A stretch of DNA of 64,000 nucleotides. Origin: Verrucomicrobiota bacterium. GTDB lineage: Bacteria; Verrucomicrobiota; Verrucomicrobiia; CAIQCK01. The position numbers and the translations under genes are program-made. Every line of letters starts with the position of its first letter. The stretch's first letter is position 1. The stretch is from positions 110,210-174,209 of the forward strand of contig JAPLTX010000060.1 of the NCBI GenBank assembly GCA_026397915.1, given 5' to 3'. Below the pieces are notes generated by a model. The model saw only the letters and a program-made list of their open reading frames with translations. It made no database searches and was not told the origin of the DNA. Of the stretch, positions 1 through 64,000 are shown piece by piece.

Positions 1-99
1 GAGTTGATCGGCTCCTGCGCGTTGATGGCGGTCGTCTATCTGGCGGTCGGCGCCTGGTTTTTCCGCAAACGCGAAGCGAAGCTGGCCGATATCCTGTAA
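1..99 (+). CDS. wzm: ABC transporter permease (O-antigen/polysaccharide export), 3' end only
   Basis: Frame +1 reads ELIGSCALMAVVYLAVGAWFFRKREAKLADIL*, a typical Wzm C-terminus (TM helix + FFRKxE..ADI), directly upstream of Wzt. Confidence 0.8.
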   Translation, partial: ELIGSCALMAVVYLAVGAWFFRKREAKLADIL

Positions 100-193
100 C
101 CACAGAATGCACGAAATGCACGAAAACCGGATTATGAATTGCGGATCATGGATGACCTTCCAGGCTTCCGTGTATTCCGTGCATTCCGTAGTT
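98..193. repeat. Imperfect palindromic intergenic element with 28-bp arms
   Basis: AACCACAGAATGCACGAAATGCACGAAA (98-125) matches the reverse complement of 166-193 at 23/28 positions. The arms have an internal 9-nt periodicity. Confidence 0.75.
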
Positions 194-201
194 CCTCCGT
201 C

Positions 202-1530
202 ATGAGTGACATAGCCATTCAAATTTTCGGCCTCGGCAAGCGTTACCGTTACGGCGGCGCCGCGCCGCTGAGCACCAACTTGCGTGCAGACATCAGCGAT
301 TGGGCCAAGGGCCTGTTCCGACGGAACAGCAAAGGCCATCCAACGCTTCAGCAGGTTCACGAACATCATCTCTCTGCGTCTCCGGAGTATTTCTGGGCGC
401 TCAAGGACGTCAGCTTCGAGGTGAATCAGGGCGAAGTCATCGGCATCATCGGCCGCAACGGCGCTGGCAAGAGCACCCTGCTGAAAATCCTCTCCCGCAT
501 CACTCCGCCCACCACCGGCCACATCGAATACCACGGCCGCATTGCCAGCTTGCTGGAGGTTGGCACCGGCTTCCACCGGGAGTTGACCGGCCGCGAAAAC
601 ATCTTCCTCAACGGCTCAATCCTTGGCATGAAACGCGCCGAAATCGCCCGTAAATTCGACGAAATCGTCGCATTCGCCGAGGTCGAGAAATTCATAGACA
701 CACCTGTGAAGTTTTACTCCAGCGGCATGTATGTGCGGCTGGCCTTCGCCGTCGCGGCGCATCTCGAACCGGAAATTCTGCTGGTGGATGAGGTGCTGGC
801 TGTCGGCGATATCGAGTTTCAAAGGAAATGTATCGGAAAAATGGAAGATGTTGCCCGTGAAGGCAGAACCGTGCTGGTGGTCAGTCACAGCATGAGCACC
901 GTCAAAGCGCTGTGCTCGAAGGCCGTGCTGCTTGAATCCGGTCGCATCAAGGCCAGCGGCGCGGTGGACGGGGTCGTCGCGGGATATGTGAGCGCGAGCA
1001 AGGTGGGCGCGGCGAAAACAGTGCTGACCGATGCGGATCACGACTCCGGCACCACCAACCAAGTCCGCGTTCGGAGCCTTCAGCTTCTGAACGCACCGGG
1101 GAACAGTTTCACTGTTCACTGGCAGCAGCCGATCTCCATGGTCGCGGACGTGGAAGTATTTGAGCCGCTCAGGGACTTGGTTTTCGGAGCGAGCATCAAG
1201 ACGATTTATGACACTGATATTCTGACGATTCACAGCGACATAGTTGACAGTAAGCCGCAGTCATCGTGGACGCTGGAACCCGGCCGATATGAGATTGCCT
1301 TCAAGCTGCGGAATGATCTGAGGCCTGGTTCTTACAGACTCCGATTGGGAGCCGCGTGCCTACAGCATCTTGGCCGTAGCAATGTGCTGAACGTCAACGC
1401 TGGCACACTACAGGTTCTGGATTTCTCGGAGCAGGGGCTTACACCAAGGCCTTCATGCACTGGACTGGTGAATGGATATTCCACGTGGAGTTACGAACGT
1501 TGTCCTCATCAGCCCAAGCAGACATCATGA
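202..1530 (+). CDS. wzt: Polysaccharide ABC transporter ATP-binding protein with C-terminal carbohydrate-binding (Wzt_C-like) domain
   Basis: WALKDVSF, Walker A GRNGAGKST, YSSGM signature, Walker B ILLVDE, plus a ~170-aa beta-rich C-terminal extension. Start moved to MSDIAIQ at 202. Confidence 0.95.
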   Translation: MSDIAIQIFGLGKRYRYGGAAPLSTNLRADISDWAKGLFRRNSKGHPTLQQVHEHHLSASPEYFWALKDVSFEVNQGEVIGIIGRNGAGKSTLLKILSRITPPTTGHIEYHGRIASLLEVGTGFHRELTGRENIFLNGSILGMKRAEIARKFDEIVAFAEVEKFIDTPVKFYSSGMYVRLAFAVAAHLEPEILLVDEVLAVGDIEFQRKCIGKMEDVAREGRTVLVVSHSMSTVKALCSKAVLLESGRIKASGAVDGVVAGYVSASKVGAAKTVLTDADHDSGTTNQVRVRSLQLLNAPGNSFTVHWQQPISMVADVEVFEPLRDLVFGASIKTIYDTDILTIHSDIVDSKPQSSWTLEPGRYEIAFKLRNDLRPGSYRLRLGAACLQHLGRSNVLNVNAGTLQVLDFSEQGLTPRPSCTGLVNGYSTWSYERCPHQPKQTS

Positions 1531-2456
1531 AGAAAAGCTTGAAAGAAACCATCAAGGGCGGATTGCAAACCCACTTGCCGCGACTGTGGAAGGCTTACTG
1601 TTTTCTGAGGACGCCCAGTGTGATCAAAGAGGCTCCGTGGATGCGTGAGAAAGCAGAAAAGGCGCGCTTTCGTCAATGTATCAAAGAGCGAAGACCTTAT
1701 TTCGGTCCCATTATGGCGGCTCGGCAGGGCGTGTCGGTCCGTCACGCTTATATGCGGGCTTTGGTGGAGGAGGAATGTGCCCGAATCGGTGACGGTTCGT
1801 ATCGAATCTTGGAAATCGGATCGTGGGCTGGAGGTTCCGCCATTACATGGGCTAGTGCAGTCCAATCTTTCAACAAAGGGCGGGGTTGTGTGGTATGCGT
1901 TGATCCTTGGGAGAGCTATGTGGACAACCTCGTTCGCGATGCCGAAGTCTACCAAGCGATGGATGCCGCGTTGAAGAGCGGCGATATATTCAACTTGTTC
2001 CTGCATAATATTCGTTCTTCCGGATTTTACTCCCTCATCAAAGTAATGAGAGGTCAAAGCGGCGACATCCTTCCACTGCTCAAGCCTGAGACATTTGATC
2101 TCGTGTTTGTGGATGGGGCGCACGATTACGCGAGCGTCGTGGCAGACTTGAAAAACGCATCGCCGTTGGTTCGTGACGGCGGAATCCTCTGTGGCGACGA
2201 CCTCGAACTCCAGACATCGGAAGTGGACATGGAGAACGCGAGAAATCACTCAGCTTCGGACTATGTTTGCGATCCAAGGACGAGTGAATGGTTTCATCCT
2301 GGCGTCACGCTGGCGATCGGGGAACGTTTCGGGTTGGTTTCCGTGTGGCAAGGCTTCTGGGCAATGAGAAAGACGGGAACCTGCTGGCAAAAGGTGAAAA
2401 GCTCAAAGCCGGATGCGAAATATCTAAACATTCCAAGCCACCTGAAGTCGGCGTGA
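1527..2456 (+). CDS. Class I SAM-dependent methyltransferase (Methyltransf_24-like)
   Basis: ILEIGSWAGGS motif I, CVDPW, FDLVFVDGAHDY. ATGA overlap with the wzt stop. Confidence 0.9.
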   Translation: MKKSLKETIKGGLQTHLPRLWKAYCFLRTPSVIKEAPWMREKAEKARFRQCIKERRPYFGPIMAARQGVSVRHAYMRALVEEECARIGDGSYRILEIGSWAGGSAITWASAVQSFNKGRGCVVCVDPWESYVDNLVRDAEVYQAMDAALKSGDIFNLFLHNIRSSGFYSLIKVMRGQSGDILPLLKPETFDLVFVDGAHDYASVVADLKNASPLVRDGGILCGDDLELQTSEVDMENARNHSASDYVCDPRTSEWFHPGVTLAIGERFGLVSVWQGFWAMRKTGTCWQKVKSSKPDAKYLNIPSHLKSA

Positions 2457-2665
2457 CTTAACAAGTCATTGCTGTCCTACCATCATCAATGACGAGAGCT
2501 ATGATGGATCAGCAAAGGCGGGGTGGGTGTTCCCGAGTATTATAGGAACAAGATGATTGGTTCGATGAGATTACGAGAGTTGATGCTCCAGTTGGGGTTT
2601 CTGAAGGCACACGAAGCTCATCGGTGGTCGTAACGCCTGCGAGCCAGAAACACCAGGCGATCTTC

Positions 2666-3769
2666 ATGCAAGCCCACCCGAAGATGCGCGTATTGTTATT
2701 GGTTAAAGAGTTTACGAATTGGCGTGTCGAAGCACGCCACTGGTCTTATACAGCCCAGCTCGGTTTCGAGGAAGGATTGCGGGCGCATGGGATTCAGGTT
2801 GTTTCGATCACATCGCCTTGGTTTTCTTGCGCGAGGAAGATTTGTGCGGGCAGGAAGTTTGATCAGGTCTGGGTTGATGCCGTGCATGCTCCGTTGGACG
2901 ACGACATGTTGGAATGGGTTGCCGGTCTCGCGCCCGTGCGGGTCGCCTTTTTGGCTGAGTCGCTGGAATACACTCCCGAAGAGCGCAAGATACAGCCATT
3001 GTTTGCGCAACGGAAACAGTTGGTCGAACAGCGCATGAGGTATTTTACGCACGCCGGGGCGTCTGATGAGCGCGACGCCGAGAATATCAACGCAAAGCGG
3101 TTGGCTTCCGCCATATTATGGCCGCCAGCGGTGCCGTTGCGGTTTATCCGAGAACGAAAGGCCGCTTCTTTGCATCAAGCCGCAGTATTCAGCGGCGCAC
3201 TTTACGGAAATCGCGCCGCTTGGCTGGATATCCCCAAACTGAAAGGCTTGTTGGTAAGACAGCCGTCGTCGGAGCAGGGAACGCCATATCCGTTTCTCTT
3301 CGACGCGTTGCAATGGGTGGTGCCGCGTTATTTGCGCCGCGTGGGTGTTGCTGAAACAGCCGCATTCGGTGCCTACCTGTGGGCGTTACGCCACATTCGC
3401 CGCCAATGTTTTGTGCGCTGGCAGCGTGGCATGCAAACAGGCGTCGCGGTCGTTAACCTGCCTTCCATGGTAAAGGCCTATGCAGGTCGGGTGGTGGAAG
3501 CGATGGCCGTCGAGTGTCCAGTGATCTCCTGGGAAATCCCTGATCGTCCGAGAACCAAGAGGCTCTTTGAAGATGGCAATGAAATCCTGCTTTACCAGGA
3601 GCCAGACGAGTTGGCGGATCATATTCAGCACATTCTAAAGGAACCCGGTTTCGGACGGCGCATCGGAGCCAACGCTCTTCGTAAGGTCCGGCAATTCCAT
3701 ACAATGGAAAAGCGTGTGGGGCAGATGTTGAACTGGGTTGAGACTGGCGCGGAGCCTGTTTACGCCTGA
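2666..3769 (+). CDS. Glycosyltransferase family protein (CgeB / Glyco_trans_1_2-like)
   Basis: C-terminal VVNLPS..RVVEAMAVECPVIS...LFEDGNEILLY...IGANALRKVRQFHTMEKR. Start codon uncertain (2666 or 2684). Confidence 0.8.
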   Translation: MQAHPKMRVLLLVKEFTNWRVEARHWSYTAQLGFEEGLRAHGIQVVSITSPWFSCARKICAGRKFDQVWVDAVHAPLDDDMLEWVAGLAPVRVAFLAESLEYTPEERKIQPLFAQRKQLVEQRMRYFTHAGASDERDAENINAKRLASAILWPPAVPLRFIRERKAASLHQAAVFSGALYGNRAAWLDIPKLKGLLVRQPSSEQGTPYPFLFDALQWVVPRYLRRVGVAETAAFGAYLWALRHIRRQCFVRWQRGMQTGVAVVNLPSMVKAYAGRVVEAMAVECPVISWEIPDRPRTKRLFEDGNEILLYQEPDELADHIQHILKEPGFGRRIGANALRKVRQFHTMEKRVGQMLNWVETGAEPVYA

Positions 3770-3803
3770 GCATTGCCGGAACACCAGCGACGAGAGCAGT
3801 CCA

Positions 3804-4565
3804 ATGAGTATTTCACCTGATCAAACAGAGTCATTCTACACCGCGTTTTTCACGAAAGACCCGTATTGGTCCACGCCATTTCCAAATCCCGACGAGGCGC
3901 GACGGTGGGCGAAGGTCGGCGAATATCTGAGCGACATTGCCCATCCGCGCGAGATGGCGGGCCAGCCGCGATTGCGGATACTCGAGGTTGGTTGTGGCCG
4001 CGGCTGGCTGACGCATCAAGCCAGTGCTTACGGCCAATGCGACGGGATTGATCCGGTGGCCGGCTCCATAGAGCAGGCGCGAAAACTTTATCCGGCGCTG
4101 AGTTTTCGCGCCGGGATGGTGGGTGACTTGTTGCGCAATCCATCCTTCAAGCCCTATGACGTCGTCATCAACTCCGAGGTGATCGAGCATGTGCAAGATA
4201 AGGATCCATTCGTGGAAGATTTGCGAAAGTGCTTGGTGATGGACGGTCATCTGGTCTTGACGACGCCGCTCGCAGAGCAGTTTGAGCATTGGAAGACGCG
4301 ATTGGGCGCAACGGGACAGCCGGTCGAGGAGTGGTTGACAGAGCGGGAAGTGCGGGTGCTGTTTCAGCGACACGGCTTCACGGTGCTGGCGCACGACCGG
4401 GTTTACTTGGAGATGCAGAAGATGTCGTTCTTAAACCGGCTTTGTGTGAGCCAGAAGCTGATGCGGTTGTTGGAAACGTTCCGGATGAGCTGTGTCATGA
4501 GTGCGATGAAGTATTCGGCAAGCATTTATCAGGTCTGGTTGTTCCGGCGAACGGGGGCGGAGTGA
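3804..4565 (+). CDS. Class I SAM-dependent methyltransferase (UbiG-like)
   Basis: RILEVGCGRGW, GIDP, YDVVINSEVIEHV, GHLVLTTP. Confidence 0.9.
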   Translation: MSISPDQTESFYTAFFTKDPYWSTPFPNPDEARRWAKVGEYLSDIAHPREMAGQPRLRILEVGCGRGWLTHQASAYGQCDGIDPVAGSIEQARKLYPALSFRAGMVGDLLRNPSFKPYDVVINSEVIEHVQDKDPFVEDLRKCLVMDGHLVLTTPLAEQFEHWKTRLGATGQPVEEWLTEREVRVLFQRHGFTVLAHDRVYLEMQKMSFLNRLCVSQKLMRLLETFRMSCVMSAMKYSASIYQVWLFRRTGAE

Positions 4566-4596
4566 GTGTGTTCACGATGAACAACTGGAGAAAGTC

Positions 4597-5436
4597 ATGA
4601 GCAAGTGCGACGTAAGAGTTTCTGTCATCGTTCCCTGTCACAACCAAGGGGAGTATTTGAATGAAGCCGTTGACTCGGTGTTGGCGCAGACTTATGAGGA
4701 CTTCGAAATCATCATCATCAACGACGGTTCCACGGACGAGCAGACCAACAAGATTCTCGCCGGGTTCAACCGGCCCAAGACGCGCGTCATTCACACCGCC
4801 AACCGCGGCCTCGCGACGGCGCGCAACACAGCCATCGGGGAAGCACGCGGCGACTATATCTTGCCGCTGGATGCGGATGACAAGATTGGCCCTCGATACA
4901 TGGAGCGCGCGGTAGAGGTGCTTGATCGCGACAAGCAGGTCGGCATCGTTTACTGCGAAGCGGAGACTTTTGGTGAAATATCTGTCAAGTGTGAGTTGCC
5001 GCCATTCTCATTCCCGGAGTTTCTCTTGACGAGTATGTTCTTTTGCTCGGCATTCTTCCGCATGGAGGACTATTGCAAGACGAAGGGCTACAATCCGAAC
5101 ATGATTTACGGCGGGGAGGACTACGACTTCTGGTTGTCCATCTTCGAACTCGGGCGGACGGTGCATCGCCTTCCCGAAACGATGTTCTACTATCGTCAGC
5201 ATTCAGACTCAATGGTCCATCGAATGACCCGCGAGCAGCGGATCGCTGCGATGGTGCAGCGTTTTGAGAACCATCGCGAGCTATACTTGGCGAACATGGA
5301 TTACGTTTTCTCTTGCATCGAAGATTTGCGCGAGGAGCTACGAGAGCGCCGGCGGGAGCTGTTGTTTATCAAGAGCCGGCGGCTGTTCAAGTTGTTGGAC
5401 CGATGGTGGCGTTTGAAGGAACGACTGAGAATCTGA
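4597..5436 (+). CDS. GT2 glycosyltransferase
   Basis: VSVIVPCHN, IIINDGSTD, NRGLATARN, LPLDADD, EDYDFW, with a short charged helical C-terminus. Confidence 0.95.
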   Translation: MSKCDVRVSVIVPCHNQGEYLNEAVDSVLAQTYEDFEIIIINDGSTDEQTNKILAGFNRPKTRVIHTANRGLATARNTAIGEARGDYILPLDADDKIGPRYMERAVEVLDRDKQVGIVYCEAETFGEISVKCELPPFSFPEFLLTSMFFCSAFFRMEDYCKTKGYNPNMIYGGEDYDFWLSIFELGRTVHRLPETMFYYRQHSDSMVHRMTREQRIAAMVQRFENHRELYLANMDYVFSCIEDLREELRERRRELLFIKSRRLFKLLDRWWRLKERLRI

Positions 5437-5543
5437 CAGGATTCGCGGCATCGTGGCGACAAACAGGCCCAACGATCCGTTGCGGTTGTGATGCCGATTT
5501 GGCGTTTGCCACTGTCGTCCAAGGAAGAGACTCCCTCCTCGTG

Positions 5544-5587
5544 TTGCCGTGGTATTGCTACCCGCCGCTGACGTGGAGCTTGCAGCG
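5544..5587 (+). pseudogene. Stranded duplicate of the 5' end of the downstream GT4 gene
   Basis: 44 bp matching 6502-6545 at 42/44. The frame reads SLLVLPWYCYPPLTWSLQR* versus LLILPWYCYPPLTGSLQRYY in the GT4. Confidence 0.85.
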
Positions 5588-5618
5588 ATGATGTTGCGCC
5601 ACAAACTGTCTGATCACA

Positions 5619-6374
5619 TCAGAACTCGCGATGGAATTCCCAGTGTCTGGTGTCGTCCGCCATTTTTTGGAAGGCGACGCAGCGGCTGCCGCGGACGATG
5701 CCCCAATCTTCATCCGGTTCCAACGATTCAGGCTTGAGGATCGAGCGCAGCGGGGCCATGCGGCGTGCCAGACTTCGCAGAAGCCGCCCCTTCCACGTAG
5801 ATTGCAGAATTGTGGCCGGTTCCAGACAACGATGAACGCGGTAGGCGCGATTGATGGCGATGAAGCGGCAGAGCCTCCGCACACTTGGCCAATTTGCGTC
5901 GTCCATGACGACGATCCCGCCAACGCGCAGCATCTGGTCAACGTAGAAGAAATCAACCAGCGCGTGGTCGAAGGTGTGGAAACCGTCAATGAAGGCAAAA
6001 TCAACCTTACAGCCTTCCCGGACGAGTTGGGGAAGGGTCGCTTGGGAAGGAGCGCTGTGGAACTGGATGAGGTCCTCATAACCGGCGGCCTTGAGGTTGT
6101 TCAAGCCGATGCTCTTATAAAAGTCGCCCGTCTGGCCGGGATCAATCACAATGTGGCGCGTTTGTGGTGTTCTTTCGAGGGCGTCGCAGATGAAAAGCGC
6201 CGACACGCCAAAGGCCAGGCCGACTTCGAGACTCGTTCGCGGTCGGAGTTCGGAAACCAGCCTGTGGAGGAAGTGGCCTTCTTCGGGCGTGATGTGGGTC
6301 TCCAGCTTGACCTTCTCGCCGGTGGGCGAAGTGGCATAGCCGGTTTCCAACATTTGCTTCAGGATGGCGTTCAT
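5619..6374 (-). CDS. Class I SAM-dependent methyltransferase (Methyltransf_24-like), antisense to the operon
   Basis: SLEVGLAFGVS, IVIDP, VDFAFIDGFHTFD, GGIVVMDD. Start set at MNAILKQ. Confidence 0.9.
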   Translation of the reverse strand: MNAILKQMLETGYATSPTGEKVKLETHITPEEGHFLHRLVSELRPRTSLEVGLAFGVSALFICDALERTPQTRHIVIDPGQTGDFYKSIGLNNLKAAGYEDLIQFHSAPSQATLPQLVREGCKVDFAFIDGFHTFDHALVDFFYVDQMLRVGGIVVMDDANWPSVRRLCRFIAINRAYRVHRCLEPATILQSTWKGRLLRSLARRMAPLRSILKPESLEPDEDWGIVRGSRCVAFQKMADDTRHWEFHREF

Positions 6375-6471
6375 AACGATGTCGAGCGGCCAATAGGCTA
6401 ACGAGAGCGGCCGGTGATTGCGAATAAGAAAACAAGAGAGTTGTGAGCGGAACAAAACGATAAAGAGAACG

Positions 6472-7707
6472 ATGGTAAACAAACCAACCTTGCTGCTCAT
6501 CTTGCCGTGGTATTGCTACCCGCCGCTGACGGGTAGCTTGCAGCGTTACTACCATCTGGCGCGATGGCTGGCACGGGATTTCGCCGTGACGCTGGTGGCG
6601 CCGCCGAATCAGGAGTCGCTTGAGGCGGTGGACTTCCTGCCGCCTTACGAAAAGCTTGGGATCGAGGTGGTGCCGGCCGTGCGCGACCGCCGGTTGCGGC
6701 ATCGCGTCCGTCGGAAGATCAAATACACCACGAAGTCGCTCTGGCACCGGCTCGTGCCAGCGAACCCGGAAGTGGAAAGCCGCAGCAACGACGACCTGCA
6801 TCAGGCGACGCGGTGTGTCGCGGCGGGGCGGCGATTCGATTTCACGGTGCTGGGGACGACGTTTCTGGCTGACATGATCGGCGTGCTGCCGCGCGAGCAG
6901 CGGGGCATCACGGTGCTCGACGTGCAGAACGTGGAATCCTCCGTCTGGGAACAGTGGTGGCGGGGATTGCCGGAGGGGCCGAAGCGACAGCAGGTCGAGC
7001 GCGGATGGAAGGCGCTGGTGCGGTTCGAGAAACGCTGGCTGCCGCGCCAGGACGCCATCGTGAACTGCTCGCCGGTGGACGATGAGTGGACGGCTCGGGA
7101 GACACCGGGGCTGCCGCGCGCCGTGGTGCCCAATGGGATTGATTGCGCTCTCTATGAGCCGGACCCGATGGGCACGGAGCCGGAGAGCGCGGCGTTCATC
7201 GGTTGGCTCGCTTGTTACACGAACGACAACGCGGTTCAGTGGTTTTGCCGCGAGGTTCTGCCGGCGGTGCTGCGCGATGCGCCGCGATTCCGCTTCATCG
7301 CGGCGGGCAAGGACCCGACGCCGGCGGCGCAGCGACTGGCTGGGCCGAATGTGGAGATCCAAGGCACGCTGGCGCGGCCGCAGGACTTGTTGAAACGGGC
7401 CGGCATTGTGGTGGTGCCGTTGCTGGAGGGCGGCGGGACGCGGTTCAAGATCCTGGAGGCGTTCGCGGCGGGCAAGGCGGTGGTCTCGACCTCCAAGGGG
7501 TGCGAGGGGCTGGCCGTGGCCCACGAGCGGGACATCCTGATCGCCGACGACCCCGCGGGATTCGCTGCGGCGGTCGTCCGGTTGCTGCGGGACGAAAACC
7601 TGCGGCGCCGGCTGGCGGCGACGGGACGGCGGCTGGTGGAACAGGTCTATGATTGGCGGATCGTGGCGGGTCAGTTCCGCGGGTTCTTGAAAGGATTGAA
7701 GCGATGA
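6472..7707 (+). CDS. GT4 glycosyltransferase
   Basis: VVPNGID, VVVPLLEGGGTRFKILEAFAAGKAVVSTSKGCEG, YDW. Confidence 0.93.
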   Translation: MVNKPTLLLILPWYCYPPLTGSLQRYYHLARWLARDFAVTLVAPPNQESLEAVDFLPPYEKLGIEVVPAVRDRRLRHRVRRKIKYTTKSLWHRLVPANPEVESRSNDDLHQATRCVAAGRRFDFTVLGTTFLADMIGVLPREQRGITVLDVQNVESSVWEQWWRGLPEGPKRQQVERGWKALVRFEKRWLPRQDAIVNCSPVDDEWTARETPGLPRAVVPNGIDCALYEPDPMGTEPESAAFIGWLACYTNDNAVQWFCREVLPAVLRDAPRFRFIAAGKDPTPAAQRLAGPNVEIQGTLARPQDLLKRAGIVVVPLLEGGGTRFKILEAFAAGKAVVSTSKGCEGLAVAHERDILIADDPAGFAAAVVRLLRDENLRRRLAATGRRLVEQVYDWRIVAGQFRGFLKGLKR

Positions 7708-7756
7708 TGGTTCTGCGACAGGCTGGTGACGTGCCGGCTGGGCGGGTGAAGGTCTT

Positions 7757-8806
7757 ATGAAAAAACTACTTGTCACAGGTTCCAACGGCCTCATCGGCTC
7801 GGAGATGGTTCGGCATTTCCATGAGCTGGGCTGGGAAGTTCATGGCGTGGACAACAACATGCGCGCCAGTTTCTTCGGCCCGCAGGGCGACACGCGATGG
7901 AACCAGCAGCGGTTGGTGGCGGCGTTTCTGCGGTTCACGCATCACGAACTCGACATGCGCCAACGCGATGCTGTGCGGGCGATGGTCGGGCAACTGAAGC
8001 CGGATGCGGTCATCCACACGGCGGCGCAGCCGAGTCATGACCTGGCGGCGTCGCGCGTGTTCGATGACTTCGACGTGAACGCCAACGGCACGCTTAACCT
8101 GCTGGAGGCGATGCGGCATGTCTGTCCCGAGGCGCCGCTGGTTCACCTCTCCACGAACAAGGTCTATGGTGACGCGCCGAACCGCATCAAGTTGAAGGAG
8201 CTGCCGATGCGTTGGGATTACGACGACCCGCGCTACGCTGATGGCATTACGGAGGATTTTACGATTGACCAGTCCAAGCACTCGCTTTTCGGCGCTTCGA
8301 AGGCGGCGGGCGACATCCTTGTGCAGGAATACGGTCGCTACTTCAACATGCCAACCTGCTGCTTGCGCGGTGGCTGTCTGACGGGACCATCGCACTCTGG
8401 CATCGAGTTGCACGGCTTCCTGAGCTATCTCGTGAAGGTCAATGTCACCGGCGGCACCTATCGCGTGTTCGGCTACAAGGGCAAACAGGTGCGCGACAAC
8501 ATCCATTCCCACGACGTGGCGTGTTTCGCGGAGCGGTTCATCGCCGCCCCGCGCTGCGCCGAGGTCTACAACATCGGCGGCGGCCGCGGCAACTCCTGCT
8601 CGATCCTCGAAGCGTTTGCGCGCGTCGAGAAACTCAGCGGCAAGCCGATGAAATGGGAATACGTGGACAAGGCGCGCGAAGGCGACCACATCTGCTACAT
8701 CAGCAACCTGGCGAAGATGCGGCAGCATTATCCCGGCTGGGACATCACCAAGAACCTCGACGCGATCTTTTCCGAGATCGTGGACTCCTGGCTGGAACGG
8801 GCGTGA
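7757..8806 (+). CDS. NAD-dependent epimerase/dehydratase, CDP-paratose 2-epimerase (RfbE/Tyv)-like
   Basis: [55 protein letters not shown]. Confidence 0.9.
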
Positions 8807-8846
8807 TGACGTTTCACGCGCCGTGGCCGCTGAAGAAAGTCTTGCT

Positions 8847-9971
8847 GTGACCAAACGTTTGCGCATCCAGATCGTCCTGCCGTTCCGTGGGATCACTGGC
8901 GGCAATCTCGTGTTGGTGGAACTGGCCAACCGGCTCGCGGCGCGCGGGCATGAAGTCTGGATGCTGTTCGAGCACGTGGACGTGCCGTGGTGGAAACCGC
9001 GAGGGTTTACGCGCGTCAAGCTGCGGGATGCGGGGTGGAAGTCGTGGATTGACTGGTTTGACCTGCGCGTGCCGGTGGTGCGCTGCCATCAATTGGAGGA
9101 CCGCTACGTGCCGGATGCGGATGTGATCCTGGCGAGCTACTGGCTGCACATCCCGAAGATCGCGGCACTCTCGGCGAACAAGGGGCGGAAACTCTACTAC
9201 GTGCAGGCGTATGAGACGGATTTCAACGAAGACTCGGAGACCAAGGTATCCGTGGACGCGACGTATCGGCTGCCGTTCCGGCACATTGTGGTGGCGTCGT
9301 GGATCGGCAGGTTGTTGTGGGAGAAGTTTGCCCAGCCATCAGTGAAGGTGAATCCGGCGATTGATTACACGAACCTGCCAGTGCCGGTCGGGCGCGAGTT
9401 TCGCAATCCGCCGCGCTGCCTCATGCAGCATCACACGCCAGCGGTGAAGGGCGTGGCCGACGGCATCAGGGCGTTCGAGTTGGCGGCGCGCGACGTGCCA
9501 GGCATGACGCTGTCGCTGTTCGGCCCGCACAGCGGGCAGTTCGAGACGCCCCACCGCACGCTGGGTCGGATTCTGCCAACGCAACTGGGCGGGTTGTATC
9601 GCGAACACGATATCCTGATCTGGCCGAGCCATTCGGAGGGCTTCGGCGTGCCGCCGGTGGAGGCGATGGCCTGCCAGTGCGCGGTGGCCACCACCGACAA
9701 CGGTGGCAGCGAGGAGTTCGCGTTCCACGAAGGGACGGCGCTCGTGTCGCCGTCGCACGACGTGGAGTCGCTCGCGGCAAACATCATCCGGCTTGCGAAA
9801 GACATGGAATTGCGTCGGCGGCTGGCGCGCACCGGTTGCGAATGGGTCCGGAAGCATATCACGTGGGAGCGCACATGCGACGCAGTTGAGCGGTGCTTCC
9901 ATGATGACACTTTGTGGAAAGGACCGAATTCGCCGGTGCTGCCGAAAGACGCAGTAATCCGTGGTCAGTAA
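8847..9971 (+). CDS. GT4 glycosyltransferase
   Basis: GGNLVLVELANRLAARGHEV, YYVQAYE, SHSEGFGVPPVEAMAC. Probable GTG start. Confidence 0.9.
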   Translation: MTKRLRIQIVLPFRGITGGNLVLVELANRLAARGHEVWMLFEHVDVPWWKPRGFTRVKLRDAGWKSWIDWFDLRVPVVRCHQLEDRYVPDADVILASYWLHIPKIAALSANKGRKLYYVQAYETDFNEDSETKVSVDATYRLPFRHIVVASWIGRLLWEKFAQPSVKVNPAIDYTNLPVPVGREFRNPPRCLMQHHTPAVKGVADGIRAFELAARDVPGMTLSLFGPHSGQFETPHRTLGRILPTQLGGLYREHDILIWPSHSEGFGVPPVEAMACQCAVATTDNGGSEEFAFHEGTALVSPSHDVESLAANIIRLAKDMELRRRLARTGCEWVRKHITWERTCDAVERCFHDDTLWKGPNSPVLPKDAVIRGQ

Positions 9972-9995
9972 TCAGTGACCGGTTGTCAGTCAGTT

Positions 9996-10994
9996 ATGAA
10001 CCCGATTGTCAGTGTGGTCATTCCGAACCTGAACGCCAGGAGCTGGCTGGAGCGCTGCATCCGCTCGTTGCAGGCGCAGACGTTGCAGCCGACCGAGATC
10101 ATTCTCGTGGACCAGAACTCCAACGACGGCTCGGCCGACTACGTGGCGGCGACTTTTCCCGACGTGCGCCTGTTCCGGCAGCCGGACGACCTCGGTTTCA
10201 CGGGCGCGTGCAACGAGGGGATGCGGGCGGCGCAGGGCGAGTTCATCGTGCTCTTCAACACCGATGCGCGCGCCGAGCCGGATTGGCTGGAGACGTTGGT
10301 GAAGGCGATGGGCAGCGACGAGACGATCGGCTCGGCGGCGTGCCTGACGCTCGACTACCATGACAGCAAGCTCATCTATTCGCTGGGCGATGGGTTTCTG
10401 CCGGGCGGCGACGCGTTCAACATCGGCCGTGGAATGGCTTGGCGGTCCGACCTTCCGATGCCGCGTTACGTTTTCGGCGGATCGGGTTGCACGGTGATTT
10501 ACCGGCGCTCGGCGCTGGACAGGGTGGGGTTGTTGGACGAGGACTTTTACACGTTCCACGAGGATGTGGATCTGGCTTGGCGCTTGCAGTTGGCGGGTTT
10601 CAAATGTCTTTACGTGCCCCAAGCCGTTGCCTATCACGTGGGCAACGCGACCGGCCGGAAATTCAAGGAACGCAACGCGTTTATCAGCGGTCGCAACCGC
10701 TGGCTGGTGTTGTTCAAAAACCTGCCCTTGGGCTTGTGGATACGCTTCGCGCCACAGATGGCGTTGCGGCAAGCGCAAGTAACTTGGTGGGCGATCAAAG
10801 GTGACGAGGAAAGCCGTGTGCGGTGCCGCGGCGCGTTGAGTTCGCTGGCGTTCCTGCGCCGCGAGTGGCGCAAGCGCCGCGCGGTGCAACGATTGCGGCG
10901 GGTCAGCGCGGGTGAACTGGCGGCGTTCTTTCGGATGCACGAGATGCTCCAGCGGCGGCTGAAGGACATCGCGGAAGAATCAGAAGGGAAATGA
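9996..10994 (+). CDS. GT2 glycosyltransferase (rhamnosyltransferase-like subfamily)
   Basis: VSVVIPNLN, LVDQNSNDGS, LGFTGACNEG, LFNTD, LLDEDFYTFHEDVDLAWR. Confidence 0.93.
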   Translation: MNPIVSVVIPNLNARSWLERCIRSLQAQTLQPTEIILVDQNSNDGSADYVAATFPDVRLFRQPDDLGFTGACNEGMRAAQGEFIVLFNTDARAEPDWLETLVKAMGSDETIGSAACLTLDYHDSKLIYSLGDGFLPGGDAFNIGRGMAWRSDLPMPRYVFGGSGCTVIYRRSALDRVGLLDEDFYTFHEDVDLAWRLQLAGFKCLYVPQAVAYHVGNATGRKFKERNAFISGRNRWLVLFKNLPLGLWIRFAPQMALRQAQVTWWAIKGDEESRVRCRGALSSLAFLRREWRKRRAVQRLRRVSAGELAAFFRMHEMLQRRLKDIAEESEGK

Positions 10995-10995
10995 C

Positions 10996-11865
10996 GTGAA
11001 CGCGCGCATTCTCAAAGCGGTCCGGCTCGCGGGCAAACTGGTCCTGTCGCTGAACCTCGGCAGCGTGCTGCGAGTGCTGCGATTCGGCCCCGGTGATTTT
11101 CGCAACCGGCTGCGGGAGATTTTCGAGTTGAGCAATCCGTTCGAGTGCCGCAGCGACATCACGACGATGGTGCGGACGTATTGCACGGGCAAGGGGATCG
11201 AGGTTGGTCCCGCAGACAATCCGTATTGCGACCCGGCGAACACGGTGTTCGTGGACAAGTTCGAGCGCGCGGGACAAGGGATGGCCGTCCAGAAGATCGA
11301 GAATGCATGGCAGTTGCCGTTTGCGGACAACCAGTTCGACTTCTTGATGTCGTCGCATTGTCTGGAGCACTGCCCGGACGCGATTCGCACGCTGCTGGAA
11401 TGGTGCCGCGTAGTGCGGCCGGGCGGGCGGTTGGTGGTGATCTTGCCGCACGCGTTCCGGATGTTTGATTGTGGCCGGACGCTGACGCCGTTGGCGCATC
11501 ACATCGAGGACTACGAGAAAGGCGTGGGTCTGGACGACCCGGCGCCTTGGGAAGAGTTTGAGCGTATTTCCATTCCGGCGCAGCATCACTACTGGCTGGA
11601 TTTTCCGGAAGCGCGTTTGCCGGACGGCCGGATCAACCGGAAGTGGGTCTATGAAAACGGCTGCATCCACTATCACGTCTGGCGGACGCAGGAGATGATT
11701 GAATTGCTTCGCCACGTTGGCTGCCGGGTCATCTTCAGTCAGGACAAGCTGGGCCAGCGGCCGGACAGCTTCGCGGTGGTGGTGGAAGTTGGAAAAAGCC
11801 AAGAACCGGTTGCGTTTCAGCGGAAATTCAAAGACAATCCGCCGCGCACTGACGCGAGCGAATGA
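10996..11865 (+). CDS. Class I SAM-dependent methyltransferase (Methyltransf_11-like)
   Basis: GIEVGP, FDFLMSSHCLEHCPD, RVVRPGGRLVVILP. GTG start one base after the upstream stop. Confidence 0.88.
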   Translation: MNARILKAVRLAGKLVLSLNLGSVLRVLRFGPGDFRNRLREIFELSNPFECRSDITTMVRTYCTGKGIEVGPADNPYCDPANTVFVDKFERAGQGMAVQKIENAWQLPFADNQFDFLMSSHCLEHCPDAIRTLLEWCRVVRPGGRLVVILPHAFRMFDCGRTLTPLAHHIEDYEKGVGLDDPAPWEEFERISIPAQHHYWLDFPEARLPDGRINRKWVYENGCIHYHVWRTQEMIELLRHVGCRVIFSQDKLGQRPDSFAVVVEVGKSQEPVAFQRKFKDNPPRTDASE

Positions 11866-11878
11866 AGAAACAAGGACG

Positions 11879-12994
11879 ATGAAAAAGCGCATTCTAGTCA
11901 CCGGCGGAGCCGGTTTCATCGGGTCGTTTCTGGTGGATGAACTGGTTCGGCGCGGACACGAGGTGACCGTGTTCGACAATTTCGAGCCGCAGGTCCACGG
12001 CCGGAAGCGGCCGAACTATCTCAATAAGAACGCCCGTTACATCAAGGGCGACGTGCGCAACATGGCGGCTTTCCAGAAGGTCGTGTTGCCGGCGGAGGTG
12101 ATTTTCCACGAAGCGGCGATGGTGGGCATCGGGCAGTCGCAGTATCAAGTCAGCCGCTACACCGACGTGAACGTGCTCGGCACGGCCAACCTGCTCGACA
12201 TCCTTGCCAACAAAAAGCACCGCTGCCAGAAGCTGGTGGTGGCGGCTTCGATGTCGAGCTATGGCGAGGGGCTTTACGAGTGCGGCCAGCACGGGAAGAT
12301 TCGGCCGCCGTTGCGCGGCGAGGACGACGTGGCCAGCGGCGTGTGGGAGCTGCGTTGTCCGCAGTGTGGCAAGCTTGCCGGGCCCGCGCCGACGCCGGAG
12401 ACGGCGGAGTTGATTTGCAGCTCGATTTACGCGCAGAACAAGAAGGACCAGGAGGAAATGGTGCTGATGTTCGGCCGGACCTACGGGCTGCCAACGGTGG
12501 CGCTGCGTTATTTCAACGTCTATGGGCCGCGCCAGTCGTTGTCGAATCCTTACACGGGTGTGTGCGCCATCTTCATGAGCCGCATCAAGAACGGCAACCG
12601 GCCGGTGGTCTATGAGGACGGCGGCCAGACGCGCGACTTTGTGAGCGTGCATGACATCGTGCAGGCGAACTTGCTGGCGATGGAGAAGGAGAGTGCCAAC
12701 GGCCACGTGTTCAACGTCGGCGCAGGCAGGCCGATCAGCGTGGCGGAGGTGGCGCGGGTGTTGGCGAAGCTCTTCGGCGTGGTGATTGAGCCGGAAATCA
12801 CGGGCAAGTTCCGCAAGGGCGACGTGCGGCATTGCTTCCCGGATGTTTCCAAGGCGGGCAAGCTGCTCGGCTACAAACCGGCCGTCAGTTTCGATAAAGG
12901 GATGCGTGAGTTGATCGAGTGGTCGCGCGAGGCCGAGGCGAAAGACAAGTTCGAGGAAGCGGCGCGCGAATTGAAAAAACGAGGACTGGCATGA
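11879..12994 (+). CDS. NAD-dependent epimerase, WbiB-like (dTDP-L-rhamnose 4-epimerase-like) subfamily
   Basis: ILVTGGAGFIGS, SSMSSYGEG followed by a YEC..HG...CPQC insert, YAQNK, LRYFNVYGPRQSLSNPYTG. Confidence 0.88.
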   Translation: MKKRILVTGGAGFIGSFLVDELVRRGHEVTVFDNFEPQVHGRKRPNYLNKNARYIKGDVRNMAAFQKVVLPAEVIFHEAAMVGIGQSQYQVSRYTDVNVLGTANLLDILANKKHRCQKLVVAASMSSYGEGLYECGQHGKIRPPLRGEDDVASGVWELRCPQCGKLAGPAPTPETAELICSSIYAQNKKDQEEMVLMFGRTYGLPTVALRYFNVYGPRQSLSNPYTGVCAIFMSRIKNGNRPVVYEDGGQTRDFVSVHDIVQANLLAMEKESANGHVFNVGAGRPISVAEVARVLAKLFGVVIEPEITGKFRKGDVRHCFPDVSKAGKLLGYKPAVSFDKGMRELIEWSREAEAKDKFEEAARELKKRGLA

Positions 12995-13290
12995 AGTATC
13001 TGATGTTTCCGCTGTATTTCTTCGGGGCGGTCGCCGTCATTGTGTTGGCGTTGCGTTTGTTCATGCCGTTCCGCGAAATCTGGGAGCGATGGAAGAAGGT
13101 CGCGCACCGGTTGGGCGTGTGGCAGACCAATCTGATCCTGACGCTGCTTTATTTCCTGATTATTCCGGTGTTCGCGTTGATTGCGGGCAAGAAACGGTTG
13201 CGGCTGAAACTGGATCCGGCGGCGGCCACTTACTGGGAAGACGTAAAGCCGCTGCCTCATTCGCTGGAAGAGGCCGGCAGGCCATTCTGA
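12991..13290 (+). CDS. SxtJ-like small membrane protein
   Basis: WKKVAHRLGVWQTNLILTLLYFLIIPV...RLKLD..ATYW pattern; two hydrophobic segments; adjacent to a carbamoyltransferase. Confidence 0.75.
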   Translation: MKYLMFPLYFFGAVAVIVLALRLFMPFREIWERWKKVAHRLGVWQTNLILTLLYFLIIPVFALIAGKKRLRLKLDPAAATYWEDVKPLPHSLEEAGRPF

Positions 13291-13297
13291 GCGTATC

Positions 13298-15076
13298 ATG
13301 AACATCCTCGGTCTTTCCTTCTTCTATCACGACGCAGCGGCGGCCTTGGTGCGCGACGGCGAGTTGGTGGCGGCGATCGAGCAGGAACGGTTCAGCCGGA
13401 AGAAACACGACTCGGAGTTCCCGGAGCTGGCCATCGAGTATTGCCTGAAGCAGGCGGGCATCACGCTGGAGCAGGTGGATCACATCGTGTTCTACGAGAA
13501 GCCGTTCGTGAAATTCGACCGCATCCTGCTCTGCGCGCTCGGCACGTGGCCGCACAGCTACAAGGGCTTCCTCAAGGCGATCCCGATCTGGATGAAAGAT
13601 AAGATCCGCATCCGCGCCTACATCCAGAAGAAGCTCGGCACGGACAAGGACATCCTGTTCTGCGGCCACCACATGAGCCACGCGGCAAGCGCGTTCTTGG
13701 TGTCGCCGTTCGAGAAGGCGGCGATCATCACCGCCGATGGCGTGGGCGAGTGGGACACAACCTGCATCGGCTACGGTGAGGGCAACCGGGTGGTCTTGGA
13801 GAAGAAGATCGAGTTTCCGCACTCGGTCGGGTTGTTCTACAGCGCCTTGACGGCGTATCTCGGTTTCAAAGTCAACGATGCCGAGTGGAAAGTGATGGGC
13901 TTGGCGCCCTACGGCGAGCCGAAGTATGTGGGCCAGTTCATGCAACTGGTGGACATCAAGGCCGACGGCAGCTTCCGGTTGAACATGGAATACTACGCCC
14001 ACCATTGGAGCGAGAACACGATGCTCAACCGATGGGAACGGTTGTTTGGCGAACCGCCACGCAGGCCGGAGACGGAACTGACGAAGTATCACTACGACAT
14101 CGCGCGCTCCGGCCAGGCGGTGGTCGAGAAGATCATGGTCAACATGGCCCGCGCCGTCCACGAGCGTTACAAGTTCGACGCGCTTTGCATCGGCGGCGGT
14201 GTCGGCCTCAACAGCGTGGCCAACTGGAAGATCCTCAAGCGGGGCAGTGGTTTCAAAAACATCTTCATTCAACCCGCAGCGGGCGATGACGGCGGGGCGC
14301 TCGGGGCGGCGTTCTGGGTCTGGAACTCTGTGCTGGGCCAACCGCGCAAGTTCACAATGCGCCACGCCTATTGGGGGCCGGAATACAACGACGCGGAAAT
14401 CCAAACCGCGCTGGACCGGGTTGGCGCGAAATACGAGAAGCTTTCCCGCGAACAGGTCGTTGAACGGACGGCGAAGGCGCTCGCCGAGGACAAGGTCATT
14501 GGTTGGTTCCAAGGGCGGCAGGAGTTCGGCCCGCGGGCGTTGGGGAGCCGCAGCATCCTCGCTAATCCCGGCAACCCGAAGATGAAGGACATCATCAACG
14601 CAAAGGTGAAATTCCGCGAATGGTTCCGGCCGTTTGCGCCAAGCGTGTTGAAGGAGAAGGCGCACCTCTATTTCGACATGCCGGAGGGGTTCGATTCGCC
14701 CTACATGTTGCTGGTGCCGCAGGTGCGGCCGGAATGGCGGTCGAAACTGTCGGCGATCACGCACGAGGACGGCACCGGCCGCGTGCAGACGGTGGAACCG
14801 GACATTGCGCCATTGTATTACGACCTGATCAAACGCTGGGGCGAGGTCAGCGGTGTGCCGGTGATCCTCAACACCAGCTTCAACGTTCGCGGCGAGCCGA
14901 TCGTGACGGCACCTGAGAACGCCTACAACACGTTTGTGAAAACCGGCATTGACGTGCTGGTGATGGGCAGCTACATGCTGCAGCACAAGGACCAGGCGGT
15001 GGATTTTGAGAAGGGCATGCGCGAGAGCGTGAACTTGGAATGGTCGCACGCCCCGACAGCGGTCCCGGCAGATTGA
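13298..15076 (+). CDS. O-carbamoyltransferase (NodU/CmcH/SxtI family)
   Basis: ILGLSFFYHDAAA, QERFSRKKHD, HHMSHAASAF, DGVGE, GGVGLNSVAN, QPAAGDDG, EFGPRALGSRS, FRPFAP, LNTSFN. Confidence 0.95.
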   Translation: MNILGLSFFYHDAAAALVRDGELVAAIEQERFSRKKHDSEFPELAIEYCLKQAGITLEQVDHIVFYEKPFVKFDRILLCALGTWPHSYKGFLKAIPIWMKDKIRIRAYIQKKLGTDKDILFCGHHMSHAASAFLVSPFEKAAIITADGVGEWDTTCIGYGEGNRVVLEKKIEFPHSVGLFYSALTAYLGFKVNDAEWKVMGLAPYGEPKYVGQFMQLVDIKADGSFRLNMEYYAHHWSENTMLNRWERLFGEPPRRPETELTKYHYDIARSGQAVVEKIMVNMARAVHERYKFDALCIGGGVGLNSVANWKILKRGSGFKNIFIQPAAGDDGGALGAAFWVWNSVLGQPRKFTMRHAYWGPEYNDAEIQTALDRVGAKYEKLSREQVVERTAKALAEDKVIGWFQGRQEFGPRALGSRSILANPGNPKMKDIINAKVKFREWFRPFAPSVLKEKAHLYFDMPEGFDSPYMLLVPQVRPEWRSKLSAITHEDGTGRVQTVEPDIAPLYYDLIKRWGEVSGVPVILNTSFNVRGEPIVTAPENAYNTFVKTGIDVLVMGSYMLQHKDQAVDFEKGMRESVNLEWSHAPTAVPAD

Positions 15077-15103
15077 GCGCATTGACGCAGGAGTGACAAC
15101 ATC

Positions 15104-15262
15104 ATGGCAAAACAATCTCTGTTTCGAGAGCTGATCCAATTTGCGATGCGGGAGAAGAAGTGGTGGTTGATCCCGCTGCTGGTAATCCTGGTGTTGATTG
15201 GCGGCCTGATTATCTTCGCCCAATCCTCGGCCATCGCGCCGTTCCTCTACCCGTTTTTTTGA
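15104..15262 (+). CDS. 52-aa membrane protein, DUF5989/SxtK-like (absent from the ORF track, <60 aa)
   Basis: Hand translation: MAKQSLFRELIQFAMREKKWWLIPLLVILVLIGGLIIFAQSSAIAPFLYPFF*. AGGAG upstream. Shows the KKWWL.P...APF.Y..F pattern. Confidence 0.82.
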   Translation: MAKQSLFRELIQFAMREKKWWLIPLLVILVLIGGLIIFAQSSAIAPFLYPFF

Positions 15263-15487
15263 TCGCAAGGAACTGCCGCTTTTCAGCTTCGAGTTTTCTG
15301 TTTGGTGTCCGTAGTTCACTCACCTGCACGGGGGAGCATCAGTTTTTGTGCCCGGTAAAATCAGGCAAATCATCAGGCCAAAAGGCATCCTCCCGCAGAG
15401 CCTGAACGACCATCAAGACATGGTGGTCTTGCAAAGAGAGTAACAGTCAGGGAGAACCTTCGGGGGCAGGGGGCGGCGGGATTCTGG

Positions 15488-17176
15488 TCACTTCTCAAAC
15501 CGATAGACCCGCCATTCGACCAGCGACGGCTCGCGCATGAACAGCGCGCGTCTGTGTTCCGTCTTCATTCCGAGGTAGTCTGGCAACCGGATGCCAGCTT
15601 GCGCCACCAGGTTAAAAATCGGCGCGTCGGGGTAGGAACTCAGAAGCTGGCGCTCGTATCGAAATCGTTGGACGAGGCTCAGACGGTCCTTCAACCGGTC
15701 CAAGGTTGCCGTGTGAAAAGATTCCGGCAACCACATTTCCGTGCCGCGGGGCGTGGCCGGTTCGCGGATGAACACCAGAAAGAAGTCGCCGCGTTTTGGC
15801 TCCGGCCGTCCCTTCGCATTGAAGTTGACCTGGGTCAGATCGGACCGTTCGTCGAGGACTTTGAGCAGTTTGGTCGTCTCGTTGAAAATGCTGTAACTGT
15901 CCCCCGGCATGTTCATGAAAAGCCGCGCGTTCGGCGGAGCTTGTCGTGCGACAGTCTGCCGCGCAAGCGCAGCGGTCATGTCGAAGTCGTGGCGAAAAAT
16001 GAAGTAGTTGTAATTTCGGATGAAGCCTGACAGCGCAAGCAGCGGGATATTGGCCAGCAAAACCCATCGCAAGGCGGGCGTCCACCAGAAGCGCAGGCCG
16101 GTAGCGGTGCCTTCAAACAATCTCGAAACAGTCACGCCAACGAACAGGCAGAGGCCGGGCACCGCAGGACCGATATAGCGGCCGAGCGGATGTATCCAAG
16201 GCAACAGGACGCTCCAGAACGCAAGAAACCAGCACAGACCAACCCAGCCCCAGCCGTCCCGATCGTCGAGCGAAATACGTCCTCGCGCCCAAAGCCAGAG
16301 CCGCCAGCCAAACAGCAGCAGCGCCGCGGGAAACAGCAACATCATGCCGTTCCACAAGACGTCGCAGTATTTGAACGCAGTGGCGGCCATGACTACCGGA
16401 TTCAGTTGGTAGTCCTGTGAGTAACTTCCTGCGGCAATCGCTTTGATGCCCGCCAGGTGGCGTCCACCGAACCAGCCGAGTGCCAGCGCAACGTGACCTG
16501 CTAAATAGATAGCAGCGTAACGCCGGTTGCGGCGAGCCAGCAACTCGCCGGCGCCGACAGCGCAAACCAGCAGCAACCCCGCGCCCAAACCGATCAATGC
16601 AATGCAGGTTTCACGTGTGAAGTAAGCCGGGACGAGGCACGCGATTGCCGCCAGCAACCAGCCCGCGCGCAAGGCGGCGCGTTCATTGGACAGCGCCAGA
16701 CCGCGCGCCATGCACCAGAGGGACGCCACGGCAAGGGCTGCGGGATAGAACGTGGGGTCTCCCAGCCGGAACCAGTTCTCGACGTTGGGCGAGAAGACAA
16801 TGAAAAGGAGCGTCGTCAGCGAACTGCAAACCAGAGAACCGGTGGCGCGCCGGGCGATGGAGAAGAGCAACTGACACACGGCGAGCATGACCAGCAGGTG
16901 CGCGGCGTGATGGAGGAGACAATTGGCGCCGAAGAGTTTGTATTCGGCCAGGCGCAGGAAAACGAAGCCGGGCCGGAAGATTCCTGAGTCGGCCCACAGG
17001 GTGGCGGCGAAGCTGGCGGTGAGAGTGCCGTTTTGCAGCCGATGGCTGTAGTCCACCATCCGCTCCAGGTCGTTGCCGTCGTCCACGACGGACCATGTGT
17101 TTTCCCAAAGCGCGCCTGCGTGGAGAAGAACCGCCACCAGCGCGAGCACAAACCGCAGCCCGATTGAGGAAGCCAT
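15488..17176 (-). CDS. Polytopic membrane protein, probable GT-C-fold glycosyltransferase
   Basis: About 10 TM segments, acidic VVDDGND after TM1, FRP..H and RY..P motifs, soluble C-terminal domain. Start set at MASSIG. Confidence 0.65.
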   Translation of the reverse strand: MASSIGLRFVLALVAVLLHAGALWENTWSVVDDGNDLERMVDYSHRLQNGTLTASFAATLWADSGIFRPGFVFLRLAEYKLFGANCLLHHAAHLLVMLAVCQLLFSIARRATGSLVCSSLTTLLFIVFSPNVENWFRLGDPTFYPAALAVASLWCMARGLALSNERAALRAGWLLAAIACLVPAYFTRETCIALIGLGAGLLLVCAVGAGELLARRNRRYAAIYLAGHVALALGWFGGRHLAGIKAIAAGSYSQDYQLNPVVMAATAFKYCDVLWNGMMLLFPAALLLFGWRLWLWARGRISLDDRDGWGWVGLCWFLAFWSVLLPWIHPLGRYIGPAVPGLCLFVGVTVSRLFEGTATGLRFWWTPALRWVLLANIPLLALSGFIRNYNYFIFRHDFDMTAALARQTVARQAPPNARLFMNMPGDSYSIFNETTKLLKVLDERSDLTQVNFNAKGRPEPKRGDFFLVFIREPATPRGTEMWLPESFHTATLDRLKDRLSLVQRFRYERQLLSSYPDAPIFNLVAQAGIRLPDYLGMKTEHRRALFMREPSLVEWRVYRFEK

Positions 17177-17187
17177 ACGCGAATCGC

Positions 17188-18885
17188 TCAACGCGACAAT
17201 GCAGGTTGCTGACCAGGCGGTCGGCGAGACACGCCGGAGGGTGATCGAGATCGCATCGGGGCAGTCACGTTGATGGCGGGGGCGCCGGCGGGTTTGGCCA
17301 GCCAGAGACGCGGCAAGGCCGTTCCGATGGCAAGGATGGGCCAGAGAGTAATCATGGACTGGCCGACCCACATGTCCACCAGATTGCCGAGCACCACCAG
17401 CATGAAGATCATCATGACCGAACGTTGAAGCTCGTCGGTGCTCTTTTGCAGAAAACGGAATGCCTGATTGTAAAAGGAGAACACGACAGTGAAAAACAGA
17501 CCCACGCCCACCAGTCCCATTTTCGACCAGAACTGGATGAACTGGTTATGCGCGCCCGTCTTGATCACATCGTCTATCAGGCTGAAATACCACGAATAAT
17601 AACCGCCGAAACCCTGCCCTATGAGAACCCAGAACGGGTTGGAGAAGATCTTCTCTATTTCCCATCGCCAGCCATATAAGCGCCACGATCCCGTCGGATC
17701 CAAGGAGGGATCAATAATGCCGCGATAGGTTTTGGCAAAAAACTCGTCCAGTTGGTTGCCCATGAATGGATTCATGGCTGCGACCGCAACGATGCCCAGT
17801 GTCACGGCAACAGCGCCCAGCAACATGGTTTTGAAGAAATGCCGGCGGGTGATCCACAGCAGGAAAGGCAGTGTGATCAAGACCGAAACCACAACCGCGC
17901 GCATGGCGCTGTAGAAGGTCAGAACAAGCAGCATCGCGATGCCGATGGCAGCGATGGAACGCTCTTGAATAGCCGACTCCAACAGTATCGCTGCACCAAT
18001 TCCGAGCGGCAACAACAGCAAAACCTGTGTAGAGAACGACAGATTTCCCACTACCCCTAGGAGGCTCGTTAAGCTTGTGATAAGCGACGGGTCGTAGATG
18101 GCCGCGAACGCTCCTGCCACTACGAGTAGCGTGCCACAGCCAAGTATTACGGACCACGACCCGGAGGGGCGTTTGATGTGATCGCGGCCAAGCAAAATGC
18201 CGAGCACAACGACGTTGAGGCAGCCGTATTCGTTCAACAAATTGCCGCCGGCGAACCGGGGTTTGAGTCCACCCACCACCACAACGAAGTAGAGCTGACA
18301 AACCGCGGTGATGATGCAAATCCACTTCAGCCAGCGAAGCGCCGAATCCGTTTGCTCAGCCCGTGTCACGTAATGGATGACGATGAAGTATGAAATGCAG
18401 TGCAGGAACTCGCGGCTCTCGCCAATCGCCGAATAACCGTTATCGAGGACTCCGCGCGCCACGCAACAGAGCGCCCATGCATACAAGGCCACCATCCAAC
18501 GGTCGGTCGCGGTGTAGAGATGAGTCTGCCGCATGCAACCGCGGAAGAATTCCACCACCAGAAATGCTGCCATGAAGACGTCGCCCGGATAGACCAGCGC
18601 GCTGCCCATGCCCACCATCGTTTCACCGCGCAGAAACGAGTGATACCAGATCGCCAGGCCCAGATAAAGCATCACGGCCTGATAGGGCCAGATCATGATG
18701 GTCAGGCCGGCCAGAATGCCGAGCGATGCGAAACCCGCCACCATCCACTGCGTGGAAACCTGCGAGGCGAATTGATACGCATACACCACCACCACCGCAA
18801 AGATCAGCAGATACAAGAACAGCCGCGGGTTGTATTCCAGCCCCTGAACCACCTGGCCATAGTAGTATGAACGACGTGATTTCAC
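17188..18885 (-). CDS. O-antigen ligase / Wzy_C family membrane protein
   Basis: Many TM helices, SAMRA, periplasmic loop TGSWRLYGW...GQGFGGY...AHNQFIQFWSKMGLVG. Probable GTG start at 18885. Confidence 0.8.
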   Translation of the reverse strand: MKSRRSYYYGQVVQGLEYNPRLFLYLLIFAVVVVYAYQFASQVSTQWMVAGFASLGILAGLTIMIWPYQAVMLYLGLAIWYHSFLRGETMVGMGSALVYPGDVFMAAFLVVEFFRGCMRQTHLYTATDRWMVALYAWALCCVARGVLDNGYSAIGESREFLHCISYFIVIHYVTRAEQTDSALRWLKWICIITAVCQLYFVVVVGGLKPRFAGGNLLNEYGCLNVVVLGILLGRDHIKRPSGSWSVILGCGTLLVVAGAFAAIYDPSLITSLTSLLGVVGNLSFSTQVLLLLPLGIGAAILLESAIQERSIAAIGIAMLLVLTFYSAMRAVVVSVLITLPFLLWITRRHFFKTMLLGAVAVTLGIVAVAAMNPFMGNQLDEFFAKTYRGIIDPSLDPTGSWRLYGWRWEIEKIFSNPFWVLIGQGFGGYYSWYFSLIDDVIKTGAHNQFIQFWSKMGLVGVGLFFTVVFSFYNQAFRFLQKSTDELQRSVMMIFMLVVLGNLVDMWVGQSMITLWPILAIGTALPRLWLAKPAGAPAINVTAPMRSRSPSGVSRRPPGQQPALSR

Positions 18886-19018
18886 GTTTCGATTTCTAAG
18901 TCTGCGCTTATCTTGGATTAGGAATCGCCTCGGTTCAACAGTAAAGCTTGCAACATCGCTTGACGTATCGGGTGCGCATCGGATAGAAAGCACCACCAAT
19001 TTCCAACGGAGCAAACCA

Positions 19019-20317
19019 GTGAAAAGCAAGAACCGCAAAGCCATCAACATCTCGTCGCGAAAAACCACGGCCGTCGCCAAGACTGCCGTTCACCGATCCG
19101 CCGGCAGGATCGTCAAACGCTTCAGCGCTCCCGGCGTCCAATATGCCGTCATCGAGATGGGGAAAGTCACCCGCCTCGCGTTGATGATCACGCCGGTTGG
19201 CCGCGGCCCGGTCCACATGCAACTCGGTGAAGCACTGCGCAGCCTCCGCACTGTCCTTGAGAAGCAGGCCGAGAAAATGAACGTGACCGTCCAAACAGTG
19301 TTCCTCAAGGACGCTGGCGACCAGACCCTGTGTGAGCAGATTCTTGCTGCGCGCTATGTGGACGAGCCGCCTGTCACGACGTTTGTTCACCAGCCGCCCT
19401 GCTCCGGCGCCGCGCTGGCGATCGAAGTGTGGGCCACCGGCGGCAAGACGGTGTATGTCGAACGGCCGTTGCCCAACGTGCTCCAAGTGAGCATGGGCAA
19501 CGTCACGTGGACACACTGCGGCGGCATTACGCCGCGGGACACGACCGGCAGCGTTTATGAACAATCGCTCGACGCGTTTAGCCAGATGAAGGAGAAGCTC
19601 AAGAAGTCCGGCGTCGAGATGGATCATCTCATCCGGACTTGGCTTTATTTGGGCAACATCACCGGCCCCGAAGGCGACCTCGAACGCTACATGGAGCTCA
19701 ACCGCGCCCGGACGGATTTTTATGAAGGCGTTCAATTTGGACGCGGGCACGTAATGGCCGGCGTGCGCCAAGCCGTTTACCCGGCGAGCACGGGCATCGG
19801 CATGTGCGGCGCGGTGATCACGATGAGTGCCACGGCCATTGACACGGATCGCAAGGACGTTTTCATCCTGCCGCTGGAGAACCCGCAGCAGACGCCTGTT
19901 TACGAGTATGAAGCAGTTTACTCGCCGAAAAGCCCGAAGTTCGTCCGCGCCATGGCCGAGGCGATCGGCGACTACGTCGTCATCTGGATCTCCGGCACGG
20001 CGAGCATCGTGAATTCCAAGACGCTGCACACCGGTAATCCCGGCAAGCAAGCCGACCAGACGCTCACCAATATCGAGTTGCTGCTCTCGCAGAAGAATCT
20101 CGCGCGGCACGGCGCGCCCGGCGCAGGAGCGACGCTGCGGGACTTGGCGAAGCTGCGCGTTTACGTGAAGCGGCCGCAGGATTATCCGGTCATCCGCAAA
20201 GTCTGTGAAAAACGGTGTGGGATAAACATCCCGATCATCTATGTCGTTGCGGACGTTTGCCGGTCGGATTTGCTGGTGGAGATGGAAGGTCTGGCCTTCG
20301 CCAAGCGAATCCGGTAG
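19019..20317 (+). CDS. RidA/YjgF-fold protein, FkbO/Hyg5/XanB2 chorismatase-like
   Basis: RTWLYLGNI, YPASTGIG, LENPQQTPVYEY, SPKF.RA, WISGTASI, ADVCRSDLLVEMEG. Confidence 0.72.
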   Translation: MKSKNRKAINISSRKTTAVAKTAVHRSAGRIVKRFSAPGVQYAVIEMGKVTRLALMITPVGRGPVHMQLGEALRSLRTVLEKQAEKMNVTVQTVFLKDAGDQTLCEQILAARYVDEPPVTTFVHQPPCSGAALAIEVWATGGKTVYVERPLPNVLQVSMGNVTWTHCGGITPRDTTGSVYEQSLDAFSQMKEKLKKSGVEMDHLIRTWLYLGNITGPEGDLERYMELNRARTDFYEGVQFGRGHVMAGVRQAVYPASTGIGMCGAVITMSATAIDTDRKDVFILPLENPQQTPVYEYEAVYSPKSPKFVRAMAEAIGDYVVIWISGTASIVNSKTLHTGNPGKQADQTLTNIELLLSQKNLARHGAPGAGATLRDLAKLRVYVKRPQDYPVIRKVCEKRCGINIPIIYVVADVCRSDLLVEMEGLAFAKRIR

Positions 20318-20337
20318 GACAGGCATCTTGCCTGTCC
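20314..20337 (+). repeat. GTAG-type REP-like palindrome
   Basis: GTAG foot overlapping the perfect hairpin GGACAGGCA-TCT-TGCCTGTCC. Confidence 0.7.
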
Positions 20338-20373
20338 CTCAGTCATCATCAACCAGTCAGGCTCAACGCCTCG

Positions 20374-22743
20374 ATGAAATCAGTTGTTCTGCTCGTCGTT
20401 CTGCCGTCGTTGCTTCTCGCCGCCGAACTGCCCGTGTCCGTCCTGCCTGCGGGCGTCGGCGTCAACATCCACTTCACCAAAGGTCGGGAGGCTGACCTCG
20501 ATCTTATCGCGGCGGCGGGATTCAAGTTCATCCGCATGGACTTCGGTTGGGCAGGCATCGAGCGCAAGAAGGGCGAATGCGACTGGTTGGCCTACGACGA
20601 GTTGACGGCGAATCTGGAGAAGCGTGGTCTGCGCGCGATCTACATCCTCGATTACTCCAACCCGCTCTACGAGGAAACCATTGCCATCACCGACAAGCGC
20701 ACCAAGCTCGAGCGCAAAGACATCGCCTCGCCGCAGCACCCGGAGAGCGTCGCGGCGTTCGCGCGCTGGGCTGGCGCGGCGGCGAAGCATTTCCGCGGTC
20801 GTCATGTCATCTGGGAAATCTGGAACGAGCCGAACATCAGCTTCTGGAAACCGAAGCCGGACGTGGCGCAATACATCGCCCTGACGCTGGCGACCTGCCG
20901 CGCCGTGCGCGCCGCCGACCCGCAGGCGACAATTGTCGCGCCGGCGTCGTCGGAGTTTCCGTGGACCTTCTTCGAATCGCTGTTCGCGTCAGGTGTCTTG
21001 AAGTATCTCGACGCCGTCAGCGTGCATCCATATCGGTCCTACAGCCATCCGCCGGAAACCGCCGCCGCCGATTACCTGCGGCTGCGCGGCCTCATCGCGA
21101 AATACGCGCCAGCCGGCAAGCGGAACCTGCCGGTCGTCAGCGGCGAATGGGGCTACGCCACGCACGACAAGGGCGTTTCGTTGGATACGCAGGCGGCGTT
21201 CATGGTTCGTCAGCAACTCGCCAACCTCCTCAACGACGTGCCGCTCTCGATCTGGTATGACTGGAAAAACGACGGCACGGACGCAGCCTACAGCGAACAC
21301 AACTTCGGCATCGTGGACAACCGGTTGAAGCCGAAGCCAGGCTACGTCGCGGCGCAGACGATGACGCGCGAACTGGCCGGCTACCGCGTCGCCCGTCGGC
21401 TTTCTCCGGCAGGCGCGCCGAACGACGACAATTTCATCCTGCTCTGCGAGAACGCCGCCGGCGACCATAAGCTCGCGGTGTGGACACTCGGCAAACCGCA
21501 CGCCGTAGCGCTCGACCTCGATCTGGCGGGTGCAGACCAGATCATGGCGGTGGACGGCGATGGCGGCGGCTACGTGCCACGACTCAGCCGCGACCAACTC
21601 ACCCTGGATTTGGGTCCGTTGCCGAAATACATCGCGCTGCGCCAGCGGACGCGCGCGTTGACGATGGCGGCGTCGTGGTCGGCGGCTGCAAAGTCGGGCG
21701 TGCTGGTCGAAGCCGGGGAGGCCGGCGGCGCGCAAGTGCGGGTGACACTGCGCAATCCCTATCCCGAACCGTTGCGTGTGGCGCTGGCGGTGGACGGGCT
21801 GGCCGACAAGTCCAAGCCGCTGTTGGTGGCATTGCCGCCGCAACGAACGATCGTGCAGGATATTCGCGGCACGCTCTGCCGGCGCGACCCGCCGACAACC
21901 ACCGTCACCGTGCAGGCGGAGTTCCAGCGGAAAACCGGGGCGAAGGTTTGGACGGCGTTCGCGCACTCATCGGAACGCGTGGCGTTCGTCATCGCGAATC
22001 CGTTGAGCGTCTTGATCATGCCGGTGGCGGACGGTATGCGGCTGCAAATCCAGAATCCGGCAGCGGCCGCATTCGCTGGCGTCGCCGTCGCGGGCGCTTC
22101 CACAAACAAAGTCTTGTTGAGCGTTGGACGGCGTGAGGCGGGTATCGCTCTGGGTGGCGTCGGCAACAGCCCGACGGGTGTGCAATTGCGCGACCGCAGC
22201 GGCAGCGTTGTGGTGGAGATTGCGCCGCGAACCTATCACAGCATCGAGGCGGCTGCGTTCCGGGCGGCGCTCGACGGCGACGCAAAGATCACCGCCACCG
22301 CCAGCATCACCCTCGCTGCCGCGCCGGGCGGCAAGGACGCGCCGTTTCCGAAAGCGTTCCGGATCAATTACAACTTCGACACCGGCTGGCGATTCGTTCG
22401 CTGCGTGCCGGACGCGCCAAAGCCGCTCCCGATCGCGGGCCGGCCGCAAGCGCTCGGCGTGTGGGTCTTTGGCGACAACTCCGGCTGCTCCTTGCACCTG
22501 CGCATCCGCGACGAGAGTGGCCAGACGTTTCAGTTCGGTGGGCCGAAGGTCGAGTGGACCGGCTGGCGATGGGTGACGTTCGACCTGGCTGACCTGCGCC
22601 GGGCCAGCCACTGGGGTGGTGCGAACGACGGCACCATCCACGGCGCGCTACGATGGGATTGTCCGTTGCTACTCGACGGCCTTCGCCAGAAAACCGTCGG
22701 CACCGTTTGGTTTGCGGGCTTGACGTTGATCGCTGCAGATTAG
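20374..22743 (+). CDS. Secreted clan GH-A glycoside hydrolase (GH5/GH39-like) with C-terminal CBM-like domain
   Basis: Signal peptide, FIRMDFGW, acid/base WEIWNEPN, VSVHPY, nucleophile SGEWGY, C-terminal GVWVFGDNSG..V.WTGWRWVTFDL. Confidence 0.85.
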   Translation: MKSVVLLVVLPSLLLAAELPVSVLPAGVGVNIHFTKGREADLDLIAAAGFKFIRMDFGWAGIERKKGECDWLAYDELTANLEKRGLRAIYILDYSNPLYEETIAITDKRTKLERKDIASPQHPESVAAFARWAGAAAKHFRGRHVIWEIWNEPNISFWKPKPDVAQYIALTLATCRAVRAADPQATIVAPASSEFPWTFFESLFASGVLKYLDAVSVHPYRSYSHPPETAAADYLRLRGLIAKYAPAGKRNLPVVSGEWGYATHDKGVSLDTQAAFMVRQQLANLLNDVPLSIWYDWKNDGTDAAYSEHNFGIVDNRLKPKPGYVAAQTMTRELAGYRVARRLSPAGAPNDDNFILLCENAAGDHKLAVWTLGKPHAVALDLDLAGADQIMAVDGDGGGYVPRLSRDQLTLDLGPLPKYIALRQRTRALTMAASWSAAAKSGVLVEAGEAGGAQVRVTLRNPYPEPLRVALAVDGLADKSKPLLVALPPQRTIVQDIRGTLCRRDPPTTTVTVQAEFQRKTGAKVWTAFAHSSERVAFVIANPLSVLIMPVADGMRLQIQNPAAAAFAGVAVAGASTNKVLLSVGRREAGIALGGVGNSPTGVQLRDRSGSVVVEIAPRTYHSIEAAAFRAALDGDAKITATASITLAAAPGGKDAPFPKAFRINYNFDTGWRFVRCVPDAPKPLPIAGRPQALGVWVFGDNSGCSLHLRIRDESGQTFQFGGPKVEWTGWRWVTFDLADLRRASHWGGANDGTIHGALRWDCPLLLDGLRQKTVGTVWFAGLTLIAAD

Positions 22744-22817
22744 CGGGACTCGTCGGCATCGGGATCCCTGTTCTTGCCGGTAAAGGGCGCATTGCCTGAA
22801 CGCCCTTGGGCGGCGTT

Positions 22818-22903
22818 GTAGAGTTGGCCGTCTCGGCCGATAAGATTGTTTGATGCGAAATCCTCTCAAAACGCCGCAACTTTGCCGCCGAGACGGCTGC
22901 TAC
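22818..22903. repeat. Degenerate inverted REP doublet
   Basis: GCCGTCTCGGC (22827-22837) is inverted at 22887-22897. Each arm is preceded by GTAG on its own strand. Confidence 0.5.
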
Positions 22904-22964
22904 TATAACGCTCCAGCCGCATCTTCCTTTCGGGCAACGCACCTTGTGAAGCGCGTTTCCCCAC

Positions 22965-22992
22965 TTGACGTTTTGGGAGGGCCGCGTAAGCT
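22965..22992 (+). promoter_or_regulatory. Sigma70-type promoter of tRNA-Ser
   Basis: TTGACG-N16-TAAGCT followed by a GC-rich discriminator, ~20 nt before the tRNA. Confidence 0.6.
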
Positions 22993-23013
22993 GCCGCGCA
23001 GGTTTGGCCGAGC

Positions 23014-23105
23014 GGAGAGGTGCCTGAGTGGCCGAAAGGGGCGGTTTGCTAAACCGTTGTAGCCGTAAAAAGCTACCCAGGGTTCGAATCCCTGCCTCTC
23101 CGCCA
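23014..23105 (+). tRNA. tRNA-Ser(GCT)
   Basis: Acceptor GGAGAGG/CCTCTCC + GCCA, D-loop GAGTGGCCGAAA, anticodon stem GCGGT-TTGCTAA-ACCGT, long variable arm GTAGC..GCTAC, T-loop GGTTCGAATCC. Confidence 0.97.
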
Positions 23106-23590
23106 TCTTTGCGCTGCCAGCAATCAGGGGTTTTCCAAACAGCGGCTTGTTCGCATAACGCATACCCCATTGCATTGAGTTGCGGCTGTGCCGGTTCCAA
23201 AAAAGAAAGCGTGGATCAGAATTCCCGAGCTGCTACTGCACTCGAACCGCTGCTTCCTGATCCACGTCAAAACTCTCTGCTGAATTGCTGCCACAATAAT
23301 TTGTTTGGACGATCTCGCAAGCCCTGATTAGCGGCTGCGTCTTTCGACGGGTGTTGAAACTCTTTAGAAACGTCCCCCTTGCTAACTCACGAGAGACTGT
23401 CCCTTTTGTTGCCTGTGGTTTGTTGTCTTGTTTCTGCGGCTGGGGGCGCGGGACGGGCTGAGCAGCTCGCGGGCGATTTCACACGACGGGGATTGAATTG
23501 GGGGGCGACTTCGGCTATGGCTGTCGGCGTCGCTCCGACGCCAGAGGGGCGCAATGGTTTCTGAGCAATCAACAACTCATGTGAATTTCT

Positions 23591-25714
23591 GTGACATCGT
23601 TCTCTGAAAATCTTCGCCGTGTGCTTGTCGTGCTGGCGCTGCTGGTGCTTTGGGGCGGCGCGACGTGGTTCAAGGCGGCGCGCGTGTTGGAGAACGCGAA
23701 GTTCAGTTCCTCGGATGACACGGCCATGTTCTGGGGGCAGGATGCGGTGCGTTACCGCTACGCGAAGATGCTGGCGGCAGGCATGGTGTTGCCCGCGCAG
23801 GACAAGGCGCTGGGCTGGCCAGAGGGACAAGACACGCGCGCGGCGGACAGTTGGGTGATGGAGAAGCTGGCGGCGGTCGCCTACCGGGAGGTGGTGTTGA
23901 AAACCGGCGCGGTGCCGTTTCATGTATTTATGTGGTGGTGGTGGAGCGCGCTGACGACACTGGCGGTGTGGCCGATTTACGCGTTGTCGAGGCGCGTGTG
24001 GAACCAGCGGCTGGCGGGAATTGCGAGCGCCTGTTTGTGGGCGAGTGCGTTTGGCGGGCTGCACGCGACCGCCGGGCTGCGGCTGTCCGTGACCGACGCA
24101 GCTTTGCCGTGGTTGTTCTTGACGGTGCATTTCTTTGTGACGGCGGCGGGCGGGCGGCAACTGTGGCGTGCGCTGCTGGCGGCCGGTTGTTGTTGTTGGA
24201 CGCTGGCGATCTGGCCGGGCGCGACGTGGTTCTTGTTGCTGATGATGGTGTTGGGGGCGGCGATTGATTTCCACCACTTGTCGTTCGACCTGGTCACGGA
24301 ACTCAGACCGGGCGCGACGGCGCGCACGATTCAGGGCCGGTCTCTTTACGCGCCTGTTGCATTGTTGGTATTGGCGATCATGGGCGCGGGGTTGACGGTG
24401 CCAACGCTGCAAGCGCGAGGCACGGCTTGGTCGTTGCCGGTGTGCTTTGGTGGCGCGTGGGTGTTGCTGGGAGGGCTGTTGCGGGTGGCGCGTCTGCCGT
24501 TGCCGGATCGTTGGAGGGTGACGGACGGAACGGCCGTGCTGATGCCGTTTGAGTTTCGCTGGCGGCGACGGCTGATCTCGATCGGGTTGTATGCGATCAC
24601 GTTCGGGGCGCTCGTCGCGTCGGCGCTGGCGTTGCAGTGGTGGCGCGGCACGCAGTTCTCGGAATTCATGCTGCTGGTTCGCCTGGCGGCCAGCAAGCTG
24701 GCGCATTTCGGCCAGATGCCGTTGTTGCCGTATGCGCTGAACGATGAGGTGCGGTTGCTGTGGTCGCTCGTGGCACAGAATCCGGCGGCAACGACGTGGT
24801 GGCTGTCGGCAGCCGGGCTGATTCTGCTGACACCGCTGGCAATCGCGCTGCCGTTCATCCAGGCACGGCACGCCGTCGGGGCAATCGCCATTGCCAGCGG
24901 CGCGCGGGTGACGTTGCCCTTCGAGCGCGCGTTGTTGGCGGCGCTGGCGGGATCGTTCAGCCTGTTGTGGTTGCTGGCGGCGAGGCTGGACGGTTGTTTC
25001 GCGTGGGCGGCGGCCGTGATGGCAGGATCGCTGGTGGATCTTGCTTTGAATGTGGGCCGTTATCCGCCGTTGTGGCGGCTGGGAAACCGGCCGCGGTTCT
25101 TCGCGGCGTTCTTGCTGCTAACGGCGCTGGCGGCCAATCTCATCGGGCTGAGAGTTTACAGTGGCACGGACGTTCCCCCGCACCAAAGTCAATTGCTGGC
25201 GTTGGTCAAACAGATTCGCTATCGCACCGAGCCTGACGCCCCGCTGGCCGCGCCGCCGCAACTCAGCGGCACGCTGGCCGCGGACACTGGCCGGCCGGTG
25301 CTATGGCGGGGCGACGTGCTCGATGGCGACAATCGCGCGGCGCTGTTGGAGTTCAACAACGCGATATTCGGTTCGGAGGCGGAGTTGACGGCGTATTGCC
25401 GGCATCGCGGCGCGCGTTATCTGGTGGTGGACGTGGAGACGTTGACGGCGGTGGATTCCGGCCGCGCGCGCTATGACAGCAATCATCCGGTCGTGTCGGA
25501 AGACTGCGCGGCTTACCGGCTGCATTTTGCGCCGGAGAAGCTGCGCAGTTTCCAATTGGTTTACACCGGGCCGATTTACCGGCTCTACCGGGTATTGGCG
25601 GCGGGCGAGCAAGCATCACCGGTCGCGCCCACGCCGCTGGCGGAGGCGTATTTCCCGACATGGGACCGCGCAAACTACAGCGCCGACCGGCTGCGGTTGT
25701 TGCCGCAAAAGTGA
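23591..25714 (+). CDS. STT3/AglB/DPY19-like GT-C membrane protein with divergent motifs
   Basis: After TM1: QDAVRYRYAKMLAAG..LP..D...WPEG; ~12 TM segments; soluble C-terminal IRYRTEPDA......TGRPVL....SEAELTAYCRHRGARYLVVD; no WWDxG. Confidence 0.62.
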   Translation: MTSFSENLRRVLVVLALLVLWGGATWFKAARVLENAKFSSSDDTAMFWGQDAVRYRYAKMLAAGMVLPAQDKALGWPEGQDTRAADSWVMEKLAAVAYREVVLKTGAVPFHVFMWWWWSALTTLAVWPIYALSRRVWNQRLAGIASACLWASAFGGLHATAGLRLSVTDAALPWLFLTVHFFVTAAGGRQLWRALLAAGCCCWTLAIWPGATWFLLLMMVLGAAIDFHHLSFDLVTELRPGATARTIQGRSLYAPVALLVLAIMGAGLTVPTLQARGTAWSLPVCFGGAWVLLGGLLRVARLPLPDRWRVTDGTAVLMPFEFRWRRRLISIGLYAITFGALVASALALQWWRGTQFSEFMLLVRLAASKLAHFGQMPLLPYALNDEVRLLWSLVAQNPAATTWWLSAAGLILLTPLAIALPFIQARHAVGAIAIASGARVTLPFERALLAALAGSFSLLWLLAARLDGCFAWAAAVMAGSLVDLALNVGRYPPLWRLGNRPRFFAAFLLLTALAANLIGLRVYSGTDVPPHQSQLLALVKQIRYRTEPDAPLAAPPQLSGTLAADTGRPVLWRGDVLDGDNRAALLEFNNAIFGSEAELTAYCRHRGARYLVVDVETLTAVDSGRARYDSNHPVVSEDCAAYRLHFAPEKLRSFQLVYTGPIYRLYRVLAAGEQASPVAPTPLAEAYFPTWDRANYSADRLRLLPQK

Positions 25715-25757
25715 CGGGGGTTGCCGTCACCGAGGACGTGTATTAGGTTCGGTGGTC

Positions 25758-26312
25758 ATGAGAACAGCAATTCTGATCTTAAGCGGTATGGCGGCCTTGG
25801 CGGCTGTTGTCATGGCCAGCGATAAACCGATCTTCCCGCCGCCTCAAACCGCGCCGAAGTTCAAAGAGGTGGAGGTCAACGTCGCCCATGAACCGACGGT
25901 GACGCCGCTGGAGGTCGAACGGCGATTGCGGTGGCGCGCAGAGCGGGAATTGTGTTCGCGCAAAGAGCCGAGCTTCAAGTCTGGCAGGAACGGTTTGCAT
26001 GTGGACATCAAGTTCATCCACTTCATCGAGCCGAAGCTGCCGATTCCGCAAACGTGGCGGGCGGTTCCGGGGCCGGGCGGCACCCGGGTCATGATGCCAC
26101 AAACGCCGCCGATGCCGACACCGCCGATCGGTGAAGCGCGGATTCTGCTCACGTTCAGCGAGGCTGACGGCACGAGACTGAGCCAGTTCGACATCGTCCA
26201 ACCCGTGCCGTTGCGAATGGACCTGGACGAAGAGAATGGCTATATCGGCGCCACGGCGAAGATCGCCGCCGAATACGCCCGCTACTACTTTCTCGAAAAG
26301 CCCGCCAAGTAG
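25758..26312 (+). CDS. Hypothetical exported proline-rich protein
   Basis: Signal-peptide-like MRTAILILSGMAALAAVVMA, coding-like composition, TTGCCG-N17-TAGGTT upstream. Confidence 0.68.
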   Translation: MRTAILILSGMAALAAVVMASDKPIFPPPQTAPKFKEVEVNVAHEPTVTPLEVERRLRWRAERELCSRKEPSFKSGRNGLHVDIKFIHFIEPKLPIPQTWRAVPGPGGTRVMMPQTPPMPTPPIGEARILLTFSEADGTRLSQFDIVQPVPLRMDLDEENGYIGATAKIAAEYARYYFLEKPAK

Positions 26313-26317
26313 CGCGC

Positions 26318-27469
26318 TCAGGCGACGACGAACGGCAGCTTCGGAAACTCCCGGCCCAGGACTGCCAGATGGTTTGCGCCCAGCCAGCCGTCCAGCACGG
26401 TGGCATAGACGCTCCGGAAATCCGTCGTGCATTTCAGGTCGCCGAAGTCGAGATCGGCCAGGTTCGGCGGCTCGCCGTAAATGCCGCCGTGGACCGGCCT
26501 GCCCCAGATGAACATGGGCGACGCGGCGCCGTGATCGGTGCCCTGTGAACCGTTCTCGGCCACACGCCGGCCAAACTCACTGAAGCTCATCACCACCACC
26601 CGGTCGTCAAGGCCGCGGTTTTCCAGATCGGCGAAGAACGCACGCAGCCCGTCACTCACTTCGGCCCAGAGGCGGCCGTGCGCGGCCGGCTCGTTGGCGT
26701 GCGTGTCGAAACCGGTGATGTCGTGGTGATAGACGCGCGCGCCGAGTTCGCCGTCAATCAGTGTTGCGATCCGCTTCAGACCAGCCGCAAAGCGTGTGTT
26801 GGGATACTTTGCGCCGCTCGATCCGGCGTGCCGCAGCAGGTCGCGGGTTTTCTCCAACGCCGCTTGCGCCACTTCGCCGGCATTACCTTCCGTTTGGAAC
26901 GCGGAGGGGTTCTCCTGGAGATGGATGCCGGCGATGCCGTGTCCCTTCAACGTTTGCGGCGCCTCCATGCCGACGCTGACACCCAAAGTCGGCGGGTTGC
27001 CGTCGAAGCAACGGCCGATCCAGCCGCAAGTTTCCTCTCCAGCCTCTGCGGCCGTGTGCCACATCTCCAGCGCGCGGAAATGGCTGCGATCCGCGTTTGG
27101 ACAACCGACGCCGTTGATGACGGCCATGCGACCGGACTCCCACAAGCCCATCAGCGGTCGCAGGCTCGGATGGAACCCGAGACGATCCGCATAGCGGTCG
27201 CCGCCGAGCTTCAGCACATGGCCCGGCTGGATGGCGATCACCGGCCGCGCGCTGTAATAAGCGTCGTCACTGAACGGCACAACCGTATTGAGGCCGTCAT
27301 TGCCGCCGCTGAGTTGGATGACGACGAGGATTCTGTCGCGCGGAGAGGCGGCCCGTGCCGTCCGCGTGGCCAACGACGACGCGGTCCAGCCGGCCGCCGC
27401 CAGCCCGATGCCGCTCAGTCCCGTGGTCCGCAGAAACTCACGCCGTGTCAACGTCGGTTGTGATTTCAT
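26318..27469 (-). CDS. DUF1501 family protein, Tat-exported
   Basis: TRREFL Tat motif, LVVIQLSGGNDGLNTVVP, RSHF, GFDTHA, FSEFGRRVAENGSQGTDHG, DFRSVYAT. Confidence 0.9.
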   Translation of the reverse strand: MKSQPTLTRREFLRTTGLSGIGLAAAGWTASSLATRTARAASPRDRILVVIQLSGGNDGLNTVVPFSDDAYYSARPVIAIQPGHVLKLGGDRYADRLGFHPSLRPLMGLWESGRMAVINGVGCPNADRSHFRALEMWHTAAEAGEETCGWIGRCFDGNPPTLGVSVGMEAPQTLKGHGIAGIHLQENPSAFQTEGNAGEVAQAALEKTRDLLRHAGSSGAKYPNTRFAAGLKRIATLIDGELGARVYHHDITGFDTHANEPAAHGRLWAEVSDGLRAFFADLENRGLDDRVVVMSFSEFGRRVAENGSQGTDHGAASPMFIWGRPVHGGIYGEPPNLADLDFGDLKCTTDFRSVYATVLDGWLGANHLAVLGREFPKLPFVVA

Positions 27470-27529
27470 AGCTCGTCTTCTTGTCCTCACGTTTCGGTTT
27501 CCAGAAATCGTCACTGCGAACAGCCAGCC

Positions 27530-28045
27530 TCAGTGCATCAAGGCCAGACGTTTGATGTCCATCGCGCGCCACCACTCGACCAGTTCGCCGGGGCCAACAC
27601 CGAAACCGGTGATCTCAATGATAAACCGTCCTTCGATCACGCCACGGATGGTTCCCTGGCGATCCTGTTTCGCGTAATGTTCATGCACCGGGTAGCCGTC
27701 CATCTTATAGCTTTTGTAATAGCCGGTCGCTCCTTCCTCGCTGATCTCTTTTACGGTTCGGAACTCGGCGTAGAGCTTGCTGTTGTAGGCACCGTCGGTG
27801 ATTTTGGCCCGGATGACTTTCTTCGGATTCGCCTTGTTTGCGTATTGCCGCGACGCTTCCGTGATGTCCGCGCCATCGGCGACCATCTTGACGCCGGCCG
27901 GCTTGGTTTTCTCGTAACCTTCCGGCGTGCGCGGCAGGCAATAGATGAGATTGACATAGTGGACCGGCTCGATGCCCTTCTGCGCGAGCGACGCGACAAC
28001 GAAGCCCGCCGCCATCAGACCGATTACAAACAAACGTTTGATCAC
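27530..28045 (-). CDS. Hypothetical exported protein
   Basis: Signal peptide (VIKRLFVIGLMAAGFVVASLA) followed by a compact alpha/beta domain. Probable GTG start. Confidence 0.7.
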   Translation of the reverse strand: MIKRLFVIGLMAAGFVVASLAQKGIEPVHYVNLIYCLPRTPEGYEKTKPAGVKMVADGADITEASRQYANKANPKKVIRAKITDGAYNSKLYAEFRTVKEISEEGATGYYKSYKMDGYPVHEHYAKQDRQGTIRGVIEGRFIIEITGFGVGPGELVEWWRAMDIKRLALMH

Positions 28046-28204
28046 GGCCGCAACGCTAACAACGCCCCGCAGCCCGCGCAAGTTTGATTCTCTGCTTCTC
28101 TGCTGCACAATCCGTCGTTTCCATACTTGCGCAGTCGTGGCGGGCCGCCTAGATTCCGCCGCTGTTATCAAACACTGAACAATAAAGAGGAGACCTTAAA
28201 AACC

Positions 28205-28786
28205 ATGGAACACAAACTGCCCGCGTTGCCGTTCGCCAAGGACGCTTTGGCGCCGATCATCTCTGCCGAGACAATTGACTATCACTACGGCAAACACCAC
28301 GCGACCTACGTCGCCAACCTGAACAAACTCATCCCCGGCACCGAGTTTGAAAACCTGACGCTGGACCAGATCGTCAAGAAAGCCACCCCCGGTGGCCTCT
28401 TCAACAACGCCGCGCAGGTCTGGAACCACACGTTCTACTGGAATTGCCTCTCGCCCAAGGGCGGCGGCGAGCCGACCGGTGCGCTGGCCGACGCGATCAA
28501 GAAGGCGTTCGGCACCTTTGCGCAGTTCCAGGAGAAGTTTGCCGCCACCGCCGTGGGGACGTTCGGCTCCGGCTGGGCATGGCTGGTGAAGAATCCCGAT
28601 GGCTCCCTCGCCATTGAGAGCACCAGCAACGCCGGCACGCCGCTCACCACCGCCAAGAAGCCGCTGCTCACGTGCGATGTGTGGGAGCATGCCTACTACA
28701 TTGACTACCGCAACGCCCGCGCCGGTTACGTCGAGAAGTTCTGGAAGCTCGCGAACTGGTCGTTCGTCGCCGACAACCTGAAGTAA
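28205..28786 (+). CDS. sodB: Fe superoxide dismutase
   Basis: [29 protein letters not shown] (Fe-type Gln), [28 protein letters not shown] upstream. Confidence 0.97.
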
Positions 28787-28812
28787 CAACGACGCGGCAA
28801 CCCGCTGTCACG

Positions 28813-28857
28813 CAACCGATGCAGTCAGCCTCGCGCTGGCTGCATCGGTTGTTTTTT
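28813..28857 (+). terminator. Rho-independent terminator after sodB
   Basis: CAACCGATGCAGTCAGC-CTCGC-GCTGGCTGCATCGGTTG followed by T6. Confidence 0.85.
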
Positions 28858-28888
28858 GACCGCGCGCCGAAGCGGCCGGCGCCGGCAA

Positions 28889-29593
28889 TCACTTGCGTGC
28901 CACTTTGCGGAAGCGGACGAAGTAGTTCTCGTTCATGAAGTCCCGCTCCTCGACCTTCTTGAAGCCCGCGGCCTCGATCTCCGCCGTGAACACCTCCTGT
29001 CCGGCGCGGACGTGCTTCACAATCCACTCCTTCGACTTGCCGGGGATGCGCTTGAACTCCACCAGCACCAGTTCGCCCTTCGGCCGCAACGCGCGGTGAA
29101 TGGACGCCATCGAGTCCTTCGCATGGTTGAAGTGGTGATAGACATCGCAGAGGAACACCACATCCGCGCAGCCTGCCGGCAACTCCACGGAGCGTTCCGT
29201 GCAGAGCGCCGTCTCGACGTTCGCGAAGCCGGCGTCCTTGGCGCGCTTGGCGATGTGCTCGATCAGCCGCTTCTCGATCTCCACGGCGATGACCTTGCCT
29301 TTCGGGCCGACGGCCTCGGCGAACATCATCGTGAACAACCCCGTGCCCGCGCCGATGTCGGCGACGACCGCGCCGGGTTTCACGGCGGCGGCTTTGAAGA
29401 TGTCCTGCCGCCGGTCGTAAGCTTCGCGGCCGGCTTTCTCGTAGCGTGCCGTCAACTGCTCGATGGTTGGCGGGGCGCTTTGCTTCGACGGCTGGCCCTT
29501 CGCGGTGGCGGACTGCTGGCTGAACGCGAGCGTCGCGGCGGCGAAGCAAAGCAGGAGGTTGAGCGTGGCGCGGAGAAGAGGCTTGAAGTTCAT
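28889..29593 (-). CDS. Class I SAM-dependent methyltransferase with N-terminal signal peptide
   Basis: VVADIGAGTG, VIAVEIE, DVVFLCDVYHH, LRPKGELVLVEF. The N-terminus MNFKPLLRATLNLLLCFAAATLAFS looks like a Sec signal. Confidence 0.9.
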   Translation of the reverse strand: MNFKPLLRATLNLLLCFAAATLAFSQQSATAKGQPSKQSAPPTIEQLTARYEKAGREAYDRRQDIFKAAAVKPGAVVADIGAGTGLFTMMFAEAVGPKGKVIAVEIEKRLIEHIAKRAKDAGFANVETALCTERSVELPAGCADVVFLCDVYHHFNHAKDSMASIHRALRPKGELVLVEFKRIPGKSKEWIVKHVRAGQEVFTAEIEAAGFKKVEERDFMNENYFVRFRKVARK

Positions 29594-29635
29594 GGCGCGG
29601 CATCGTAGCCGGACGGAAACGCCGGCGACAACTGC

Positions 29636-29672
29636 GATTTGCTCTTGCCTTGCCCGACGCGTGGGCGACTAT
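29636..29672 (+). promoter_or_regulatory. Promoter-like motif, copy 1
   Basis: GATTTGCTCTTGCCTTG-N11-GGCGACTAT (TTGCCT-N16-GACTAT), identical at 41352-41388. Confidence 0.6.
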
Positions 29673-29700
29673 CTCAGTCGTAATCATGCAACACGAATAC

Positions 29701-29847
29701 CCCCTCACCCTAGCCCTCTCCCTCGCAGCGGCGGAGAGGGAGAAGTTTCACGCGCCGCAGCGCGACTTGCTGAAAGGTGAACACTTTCAAGGCAGCGTGG
29801 ACGGTTTCCCTCTCCCCATCCGATGGGGAGAGGGTCAGGGTGAGGGG
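29701..29847. repeat. CCCCTCACCC...GGGTGAGGGG palindromic element, copy 1 (intergenic)
   Basis: Terminal arms CCCCTCACCCTAGCCCTCTCCC / GGGAGAGGGTCAGGGTGAGGGG, each with an internal CCCTCTCCC..GGGAGAGGG hairpin. Confidence 0.85.
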
Positions 29848-29901
29848 CCGCGGCGACTGAATAGTTGCGGCTTAGGGAATCCAAAGCATCCAATGCCTTG
29901 C

Positions 29902-32900
29902 ATGAAAATTTTTGCGTCCTTGCTGCTGTTCGCGTTTGCGAACTGTGCCGAAGCCGCGGACTGGCCGCAATGGCGCGGCAACGCCAACCGCACGGCGGAC
30001 ACGTCCGAGAAACTTCCCGCGCAGATGAGCCTGCGCTGGGTGCGCGAGTTTCCGGCGCGCGTGCCGGCGTGGGAGGATCCGCTGAACCAGGACTTGATGC
30101 CGTTCGACGCCGTCTTCGAGCCGGTGGTGATGGGCGACAGGATGTTCGTCGGGTTCAACGACGCCGACAAATTGGTCGCGCTGGACATTCACACGGGCCG
30201 GCAGCTCTGGGCGTTCTACGCCGACGGGCCGGTGCGGCTCGCGCCGGCTTGCTGGGAGGGCAGAGTCTATTTCGCCAGCGACGACGGCTGCCTCTATTGT
30301 GTGCGCGCTGACAACGGCGCGCTGGTGTGGAAATTCCGCGGCGGCCCCTCCAACCGCAAAGTGCTCGGCAACAGCCGCCTCATCTCCGCGTGGCCCGCGC
30401 GCGGCGGGCCGGTCATCCGCGACGGCGTGGTTTATTTCGCGGCGAGCATCTGGCCGTTCATGGGCACGTTCATCCACGCGCTCGATGCCGCGACCGGGCA
30501 GGTTGTCTGGGTCAACGACGGCACCGGTGCGCAGTTCGTCAAACAACCGCACAACGCGCCGGCGTTTGCCGGCGTCGCGCCGCAGGGCGCGCTCGTGGCG
30601 ACCGAGAAGTTCCTGCTCGTGCCGGGTGGCCGCTCCATTCCTGCGGCGTTCGACCGCGCGACTGGCGCGTTCCTCCACTTCCCCATCGCCGAGTCCGGCA
30701 AAGGCACGGGCGGCTCGACGGTGATGGCCAGCGAGAAGGAGTTCTTCGTCCACACCCGCGAGCGTGGCACGCGCGCCCACGATCTGGCGACGGGCAAGAA
30801 AACCATCTTCACCGTCAACGAGCCGGTGCTGGGCAAGACGCACGTCTATTGCGCCGCGAGCTGCTCGACGAACTTCGCCGCCCGCGCGGAAGCGGAGTTG
30901 AAACTGGAGACGGCGCGCCAGGCCCACCTCAAAGCGAAGAACGACCTCGCCGACGCGCAGGACGCGGCCGAGGCCAACGCCATCAAGCGCGCCGCCGCCG
31001 CGGTCAGTTCCGCCGAGAAGAAGGTCGAGCTTGCCGGAACGCTTGTGAGCCGCGCCCGACAGAACGCGCCGGATGGCGCCTCCGTCAAAGTCATCCAGGC
31101 GTGGAAGGCGGACAAATCGTTGCAGTGGGAAATCCCGGCCGACGGCTCCGGCGACCTCATCCGCGCCGCCGGCCGGCTCTACGCGGCCGGCTCAAACACC
31201 ATCGTCGCCATCGAAGTTCCGAAGCAGGGCGGCAAGCCCGCCATCGTCTGGTCGCAGCGCGTGCAGGGGACCGTGCGCCGGTTGCTCGCCGCCAACGGGA
31301 TGCTCTTCGCCGTGACGCTCGAAGGCCGCATCATGGCGTTCGGCGAAGGTGGAACGCGACCTCCGGGCGCGTTTCTGTCGAAAGCGAACGTGTCCAACAC
31401 GAACGCGTCCGGAGGCCGCGTTCCACCTGAACAAGCGCGCGAGATCATCGAGAAAACCGGCGCGCGCGAAGGCTGCGCGTTCGTGCTCGGCTTGGGCGAC
31501 GGCCAGTTGATCACGGCGCTGGCGACGGCCTCGAAGCTGCACCTCATCGGCGTGGATGCCGACGCCGCGAAAGTGGACCGCCTGCGACGGCAACTGGACG
31601 GCGCGGGCCTCTACGGCAAACGCGTGTCGCTGCTGGCGGCGCGGCCGGATGCGTTTGGCGCGCCGCCCTACATCGCCAGCCTCATCGTCGCTGATGACTC
31701 GCTGGCCCCGGCGGCGCTGCGCAAAGTTTATGAATCGCTGCGGCCCTACGGCGGTTCGCTCTGGATTGCCGGCGCGAAGAGCGTCGCCGTCGCCGGCCTG
31801 CCGAAGGCGAAAGTTGAAACCCTCGCCAACGCCGTGCGCATCGTGCGCGAAGGCGCGTTGCCGGGCGCGGCGGATTGGACCCACCAATACGGCGACATCG
31901 CCAACTCGGTGAAGTCCGACGATAGCGCGTTGAAGCTGCCAGTGGGCCTGCTGTGGTTTGGCGGCAACACGCACATGGACGTGCTGCCGCGCCACGGCCA
32001 CGGCCCGTCCGAGCAGGTCATTGGCGGCCGCTTGTTCATCGAAGGCATGGACTGCTTCAGCGCGCGCGACGTTTACACCGGCCGCGTGCTGTGGAAAACA
32101 ACCATTCCCGGCCTGAACACCGCCGGCATCTACCACGATAACACGCTGCTCGCGAATTCTCTGACCACGCTTTACAGCCAGCGCCATATCCCCGGCGCCA
32201 ACGCGCGCGGCGCGAACTTCGTCGCCACGGACGACAGGGTTTACATCGCCGTCGGCAACCACTGCGCCGTCCTCGACGCGGCGAGCGGCGCGATCCTCCG
32301 CGACATCCCGATGCCCGGCGGCGACTGGGGCTACATCGGCGTCTGCGGCGACGTGCTGCTCGGCGGTGCCGACTTCGCGCGCTTCAACAAACGCTTCCCG
32401 ACGCCCGGCCTCGACTTCCTCGCCGCCATCAGCGACTTCGCCGCCAGCCGCGGGCTGGTCGCGTTCGACCGCCACACCGGCGCGGTGCTCTGGCGGGCCG
32501 GCGCGCGGCACAGCTTCGTCCACAACGGCATCGTCGCCGGCGGCGGTCGCGTCTATTGCCTCGACCGCCTGCCGAAGAGCGCGGAACTCAAAGCCGCCGC
32601 GCGCGGCGAGAAAGTCGCGGCGAGCTACCGCATCGTCGCCCTCGACCTGCGCACGGGCAGGCCGCTGTGGGAAAACACCAACGGCGTCTTCGGCACGTGG
32701 CTGGCTTACTCGAAGGAGCGCGACCTCCTGCTCCAGGCCGGCGCGAGCGCCACCGACCGCTGGAAGGACGAGGCGAAGGAAGGCATGGCCGTCCTCCGCG
32801 CCAAAGATGGCACCGAGGTCTGGAAAAATCCGGGCCTCAAATACACCGGCCCGTGCATCCTCCACCACGACCTCATCATCACCACGCCGACCTCCTACAA

Positions 32901-33927
32901 ACAATCCGCCGGCGCCTTCAGCCTGCTCGACGGCAAGCCGCACCTCATCGCCAACCCGCTCACCGGCGAAGCCCAGCCCTGGCGCGTCTATCGCGCCTAC
33001 GGCTGCAACACGCCCGTCGCCTCCGAAAACGTGATGACCTTCCGCTCCGGCACCGCCGGCTTCTACGACCTGCAAACCCACGCCGGCACCGGCAACCTCG
33101 GCGGCTTCAAGAGCGGTTGCAGCGCCAACCTCATCGTCGCCAACGGCGTCCTCAACGCCCCCGACTACACCCGCACGTGCAGTTGCCCCTACCAGAACCA
33201 GACCTCCCTCGCCCTCGTCTCGATGCCGGAGGTGGAGATGTGGACCTGCAACCTCTCCGGTTTCGACGCGCCCGAGGGCAGGCGCATCGCGCGCATCGGC
33301 ATCAACCTCGGCGCGGCCGGCGACCGCATCGCGGACGACGGCACGCTCTGGCTCGAATACCCCTCCGCCGGCGGTATCTCCCCGCAACTGCCCGTCACCA
33401 TCACCGGCGACACCCGTAACATCTTCCGCCGGCACGCCAGCGCCGTCACCGGCAGCGGCCCCGCGTGGGTCGTCGCCTCCGGCCTGCGCGACATCGAGTC
33501 CATCGTCATCACCCCGCAGACACAGAAAGCCCCGCCGCCCTCCGCCCAGAAGGACGACGAGGAAGACGACAAAGCCGCCGCCAAGGGCAAGACCGCTGCC
33601 GCCCCCGCGCGGCCCGCCGAACCGGCCGCTGCGCCCGCCGCCGCCATTCCCCCGCTGCCGCCCGCCCGCTACACCGTGCGGCTCTACTTCATGGAACCGG
33701 ACGACATCGCGCCGGGCCAGCGCGTCTTCGACGTGCTCCTCCAAGGCCAGCCGGTCCTGAAGAACTTCGACATCGTCAGAGCCGCCGGCGCCGTCAACCG
33801 CGGCGTCGTGAAGGAATTCAAGAACGTCCAACTCGCCCCCCGGCTCGAAGTCCGCCTGCAAAAGTCAGCCGCCTCCACCCTCGGCCCCGCCCTCAGCGGC
33901 GTCGAGTTGGTGCTTGAGAAAAACTGA
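29902..33927 (+). CDS. Giant exported protein: PQQ-like beta-propeller + SAM-methyltransferase-like domain + second propeller with Cys motif + malectin-like domain
   Basis: Signal peptide then ADWPQWRG; repeated propeller blades (G..LW); VLGLGDG..GVDAD..LRPYGG; YGC..SGC..CSC; YTVRLYFMEP..RVFDVLLQG..FDI. Confidence 0.88.
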   Translation: MKIFASLLLFAFANCAEAADWPQWRGNANRTADTSEKLPAQMSLRWVREFPARVPAWEDPLNQDLMPFDAVFEPVVMGDRMFVGFNDADKLVALDIHTGRQLWAFYADGPVRLAPACWEGRVYFASDDGCLYCVRADNGALVWKFRGGPSNRKVLGNSRLISAWPARGGPVIRDGVVYFAASIWPFMGTFIHALDAATGQVVWVNDGTGAQFVKQPHNAPAFAGVAPQGALVATEKFLLVPGGRSIPAAFDRATGAFLHFPIAESGKGTGGSTVMASEKEFFVHTRERGTRAHDLATGKKTIFTVNEPVLGKTHVYCAASCSTNFAARAEAELKLETARQAHLKAKNDLADAQDAAEANAIKRAAAAVSSAEKKVELAGTLVSRARQNAPDGASVKVIQAWKADKSLQWEIPADGSGDLIRAAGRLYAAGSNTIVAIEVPKQGGKPAIVWSQRVQGTVRRLLAANGMLFAVTLEGRIMAFGEGGTRPPGAFLSKANVSNTNASGGRVPPEQAREIIEKTGAREGCAFVLGLGDGQLITALATASKLHLIGVDADAAKVDRLRRQLDGAGLYGKRVSLLAARPDAFGAPPYIASLIVADDSLAPAALRKVYESLRPYGGSLWIAGAKSVAVAGLPKAKVETLANAVRIVREGALPGAADWTHQYGDIANSVKSDDSALKLPVGLLWFGGNTHMDVLPRHGHGPSEQVIGGRLFIEGMDCFSARDVYTGRVLWKTTIPGLNTAGIYHDNTLLANSLTTLYSQRHIPGANARGANFVATDDRVYIAVGNHCAVLDAASGAILRDIPMPGGDWGYIGVCGDVLLGGADFARFNKRFPTPGLDFLAAISDFAASRGLVAFDRHTGAVLWRAGARHSFVHNGIVAGGGRVYCLDRLPKSAELKAAARGEKVAASYRIVALDLRTGRPLWENTNGVFGTWLAYSKERDLLLQAGASATDRWKDEAKEGMAVLRAKDGTEVWKNPGLKYTGPCILHHDLIITTPTSYKQSAGAFSLLDGKPHLIANPLTGEAQPWRVYRAYGCNTPVASENVMTFRSGTAGFYDLQTHAGTGNLGGFKSGCSANLIVANGVLNAPDYTRTCSCPYQNQTSLALVSMPEVEMWTCNLSGFDAPEGRRIARIGINLGAAGDRIADDGTLWLEYPSAGGISPQLPVTITGDTRNIFRRHASAVTGSGPAWVVASGLRDIESIVITPQTQKAPPPSAQKDDEEDDKAAAKGKTAAAPARPAEPAAAPAAAIPPLPPARYTVRLYFMEPDDIAPGQRVFDVLLQGQPVLKNFDIVRAAGAVNRGVVKEFKNVQLAPRLEVRLQKSAASTLGPALSGVELVLEKN
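31347..31428. repeat. REP doublet (REPIN-like) in frame inside the CDS
   Basis: 27-bp arms AGGTGGAACGCGACCTCCGGGCGCGTT / AACGCGTCCGGAGGCCGCGTTCCACCT (25/27), each with a GTGG foot and an AACGCG..CGCGTT hairpin. Confidence 0.85.
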
Positions 33928-33944
33928 ACGCGCCGCGCGCGCCT

Positions 33945-34577
33945 TCACGTCGCCCGGCAGCGCACCGGCGATCCCCACGGCCCCGTGCCCGCACGGGCCA
34001 GCGTCGCCACGCGAAACCAATACTCCTTGCCCGGCTCCAGTCCCGTCACCGTGCATTTGCGGCGCGTGAACGCTCCCACATACTTCCATCCCGCCTTCCC
34101 GTCCGGGTCCGTGCTCATCTCCACCAGATACGACGGCCTGCGCCGCCGCACGAGCGTCCACCTCAACAGAACACTGCCGGCGAGCAGACCCGGCAACGCC
34201 TTCAAACCATCCGGCGCGGGCAACAGCCCGATCCGCTTCTTCTCCGCCACCAGCTCCAGCCCCGCACTGACCAGCGCCGCGGCCACGCCCCCAGTCTGCG
34301 ACTCCACTCCCGCCCTCAACAGCCACGCCGCATGCCGCAACTCTCGCATCGCGTCGTTGCGCTTCAGCACCTGCGCCTTCAACGTCTTGCGCGCCGTCTC
34401 CACGGCGTCAATCAACGTGCGCGCCTCCTCCACCGCCCGTTGCAGCCGGGGCAGATGCTCCAGCTTCCCTGCCAGCGCCGCATCGCTGCTTGCGCCGCGC
34501 GCCAGCCGCTCCGCCACCCTCAACTGCTCACCCACCGGCTTGTCCTTGAAGGCCAACTTCGTTCTTGCGAGTTTCAT
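33945..34577 (-). CDS. Cytoplasmic fibronectin type III domain protein (helical N-terminus + FN3)
   Basis: PAPDGLKA..GSVLLRW..SYLVE..W..TVTGLEPGKEYWFRV..G.GPWG. Start set at MKLARTK. Confidence 0.8.
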   Translation of the reverse strand: MKLARTKLAFKDKPVGEQLRVAERLARGASSDAALAGKLEHLPRLQRAVEEARTLIDAVETARKTLKAQVLKRNDAMRELRHAAWLLRAGVESQTGGVAAALVSAGLELVAEKKRIGLLPAPDGLKALPGLLAGSVLLRWTLVRRRRPSYLVEMSTDPDGKAGWKYVGAFTRRKCTVTGLEPGKEYWFRVATLARAGTGPWGSPVRCRAT

Positions 34578-34717
34578 TCTCGTGCTCCGTTCATTTGCAA
34601 GCCGCCGGGCACCATCCGCCGACGGCAAACATCCTTCTGCAAAGACCATTTTCCATCCGGTGGATTGGTGAAAGCAAGGACGGAAAGTTCGTTTCCTTAC
34701 CAGCAGTAGGCCATTTC

Positions 34718-34975
34718 CAGACTGGAAAAGGCCTCCGGCAGACTGAAGAAGGCTCATGCGCGACTGGAATGAGCGGCCGTCAGACTGGAATCCGGCCCGA
34801 TCCGATTGATTTCGCCTCCTGCCGGGCTGGAGACAGCGGTTTCCAGCCTGCGGAATGCCTCCGCTCTCCTGCCGAATGCCTTCATATAGTAAGGAAACTA
34901 ACTTTCCTTACTAGCAACATGCTATTTCCAAACTAGAAACCAGCTATTTTCTTCAGGAAACCAGCAAAAACAGCC
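34718..34975. repeat. Degenerate 21-bp-period repeat tract containing an 11-bp perfect inverted repeat
   Basis: GACTG(G/A)A heads at 34718/34739/34760/34781; CTGC(G/C)GAATGCCT at 34848/34869; TAGTAAGGAAA-N5-TTTCCTTACTA at 34887-34913. Confidence 0.6.
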
Positions 34976-35057
34976 GGAAAGTGGGCAAAGCCAGGATGTT
35001 TTCCGCGCCTCACAACATGGAGATCAACCAAGCCGACTTGGAAGCCAGCCAACTCCA

Positions 35058-35106
35058 TCCGACGTCCGACTCCTTACGCCCTACGTCTCACGCATCGCGC
35101 TTCCCG
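35058..35106. repeat. Degenerate tandem heptamers
   Basis: TCCGACG TCCGACT CCTTACG CCCTACG TCTCACG CATCGCG CTTCCCG. Confidence 0.45.
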
Positions 35107-35173
35107 CCGCGCTGTCTCCGACTGCCGAAGCCGTCCCGCCCGTCCTCCGCCCCATTCCGCGTGCCGCACAACC

Positions 35174-35224
35174 TGACTCATAGTCCATAGACCTTTCGAC
35201 CGTTTTAGCATGGACTATCAGTCA
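35174..35224. promoter_or_regulatory. 15-bp inverted repeat containing two GACT-N3-AGTC (C-box-like) palindromes
   Basis: TGACTCATAGTCCAT...ATGGACTATCAGTCA; GACTCATAGTC at 35175 and GACTATCAGTC at 35213. Confidence 0.55.
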
Positions 35225-35306
35225 TGCCGAAACGTGACCCACCCTCGCCGCTCTTGGTCGGAATGTCCGTCATCACCGCGAAGCGCGCGGCTTGCGCTGT
35301 GAAGGT

Positions 35307-36107
35307 TCAGTCGCTGAAAACTTCCGAGCGATGATACGCAAGGAACTGCGGGTCTGGTTTCGCAAGCTTGCTGGGCAGTTGAATCGGTTTACCCTCGAAC
35401 GATACGAAATTCTTCTCCAGTGCTGGCTGCGGCAAGTAAGCTTTGAGCCTTTTGCTGAGGACAACCTTCAGCTTCTCGTCCAGCGTGATAAGCCCGGCGT
35501 CGAATGCGGCGTCGTGGATGGACGAGAGGCAAAGACCGTTTCGTGGGTTCAATCTCTGATCCGGAAAGTCACGCCACGGTTTGATATGGCTTGCAACGAG
35601 CAGGCGCGGCACGTTGATTCCGCTGATGCAGCAACGCACACCGTAAGCATTGAGAATCGCCTGACGGAAGAATTGTTGTCCGCGTCGCACCCGCACAGTC
35701 GCGTTGGATTCCGTCGGTCCTGTCGGCGGCGTTGGCTCAAGTCGGATTCTGTCGCGGTGAAGGAAATCCAGTTCCTTTGCTTCGTCTTTCGTAAAAAGGT
35801 CATGCAGCATTTCCTCGCTCTCCGGGCCAAGCGTCGCGAGTTCGGAGTGGAACTCTTCCCACAACGCGCGATCTAGTTTCGATACGTTCGGAAATCCACC
35901 TACGCCGCGCTCATGATGCACAGGATCAAAAGAAGCGAAATTGCAGAGCTTCATAACCAGAGCGTCTGGCGTGCGGCCGATCCTCTTCGCCACGTCAACG
36001 ATGATGGGATTCTTTTTGTCGAATTGTCCGAACGGCAGCTTGCAGTAGAGGTTCAGCGCGATTAGAAGTTGCTCGCGCGTCCAGTTGACTCTCGGGGCGT
36101 TAGCCAT
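35307..36107 (-). CDS. HNH endonuclease (predicted restriction endonuclease, N-terminal helical domain + HNH)
   Basis: WTREQL.IALNLYCKLPFG..RTPDALVMKL.NF; RRGQQFFRQAILNAYG.RCCISG..LVASHIKPW..NGLCL..HDAAFDAG. Confidence 0.92.
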   Translation of the reverse strand: MANAPRVNWTREQLLIALNLYCKLPFGQFDKKNPIIVDVAKRIGRTPDALVMKLCNFASFDPVHHERGVGGFPNVSKLDRALWEEFHSELATLGPESEEMLHDLFTKDEAKELDFLHRDRIRLEPTPPTGPTESNATVRVRRGQQFFRQAILNAYGVRCCISGINVPRLLVASHIKPWRDFPDQRLNPRNGLCLSSIHDAAFDAGLITLDEKLKVVLSKRLKAYLPQPALEKNFVSFEGKPIQLPSKLAKPDPQFLAYHRSEVFSD

Positions 36108-36196
36108 GAACGAAGCGTGCCACATTCAGACGCGTCTGCGAAGCTCGAAAGAGCTTGCCTTGCTCGCCATTCCTGGCCAGGTAGTTCTGTCGAGTT

Positions 36197-36430
36197 ATGG
36201 ATAAGACTTACACAATCAAACTCGACAGTGCCGATCTCGGCCAACTGCTTGACGGCTTGATAGCGCGCGCGGAGGCGTGGGAGAAAACAGCACACTACCA
36301 CCGAACGGGAGAAGATCCGAAAGACATTCTTGTGGAAGAGTGTGTTGACGCCGAGGAAGCCGAAACCATCGCCGACCATTACCGATCCATCATCGCCAAG
36401 ATTCAACAACAGCGGAAGGAGCAATCATGA
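36197..36430 (+). CDS. Hypothetical 77-aa acidic helical protein
   Basis: Clean ORF with protein-like composition; ATGA-coupled to the next ORF. Confidence 0.75.
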   Translation: MDKTYTIKLDSADLGQLLDGLIARAEAWEKTAHYHRTGEDPKDILVEECVDAEEAETIADHYRSIIAKIQQQRKEQS

Positions 36431-36729
36431 ACGGGGAAACCTCCCTCAACCTTCGGAACGGGTTCTGCATTTTCGAGAACGTGCTTTCGCAAGGCCCTAC
36501 ACCGATAGTCAGCGACGGCGAAAACAAGTATGTGGTTTTTGAGACCGAGCTGGAGGCGCAAAAAGAAATCGCTGATTACGCCATGACCCGCTTGCGGCAG
36601 TTTATTGATGGCGAGCGAGACTTCGACGACGCCATTGTCGTGGATGAATACGTGGTGCCCGTAACCGTGCATCCCGACGGCACGATCACAGATGAAGACG
36701 GCAGGTGTTTTGGACCATACGCAGAATGA
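36427..36729 (+). CDS. Hypothetical 100-aa acidic protein
   Basis: GGAG RBS, ATGA overlaps at both ends, protein-like composition. Confidence 0.75.
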   Translation: MNGETSLNLRNGFCIFENVLSQGPTPIVSDGENKYVVFETELEAQKEIADYAMTRLRQFIDGERDFDDAIVVDEYVVPVTVHPDGTITDEDGRCFGPYAE

Positions 36730-36974
36730 TGAAGCTGGCGGTGTTTGTGGACGGCTGTTTCTGGCATAGCTGTCCGAAGCACGGGACGAAGCCGGCGAAC
36801 AACGCGGCGTTCTGGCGGAAGAAACTGTCTGCGAACAAGGCGCGGGACCGGCGGGTGACGCGGACGCTGCGGCGGCTGGGCTGGCGGGTGGTGCGGATTT
36901 GGGAGCACGAGCTGGCGCGCAAGAATGAGACGCGCTGCGTGGAGAAGATACGGAGGAAACTTAGCCACGGATGA
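36726..36974 (+). pseudogene. vsr: Very short patch repair endonuclease, C-terminal half only
   Basis: KLAVFVDGCFWH.CP.H...FW..K...N..RD..V...L..LGWRV.RIWEHEL. The N-terminal MSRI..TKPE..PD segment is absent. Confidence 0.85.
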
Positions 36975-37028
36975 ACACAGATTCACACGGATGCGGCGAG
37001 GCTCACGCAAAGACGCGGAGACGCCAGG
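36963..37028. repeat. Half copy of a CCACGGATGAACACAGAT-type repeat
   Basis: AGCCACGGATGAACACAGATTCACACGGAT has 9-nt periodicity like the arms at 98-193. Confidence 0.5.
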
Positions 37029-37051
37029 CATCGAAAGCGGACGGTCGAGGA

Positions 37052-37261
37052 TCAGAAGCCGAAGTCAACCGGGGTCAGGCCGGACTGGCGGATGATGGAG
37101 CGGGTGGTGCCGGCGGGGATTTCCTTCTTCGGATGCGGCACGATGGCGATACGGCCGGTGGGGTTCTTGTATTTACAGTGGCTGCCTTTTTGCGAAACGA
37201 AGCCAAATCCGTGTTGCTGCAGCACACGGATGATTTCGGTCGAACTGAGCCGCCTAGGCAT
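37052..37261 (-). CDS. hicA: HicA-family toxin
   Basis: MPRRLSSTEIIRVLQQHGF..VSQKGSH.KY....VPHPKKEIPAGT.RSIIRQSGL. Confidence 0.92.
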   Translation of the reverse strand: MPRRLSSTEIIRVLQQHGFGFVSQKGSHCKYKNPTGRIAIVPHPKKEIPAGTTRSIIRQSGLTPVDFGF

Positions 37262-37463
37262 TGACCAGTTCCCGGCCGACGGTGGCCTCGCTGACCGGCG
37301 CAAAGGCGTCGGGAGTCTCGCCCTCGCAGTAAAGCTCGACCGCTTCCTTGAGGTTGCTCACAGCTTCCTCTTTGGTGTGGCCGAAGCTGGAGACATCCAC
37401 GTTGAGACATTGCGCCACGAAGAACTCGTCTTCCCGATACACACAGTAAGCAATCTCTTTCAC
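37254..37463 (-). CDS. hicB: HicB-family antitoxin (short, no C-terminal DNA-binding domain)
   Basis: VYREDEFFVAQC..VDVSSFGHTKEEAVSNLKEAVELY; overlaps the hicA start. Confidence 0.9.
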   Translation of the reverse strand: MKEIAYCVYREDEFFVAQCLNVDVSSFGHTKEEAVSNLKEAVELYCEGETPDAFAPVSEATVGRELVNA

Positions 37464-37556
37464 GAGGCGACCCTAACATGGCGTGTTCGCAAAGACAACC
37501 ACGCCGCTGAGTCGTTGTTGCAGGCGGGGCGGGGCGACGGCTAGAGTGCGGCTGCC

Positions 37557-40500
37557 ATGAGTTTTCATCTTCGAGCCTTTCTCGCCATCGCACTTTCCCT
37601 GCTCACACCGGCTTTGTTGGCGGCGGCCGACTGGCCGATGTGGCGCTGCGACGCGGGGCGGACGGCGGCCTCCAGCGAGACGCTGCCGCAGGAGCTGCAC
37701 TTGCAGTGGGTGCGGGAATATCCGGCGCTGAAGCCGGCGTTCTGGCAGGTGCGGCAGGAGCGGGTGCAGTTCGACCTCGGCTACGAGCCGGTGGTGATGG
37801 GGCGGACGATGTTCGTCGCGTCGTCGCGCAACGACAGTGTCACGGCGCTGGACGCGGAGACGGGCGCGGAGAAGTGGCGGTTCTACGCCGACGGCCCGGT
37901 GCGGTTCGCGCCGGTGGCCTGGGAGCGGAAGCTTTATTTTGTCTGCGACGACGGCTGTCTCTATTGCCTCGACGCGGCGGGCGGGAAGCTGCTCTGGAAG
38001 GTCCACGCCGTGCCCTCGAACCGCAAGGTGCTCGGCAACGGGCGGCTCATCTCGGTCTGGCCCGCGCGCGGCGGGCCGGTGCTCGACGGCGGGCGCGTGT
38101 TTTTCGCGGCGGGCGTCTGGCCGTTCGAGGGCATCTTTGTGCACGCGGTGGACGCGCGGACCGGCCGGTCGCTGTGGGTCAACGACAGCATGGGGTCGTT
38201 GTATCTGGTGCATCCACACAAGGCGATGTCGTTTGGCGGGCCGTCGCCGCAGGGCTATCTGCTGATGAACCGCGGGCGGCTGGTGGTGCCGAGCAGCCGT
38301 GCGTTTCCCGCGTTTCTCGATCCGGCGACGGGCAAGCTGCTGTCGTTCGACTTCGGCCACGGCCGCACGGACAGCGAGACGGGCGGATGGTTCCTGTCGA
38401 GTGACGCCGAAGGCCGGCTCTGCGTGGACCCGGCGATTGATTCGGAGATGCATGACGGCGGAATGCAGACCGTCGGGCAGATCGGGCTGCGCAGGAATCC
38501 CGGCGACAAGGTGAAAGAGACTGTCACGATCGGCAAGGAAACCTATCGCGTGATGGATGGCGTGGCGGGAGTGATCCGCGCCGGCTCGCGGGAGTTTCGG
38601 TTCCGCGACGGCTTCCCCGGTGTCGAGGGAACCATTCACACGATGCTCGCGGCGGACGGCCGGTTGTTCGTCGTGACGCGCGAGGGCCGCATTCATTGCT
38701 TCGGCGGCAAACAGGTCCAGCCCGTGCGTCACGCGGCGAAGGCGCGGCCGGCTGAGCCACGCCGGAACGATGCAGGCGCCGCCGCCCCTCACCCCGGCCC
38801 TCTCCCCGCTGACGCGGAGAGAGGGAGAATGCCTTCGTTGGGAGAACCGTCGAACCATTCGACGGGTTCGGCAACGACGGCGACAAGCTCCCCTCTCCCC
38901 CATCGGGGGAGAGGGCAGGGTGAGGGGGTGTCGGGCGGCAGGCAGGGCCAGGGTGAGGGGAGCCGACCGGAGACTGCCAAAGTATTGTTCAAGCTGAGCG
39001 GGCAGAGCGAAGGCTACGCGTTGGTGTTGGGCCTCGGCAACGGCAATCTCGCCGAAGCGCTGGCGACGCAACCGAAGCTGCGCGTCATCGCCGTGGATCG
39101 CGACGCGAAGAAGGTCGCGGTGTTCCGCCAGCGACTGGACGCGGCGGGACTTTATGGCGAGAAGATCACCGCGCACATCGGCGAGCCAGCGGCGTTCGGG
39201 TTGCCGCCTTACATGGCGAACCTGATCGTTGTCGAGGAACCCGCTGCGGCGGGAGAGAACTTCCTCGAAGCAGCCTTCGCGGCGCTGCGGCCTTACGGCG
39301 GCACGTTGTGCGTGAAGGTCGCGGAGCTGCCACGCGAGAAGGTCGTGAAGCTGGCGGGCGCGCAGTTGCGGCAGGAAGGCGGCTGGACGCTCGTGGTGCG
39401 GGCGGGGCCGTTGCCCGGCGCGGCGAACTACACCGGCCGCCCGAACTACGACGATCTCGTGCGCGCGCCGCTGGGCCTGCTGTGGTTCGGCGACACGTTC
39501 CATCATCACAAGCTCTTCTATAACGGCGTGACGGCGGAGTCGGGCCGCGGCCTACCCGCCTACGTCAAGGTCGAGGACGGCGTGGTGAGCTACATGGTCA
39601 CGGAGCCTTATGGCATGAAGCCGCCGAAGCTGAGCTATACGGACATGCTGAGGAAGTTCAACGAGCAGACGCACGCGGCGGCATTCAGCGATGTCTATAC
39701 GGGGCGGCTGCTGGAGCGCGGCCCGAAAGCTTCGCCCGCGGCCGCTTCCGCCGAGTCGCTGCCGCTCGCGCGCCGCAACCCGATCACCGGCCGCGAGGAG
39801 GCGCGAGAGTATATGAAGACCTACGGCTGCGACCTCGTCGGCGCGGACTACGGGAACTTCATCACGCTGCGCTCCGGCACGGGGGCGTTTTACGACAAGC
39901 GCAGCGAGAGTGGCACCGTCAACATCAGCGGCCTGCGCTCCGGCTGCCGCAACAACATGGTGCCGGCCTGCGGCGTCCTGAGCGTGCCGTCGTGGACCGG
40001 CAACTGCACCTGCAACTATCCGGTCTTCACCTCGCTCGCGCTGGTCTCGATGCCGGAGAGCTTCGAGCAATGGAGCGCGTGGGGCGGCGTGGCCGAGGAC
40101 GGGCCAATCCGGCGCGTCGGCATCAACTTCGGCGCGCCCGGCGACCGCATGACGCGCGACGGCACGCTCTGGCTCGATTGGCCCAGCGTGGGCGGCCCGT
40201 CGCCGGACGTGCGCGTGCAGGTCGCGCCCGCCGACGCGCAGCCGTTCTACCGGCACGCGCTCTGGATGAAGGGCGGCGAAGGCTGGCCGTGGGTGTTCGC
40301 GTCTGGCATCAAGGGCGCGCGCACCGTGCGCATCGAAACGATTGCCCGCGCGACCAACGCGCCCTCCGCGAACTTCAGCGCGCGCTGGACCGGCCAGATC
40401 GAGCCGCAGTTCAGCGAGGAATACACGTTCCACGCGCGCAGCGACGGACCGATGCACGTCTGGATAGACAACCGGCCATTGCTCGACAGCACGCTGAGGC

Positions 40501-41120
40501 CATTGCGCGACGGCCAGCGCGAGGCGTCGGCGAAGATCACGCTCGAGGCCGGCACGAAGCATGACCTGTTCGTGGATTACAAACACGCACCCGCCACCAA
40601 CTCCGCACCGTCTGCGTTTGCTGAGTTGAGTTGGAGCAGTCCGTCGGTGCCGAAGACCGTCATTCCGCCGGAGCGACTCCTGGCGCCCGACGGTCGTCGC
40701 GGCGGTCTGGCGGGCGTCTATTACAAAGCCGAGCGATCGTCCGGCGCTTACAGCAACGAGCGGACGAGCACCCCCGCGCTGTTCCAGCGCGACACGCAGG
40801 TCCGTTTCGAATGGGGCAGCGAACTGCCGGTGATTCTCAAGCCCCGCCCGCCGGTTCAACCGGCTGAGCGTGCCTACACGGTGCGGCTGATGTTCGCCGA
40901 GCCGGAGGAAATTCGCGCAGGCCAGCGCGTCTTCGACGTGAAGCTCCAGGGCCGCGAAGTTCTCCCGTCGCTCGACATCGTCAAGCAAGCCGGCGGCAGC
41001 AATCGCGGCATCGTCCGCGAGTTCCGCGGCGTGAAGGCCACCGACGCGTTGGAGATCGAGCTTGTCCCGCGCAGCGCCAAACCGCCGCTCATCTGCGGCG
41101 TCGAATTGATCGCCGAGTAG
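37557..41120 (+). CDS. Giant exported protein: PQQ-like propeller + SAM-methyltransferase-like domain + Cys motif + malectin-like domain with nested PA14
   Basis: Paralogue of 29902-33927 (ADWPMWR, GNGRLISVWPARGGP, VLGLGNG..AVDRD..LRPYGG, YGC..SGC..CTC, YTVRLMFAEP..RVFDV). PA14-like FSARWTGQIEP..YTF..SDG..VWID. Confidence 0.88.
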   Translation: MSFHLRAFLAIALSLLTPALLAAADWPMWRCDAGRTAASSETLPQELHLQWVREYPALKPAFWQVRQERVQFDLGYEPVVMGRTMFVASSRNDSVTALDAETGAEKWRFYADGPVRFAPVAWERKLYFVCDDGCLYCLDAAGGKLLWKVHAVPSNRKVLGNGRLISVWPARGGPVLDGGRVFFAAGVWPFEGIFVHAVDARTGRSLWVNDSMGSLYLVHPHKAMSFGGPSPQGYLLMNRGRLVVPSSRAFPAFLDPATGKLLSFDFGHGRTDSETGGWFLSSDAEGRLCVDPAIDSEMHDGGMQTVGQIGLRRNPGDKVKETVTIGKETYRVMDGVAGVIRAGSREFRFRDGFPGVEGTIHTMLAADGRLFVVTREGRIHCFGGKQVQPVRHAAKARPAEPRRNDAGAAAPHPGPLPADAERGRMPSLGEPSNHSTGSATTATSSPLPHRGRGQGEGVSGGRQGQGEGSRPETAKVLFKLSGQSEGYALVLGLGNGNLAEALATQPKLRVIAVDRDAKKVAVFRQRLDAAGLYGEKITAHIGEPAAFGLPPYMANLIVVEEPAAAGENFLEAAFAALRPYGGTLCVKVAELPREKVVKLAGAQLRQEGGWTLVVRAGPLPGAANYTGRPNYDDLVRAPLGLLWFGDTFHHHKLFYNGVTAESGRGLPAYVKVEDGVVSYMVTEPYGMKPPKLSYTDMLRKFNEQTHAAAFSDVYTGRLLERGPKASPAAASAESLPLARRNPITGREEAREYMKTYGCDLVGADYGNFITLRSGTGAFYDKRSESGTVNISGLRSGCRNNMVPACGVLSVPSWTGNCTCNYPVFTSLALVSMPESFEQWSAWGGVAEDGPIRRVGINFGAPGDRMTRDGTLWLDWPSVGGPSPDVRVQVAPADAQPFYRHALWMKGGEGWPWVFASGIKGARTVRIETIARATNAPSANFSARWTGQIEPQFSEEYTFHARSDGPMHVWIDNRPLLDSTLRPLRDGQREASAKITLEAGTKHDLFVDYKHAPATNSAPSAFAELSWSSPSVPKTVIPPERLLAPDGRRGGLAGVYYKAERSSGAYSNERTSTPALFQRDTQVRFEWGSELPVILKPRPPVQPAERAYTVRLMFAEPEEIRAGQRVFDVKLQGREVLPSLDIVKQAGGSNRGIVREFRGVKATDALEIELVPRSAKPPLICGVELIAE
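38785..38960. repeat. CCCCTCACCC...GGGTGAGGGG element, copy 2, in frame inside the CDS
   Basis: CCCCTCACCCCGGCCCTCTCCC (38785) ... GGGAGAGGGCAGGGTGAGGGG (to 38927), plus an extra right-arm fragment to 38960. The ORF stays open. Confidence 0.85.
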
Positions 41121-41169
41121 CCGTGTCGCTTTCTCGTCTGGCCAACGAAACAGTTATCTTCGGAGGGCT

Positions 41170-41310
41170 CCCCTCACCCTGGCCCTCTCCCCTCGCAAGC
41201 GAGGGGAGAGGGACGCCTGTCGCCGTCATGCACAGCAGATGGTTCGCCCGCTCGTGCGCAAGGAGTTTTTCCTCTCCCCGCGATAGTGGGGAGAGGGTCG
41301 GGGTGAGGGG
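41170..41310. repeat. CCCCTCACCC...GGGTGAGGGG element, copy 3 (intergenic)
   Basis: CCCCTCACCCTGGCCCTCTCCC ... GGGAGAGGGTCGGGGTGAGGGG, followed by CCGCGGC as in copy 1. Confidence 0.85.
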
Positions 41311-41351
41311 CCGCGGCAATTGAATCGTTTCGGGTTGGCAGGAATACCGTT

Positions 41352-41388
41352 GATTTGCTCTTGCCTTGGCCGGCCCGATGGCGACTAT
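41352..41388 (+). promoter_or_regulatory. Promoter-like motif, copy 2
   Basis: GATTTGCTCTTGCCTTG-N11-GGCGACTAT, 17 nt upstream of the GH106-like ATG. Confidence 0.6.
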
Positions 41389-41405
41389 GTCGGCGAGGCC
41401 TCAAT

Positions 41406-44400
41406 ATGAAAACTTCTGCATCTCTTCTCCTGCGCGCAACCGCCCTCTTCCTGCTCGCGTCCACGCTCCAAGCCGGAGCCGTGGACTCCACCGATGCGCG
41501 CAAACTCTTTGCCAAGCCGACGCGCGACTGCGCCAACGCGCCGCTCTGGGTCTGGAACGACATGATGACCGAGCGGGAGGTCGTCGAGACGATGCGCGAC
41601 CTCGCCGGCCAGCAGGTCAAGCAAGTCTTCGTCCATCCGCGGCCGGGCCTGATGACGCCGTATCTGTCGCCGGAATGGTTCCGGCTCTGGAAGGTCGCGC
41701 TGCGCGAGGCCGAGCGGCTCGACATGAACTGCTGGATTTACGACGAGAACTCCTATCCGTCGGGCTTTGCCGGCGGCTGGGTGCCGGAGTTGATGCCGGA
41801 ATCGCGCGGTCGCGGCCTGCACCTGCGCGAACACAAGCAACCGCCGCGGTGGAGCGACGATTACTTCGCGGTGTTCCAGTTGGCCAGCGACAAGGCCGTG
41901 AACGTGACCGCGAAGGCGCGCGCGGGCACGCTGCCGAAAGGGCGCTACCTCACCGCGGAGATCAAACGCGCGGAACCGCGGCCGTGGCACGGCGGGCGGA
42001 CTTACGTGGACCTGCTCTATCCCGGCGTCACCGAGAAGTTCCTCAACGTCACGCTCGAAGCGTATCGGCGCGAGATCGGCAGCCAGTTCGGCAAGCGCGT
42101 GCCCGGCTCGTTCACCGACGAACCGGAGATCCGGCCCGCCGGCGGGTTGCCGTGGACGGAGGATCTGCCGCAGCAGTTCCAGAAACGCTGGGGCTACGGG
42201 CTGATGGAAAACCTCGCCAGCCTCAGCCAGCCGGTCGGCGATTGGAAGAAGGTGCGGCACGATTTCTTCGCGACACTGCTCAGCCTCTTCATCGAGCGAT
42301 GGGCCAAGCCGTATTACGAGTATTGCGCGAAGAACGAGTTGGAGTTCACCGGCCACTACTGGGAGCACGACTGGCCGCGTTGCATCGGCGTGACCGACAA
42401 CATGGCAATGGCGGCGTGGCAGCAGCGGCCGGGCATAGACATCCTCATGAACCAGTATCGCGAGGACACGCACGCGCAGTTTGGCAACGTCCGCGCCTGC
42501 CGTGAGCTGTCCAGCATCGCCAACCAGCTCGGTCGCAAGCGCACGCTCGTGGAACTCTACGGCGCCGGCGGCTGGGATCTGCGGTTCGAGGACATGAAAC
42601 GCATCGGCGATTGGCTGGAGGTGCTTGGCGTCAACACGCTCGACGAGCATCTCTCCTACGCCACGCTCCGCGGCGCGCGCAAACGCGACCATCCGCAGTC
42701 GTTCTCGTATCACGAGCCGTGGTGGTCGGCGTATCACGTCTCGGCCGGCTACTTCGCGCGGCTGACAGCGGCGCTCACGCAGGGCGAGCAGATCAACCGC
42801 GTGCTGATCATCGAGCCGACAACCACCGCGTGGATGAACCAGAACGATGAAGCGCGGTTGAAGGACCTCGGCGACGCGTTCTTCAACCTGCTGATGCCGC
42901 TCGAAGCCGCGCAGGTGGAATACGACATCGGCTGCGAAGACGTGCTCGCCAACCACGGCTCCGTCAGCGGCGCGACGTTGCGCGTCGGCAAGCGGGACTA
43001 CACGACGGTCGTGCTGCCGCCGCTTGCCGAGAACCTCGACAGCAAGACCGTGGCGCTGCTCGACAACTACATGAAAGCCGGCGGCACAATCCTCTGCGCC
43101 GGTGAGCCGCCCGCCCGCGTGGACGGCGTGGTGTCGCCACGTGGCGCGGAGCTTGCGCGAAACGCGAAGTGGAAGAAGATCGAGCCAGCCGCACTACCGG
43201 AACTGCTGCGGAAGGCGACGGCCACTGACGGATTCGCCATCGGTCGCGCTGACGGCGACAAAGGCATCCTGTTCCACCACCGCCGCCAGTTCGACGACGG
43301 CGAGTTGCTCTTCCTCGTCAACACGAGCATCGAGTCGCCGTCGGCCGGCGTGATTGAGTCGCGCGCTCGCGGCGTCGAGCAATGGGACCTGCGCACCGGC
43401 AAGAGCGCGGCATATCACTTCGAGCCTCGTGACAATGGCGTTCGCGCGATATTCGCGCTGCCACCGTCGGGCAGCTTGCTGCTGTTCCTCTCAAAGAAAG
43501 CCTGCGCGCCCGCGCCGGTCGTTGAGGAGAAGGTCAAGCACATCGCCGCCGCCGGCCCGCCGCAAATCCGGCGCGTCGAGCCGAACGTGTTGACGCTCGA
43601 TGTCGTGGACATCACCGCCGGCGGCGAGACGCGAGCGGACGTCTATTTCTATCAGGCACAGCAGTTCGCGTTTCAGAAGAACGGCATGGACCGCAACCCG
43701 TGGGACAGCGCCGTGCAGTTCAAGGACGAGATCATCACGAAGAAGTTCCCGAAGGAGAGCGGCTTCGAGGCGAGCTACCGCTTCATCGTTGACGGCGCGG
43801 TGCCGAAGAACCTTGCCATCGTCATCGAGCGGCCCGACCTCTACGCCGTCACCTGCAACGGCCAGCCAGTGCGCGCGGCGAAAGGCGCGTGGTGGCTCGA
43901 CAAGGCGTTCGGGCGCATCTCCATCGCCCCGGCGGCGCGCGTCGGCGAGAACGTCGTCACCATCAAAGCATCGCCAATGACGATCTTCCACGAACTGGAG
44001 CCGGCCTACGTGCTCGGCGACTTCTCGCTCAAGCCGACAGCGAGAGGTTTCAACATTGCGCCGCCGCAGCCGCTGAGGCTCGGCCGCTGGAATGAACAAG
44101 GCGCGCCGTTCTTCAGCGCGGGTGTGGCGTATCGGCAGACGTTCAACGTGGCGTCGCCCGCCGGCCGCTACGCCGTGACGTTGCCGTCGTGGTATGGCAG
44201 CGTCGCGAAGGTGCTCGTCAACGGCAAGCTCGCCGGCCATATCGCCAGCCCGCCGTGGCGCTGCGACGTGAGCGGCAAGCTTAAGCGCGGCGCGAACTCC
44301 GTCGAGGTCATCGTCATCGGCACGCTCAAAAACACGCTCGGCCCGCATCACGGCAAACAGCCGCTCGGCAGCGCGTGGCCGCGGATGTTCCAGATCGGGC

Positions 44401-44489
44401 CGAAGACCTGCCCTGCGCCCGGCGCTGACTACGACACCGTCGGCTACGGCTTGTTTGCGCCGTTCGTCTTGGAGCAGGTGACACCATGA
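41406..44489 (+). CDS. Secreted GH106-like (alpha-L-rhamnosidase-like) glycoside hydrolase
   Basis: PLWVWN, VFVHPRPGLMTPYLS.EW, WIYDENSYPSGFAGG, FTDEP, ELYGAGGW, DYPQ-like DHPQSF; C-terminal GH2-type sugar-binding module. Confidence 0.85.
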   Translation: MKTSASLLLRATALFLLASTLQAGAVDSTDARKLFAKPTRDCANAPLWVWNDMMTEREVVETMRDLAGQQVKQVFVHPRPGLMTPYLSPEWFRLWKVALREAERLDMNCWIYDENSYPSGFAGGWVPELMPESRGRGLHLREHKQPPRWSDDYFAVFQLASDKAVNVTAKARAGTLPKGRYLTAEIKRAEPRPWHGGRTYVDLLYPGVTEKFLNVTLEAYRREIGSQFGKRVPGSFTDEPEIRPAGGLPWTEDLPQQFQKRWGYGLMENLASLSQPVGDWKKVRHDFFATLLSLFIERWAKPYYEYCAKNELEFTGHYWEHDWPRCIGVTDNMAMAAWQQRPGIDILMNQYREDTHAQFGNVRACRELSSIANQLGRKRTLVELYGAGGWDLRFEDMKRIGDWLEVLGVNTLDEHLSYATLRGARKRDHPQSFSYHEPWWSAYHVSAGYFARLTAALTQGEQINRVLIIEPTTTAWMNQNDEARLKDLGDAFFNLLMPLEAAQVEYDIGCEDVLANHGSVSGATLRVGKRDYTTVVLPPLAENLDSKTVALLDNYMKAGGTILCAGEPPARVDGVVSPRGAELARNAKWKKIEPAALPELLRKATATDGFAIGRADGDKGILFHHRRQFDDGELLFLVNTSIESPSAGVIESRARGVEQWDLRTGKSAAYHFEPRDNGVRAIFALPPSGSLLLFLSKKACAPAPVVEEKVKHIAAAGPPQIRRVEPNVLTLDVVDITAGGETRADVYFYQAQQFAFQKNGMDRNPWDSAVQFKDEIITKKFPKESGFEASYRFIVDGAVPKNLAIVIERPDLYAVTCNGQPVRAAKGAWWLDKAFGRISIAPAARVGENVVTIKASPMTIFHELEPAYVLGDFSLKPTARGFNIAPPQPLRLGRWNEQGAPFFSAGVAYRQTFNVASPAGRYAVTLPSWYGSVAKVLVNGKLAGHIASPPWRCDVSGKLKRGANSVEVIVIGTLKNTLGPHHGKQPLGSAWPRMFQIGPKTCPAPGADYDTVGYGLFAPFVLEQVTP

Positions 44490-46159
44490 AGCATGTGCTT
44501 GCGCTGCTGTTGGCGTGTTCTCTGAACGCTGTCGCGTCGGAAGACTGGGACGAGTGCTATCGCGGCTCAGTGCTGCCGGAGTCGGGCGAATGGCCTTGGG
44601 CCGTATCGGCAGGCTCGAACACGACGGCGGTCGTTGAGGGTGATTGCGTCCGCATCACCGACCGTGGCACTGCGAAGGGCCAGCTTCGGTTCTACAACCG
44701 CCAATGGCACGCGGACTCTTCGCTGGGCGGCGTGGTCGAGGCGCGGCTGAAAGTTTGCTCGTGCAGCGCGCAGGCGGGCGTGATCGTGATGATCGCCGAC
44801 GGTGCGAACGAAACCTCGCTGACGTTTTATCCCGACCGCGTCGAGTTCGGCCACGGCGGTCGCAGTCACACGATGAACACCGCCGCCGCGTTTCACACGT
44901 ATCGGTTGGAACTACGCGGCACACGCGTAAGCTTGTCAGTGGACGGTCGGCAGGTCGTTGACGAAGCGACAGGACTGACAAAGCCGGCCCACCAAGGTCG
45001 CAACTGTGTCGGTTTCGGTTCCTTGTCCAGCGCGGCGACGGGTGAGGCGTTGTGGGAGTTCGTCCGCCATCGCACGCACACGCCGGCGGCGCGACTTGCG
45101 GAAGGCGTCGAGCACATCGTCGTCTATAAGAAGCCCGACGTTTACGCGTGCTTCCCCGGCCTGATGCGGATGCCTGACAGCGCGCTCTTTACCAGCTTCG
45201 GCACGCGCGTGCGGCGCTCGCACATTGACGGCACGGGCGGCGGCGCGGCCTACACCTCGCACGACGGCGGGCGCACGTGGCAGCCGGTGGCGAAGGGCGT
45301 GACGCAACCGCTTTTCCTGCGACGCGACGGCGGCATGACCTACGCGACGGCCTACGGCTGGCGCGAGGTGCCGTCGGAACGCGCGGGGGAGTTTCGCTCG
45401 CAGGGCCTGACCGTGCGTGATGTGCGGCCCGGCGTCGTGGCGTATCTGAGTGGCGCTTACAGTTTTCTGCGACACGGTAACGAGGAGAAAGGCAAGCGCA
45501 CGCCCGTCGCCACGCCGGAGGGCCTCTCGCTGATGAACTACAACTCCGCCGCGTTGTGCGTGACGCGCGCGGGCGTGAGGCTGAATGCCATCTACGGCCG
45601 CCACAAAGACGGCGGTCGCTCGACGAGCTTCGTGCTTCGCTCCGACGACGATGGCGAGACGTGGGAACTGGTGACCATCGCCAAGCCTGTGACCGACGCG
45701 AAGGATGGCGAGATCGGCTTCGACGAAACCGCGGTTGCCGAACTGCCCGACGGGCGCGTCATCGCGATGATGCGGCCTGACCCGGATCGGCACGGCTATC
45801 TCTATCAATCCGTCTCCGACGATGGCGGCAAGACGTGGGGCCGGCCGGTGAAGACGCCGATGTGGGGTTATCCCGCGCAACTGCTCGCGCTGCGCGACGG
45901 CCGCGTGGTGTGCAGCTACGGCTACCGACGCGCGCCGATGGGCATCCGCGCCTGTCTCAGCCGCGACGGCGGCGGGACGTGGGACATCGCGCGCGAGTTT
46001 GTGCTGCGCGCAGACGGCAAACGCAGCGGCTCCGATCTCGGCTACCCGCTCACGACGGAGTTAGAGGATGGCACGCTGCTGACCATCTACTACTTCACCT
46101 GCGGCGACGGCATCACGCATATCGCGGCGACGCGGTGGAAGGCGCCGAAGCAAGACTGA
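44486..46159 (+). CDS. Secreted BNR/Asp-box (sialidase-fold) protein with N-terminal lectin-like domain
   Basis: Asp-boxes SHDGGRTW, SDDDGETW, SDDGGKTW, SRDGGGTW; YACFP; FDETAV; DLGYP. Confidence 0.82.
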   Translation: MKHVLALLLACSLNAVASEDWDECYRGSVLPESGEWPWAVSAGSNTTAVVEGDCVRITDRGTAKGQLRFYNRQWHADSSLGGVVEARLKVCSCSAQAGVIVMIADGANETSLTFYPDRVEFGHGGRSHTMNTAAAFHTYRLELRGTRVSLSVDGRQVVDEATGLTKPAHQGRNCVGFGSLSSAATGEALWEFVRHRTHTPAARLAEGVEHIVVYKKPDVYACFPGLMRMPDSALFTSFGTRVRRSHIDGTGGGAAYTSHDGGRTWQPVAKGVTQPLFLRRDGGMTYATAYGWREVPSERAGEFRSQGLTVRDVRPGVVAYLSGAYSFLRHGNEEKGKRTPVATPEGLSLMNYNSAALCVTRAGVRLNAIYGRHKDGGRSTSFVLRSDDDGETWELVTIAKPVTDAKDGEIGFDETAVAELPDGRVIAMMRPDPDRHGYLYQSVSDDGGKTWGRPVKTPMWGYPAQLLALRDGRVVCSYGYRRAPMGIRACLSRDGGGTWDIAREFVLRADGKRSGSDLGYPLTTELEDGTLLTIYYFTCGDGITHIAATRWKAPKQD

Positions 46160-46268
46160 GTTCGCTTAATGTTTCCTGTTCTTGCCGCGGGATGAGCTTT
46201 GCGGGATACTGGTGGCGTCGGTGACGCTGAACGAATCTGTTGTTTCCAAACATCATCAGGAGGTGCCC

Positions 46269-47702
46269 ATGCGAACCCAATACAGCTATCTTTCAGAGTC
46301 GGAGAAGGAACGAATCCACCGCGACAGTCTGCGGATTCTCGCGGAGGTCGGCGTCAAGTTCCACAGCGCCAAGGCCCGAGGGATACTGAAGCGAGCCGGC
46401 GCGAAGGTGGACGAGGAGAGCCAGATCGTCCGCATCCCGGCCGAGTTGGTCGAGCAGGCACTGAAGGCCGCGCCGAAATCGTTCACGCTCGGCGCGCGCA
46501 ACTCGGCGTTTGATTTCGCCATGCCTTCCACTTTCACCGGCTACACGCTCGACGGCGCGGGAACATTTGCGATTGATTTCGAAACCGGCCAGCGGCGATA
46601 CGCCATCACCAAGGACCTGGTGGCCAGCCTGCGAATCTTCGAGGAGTTGCCGCTGGGAACCGTGGTGTGGCCGAACGTGGTGCTCAGCGACATTCCGGAG
46701 CATTCCAGCGACGTCCGCACAGCGCTGCTGTCGTTCATCCACTCGTCCAAGCACATCCAGCACGAGATGCACCATCCCTCTCATGTGCCTTACCTGATCG
46801 AAGGGTTGGCGGCGATTCTCGGCAGCGAGGAGGCGGTCCGGCAGCGGAAAATATTTTCGGTGTGCTACTGCACTATCCCGCCGCTGACGCACGACGACGA
46901 GATGTGCGACGCGTGTCTGGAATTGGCGAAGTTTCACGTGCCGATTCTGCCTTACCCGATGCCGGCGACGGGTTCGACCGGTCCGGCCAGCCTCTACTCG
47001 GACATCGCGGTCGCCAACGCCGAGAGCTTGTCTGCGCTGGTGCTCTTCCAGATGGCCAGCCCCGGCACGCCGATCATCTATGGCAGCGCGGCCGGCGTCA
47101 CCAACTTCAGCAGCGGCGGATTCGTCGAAGGCGCGCCGGAGTCAAACCTGATCAACGGCGCGCTGGGCGAGATGGCGCGGTTCTACAAGCTGCCGAACAC
47201 ACAGGCCGGATGCCTCACCGACGCGAAAGCTCCAGGCGCGCAAGCGATGCTGGAGAAGATGTTCACGACGCTGCCGCTGGTGCTCTCCGGCGTGGACGTG
47301 ATCAACGGCATCGGCGAGATCGCCACCAGCCAGCTTTTGGTCCAGGAGCAAATCGTGGTGGACCACGAGTTGGCCGTGCTCTGCAAGCGGATGAAGGACG
47401 GCATCGAGGTCAGCGACGCGAAGGATTACTTTGACGACGTCGCGCGCGTCGGCCCTGGCGGAAACTTCCTGATGGAAGACAGCACCGTCATGGCCTGCCG
47501 CAGCGAGGAGTTCTGCCAGCCGCAGTTGGCCGACCGCAACACCCACGAGCGATGGCTCGAACTCGGTCGGCCGGACCTCTACACCAAGGCACGGAAGCAA
47601 GTCGAAGCCATCCTCGCGTCGCCCGTGAAGAATCCGTTGCCGTCCAACGTTATCGGCAAACTCGAAGACATCATGAGACGAGCTGACGACGAACTGGACT
47701 AG
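46269..47702 (+). CDS. mttB: Trimethylamine methyltransferase (MttB) family protein, non-pyrrolysine
   Basis: IH..SLRIL.EVGV.F, ALKAAPKSFTLGARN, MPATGSTGPASL, QMASPG.P, AGCLTDAKAPGAQAMLEK, EQIVVDHE, VGPGGNFL. No in-frame TAG. Symbol is family-level only. Confidence 0.92.
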   Translation: MRTQYSYLSESEKERIHRDSLRILAEVGVKFHSAKARGILKRAGAKVDEESQIVRIPAELVEQALKAAPKSFTLGARNSAFDFAMPSTFTGYTLDGAGTFAIDFETGQRRYAITKDLVASLRIFEELPLGTVVWPNVVLSDIPEHSSDVRTALLSFIHSSKHIQHEMHHPSHVPYLIEGLAAILGSEEAVRQRKIFSVCYCTIPPLTHDDEMCDACLELAKFHVPILPYPMPATGSTGPASLYSDIAVANAESLSALVLFQMASPGTPIIYGSAAGVTNFSSGGFVEGAPESNLINGALGEMARFYKLPNTQAGCLTDAKAPGAQAMLEKMFTTLPLVLSGVDVINGIGEIATSQLLVQEQIVVDHELAVLCKRMKDGIEVSDAKDYFDDVARVGPGGNFLMEDSTVMACRSEEFCQPQLADRNTHERWLELGRPDLYTKARKQVEAILASPVKNPLPSNVIGKLEDIMRRADDELD

Positions 47703-50419
47703 TCTTTTTTGATCCGCAGGTTATCGAGGTAGAACGTCGTATCGGCCGCGGCGGTGCTGCTGAAGCCGAGCCAGTGGACTTCGTGGAAGCTGCTGCCGGG
47801 AATCGGGAGGTCGCTGAAGACCTGTGGCGCGCCGCCGGAAAGCGTGAGCGTCAGCTTGAACGTCCGCGGTCCGTCCTTGCTGAGAGTCGCCTCAATCTCG
47901 ACGCGGAACCACGCGCTCGCAGGCATCCGTGCCAGCGATTTGCCGCCTGCGCTGACCCAACCATTCCCGTTGAAACAGATGCTTGGGCCGACATTCTGCG
48001 GATACGCGGCGCTGTCACGCCACTCGGTGAAGAACTGCGCTTCCGGCGCAAGCCATGCATCGAAGCTCGCGCGCACCGTGCCGCTTGTGAGATGCGGCGT
48101 GTAATAGAAGTGCGGCTGCCACGTCGGCTTGAGGGCTTTGGAGTCGGTAATCTTCAGGCTGCGTTTGCCGCCGGCGGCGCGTTCGTCGCTGACGCGAATG
48201 GATGCGCCGCTTTGTTCACCGTCCACGTGCGCGTTGTCCGGCGGCAGGCCCATGGCGGTTTTCTCGAAGTCGTCGTTCACCGTCAACGGCTTCGGCGCGG
48301 GCGGTGGCGGCGGCAGCGGACGCGCGCGGCACTTGGCGTGGCGCGCTTCGTTCACCCACGCAGCGTCGCCGTGGAGACCGACTCGGCTCGTGTCAATCGG
48401 CTGGAAGCCGAGCTTGAGCGCGGGCGAGGTGGGCTTGAGGTGAAAATCGTGGCGCACGGCGCTGGCGAATTGCGGATCGGCAACGAGTGAGTGGCAGTCA
48501 AGGCCCAGCGTCTGCCACTCGGCAAACGTGCGCCGGTAGAAGCGAAGCTGGTCGGCGCCGCCGGTGTGCCAGTAGAGATTCTGGTCCCAATCACCCGGCG
48601 GTTCTTTCGCGGCAAGCCGCTCGTTCAGCGAACGCTCGCCATGCGGGATGAGCAGCGTGCCTTGGGTCAGGAAGACGATGTTGCGACGCAGCGCGCTGGG
48701 CCGTTTTTCCGAGTAAGGCCAGAGCGCTTGGTTGGCGGAAAGTGCGAAGATGTTGTTGCGGATGACGTGGGCGTGACCGCCGTTGTTGAACATGAGACCG
48801 CCGCTGAGCGTGTTGAAGACGACGTTGCTCTCGACGAGATAGTTGCCGGTCTGGCCGTCGAGGTAGATGCCCCAGCCGAGCGCGGGCTGCTCGTAGGGCC
48901 AGATGTCGTGGAAGACGTTGTTGCGGATGACGCTGCCCGGCGAGACGCCGAGCGTGTAGATGAGGCCTGCATCGCTGAGCGTGCCGTGGACGCAATCGTG
49001 GACGTGGTTGAACTCGATGACGTTGTGGTGCGTGCGGTTGGTTTCGAGGCCCCAGTTCCAGCCGATGCTCATGCCGCTGTAGAGCATGTCGTGGATGTCG
49101 TTGTGCGAAATCCAGTTGTGGCTGCTCTGCGCGACCCAGATGCCGACGCCCGCCGCATAGACGCGCCCGCCGTTGAAGATGTGGTTGTTGTCAACGAGCG
49201 TGCGGCTCGACTCGGCTGCGTCGCTCTTCGCCATCTTGTCCTCGCCGACGCGAACGCCGCCCGCGCCGAGGTCGTGGAGGCGGTTCTGCTGGATGCGGCA
49301 GTCCTTGCAGCCGCGCCGGAACCAGACGCCGTAGGTGCCGACATGCGCCACCTCGCAACGCTCGAACGCGCAGTTGAGCGCGCCGTCGGCCATCACCGCA
49401 GCGGGCACCTCAACCGCCGCCTGCGTGCTGCTGTTGCCTTTCGGATCGAGCACCCAGTCGCTGTGATGGAACGCCAGCCCGCGCAGCGTGACGTTCTGCA
49501 CGAAGCGCCCTTCGTCGGCGTTTCCGGCGAGCCGAATCAGTTCGGTGAGCCGCGGCGCGACGACTTCGGTCTTGCCGAGCCGCTCGCCGGGCAACGGCCA
49601 GTAGCTCAGCACGCCGGTCTCGCGGTTCAGATACCACTCGCCGGGCTGGTCGAGGAGTTCGAGCGCGTTCTCGACGTAGTAACGCTGGTTCTTCTCCCAG
49701 TAGCCGATGCACCACCATTCCTTCAGTGGCGCGGCGAACGTGACGACGTTGGAGGTGGTGTCCACGGATTTCAGTGGATGGATTGAAGTCTCCCACGAGT
49801 GCATGAGAACGACGTTCACGTCGCCAAGCCGCGCCCACGGTTGGAGATCACCGGGCTTGAAGACGAACTTCTCGCGGGCGATTTCCTTGCCGTGAGCGTC
49901 GCGCGGCCCCGGCAACTGCGACGCGACGCGGTGGTAGCCGGTGTTCGGCGAGCGCGCTCGCTGACGTCGCTGGCCGTTGACGAACAGTTGCCGGAAATAC
50001 CACTGGCCGGCTTTCACTTCGGGAATCTCCGCCTCCCACAGCTTGCCGTTGCGCTGAAAGCCGGTGATGACGCGCCCGCCGCTGAAGACGGGCTTCTCTT
50101 TTCCATACGCCGCAAACGTGACGCCCGAATCCTGCGGCTCCAACACAAACGGCGCGTCGAGGCGGTAGGTGCCGCCGCGGACGAAAACGGTCGCGGGTTT
50201 CTGCTCCTTTCGAGCGGCGTCTCGCGCGCCGGCAAGCGTCGCCTTCGGCCCGTCGGTGCGGTCGGCGTTCGGCGCGGGTAGGCGGCCGGACCAAGTGTCG
50301 TTGCCGTTGGTGGCGACGTAGAGGGCGGGTGGGAGGGCGGATTCGGAGGCTGAGGTTGCCGTCGTGAGGAGTGTCAGCCACCCCACGATGCCGAGGAGTC
50401 TGGCGCAGTTGGTTTGCAT
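47699..50419 (-). CDS. Secreted right-handed beta-helix protein (GH141-like architecture) with C-terminal CBM-like domain
   Basis: LYVATNGNDTWSG..DGPKATL..RGGTY..DSG; RQLFVNG.R..RAR.PN; NxI repeats; DAGLIYTLG, GIYLD. Confidence 0.85.
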   Translation of the reverse strand: MQTNCARLLGIVGWLTLLTTATSASESALPPALYVATNGNDTWSGRLPAPNADRTDGPKATLAGARDAARKEQKPATVFVRGGTYRLDAPFVLEPQDSGVTFAAYGKEKPVFSGGRVITGFQRNGKLWEAEIPEVKAGQWYFRQLFVNGQRRQRARSPNTGYHRVASQLPGPRDAHGKEIAREKFVFKPGDLQPWARLGDVNVVLMHSWETSIHPLKSVDTTSNVVTFAAPLKEWWCIGYWEKNQRYYVENALELLDQPGEWYLNRETGVLSYWPLPGERLGKTEVVAPRLTELIRLAGNADEGRFVQNVTLRGLAFHHSDWVLDPKGNSSTQAAVEVPAAVMADGALNCAFERCEVAHVGTYGVWFRRGCKDCRIQQNRLHDLGAGGVRVGEDKMAKSDAAESSRTLVDNNHIFNGGRVYAAGVGIWVAQSSHNWISHNDIHDMLYSGMSIGWNWGLETNRTHHNVIEFNHVHDCVHGTLSDAGLIYTLGVSPGSVIRNNVFHDIWPYEQPALGWGIYLDGQTGNYLVESNVVFNTLSGGLMFNNGGHAHVIRNNIFALSANQALWPYSEKRPSALRRNIVFLTQGTLLIPHGERSLNERLAAKEPPGDWDQNLYWHTGGADQLRFYRRTFAEWQTLGLDCHSLVADPQFASAVRHDFHLKPTSPALKLGFQPIDTSRVGLHGDAAWVNEARHAKCRARPLPPPPPAPKPLTVNDDFEKTAMGLPPDNAHVDGEQSGASIRVSDERAAGGKRSLKITDSKALKPTWQPHFYYTPHLTSGTVRASFDAWLAPEAQFFTEWRDSAAYPQNVGPSICFNGNGWVSAGGKSLARMPASAWFRVEIEATLSKDGPRTFKLTLTLSGGAPQVFSDLPIPGSSFHEVHWLGFSSTAAADTTFYLDNLRIKKD

Positions 50420-50459
50420 GTTCGGTTTAGCCGGCCAGCCGGCGTTCCGCGCGGAGCCG

Positions 50460-51767
50460 TCACTCTTCCACGCGCAACACGAACGCCTTCGCGGCGCTCA
50501 TCTCGTGGCTCTCGATGCTCGCGATGGCGGCTTGGATGCCCTTTTCCTTCGCAAGGTGCGTCACGATGGAGATCGTCGCCGGCCGGTTGCCGGAATCGTC
50601 GCTCTGGTGTTGGATCATCGAGCGGATCGAGACGCCTTGGTCGGCGAGCGCGCGGCCGATGGTGGCCATCGCGCCGGGCCGGTCGGCCATCGTGAAGCGG
50701 ATATAATAATGGGTCTCCAGCGCGTCCATCGGCTTGATCGTCTTCACACCAGGGCGGACGCGGAGGCGGCTGTCGCGCCAGCGGCTGAAACCGCGTTCGT
50801 CCGCCGCGAGCGCCATCAGGTCGCTGATGACGGCGGAACTGGTAACGTCCGCGCCAGCGCCGCGGCCGTAATACATCGTCGTGCCGATGGGCCGGCCATC
50901 CACGAGGATGCCGTTGAAGACGCCGTTAACCTTGCCGAGCGGTGAGTCGAGCGGGATCAGCGTCGGATGCACGCGCACCTCGGCTGGCGCGCCAGCGGCT
51001 TCGCGTTTGGCGATGCCAAGCAGTTTGATCGTGTAGCCCATCTCGTGAGCGGCACGGATGTCAGCCGGCTCGAGTTGCGTGATGCCCTGCGTGAAAACGT
51101 CCTTGAACCGGATGTCCATCCCGAAGGCCAGCGAGGCGAGGATGGCGATCTTGTGCGCGGTGTCGTAGCCCTCGATATCGTAGGTCGGGTCGGGTTCGGC
51201 GTAGCCTTGGGCCTTCGCCTCGTCGAGCGCTTGCGCGAATGGCAGTTCACGCTCGCCCATGCGGGTGAGGATGTAATTGCAGGTGCCGTTGAGGATGCCC
51301 TGCACGCTAGTCAGTTCGTTGGCGCAGAGGCCTTGCTGGAGCGCGCGGATGATCGGGATGCCGCCGCCGACGCTCGCCTCGAAGAGCAGGCCGACGTTCT
51401 TCTCCTCCGCGAGTGCCATCAGTTCCGGGCCGTGGACGGCCAGCAACGCCTTGTTGGCGGTGACGACGTGTTTGCCGGCGCGCAGGGCGCGTTCGACAAA
51501 CGTGCGGGCCGGCTCCAGACCGCCGACGAGTTCGATCACCGCCTCGATTTCAGGATCGTTGATGAGGGTCATGGCGTCGCCGACGAGCTGCTCCGGCCGG
51601 TAGGGGGCGTTGCGTTTCGTAGCGGTGTCCTTGTCGGCGATCGTCTTGAGAACGATCGGGCGCGGCAGGCGCGCGCGAATGAGATCAGCGCGCGCGGCCA
51701 GCGTGCGCATGACACCGCTGCCGATGTTGCCAAAACCGATGAGACCGATGACCAATGGTTTGCTCAT
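50460..51767 (-). CDS. hom: Homoserine dehydrogenase with ACT domain
   Basis: GLIGFGNIG, HVVTANKALLA, FEASVGGGIP, GILNGTCNYIL, GYAEPDP..DIEG.DTAHK, YGRGAG, C-terminal DRPG ACT. Confidence 0.97.
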   Translation of the reverse strand: MSKPLVIGLIGFGNIGSGVMRTLAARADLIRARLPRPIVLKTIADKDTATKRNAPYRPEQLVGDAMTLINDPEIEAVIELVGGLEPARTFVERALRAGKHVVTANKALLAVHGPELMALAEEKNVGLLFEASVGGGIPIIRALQQGLCANELTSVQGILNGTCNYILTRMGERELPFAQALDEAKAQGYAEPDPTYDIEGYDTAHKIAILASLAFGMDIRFKDVFTQGITQLEPADIRAAHEMGYTIKLLGIAKREAAGAPAEVRVHPTLIPLDSPLGKVNGVFNGILVDGRPIGTTMYYGRGAGADVTSSAVISDLMALAADERGFSRWRDSRLRVRPGVKTIKPMDALETHYYIRFTMADRPGAMATIGRALADQGVSIRSMIQHQSDDSGNRPATISIVTHLAKEKGIQAAIASIESHEMSAAKAFVLRVEE

Positions 51768-51895
51768 GACGCCATCCTTTCTACCCTCCGTGCGGCCGTT
51801 GTCCATCAAATCTTCGCGTCTTTTGCGACTGACGGATCACGCGAAACATTTCCGATGTTGACTTGCCCGGCTATCAGCGTAAAACAATCCGCCCC

Positions 51896-53305
51896 ATGAA
51901 CCAACTTACGCCCAGTTCCACCACCCGTCGTGAATTCCTCAAAACCTCCGGCCGCATTGCAGCGGTGTCGGCGCTCGCGGGCGCCGTCATCCCGCGCGTC
52001 CATGCGGCCAGCGGCGACACCGTCCAGCTCGCCATTGTGGGCTGCGGCGGACGCGGCACGGGCGCGGTCATGAACGCGCTGAACACCGCCACGCTCGGCC
52101 CGATCAAGCTGGTGGCGATGGCGGACGCGTTTGAGGACAGGCTCAAGAAGAGCCACGAGAGTCTGAGCAAGAACAAGAAGGTGAACACGATGGTGGAGGT
52201 GCCGGAGGAGAAGAAGTTCCTCGGCTTCGACGCCTACAAGAAGGCGATGGATTGCCTGAAGCCGGGCGACGTGGTGATCCTGACGACGCCGCCGGCGTTC
52301 CGCTGGGTGCATTTCACCTACGCCATCCAGAAGGGCCTGAACGTCTTCATGGAGAAGCCGGTGACGGTGGACGGCCCGACGACCAAGCGCATGATCGCGC
52401 TCGGCGAAGAAGCGGCGAAGAAAAACCTCAAGGTCGGTGTGGGTCTCATGTCCCGCCACAACAAGGCGCTGCAAGAGCTGGCCAACCGCATCCACGGCGG
52501 CGAGCTGGGCGAGATCATCCTCATGCGCGGCTACCGCATGCACGGGCCGGTCGGCTATTTCTCATCGCTGCCGAAGCCGGAGGGCATCAGCGAGCTGCGC
52601 TACCAGGTGCAGCGGTTCCACAGCTTCCTCTGGGCCAGCGGCGGTAACTACAGCGATTTCTACATCCATGTCATTGATCATCTCTGTTGGATGAAGAACG
52701 CGTGGCCCGTGTCGGCTCAGGCGCTGGGTGGGCGGCATTACAAGAAGAGCCCCGAGGGCATCGAATACATTGACCAGAACCTCGACACGTATTCGGTGGA
52801 ATACACGTTCGCCGACGGGACGAAGTTCTTCTACGACGGCCGCTGCATGAACGGCTGCGAGAACATTTACAACAGCTACATCCACGGCTCGAAGGGTTCG
52901 GCCATCGGCTCCAAGCACGGCGACCAAGGCTTGCCATCCGCCATCTACAAGGGCCAGCAGCCGAAGCCTGAAGACTTGGTGTGGGAATCGAAGGTCGCGC
53001 CGGCGGAACAGAATGCTTACGACAACGAGTGGATGGATCTCATTGCGGCGATCCGCGAGAACAAGCCTTACAATGAGGTCAAGCGCGGCGCCGAGGCGAG
53101 CCTCGTCACCTCGATGGGCCGCATGGCGGCGCACACGGGTCAGATCATCACGTTCGACCAGATCCTCAACGGCGACCATGAGTTCGCTCCGGGCCTTGAC
53201 AAGCTCACGGAGGACTCGCCCGCTCCGTTGCAGGCCGGTCCCGACGGCAAGTATCCCGTCCCGATGCCGGGCATCACGCGCAAGCGCGAATACGGCACCG
53301 CCTAA
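51896..53305 (+). CDS. Tat-exported Gfo/Idh/MocA family oxidoreductase
   Basis: TRREFL, VGCGGRGTGA, VILTTPPAFR, VFMEKP. Confidence 0.92.
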   Translation: MNQLTPSSTTRREFLKTSGRIAAVSALAGAVIPRVHAASGDTVQLAIVGCGGRGTGAVMNALNTATLGPIKLVAMADAFEDRLKKSHESLSKNKKVNTMVEVPEEKKFLGFDAYKKAMDCLKPGDVVILTTPPAFRWVHFTYAIQKGLNVFMEKPVTVDGPTTKRMIALGEEAAKKNLKVGVGLMSRHNKALQELANRIHGGELGEIILMRGYRMHGPVGYFSSLPKPEGISELRYQVQRFHSFLWASGGNYSDFYIHVIDHLCWMKNAWPVSAQALGGRHYKKSPEGIEYIDQNLDTYSVEYTFADGTKFFYDGRCMNGCENIYNSYIHGSKGSAIGSKHGDQGLPSAIYKGQQPKPEDLVWESKVAPAEQNAYDNEWMDLIAAIRENKPYNEVKRGAEASLVTSMGRMAAHTGQIITFDQILNGDHEFAPGLDKLTEDSPAPLQAGPDGKYPVPMPGITRKREYGTA

Positions 53306-55182
53306 CGCTTGGCCATCGCCACAATCTCTTCGGAGGCAACAACGCGCAGGTTGGCGGCGGCGTAGGCAACCAACGCTTCGTAGGCATTCCAGATTTTCTC
53401 GCGCGCCTCCGCTGTCCGCGGGTGCGACGGGTCGGGGGCGTTGAGGTCGTAGGGCGGCTGCTTTGGCCGACTGTTGCGGCCTTCGCCGTCGAGATAGATG
53501 CCGCTCCAACCCGTGCCGGATCGTGAGAAGTCATTCTCGTGGATGAGCGCGGTGACGAACGGCGCGCGCGAACCTTTCCACGCGCCGAGTTGGTTCTTGA
53601 GGCGCGCGGTTGGATCGAAGTCAGCGGCGCGCGGCGTGTCGAGCATGTTCCACCAAAACATCTCTTGTCGGTCGCCCACCCCCCAACGCGTAATGCTGAA
53701 GTCGCTCGGTCGCGCCAGCAGGCCCTGAATCCACTCGAACGGTTGCTCCAGCTTCGTGCCGCTCTCGTGGTAGGCAACGACCATCTTCGCGCCCAGCTCG
53801 GCATAGACTTTCAATGCGGCGGCGCGGATGCGCATGTCGCGGCATTGCGGTGAGACAACGACCGGCGCGCGGCCGAAGACTTTGGCGACGTAGGAGTAAC
53901 CGCCGGGCTTGTCGCACTGGAGGTCGCCAGTGGCGGGATCGAGCCGGTAGGTTTCGTAGTCGCGCAGCGTCTTCGCAAGCGTTGCGTCGTCGAGGTCGCG
54001 CAGTCGCCCGTCAAAGCCGGCGTAAGTCGGATGTGGCGGACGGACGTGGTAACTGATGCACATGCCGCTCTGCTTGAGTCGCCGGATCACATCAGGTCGC
54101 TTCTGCTCGTAATGTTCGACCATCTGCGGCGTGAAGTAGAAATCGCCGCGCACATTGTTCTTCTCAAAGATGCCGATGAGCCGCAGCACGGTTGCAGCGC
54201 TCTCGTCAAGGTGCGGCCAGTCGTGGACGTTCACAGCGAAGGTAATGCAGGCGCGCTCATCAGAGCGCGACGATTGAGGTGGTGTCTGCGTTCCTGCCAT
54301 CTCACGAATCCAACGAAGTGTGTCGTCAGTCCGCCCCCGTCCCTGTCGCCCCGCAAACCACTTTGGCGGGTTGTCCTTCGTATAGACTCGGTTCGGCTCG
54401 TTCTCCGAGCCGTTGACGCGTGTCCATCGGGATTTGCCTTTGCCGCCATGCTTCGTGTTGGTGGCAGCGTTGATGATGTCAATGGCGTGGCCTTTGTTAG
54501 GCCCGTGGACGTGGTCCAGTTCATACTGAATCCGCAGGTAGGGACAGACGATGTTTTGGATCGTGCGCACCACCTCGCGTTCGGCCCACCAGTCGGCGTC
54601 CTCGGTGGTGTGGCCACCGAAGATGCGGCCGAAACCCGGATCATCGTTTTTGGTGATGTAGAACCGATCCGTCGGGCCTTCGATGTCTATGAAGTATTTT
54701 ACCGGCGGGTCGTTCGGGTAGCGTCCCAGCGTGCCCGCCGCCATTGCCAAGCCCAACGAGCTGGAGACAACGCCGATGTTGCTCGCGTCCACGAACGGCA
54801 GGCTGGCGATGTGCTTCAGGAACGCGTGCAACCCGTCCTGATGCACCTTGCCGTTCCAGTTTTCCCAACCGCGGCTCCGTCCGCGTCCATCCGGGTCGAA
54901 CAACCCAAAAACAAACCCGGCCTGGACGTATTCGCCAGCGGCGGGCGTGCGCGCCATTTGCGAGCCGAAGCCCAAGCCGCCCGGCACGAACACGACGGCG
55001 GGGTATTTCTTCCGCTCGCTGGCGTCGCTGGGATGAAAGACTGTCGCCCAAAGTTCCGCACCGCTGTTTGGGTTGATGAGCGTGAATTCCTGCTGGGCGG
55101 CTTCCGCCGCGAGACCCGGTTGAATCGGGCCGATCGGTGCGCTCAGCAAGGCCAGGACAAGTGCCGCGTGTTTCGGAGTCAT
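53302..55182 (-). CDS. Exported fusion: alpha/beta hydrolase + polysaccharide-deacetylase-like barrel
   Basis: N-half: VVFVPGG, FDPDGRGRS, nucleophile elbow VVSSSLG, YELDHVH. C-half: ITFAVNVHD..GDFYFT..ISYHVRPPHP. Confidence 0.72.
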   Translation of the reverse strand: MTPKHAALVLALLSAPIGPIQPGLAAEAAQQEFTLINPNSGAELWATVFHPSDASERKKYPAVVFVPGGLGFGSQMARTPAAGEYVQAGFVFGLFDPDGRGRSRGWENWNGKVHQDGLHAFLKHIASLPFVDASNIGVVSSSLGLAMAAGTLGRYPNDPPVKYFIDIEGPTDRFYITKNDDPGFGRIFGGHTTEDADWWAEREVVRTIQNIVCPYLRIQYELDHVHGPNKGHAIDIINAATNTKHGGKGKSRWTRVNGSENEPNRVYTKDNPPKWFAGRQGRGRTDDTLRWIREMAGTQTPPQSSRSDERACITFAVNVHDWPHLDESAATVLRLIGIFEKNNVRGDFYFTPQMVEHYEQKRPDVIRRLKQSGMCISYHVRPPHPTYAGFDGRLRDLDDATLAKTLRDYETYRLDPATGDLQCDKPGGYSYVAKVFGRAPVVVSPQCRDMRIRAAALKVYAELGAKMVVAYHESGTKLEQPFEWIQGLLARPSDFSITRWGVGDRQEMFWWNMLDTPRAADFDPTARLKNQLGAWKGSRAPFVTALIHENDFSRSGTGWSGIYLDGEGRNSRPKQPPYDLNAPDPSHPRTAEAREKIWNAYEALVAYAAANLRVVASEEIVAMAKR

Positions 55183-55235
55183 TCACTCTACTAACGTCTG
55201 GCGCGGCGTTTTAATTGCGTCGCAGCGACTCGAAC

Positions 55236-56906
55236 TTATTTCTGCGGCGGCGTGGTGTCGTGGTCGTGATCGCCGGCTTTGTGGGTGTGGTCGGGCTTGC
55301 CGGTCTTGAAGTAGTTTTCCGTCGGGCCGGGGCCGAGTATCGCGGGATCCATCCGGAATTTCTTGATCATCTCGGTGGGTTTGTCCGCCGAGGTGGCCGG
55401 CGCGTCGGTCTTACTGCGAAAGACGTCGCCCAACCGCGCCTTGCCGCGAAACTCATTCGCGGCGACACGGCACGCGCTTTCCTTGGCGAGGAAGATGTGC
55501 GCGCCGCCAGAGCCGGCGTTGTCTTCCAAAATGTTCGCTGCAACGCTCGCGCGACATTCCTTGCCCGCGATGAGGATGCCGTGGTGGGCGCTGCCATTGA
55601 TCGTGTTGCGCGTGACGGTGACGCGCGAGTTGTTCAGCATCATGCCGACAGCACCGGCGCGCGTGATGTGGTTGTTGTCGAGCGTGGCAACCGAATCGTC
55701 CACACGGATGCCGGTCTTCTGCGGGCCGGCGATCTGGTTGCCAGAGATGGTGGCGGTGGCGCTGATGACGGCGATGCTGGCGAACGGGCCAGGCTCGATG
55801 CTGTTGCCGATGACAGTGGCGGTGGAACCGTCCACGACAGCGATGCCGGGCATGCCGTCGCCGTTGGGGCCGACCGCGTTCTCGATGATGGTCGCCTCGG
55901 AGCCGATGTTAATTCCGATGCCGGGGCCGCGATTACCGCGAACGGTATTCTTGCGGATGACAGCGGTCGCGGCACGATGGCCGCCAATGCCGATGCCGGG
56001 CATCTGGTTGCCGCGCACGTCGTTTTCCTCGATCAGCGCGAACGCGCCGTTGTCCACGCTGATGCCGCAGAGCGCGTTGCCGCTGACCTTGTTCTTGCGG
56101 ACGATGGCGCGCGCGCCGTCCTTGATGCCGATGCCGGGCCAGAGGCTCCGCGGGTCCTTGTCGAACTTCTTGCACTCGACGGGGTCGAGCGATTTGTAAC
56201 CGCGGCCGTTGTCGAAGACGATATTGCCTTCGATGAGCGGGGCGGCCTCATTACGTGCGCCGATGCCGGCCTCATGGTTCTCAAAGACGACGTTGGCGAT
56301 GATGACGGTCTGCGAACGGTGATTGTTGCCGATGCCGATGCCTTTGTTGCGGAAGACGAAGTTATTGGCCACGTAGGGCGCGGCGACGCGGCCCTCGGTG
56401 GCGCCCTTTAGCGCATGCTGGCCGATGCCGGTGCTGCCGTTGTCGCGGATGATGTTGTTGATGATGGTAGCTGAGCAATTGCGGCATTCGACGGCGTGCG
56501 CGTGGCCCGGCAGGTGGTGGTTGACGTGTCCCAGCCCGGTGACGGTGAACCCGTCGAGCGTTGCGCCCTCGGCCCCCGCGACCACGGCGCCTTTCGTCGA
56601 GCTTTGCACGTCAATGACCGTCTGCTCCGCGCGTTTCAACGGCCGTCGACCGCCATACTCCTGCGCGCCGGGAGAATCATCGCCTTCGCTGCGCAGGCAG
56701 ACGCCTTCCTTGAGTTGGATGTGGTCGTGGTAACTGCCGGCGCTGACCAGAACCGTGTCGCCGGCTTGTGCATGGTCGAGCGCGACTTGGATGGATGGAT
56801 GGTCAGCCGGCACGCGCAAGGTGCGACTGGGTGTGCTGTCGGTGCCGCTGGCAAACAGGCAGGAACAAAGCCAGACGGTTTGGAATGTAATTGCGTGTCG
56901 AGTCAT
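55236..56906 (-). CDS. Exported right-handed beta-helix (NosD/pectate-lyase-like) protein with His-rich tail
   Basis: LRVPADHPSIQVALD.A..GDTV.V..G.Y, many IxNNxIxxN repeats, C-terminal DHTHKAGDHDHD. Confidence 0.85.
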   Translation of the reverse strand: MTRHAITFQTVWLCSCLFASGTDSTPSRTLRVPADHPSIQVALDHAQAGDTVLVSAGSYHDHIQLKEGVCLRSEGDDSPGAQEYGGRRPLKRAEQTVIDVQSSTKGAVVAGAEGATLDGFTVTGLGHVNHHLPGHAHAVECRNCSATIINNIIRDNGSTGIGQHALKGATEGRVAAPYVANNFVFRNKGIGIGNNHRSQTVIIANVVFENHEAGIGARNEAAPLIEGNIVFDNGRGYKSLDPVECKKFDKDPRSLWPGIGIKDGARAIVRKNKVSGNALCGISVDNGAFALIEENDVRGNQMPGIGIGGHRAATAVIRKNTVRGNRGPGIGINIGSEATIIENAVGPNGDGMPGIAVVDGSTATVIGNSIEPGPFASIAVISATATISGNQIAGPQKTGIRVDDSVATLDNNHITRAGAVGMMLNNSRVTVTRNTINGSAHHGILIAGKECRASVAANILEDNAGSGGAHIFLAKESACRVAANEFRGKARLGDVFRSKTDAPATSADKPTEMIKKFRMDPAILGPGPTENYFKTGKPDHTHKAGDHDHDTTPPQK

Positions 56907-56930
56907 GTTCGTTTCCTTCAGTTCTGCGTT

Positions 56931-57023
56931 TCAGTCCATAGCTTTTAACACCGCCTCGGCGATTTTGTGCCGCAGTGATTCCAGTTTCATCCAGTCGGTC
57001 CGGTTGAGTTCGCGCGAAGTGGA
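56931..57023 (-). pseudogene. Stranded 3' end of a DUF4091-type gene
   Basis: Reads STSRELNRTDWMKLESLRHKIAEAVLKAMD*, similar to YWTDPMKLESLRHRMYEAVERIADN* at the end of 58596-60314; the DNA core is 26/31 identical. Confidence 0.78.
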
Positions 57024-57026
57024 CTA

Positions 57027-58571
57027 TTATCTTTCGGACGTTCTTCCGGACGTTGGTGCTTGCCGTGGCTGTCCCAAGCAGAACAATGCGCGCTCGGTGC
57101 GCAGGTAGAGTGTTCCACCGACGATCGCGGGCGTGGCCAGACAACGCTCGCCGAACGAGCTTTGGGTCAAGACCTTCAGCGCGGGGCCTGCGGCCAGCAC
57201 GGTGACTCGGCCCTTTTCGCTGACGAGATACAGCTTCCCATCGCCCGCGACCGGAGAGGCGTAGTAGTTGCCGGTGGCGGCGAGACGTTGCCGATTGAGC
57301 AGCTTGCCGGTGGCGGGATCGAAGCAGGAGAGGATGCCGCCTTCTTTGATCACATAGAGGTGGTCTTCGTAAAGCAGCGGCGACGGCACATACGGGGCAG
57401 CGCGCGGTTCGCGCCACGCGACGTGGGTTGCGGTCGCGTCGCCTTGGCCGCCGGGACGGATGGCCATCAGCACGTTGCCGGTCTGTGTTGCCGCGGCCGG
57501 AGGAGACTCAGCGTGTGCTTGTGGTTGCTGTTGCTGCCGGTAGAAGTCCGCGTCCAGTTCCTCTCGAGTCAGAAATCCGTCGTGGTTCATGTCAATGCGG
57601 TCGAAGGCTTTCGGGTTCATCCGGGGAATTTCCTCGCGGCTGACCTTGCCGTCGCGGTTGCCGTCGTGGTTGGCGAACAGCATGTCCCAGTTGGGTTTCT
57701 GCCGCGGTTTCTCCGAGCTGCTGAAATCGCTGACGGCAACCGACCAGTCCACGCCGGCGGCAAACAACAACTGCGGCGAGGCGACGGGGGTGGTGGCGAC
57801 AAAGGACTTCGGTTGTTCGGCGTGCCAGAGTTCCTTGCCGGTGTCCGCGTCGTAGGCGCTGACCCGGCCCGAACCGGCGACGACGAGTTGCGTTTGGCCG
57901 CCGATGTCCCAGAGGATGGGCGTGGCGTATCCAGCGGCCGCGTTCGGACGAGACGTTTTCCATTTCTCCTCCCCCGTCCGCTTGTCCAACGCCAACAGGA
58001 ACGATTCGCCATCGTGATCGCAGTTCTGAATCACCGAGTCACCATGCACAATCGGCGAACTGGCCGCACCCCAGCCGAGGTTATACTTGAAAGGGCCGAG
58101 CGCGTGTTTCCAAACCACCTGCCCTTGGAAATCGAAACAGACCACGCCGACAGAACCGAAGAAGACATAAACCCGCTCGCCATCGGCGGCCGGCGTCGCG
58201 GATGCCGGGCTGCCGGCCGACGGATGGACGTTCTCGATGCGCTCGGCAGGCACTTCGCGCTCCCATCGAATCCGTCCGTCGTCGCGGCCGACGCAGAGCA
58301 CGACGAGCCGTTGCTTGTCCGTGAACGCCGTCAGAAAAATATTGTCGCCCCAGACGCACGGTGAGGAGTTGCCCGGAGGCACCGGCGTCTTCCACACCAC
58401 ATTGGTTGCCGGGCCAAACTCCACCGGCAAGTCGCGATCAGACGACACACCGGCCGCGTTCGGTCCTCGGAACTGTGGCCAGTGGGGCGACGACGCTGTT
58501 TCGGCGCCGGCGGTCGCCACAGCCGCGGCGAGCAGTCCGCCCACCATCAACAGATTGAGAACGTTCTTCAT
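57027..58571 (-). CDS. Exported PQQ-like (BamB-like) beta-propeller with EF-hand pair insertion
   Basis: WPQFRGPN, VVWKTPVPPGNSSP, ASSPI, YATP, YVPSP, YYASPV; EF-hands DGNRDGKVSREE and DMNHDGFLTREE. Confidence 0.88.
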   Translation of the reverse strand: MKNVLNLLMVGGLLAAAVATAGAETASSPHWPQFRGPNAAGVSSDRDLPVEFGPATNVVWKTPVPPGNSSPCVWGDNIFLTAFTDKQRLVVLCVGRDDGRIRWEREVPAERIENVHPSAGSPASATPAADGERVYVFFGSVGVVCFDFQGQVVWKHALGPFKYNLGWGAASSPIVHGDSVIQNCDHDGESFLLALDKRTGEEKWKTSRPNAAAGYATPILWDIGGQTQLVVAGSGRVSAYDADTGKELWHAEQPKSFVATTPVASPQLLFAAGVDWSVAVSDFSSSEKPRQKPNWDMLFANHDGNRDGKVSREEIPRMNPKAFDRIDMNHDGFLTREELDADFYRQQQQPQAHAESPPAAATQTGNVLMAIRPGGQGDATATHVAWREPRAAPYVPSPLLYEDHLYVIKEGGILSCFDPATGKLLNRQRLAATGNYYASPVAGDGKLYLVSEKGRVTVLAAGPALKVLTQSSFGERCLATPAIVGGTLYLRTERALFCLGQPRQAPTSGRTSER

Positions 58572-58595
58572 CGTTGCGGCTCCTACTCCATCCTG

Positions 58596-60314
58596 TCAGT
58601 TGTCGGCGATTCTCTCCACCGCTTCATACATGCGATGGCGCAGCGACTCCAGCTTCATCGGGTCGGTCCAGTAAGGCTCAGTGGAGAGGTCGCGCACGCC
58701 GGGCCAGGTCGGGCAAACGGCATCAGCTTCGGCGAGCAGTCGCTTCAGTTCCGCGTTGCCGGGATGCTTCTTTGCGAGCGACGTGGCCAGTTCCAGCAGA
58801 CGATGATCTTCCAAACTGTCGCGCCAGACTTCCCAGCGGATCGAATCAATCGGGCCTTGCTCGTCCTCGTCGCGCGGTGGGTAGAGCAGCACGCCGCCGC
58901 CGTTCCACGGGCCGTAGAGCGTGTCTTCCCACGGGTTCTGGCCGGTCATCGCCCACGCGGTCAGGTCCCACCACGCGCCCGTGCCGGTCACGCGGTGCTT
59001 CCAGAGCGCCCACGCAAAGGTGCGGACCCGCATCAGTGAGTAGTCAATCAGCGGGATGCTGTTGTGATAGACCCAGATTTCCGAGCCGGCCTGCCGCGCC
59101 GCTTCGATGTGCGCACCGTAGGGTGGTCCCCACAGATCGGTGTGGGCACTCCAAATGTCGGTGAGCGGTATCAGCGCAGGGACAGGTGATCGGGTGTTCA
59201 GAATCCGCAGCGAGGGCGCATTTTCCTTGATGAGCTTGCTGACCCGCGCGATCCAGTCAACGGTGCGTTGGTCTTCCAGCAACGGCTCGTCAATGAACCG
59301 GACGAACGAGTGGTCCAGGATGCCGAGTTGCCGGTAGTGCTCGACGGATTGGCGAATCAGATTGCTCAACGTTTCGCGAAACTTCGGGTCGAAGTCGGTG
59401 CCGGCTTCGTTGGCGATGCGCAGCGCGCGTGGCGAATCGCGGGGCAGGATCGGCACGCCCTGCATCTCCCACATCGCATTCGCCGGCCAGCGGTGGCGCT
59501 CGTGTTTGACCCAGCCCAACGGCATGATGAAGTGGCGCACGCCGGCCGATTTCAGGAACGCGATCTGGTCGTCGTGTTCTTTCCAACCTTGACCGGGCCG
59601 AGGCACGTGCGCGCCGAGCGTGTTGACGCCGTGGTCGGTCATGTTGCGGATGTAGTCGTTCGGCGAGCGGGACCGCGAGCCGGCGCGGGCTGAGGCCATC
59701 ACCTTCAACGCCGTCGGTGGCAACTCGAAGCGCCACACGTGCAAAGCCAGCGGCACCGCGCACAATGTCGCGCCGTTGGCTGTGAACGTGACCCGCGCGC
59801 GATAATCGCCCGGCTTGGCCGAGACGGGGACACGCACCGTGATCCAGACCGGCTGATTCTGATTGGCGGCGATGGATGCCGGAGCGCGCAGCGGCAGCGG
59901 ATCGGGAAACAATCCCGTTCCGCCTTTGGGTCCCGACGCTTGCTTCAGCGGCACGTAAGCCACCCAGCGGACTGTCGCGATGCTTGCGGGCAACTTCATA
60001 GGCCCTTCGAAATCGCTGACGGTTGCCGCGAGGCCCGACATTGCTTGCTTGGGCCGTAACACGATTTGCACCGCTTCAGTTTCGCTGCGCGCCGCGAAGA
60101 GCGTTGCAGCCTGTGATCTCCCGGCCGGCACGGCATCGTTCGGGAACACTTTCACGCAGGCATGGCAACACCAAACCGCCACCTGATTGTTCTCGATGAG
60201 AGTTGCCTGCGCCGGAGGCGGCCCTGCGAAACCATCCGCGCCCAGCGAGATGAGGCAGGCTATCTGTGCTGCACACATGAGATACCATCTCACACTTGTG
60301 TTCATGCCCTTCAT
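58596..60314 (-). CDS. Exported DUF4091 / GH123-like glycoside hydrolase
   Basis: AARSETEAVQIV, FPDPL, NQPVWITV.VP..A.PG.Y, FIDEP, WVYH, G.G.LLYP..PIDSIRWEVWRDSLED. TGATG overlap with the upstream gene. Confidence 0.8.
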   Translation of the reverse strand: MKGMNTSVRWYLMCAAQIACLISLGADGFAGPPPAQATLIENNQVAVWCCHACVKVFPNDAVPAGRSQAATLFAARSETEAVQIVLRPKQAMSGLAATVSDFEGPMKLPASIATVRWVAYVPLKQASGPKGGTGLFPDPLPLRAPASIAANQNQPVWITVRVPVSAKPGDYRARVTFTANGATLCAVPLALHVWRFELPPTALKVMASARAGSRSRSPNDYIRNMTDHGVNTLGAHVPRPGQGWKEHDDQIAFLKSAGVRHFIMPLGWVKHERHRWPANAMWEMQGVPILPRDSPRALRIANEAGTDFDPKFRETLSNLIRQSVEHYRQLGILDHSFVRFIDEPLLEDQRTVDWIARVSKLIKENAPSLRILNTRSPVPALIPLTDIWSAHTDLWGPPYGAHIEAARQAGSEIWVYHNSIPLIDYSLMRVRTFAWALWKHRVTGTGAWWDLTAWAMTGQNPWEDTLYGPWNGGGVLLYPPRDEDEQGPIDSIRWEVWRDSLEDHRLLELATSLAKKHPGNAELKRLLAEADAVCPTWPGVRDLSTEPYWTDPMKLESLRHRMYEAVERIADN

Positions 60315-63172
60315 CACTCCTGCTCCAGCAAAACGACTTCGGTTGGGGCCAGATCGAATCTTCTGAGATTGGGCGAAGCCAGCCTTGTTATTCCGCTCAC
60401 GGTCACCCGGCGCAGAGTTTGGGCGGTGGCAAGTTCGGAAAACCACGGCGGCAACGGCGGCTGCGCGACGCACGTCTGGCTTTGGTCGGTGTGATTGACC
60501 AGCACCCAGCCGATCTTGCCGTCGGGCGCGCGATACGCCTGTTGGATGATGGCCGGCGCCTGCACGTCATTCTGTTTCCACTGGCCCCTGGCCGCGTCCC
60601 GGAGTCCGATCTTCAACGTTACCCACGGCTCGACACGGATGGGTCTGAGCATCTGGCCGAGGAGCAGGTGTTTTTGCGCGAAGGTTTCTCTAGCCTTTGT
60701 GCCTGCGATGAAGACTTTCATCCAGGGACTTTCGAGGATGCTCCGGAAGGTCAACCACGGTGTTGTCTGCGGTCCGGCACACACGCCCAGTGCCATGCTG
60801 GCCGCCGCCTGATACGCCACAGGGCCATGTGCCCAGAAGAAACCCGTCTCGATCATCCGATCGTGATAGACAAATGAGAACATGCCCGGCAACGGAGTCA
60901 TCCGCCTGTCCGCGAATCGGTCGAGGGCGCGGGTGGTGCCGTCTCGCATCAGTTCCTGTTCGCACCGCGTATAAACCGCGACGTAGGAATGCAGCCGCAG
61001 CTCGTTGAAATACTCTTCAAAGAAGCCAAAGCCCGATTCTCGCGAGCCGGGGATGGCGTCTCGAACTCGGTCGTAGTAATCCCTCGCCATCCCCGTCTGC
61101 CAGTGGCCGTGGCCTTGGGCGTGCGAGTGCTTCGAGTTCCAACATGGCTGCGTGATCAAATAGCCGCCGCCGTCGAACTGGACATCGTCGAAGCCCGCTT
61201 CCTTCATGCGGCTGAGCGTCCAGACCACGTCGTTGAAGATCGCAGGAACGGTCGGGCAGGCGTAGTTGCAGCGATATGCCGGCGGGCCGACCCATGGCGC
61301 TTCGCCTTTTTCGTTCCTCACCACCGCGTCCTCCAGGACGATCCCGCGCGCCTTGATCGCCCGCAGTCCTTCCTCGCCGAAGCCGCCGTGATCTTCTTTC
61401 GGCCTGTGGATGCTCAGCTCGTTGAACATCACGTCGGTGGTCACGTGAAGGCCGGCTTTGCGGATGGCCCCGATGGCCTGACGAAGCACCGCTTCGCCCT
61501 GTCGCGGCGGCCACCAGTCGGGATTCATCCACAGGCCCCATTTCTCCCAGCCGCGCAGGTCCACCACCCCGCCCAACTCGGTGATCTCCTTGGGCAGCGC
61601 GTCCATGACAGCGGGCACTTCGGCCAGTTGAAACCGTCCTTGGTGCATCTTCTGGTGCTCCGCGATTTCGGCGGCGCTCATTTCCTTGGGCGGTTTCTTA
61701 AAAGTGTTCGGGCCGGACTCGGGTAGATAGATGAAGTAGTGCGGCACGCCGCGCAGACGCCATGAGCCGATGTCCTTGCGCTGACTGAGCGGCTTTGGAA
61801 ACCACGCCTGTTTGCTCGCCCAGTCGCGATAGACTTCCGCCGCCTCATACGGACTGTCCTGAATCGGGCCGAGCCGGGCCGTGTATCGTGGCGGTGCATC
61901 GCCCGCCGCCATCTGGACGCTGTAGCGCCAGGCAATCGAGTTCGGCATGTTCCCGGAGGCGTCGAGATACGGCGCCATCTCCACCTTCTTCACCCACTGG
62001 TCAGGGTCCAGAACCATGAGATATGCGCCGCCGCGCGGCCCGTATTGATAGAGCACGGGAACGCGAGGATTCATCGGATACATGCCGTTTTGAAAATGCC
62101 AGCCCGTGCCGAGCGAAACAGGCTTTTCGCCACCGACGAATGTGTCTTTCGGCTCGTCGCTCAGCAGACCGCGCGTGACCATCTGCGGAAAGACGATTTC
62201 GCTGATTGTCCATCCCGGCATCGGCTGTCCCGGCTCCAACCGCATGTCCACGAAGCCGCCCTCATCCAGCGCCACGTGGACCGAAACCTTGGCGATCGCG
62301 CCCGCGTGAGCAGCTTCGATCACGCACGAACGGCCTTGCTCGCCGGGCCGCGTTTTCACCGAAACAGACTGCGCGTCCAGCGAAAGGATTTCCTCGCTGC
62401 GTCCGTCGGGGCCGCGGACCCTGATCTGATACAGTGGCGTTTCGGGCCGCAAGCCGGGCGAAAGCTGCAAGGCCGGCCGCTTCTTGAACTCGACGGAGCG
62501 TATGCGCAGACGCGGCTCGGCGAACGCGATCTTGACCGCGCCGTTCTCCAGCGTGATGAGCCGGCTGTTCTGAATCGCCGTCTCCAGTTCCTTCGCCGAC
62601 AACCTCGGCCTGCCGGTTTTTTTCTCAACCAACACAACATCGTCGAGCCAGACGTTGCCCTTCATCGGCTGCTTGTCACCAAGCCGGCCGATGTGGCGCG
62701 GGCCAATGCGGATCGCCGCGGTCGTGAGGCTGGTCCGAAACGGCACCTCAACCTTCGTCCAATCGGTTTGCCCGCTCAGGGGCGCCGAGCCTTTCGAGAG
62801 CATCTTCCAACCCCGATCATCCTGAACTTCGAGGTGAATCGCATTGCTCGCCAGCGCCGTCTTGATGCAGGCAGAAAGCAAATACTCGGTGTCGGCGAAG
62901 ACCGCCACGGTCTGCGTCGGCGTGTAGAACTGGGCGTTCTGATCGAAGTTGAGCGTCAGCCTGACCGAGCCGTTGCCTGAATGCCGCACCTGCCGATCAA
63001 CGCTGACATCCACTTTCCGGTCTCCCTCACCCTTGCGCGGACCCTGGACCGTCCAAGCTCGAAGCCCTTCCTCGAATCCCGGATTCTTGATGAGATTGTC
63101 TTCGGCGAAACCACAGCGGAACGCGCTGAGCTGAACAATCAAGAGCACGACATTGGTTTTGCTCAGGCGCAT
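60314..63172 (-). CDS. Exported protein: CBM4/9-like module + DUF6259-like barrel (putative glycoside hydrolase)
   Basis: Signal peptide, NLIKNPGFEEG..W, WLDDV; later AAEVYRDWA..W, WEK..PDWWP, DVQFDGG, C.NSKHSHA.G.G.W. Confidence 0.72.
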   Translation of the reverse strand: MRLSKTNVVLLIVQLSAFRCGFAEDNLIKNPGFEEGLRAWTVQGPRKGEGDRKVDVSVDRQVRHSGNGSVRLTLNFDQNAQFYTPTQTVAVFADTEYLLSACIKTALASNAIHLEVQDDRGWKMLSKGSAPLSGQTDWTKVEVPFRTSLTTAAIRIGPRHIGRLGDKQPMKGNVWLDDVVLVEKKTGRPRLSAKELETAIQNSRLITLENGAVKIAFAEPRLRIRSVEFKKRPALQLSPGLRPETPLYQIRVRGPDGRSEEILSLDAQSVSVKTRPGEQGRSCVIEAAHAGAIAKVSVHVALDEGGFVDMRLEPGQPMPGWTISEIVFPQMVTRGLLSDEPKDTFVGGEKPVSLGTGWHFQNGMYPMNPRVPVLYQYGPRGGAYLMVLDPDQWVKKVEMAPYLDASGNMPNSIAWRYSVQMAAGDAPPRYTARLGPIQDSPYEAAEVYRDWASKQAWFPKPLSQRKDIGSWRLRGVPHYFIYLPESGPNTFKKPPKEMSAAEIAEHQKMHQGRFQLAEVPAVMDALPKEITELGGVVDLRGWEKWGLWMNPDWWPPRQGEAVLRQAIGAIRKAGLHVTTDVMFNELSIHRPKEDHGGFGEEGLRAIKARGIVLEDAVVRNEKGEAPWVGPPAYRCNYACPTVPAIFNDVVWTLSRMKEAGFDDVQFDGGGYLITQPCWNSKHSHAQGHGHWQTGMARDYYDRVRDAIPGSRESGFGFFEEYFNELRLHSYVAVYTRCEQELMRDGTTRALDRFADRRMTPLPGMFSFVYHDRMIETGFFWAHGPVAYQAAASMALGVCAGPQTTPWLTFRSILESPWMKVFIAGTKARETFAQKHLLLGQMLRPIRVEPWVTLKIGLRDAARGQWKQNDVQAPAIIQQAYRAPDGKIGWVLVNHTDQSQTCVAQPPLPPWFSELATAQTLRRVTVSGITRLASPNLRRFDLAPTEVVLLEQE

Positions 63173-63188
63173 ACAGGAGTCCTCCGGC

Positions 63189-64000
63189 TCATCGAGTGGC
63201 TTCCGCAATGACCGATTTCAGATATTCGCAGGCCAGACGGGCGTTCTTGTCGGCGAAGTCGCGGCCGACGGTCTGACCCTCGACGACTGGCAGCGGATGG
63301 CAGAGTTCGTAGCCGAAATAGCCGTTGAAGCCGATCTCGCGCATGGCGCGGATGAAGGCGGGCATGTTCTGCTGGCCCTTGTGCACAAAGGCGCGGCCGT
63401 TGGCGTTGCGTTCATATTCGCCGCCGAAGTGCGACAGGACTTGCAGGCTGCGAACACCCAGAGCGGCTTGGCGCGTCGCTGCGTCGCTCTTGTCCTTCAA
63501 CAAAGGAGCATCGAGGCATGCCTTCAAGTGAGGCGAAGCCACTTCGCGAATCATCCGCAGGATGTCGGGATGGTCTTCGATGACGGGGCCGTGGTTCTGG
63601 AGCGCGAGGGTGACGCCGTGGTCGCCGGCGATGCGCGCCGACTCGACGAGTGCTGCCCGGCACCAGGACCACGTTTCCTCGGCCGGGAAATCCTTGTGCG
63701 TTTCCTGCCAGATGCGCTTGGCGATGTCGTAGCGGCCGAGTTGCGGATGCCGCGTCACGCCCGGCCAGGCCAGAAACACGCGCAGCAACTTCGCGCCCAG
63801 ATCAGCGGTCATGCGGATGAGGTCGCGCATATAGACGATCTGGCACTCGCGGTTTTCGGGCACCGGGTTGCTGAAATCATTGTTGGCGGCGACGGCGTAG
63901 ATTTCGACGCCTTGATCGTCGGCAAAACGGCGAAGCTCGTTGCACCGCTTCGTCGGCATGTCCAGCGGATTGCCGTGCGGGCGTTTGCCGTCAATCTCCA
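63189..64000 (-). CDS. Sugar phosphate isomerase/epimerase (xylose isomerase-like TIM barrel), 5' end outside the window
   Basis: Frame is open to the window edge (EIDGKRPHGNPLDMP..). A.DLGAKLLRVF, LALQNH, ACLD, GFNGYFGYELC. Confidence 0.88.
   Translation of the reverse strand, partial: EIDGKRPHGNPLDMPTKRCNELRRFADDQGVEIYAVAANNDFSNPVPENRECQIVYMRDLIRMTADLGAKLLRVFLAWPGVTRHPQLGRYDIAKRIWQETHKDFPAEETWSWCRAALVESARIAGDHGVTLALQNHGPVIEDHPDILRMIREVASPHLKACLDAPLLKDKSDAATRQAALGVRSLQVLSHFGGEYERNANGRAFVHKGQQNMPAFIRAMREIGFNGYFGYELCHPLPVVEGQTVGRDFADKNARLACEYLKSVIAEATR

Follow-up and report, generated by a model that had tools for sequence, protein, structure and literature searches.

The locus examined here raises the question of how a palindromic, multi-copy DNA repeat can lie in frame within a large gene, and why the equivalent inter-domain linker of a paralogous gene holds a repeat of another family. 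The window, the whole 64-kb stretch of DNA that was analysed, comes from a bacterium of the phylum Verrucomicrobiota and contains both genes, which are 45% identical in pairwise alignment:
29902 to 33927, plus strand: paralogue 1, 1341 aa (P0121), with a propeller, Rossmann-like and malectin architecture as in paralogue 2.
37557 to 41120, plus strand: paralogue 2, 1187 aa, carrying an in-frame element (open reading frame and Pfam hits).

On the basis of Pfam hits and sequence, paralogue 2 encodes a PQQ-like beta-propeller, a Rossmann/methyltransferase-like domain, a Cys-rich middle region, and PA14 and malectin domains. Its hydrophobic N-terminal helix looks like a signal peptide, and the product is likely secreted. 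The protein has 4210 homologues, and its AlphaFold model has a pTM of 0.81.

DNA alignment defined the extent of the element in this gene, with L002 as the empty site and L001 as a 180-nt filled site at an identical position. Compared with empty-site orthologues, the net gain is 207 nt, or 69 codons, and the linker from the propeller to the methyltransferase-like domain measures 121 aa in the window gene versus 52-59 aa in 58 of 60 homologues; about 97% of the orthologues examined lack the insert. The initial annotation had located the element at 38785 to 38960. An element is present there and its quoted peptide was read correctly, but the true insert is larger (about 38760 to 38969), because a flank of about 24 nt, conserved between copies, precedes the left arm. 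Its parts are as follows:
38760 to 38969, plus strand: in-frame inserted element, 70 codons, encoding RRNDAGAAAPHPGPLPADAERGRMPSLGEPSNHSTGSATTATSSPLPHRGRGQGEGVSGGRQGQGEGSRP (DNA alignment with L002, empty, and L001, filled).
38785 to 38825, plus strand: left triplex-motif unit, CCCCTCACCC-CGG-CCCTCTCCCC-loop-GGAGAGAGGG, whose blocks follow the order given for TM_ECO/BoxC units in PMC4666352 (Table 1).
38890 to 38927, plus strand: right triplex-motif unit, CCCCTCTCCCCC-loop-GGGGGAGAGGG-CA-GGGTGAGGGG.
38928 to 38960, plus strand: extra segment with a second GGGTGAGGGG at its end, an in-frame right-arm expansion absent from L001, P0249 and P0250.

The two units are inverted with respect to each other and form terminal inverted repeats, with arms of 27-53 nt, a complementarity of 74-77%, and a spacer of about 60 nt between the two hairpin-plus-third-strand units. 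The predicted RNA fold of the insert has an energy of -137 kcal/mol (z = -5.0). The duplicated right arm described earlier is real: the second GGGTGAGGGG sits 33 nt past the first and is absent from the closest relative. This duplication was derived from decamer positions and the L001 alignment; Tandem Repeats Finder did not report it, its sole output being a weak periodicity of 12 nt in the left arm. The net difference between the window and L001 inserts is 27 nt (9 codons), and all three lengths (207, 180, and 27 nt) are multiples of three. Four of the six reading frames of the insert are free of stop codons. Two copies of the 5-nt direct repeat GAGCC flank the coding copy at a spacing of exactly 207 nt. 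Three other assemblies (P0001, P0249, and P0250) carry the insert at the same site in its 180-nt version.

In the AlphaFold model, residues 403-466 follow the final propeller strand and precede the first Rossmann helix; their pLDDT values are 23-42, and they have no secondary structure. The model predicts the insert as a disordered inter-domain loop, at a non-core position that the fold can accommodate. The comparison of paralogue 2 with L001 gave dN/dS values of 0.25 on the 5' side of the insert, 0.18 on the 3' side, and 0.58 inside it. Purifying selection acts on both flanks, and the insert itself evolves more freely; four of its five spacer codon changes alter the amino acid. The first 78 nt of the insert (flank plus left arm, the left unit being 100% identical) match L001 perfectly, against a gene average of 92-95% nucleotide identity, which hints at constraint on DNA or RNA, or at gene conversion.

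Three blocks of 9-10 nt, in the order CCCTCTCCC..GGGAGAGGG..GGGTGAGGG, are present in each of the three copies in the window and in the copy in L001: a pyrimidine block, a purine block complementary to it, and a G/T-rich block. A direct comparison with the 23 TM_ECO sequences of E. coli (Table 1, PMC4666352) showed that both order and sequence match. By its sequence, the element is identified as an inverted pair of the BoxC/PIT/TM_ECO intrastrand-triplex motif. A genome scan found the motif at no fewer than 120 loci; among the matches listed are Proteobacteria, Verrucomicrobia, Planctomycetes, Acidobacteria, Chloroflexi, Cyanobacteria, and others. The same element subfamily also lies in frame in the unrelated proteins P0241 and P0243, and in other phyla the motif is found in frame within housekeeping genes, among them mfd, ligA, priA, a class I tRNA synthetase gene, and vgrG. 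Of 15 long open reading frames that span the motif in other genomes, 7 lacked Pfam matches and were excluded as likely spurious. A search with the insert peptide returned 7 matches in 1.8 billion representatives, a number probably due to composition filtering, and is silent on frame preference because only the same frame is detectable.

Within the window, the decamer CCCCTCACCC and its complement together account for 7 hits versus 0.11 expected from shuffled sequences (29701+, 29838-, 38785+, 38918-, 38951-, 41170+, and 41301-). As the initial annotation had it, these hits make up three CCCCTCACCC…GGGTGAGGGG elements, one in frame in the open reading frame 37557-41120 and two intergenic:
29701 to 29873, minus strand: intergenic copy on the paralogue 1 side, with a core at 29701-29847 followed by the conserved flank, in opposite orientation to the coding copy.
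41170 to 41336, minus strand: intergenic copy on the paralogue 2 side, with a core at 41170-41310, beginning 50 nt past the paralogue 2 stop codon.

The former lies between a conserved upstream motif and the paralogue 1 start codon, its core stopping 55 nt 5' of the real start (29902), and is absent from the syntenic L001 locus; the latter is missing in both L001 and L003. Repeats of this kind also create long spurious extensions of open reading frames, for example a start at 29650 for paralogue 1. Compared with the L001 empty sites, where the intergenic DNA has diverged, neither intergenic copy has a clean target-site duplication. No autonomous relative encoding a mobilising enzyme was found within the 64-kb window. 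An Rfam search of positions 28000-42500 returned no family; its sole hit, between a microRNA model and the paralogue 1 hairpin, scored far below the model threshold and was rejected as due to chance.

The repeat in paralogue 1 belongs to a different family:
31347 to 31428, plus strand: REPIN-like hairpin (GGTGGAACGCGRCCTCCGGRCGCG family) lying in frame in the paralogue 1 linker that is homologous to the one in paralogue 2, encoding GGTRPPGAFLSKANVSNTNASGGRVPP.

This hairpin has 32-nt arms that are 88% complementary and an 18-nt spacer, and its RNA fold reaches -67 kcal/mol (z = -6.7). It is an inverted doublet in which each arm is internally palindromic, and its family is widespread, with at least 137 matches in metagenomes, as singlets and doublets. 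The equivalent linker of the two paralogues thus holds two unrelated and genuine repeat families, as first read from the sequence. The earlier claim that the two sites are homologous holds for the linker but not for the exact position: the hairpin starts 1-2 residues after the xFG motif and the insert of paralogue 2 starts 17 residues after it, and therefore the paralogues share the linker, not the position. Despite the hairpin, the paralogue 1 linker is not lengthened and is near the family norm in length, which a simple insertion leaves unexplained.

Palindromic inserts recur in this linker across homologues, with at least six independent events from five families at differing positions that start 1 to 17 residues after xFG. 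At the DNA level, the triplex-motif dimer is present in the window and L001, and L245 has a triplex-motif-like dimer. The L003 linker holds an unrelated element whose terminal inverted repeats measure 13 nt, the GGTGGAAC hairpin occurs in paralogue 1, L001, and L248 (and, at the peptide level, in P0124), and two further hairpin families occur in L246 and L247. Among 121 aligned sequences of the paralogue 2 family, rare internal inserts of at least 15 aa appear only at this linker and in one loop of the Rossmann-like domain. The coding sequence of the window contains two strong palindromes, both in the same linker of the paralogues. The linker survey was partly steered by unusual linker lengths, and therefore the enrichment is no unbiased estimate. 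A whole-protein signature scan and a sliding-window folding scan were unbiased and small; the latter, with its 120-nt window, is blind to the long-range pairing of triplex-motif dimers.

These results make it likely that the linker is a tolerant hotspot for selfish repeats, one of the readings offered by the initial annotation: the triplex-motif dimer inserted and was tolerated in a linker that is predicted to be disordered and is flanked by sequence under purifying selection, and other families inserted elsewhere in that linker. The element would be a non-autonomous, MITE-like inverted pair of the BoxC/PIT/TM_ECO motif with a short conserved flank, one copy of which entered this propeller/PA14/malectin gene in the unstructured linker between the propeller and the Rossmann-like domain. 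It would have survived because its length is a multiple of three, because the reading frame it entered has no stop codon, and because its Pro/Gly/Ser-rich peptide merely lengthens a disordered tether. The gene would have stayed functional; at least two diverged lineages inherited the insert, and the right arm would later have grown by an in-frame, slippage-type expansion. Other palindromic repeat families have colonised the same linker in paralogue 1 and in other orthologues, likely because it is among the very few sites in this large protein where selection spares such insertions. The analysis shows which motif this is, its insertion and inheritance, the intact frame, the purifying selection on the flanks, the predicted disorder, and the recurrence at the linker. 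We infer from this a neutral or selfish insert, not a useful one, and tolerance, not targeting, as the cause of the recurrence.

A different reading is that the linker is a true integration hotspot, whose DNA sequence or structure (the palindrome CCGGCTGAGCCGG or an older hairpin) is recognised by the machinery that mobilises the repeats. The insertion points of the triplex-motif dimer and of the unrelated L003 element are at most 5 nt apart, beside CCGGCTGAGCCGG; the GAGCC repeat brackets the 207-nt insert exactly, and both strong coding palindromes of the window fall in the equivalent linker. REP-type hairpins are, moreover, known targets of some insertion elements. However, the other linker events start 1, 3, 5, 6, and 10 residues past xFG, a second loop was also hit, the lineages that were hit share no conserved linker sequence, and no clean target-site duplication is seen for the two intergenic copies when they are set against the L001 empty sites. 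Such targeting is improbable, and the term "landing pad", used in the initial annotation, is too strong, as nothing shows active targeting. Slightly less probable again is that the repeat was put to use, its longer flexible tether or its strong mRNA or DNA structure aiding folding, domain reach, or expression. The retention of the insert in lineages at a dS of about 0.13-0.22, the perfect conservation of the 78 nt of left arm and flank, and the very stable mRNA structure are consistent with a use, and the near-normal length of the paralogue 1 linker despite its hairpin suggests some length constraint. These points are set against the rarity of the insert among orthologues, the unrelated sequences of the peptides from the different families, the raised dN/dS and mostly nonsynonymous spacer changes within the insert, the instability of the right arm, and the predicted disorder of the region. 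For the selection on linker length, mRNA structure, or translational pausing that had been suggested earlier, there is no positive evidence.

Palindromic repeats are prone to mis-assembly, and the locus could also be read as a pseudogene, or as two genes with the element effectively intergenic between them. However, the insert is present at one and the same site in four assemblies, and no stop codon occurs across the 1187 codons of paralogue 2. All length differences preserve the frame, both sides of the insert are under purifying selection, and every orthologue is a single open reading frame. An artefact or a dead gene is close to refuted.

To our knowledge, the BoxC/triplex motif has no known function or mobiliser, and its spread has been unexplained since the 1990s. 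The initial annotation proposed a search for a DUF559/Vsr-like gene flanked by the element. In other genomes, DUF559 genes do often adjoin the motif, and in L098 such a gene lies exactly between an inverted triplex-motif pair; in the window, the related fragment adjoins no copy:
36705 to 36974, plus strand: truncated Vsr/DUF559-like endonuclease open reading frame, between the paralogues.

The corresponding open reading frame in L001 is full length (134 aa). In E. coli, no clean empty site was found for ycjD together with the motif; ycjD-less strains have a different island there. It is conceivable, though doubtful, that BoxC/triplex inverted pairs are the non-autonomous form of a cross-phylum mobile element whose autonomous form carries a DUF559 (Vsr-like PD-(D/E)XK) gene between its arms, both forms being able to sit in frame in genes. 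This relation may parallel that of MITEs to insertion sequences and of REPINs to RAYT genes, and the proximity of DUF559 provides a testable candidate for the enzyme behind the spread of the motif.

The locus is an example of how DNA that is probably selfish can make proteins longer and leave them intact. In-frame selfish palindromic repeats were already known in Rickettsia, as was another repeat class in a verrucomicrobium. The present locus adds that the BoxC/triplex motif, among the most widely distributed bacterial repeats, can form part of coding sequence, as it also does in housekeeping genes of other phyla, and that one inter-domain linker, predicted to be disordered, was independently colonised by at least five repeat families. 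Such a linker offers a natural experiment in how linkers lengthen and at which points a protein accepts insertions, and annotation pipelines should recognise the spurious open reading frame extensions and odd low-complexity segments that repeats produce.

Among known systems, REPINs, which are associated with RAYT transposases, reportedly have an inverted-doublet architecture and are said to be extragenic. The paralogue 1 hairpin is likewise an inverted doublet of REP-like units, but lies within a gene.

The element of paralogue 2 resembles BoxC/TM_ECO units in its order of CCCTCTCCC(C), loop, (G)GGGAGAGGG, 3-nt linker, and GGGTGAGGG(G), in its multi-copy occurrence, often as inverted ("palindromic") pairs, in many phyla, and in local instability, here the right-arm expansion. 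A further characteristic of the TM_ECO class is the in vitro formation of an intrastrand triplex by its single-stranded DNA; for the window element, hairpin folding was computed. In E. coli K-12, all 23 copies lie between genes, and none within coding sequence was described (Holder et al. 2015, PMC4666352, where earlier work by Bachellier et al. and Hoyne et al. is cited), whereas one copy here lies within a gene and in frame, by predicted translation. An intergenic location was described for the E. coli copies but does not define the motif at the sequence level. The loops are 3-8 nt here versus 3-4 nt in E. coli, and the verrucomicrobial pair has a conserved spacer and flank, giving a composite element of about 190-210 nt.

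The linker repeats may also be likened to intragenic REPs and to the Rickettsia palindromic elements (RPEs). Intragenic GTAG/CGTC REPs are most numerous in the verrucomicrobium Opitutus terrae, where monomers and dimers lie inside open reading frames of known proteins, encode 20-30 aa or more, and hit some open reading frames twice; tolerance was favoured over function (Di Nocera et al. 2013, PMC3733652). Those REPs differ in their tags and their link to a RAYT transposase; by eye, the families here have no GTAG/CGTC tags at their ends. RPEs, which are likewise palindromic, measure about 100-150 nt and are inserted in frame into functional genes, with an added peptide compatible with the fold and further copies in intergenic DNA (Ogata et al. 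2000, as summarised in PMC10969869 and PMC3733652). The repeat family here looks unrelated, and because its motif is of the BoxC type, homology is not expected. The phylum is another one, the host is free-living with a GC-rich genome, and several families share one linker, for which PMC10969869 and PMC3733652 give no equivalent among RPEs. As a palindromic, multi-copy, in-frame repeat in an intact and conserved host gene, the window element falls into an RPE-like functional class. If the proposed relation to DUF559 is true, in-frame BoxC/triplex elements would be the pan-bacterial counterpart of the Rickettsia RPEs.

The palindromic element that the initial annotation placed in frame in the linker of paralogue 2 is a real insertion. 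DNA alignment revealed an empty site in the 81%-identical orthologue at locus L002 and a 180-nt insert at the identical position in L001, a syntenic, 92%-identical genome. The insert in the window is 207 nt; both lengths and their difference are multiples of three. Paralogue 2 belongs to a family from Verrucomicrobia and Planctomycetes (4210 hits) with PQQ-propeller, Rossmann-like, PA14 and malectin domains. The spacing from TREGRIxCFG to GYALVLGLG was 52-59 residues in 58 of 60 homologues, compared with 121 in the window. Mis-assembly as the source of the insert was excluded, since the 90% cluster of the window protein contains three proteins of other assemblies bearing the L001-type insert.

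The window contains seven occurrences of the decamer CCCCTCACCC or its complement (0.11 expected), and these matches represent three copies of one element:

29701-29847, intergenic copy ending 55 nt upstream of the real paralogue 1 start
38785-38960, coding copy within ORF 37557-41120, inverted relative to both intergenic copies
41170-41310, intergenic copy beginning 50 nt past the paralogue 2 stop codon

A flank of about 24 nt (CCGNAAC.ATTCA.T.GCCGCGG) and parts of the spacer are common to the copies, indicating that they are related as whole elements of about 190-210 nt. Both intergenic copies are absent from L001; thus, the coding copy is the older, shared one, and the family gained or lost copies after the window and L001 split.

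Each arm has the structure CCCCTCACCC-YRR-CCCTCTCCCC-loop-GGGGAGAGGG, or its complement, with the three blocks in the same order as in the 23 copies that Holder et al. (PMC4666352) list for E. coli K-12. Judged by sequence, the arm is the G/C-rich intrastrand-triplex motif named first BoxC, then PIT element and later TM_ECO. More than 260 genomes reportedly contain the motif, in some cases as inverted pairs; the E. coli copies act as neither promoter nor terminator and are tied to local genomic instability (PMC4666352). A scan of species-representative genomes gave matches at no fewer than 120 loci, and Pseudomonas, Enterobacteriaceae, Rhizobiales, Verrucomicrobia, Planctomycetes, Acidobacteria, Chloroflexi, Cyanobacteria and others were among the matches listed. 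An Rfam search found no model for the motif.

Several features near the copies were also observed. The longest ORF of paralogue 1 opens with TTG at 29650 and runs through the intergenic element (…PLTLALSLAAAEREK…WGEGQGEG…), whereas the gene caller starts the protein (P0121) at 29902; the 29650-29901 extension is a spurious N-terminal artefact that arises because the repeat is stop-free in that frame. A 40-nt motif (GATTTGCTCTTGCCTTG.CC…GGCGACTAT) is found at 29636-29675 and 41352-41391 (85% identity between the two sites), upstream of both paralogue 1 and a GH106 gene; it is conserved in L001 and the syntenic locus L003, and probably serves both genes as a promoter or regulatory site. The 29701 copy is placed between this motif and the paralogue 1 start codon. 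Further strong palindromes with 31-32-nt arms, one with ACGAAATGCACGAAA-type repeats, are located at 98-193 and 22813-22911 and seem to represent other repeat families.

Between the window and L001, dN/dS was 0.25 over the 401 codons upstream of the insert, 0.18 over the 716 codons downstream, and 0.58 inside it, where four of five spacer codon changes alter the amino acid. Paralogue 2 with its insert appears still to work. The peptide reading of the coding copy in the initial annotation was correct, as was its second GGGTGAGGGG, which is added by a 27-nt in-frame difference from L001 in the right arm. The change resembles a slippage event in a structured repeat, in keeping with the instability known for the triplex motif. 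Over its first 78 nt (38760-38837, flank and left motif unit), the coding insert is 100% identical to L001, compared with about 10% substitutions in the adjacent spacer and 5-8% on average in the gene. In an AlphaFold model of paralogue 2 built from 76 family members (pTM 0.81), residues 403-466 have pLDDT values of 23-42 and no secondary structure. They follow the last propeller strand (390-392) and precede the helix (470-481) leading to the first Rossmann strand, ALVLGLG, which suggests that the insert lengthens a disordered inter-domain tether. Four of the six frames of the element are open, and the RNA fold of the insert region reaches -137 kcal/mol (z = -5.0).

The palindrome in paralogue 1 is a genuine repeat as well. 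Its arm GGTGGAACGCGRCCTCCGGRCGCG had at least 137 matches in a metagenome scan, most of those listed being variable-loop hairpins at unrelated loci. The palindrome is shared by L001, with a loop shortened by 15 nt and again in frame, and by the homologous proteins P0123, P0124 and P0125; it is absent from P0122 and more distant orthologues. The paralogue 1 linker is not lengthened by its palindrome (56-64 aa with it, 54-57 aa without). The two paralogues thus do carry distinct, genuine repeat families in the homologous linker, as originally proposed. These are also the two strong palindromes inside coding sequence of the window, and in a sliding-window folding scan the linker held the strongest structure in 5 of 12 genes.

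Among homologues, six independent inserts were found in this linker at the DNA level, starting 1 to 17 residues past the xFG motif:

Window and L001, triplex-motif dimer
L003 (syntenic orthologue), 156-nt element unrelated to the dimer, bearing 13-nt terminal inverted repeats CCGGGTGYGATTG and inserted no more than 5 nt from the dimer's site
GGTGGAAC hairpin
L245/P0217, triplex-motif-like dimer, linker of 75 aa
L246/P0129, CAGACATTC…GAATGTCTG hairpin
L247/P0165, GGTGGGGCGAGCG… hairpin

Towards the end of the Rossmann-like domain, a second region holds a triplex-motif dimer (L244/P0196), a matching insert known solely from the protein sequence (P0214), and an in-frame hairpin with a 28-bp stem, GTGGGGCGAGCTTCCAAGCTCGCCC… (L003 1181-1276), whose family also occurs in intergenic DNA about 100-200 nt past the gene's stop at L003 3061. 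In an alignment of 121 sequences of the paralogue 2 family, all internal rare inserts of at least 15 aa were at the linker or this second region. The linker survey was steered in part by atypical linker lengths, and the insert counts are verified events rather than a census.

Selfish or neutral insertion filtered by selection is the best-supported explanation. Copies landing in frame and stop-free in the disordered linker would persist, and the linker may recur because few other positions in the protein tolerate such inserts. Active targeting of the linker seems unlikely: two insertion events lie no more than 5 nt apart beside a small palindrome and GAGCC stands on both sides of the insert, but start points are scattered along the linker and the second region also carries inserts. 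Of the alternatives raised initially, the tolerant hotspot agrees with the scattered starts and the several families, while selection favouring a longer linker or an mRNA structure found no positive support.

The motif pairs may have a DUF559 gene as their autonomous partner. The initial annotation suggested looking for a DUF559/Vsr-like gene flanked by the element, and such genes, often immediately bordered by the triplex motif, were found elsewhere. In L098, a DUF559 endonuclease gene (2406-2860) is precisely enclosed by an inverted motif pair, the entire unit occupying an open frame within priA. The motif also adjoins DUF559 genes in three other loci, L052 (238-681), L250 (842-1400) and L251 (1-600). 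Seven or more of 120 DUF559 homologues have motif-encoded C-terminal residues, and a few show seemingly motif-derived residues at the N-terminus. The E. coli DUF559 gene ycjD (K-12 NC_000913.3 1351204-1351760; L249 1700-2261) ends in a motif-like hairpin; TM_ECO no. 9 is located 168 nt downstream, past a duplicated remnant of the ycjD 3' end, and ycjD and that motif copy are part of one variable segment. No paper tying DUF559 to the triplex motif was found in the literature searched. The Vsr-like ORF of the window itself (36705-36974) is truncated. It lies with HicA/HicB (37052-37463) in a variable islet between the paralogues (33945-37556; L001 7145-10012), which in L001 contains MazE/PIN, a NOV_C protein and a full-length Vsr-like gene.

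By peptide search, the same element subfamily was also detected in frame in verrucomicrobial-type proteins of unrelated kinds; in P0241 it separates an HZS-alpha-like domain from HEAT repeats, and P0243, a PcRGLX-like protein, carries it internally. Across phyla, at least 8 of 137 motif occurrences at genome loci are in frame with Pfam domains on both sides. The host genes are conserved and partly essential, come from several phyla, and carry the motif mostly between domains: mfd (L005), ABC proteins (L008 and L067; an ABC exporter, between membrane and ATPase domains, and an ABC ATPase), a class I tRNA synthetase (L018), the NAD-dependent DNA ligase gene ligA (L048), priA (L098), the UDP-galactopyranose mutase gene glf (L105) and vgrG (L114). 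In the planctomycete LigA, alignment placed a 29-residue motif-encoded insert between E. coli LigA residues 159 and 162.

In-frame palindromic repeats are already known from the Rickettsia RPEs and from the GTAG/CGTC REPs that lie inside genes, with the verrucomicrobium Opitutus terrae carrying the largest number; therefore, such repeats in genes are not new as a kind. The E. coli K-12 copies of the triplex motif, however, are always intergenic (PMC4666352), whereas the window copy is in frame in a gene. Within the literature searched, BoxC/triplex-motif copies in coding sequence appear to be new, as does the recurrent invasion of a single linker by several repeat families.
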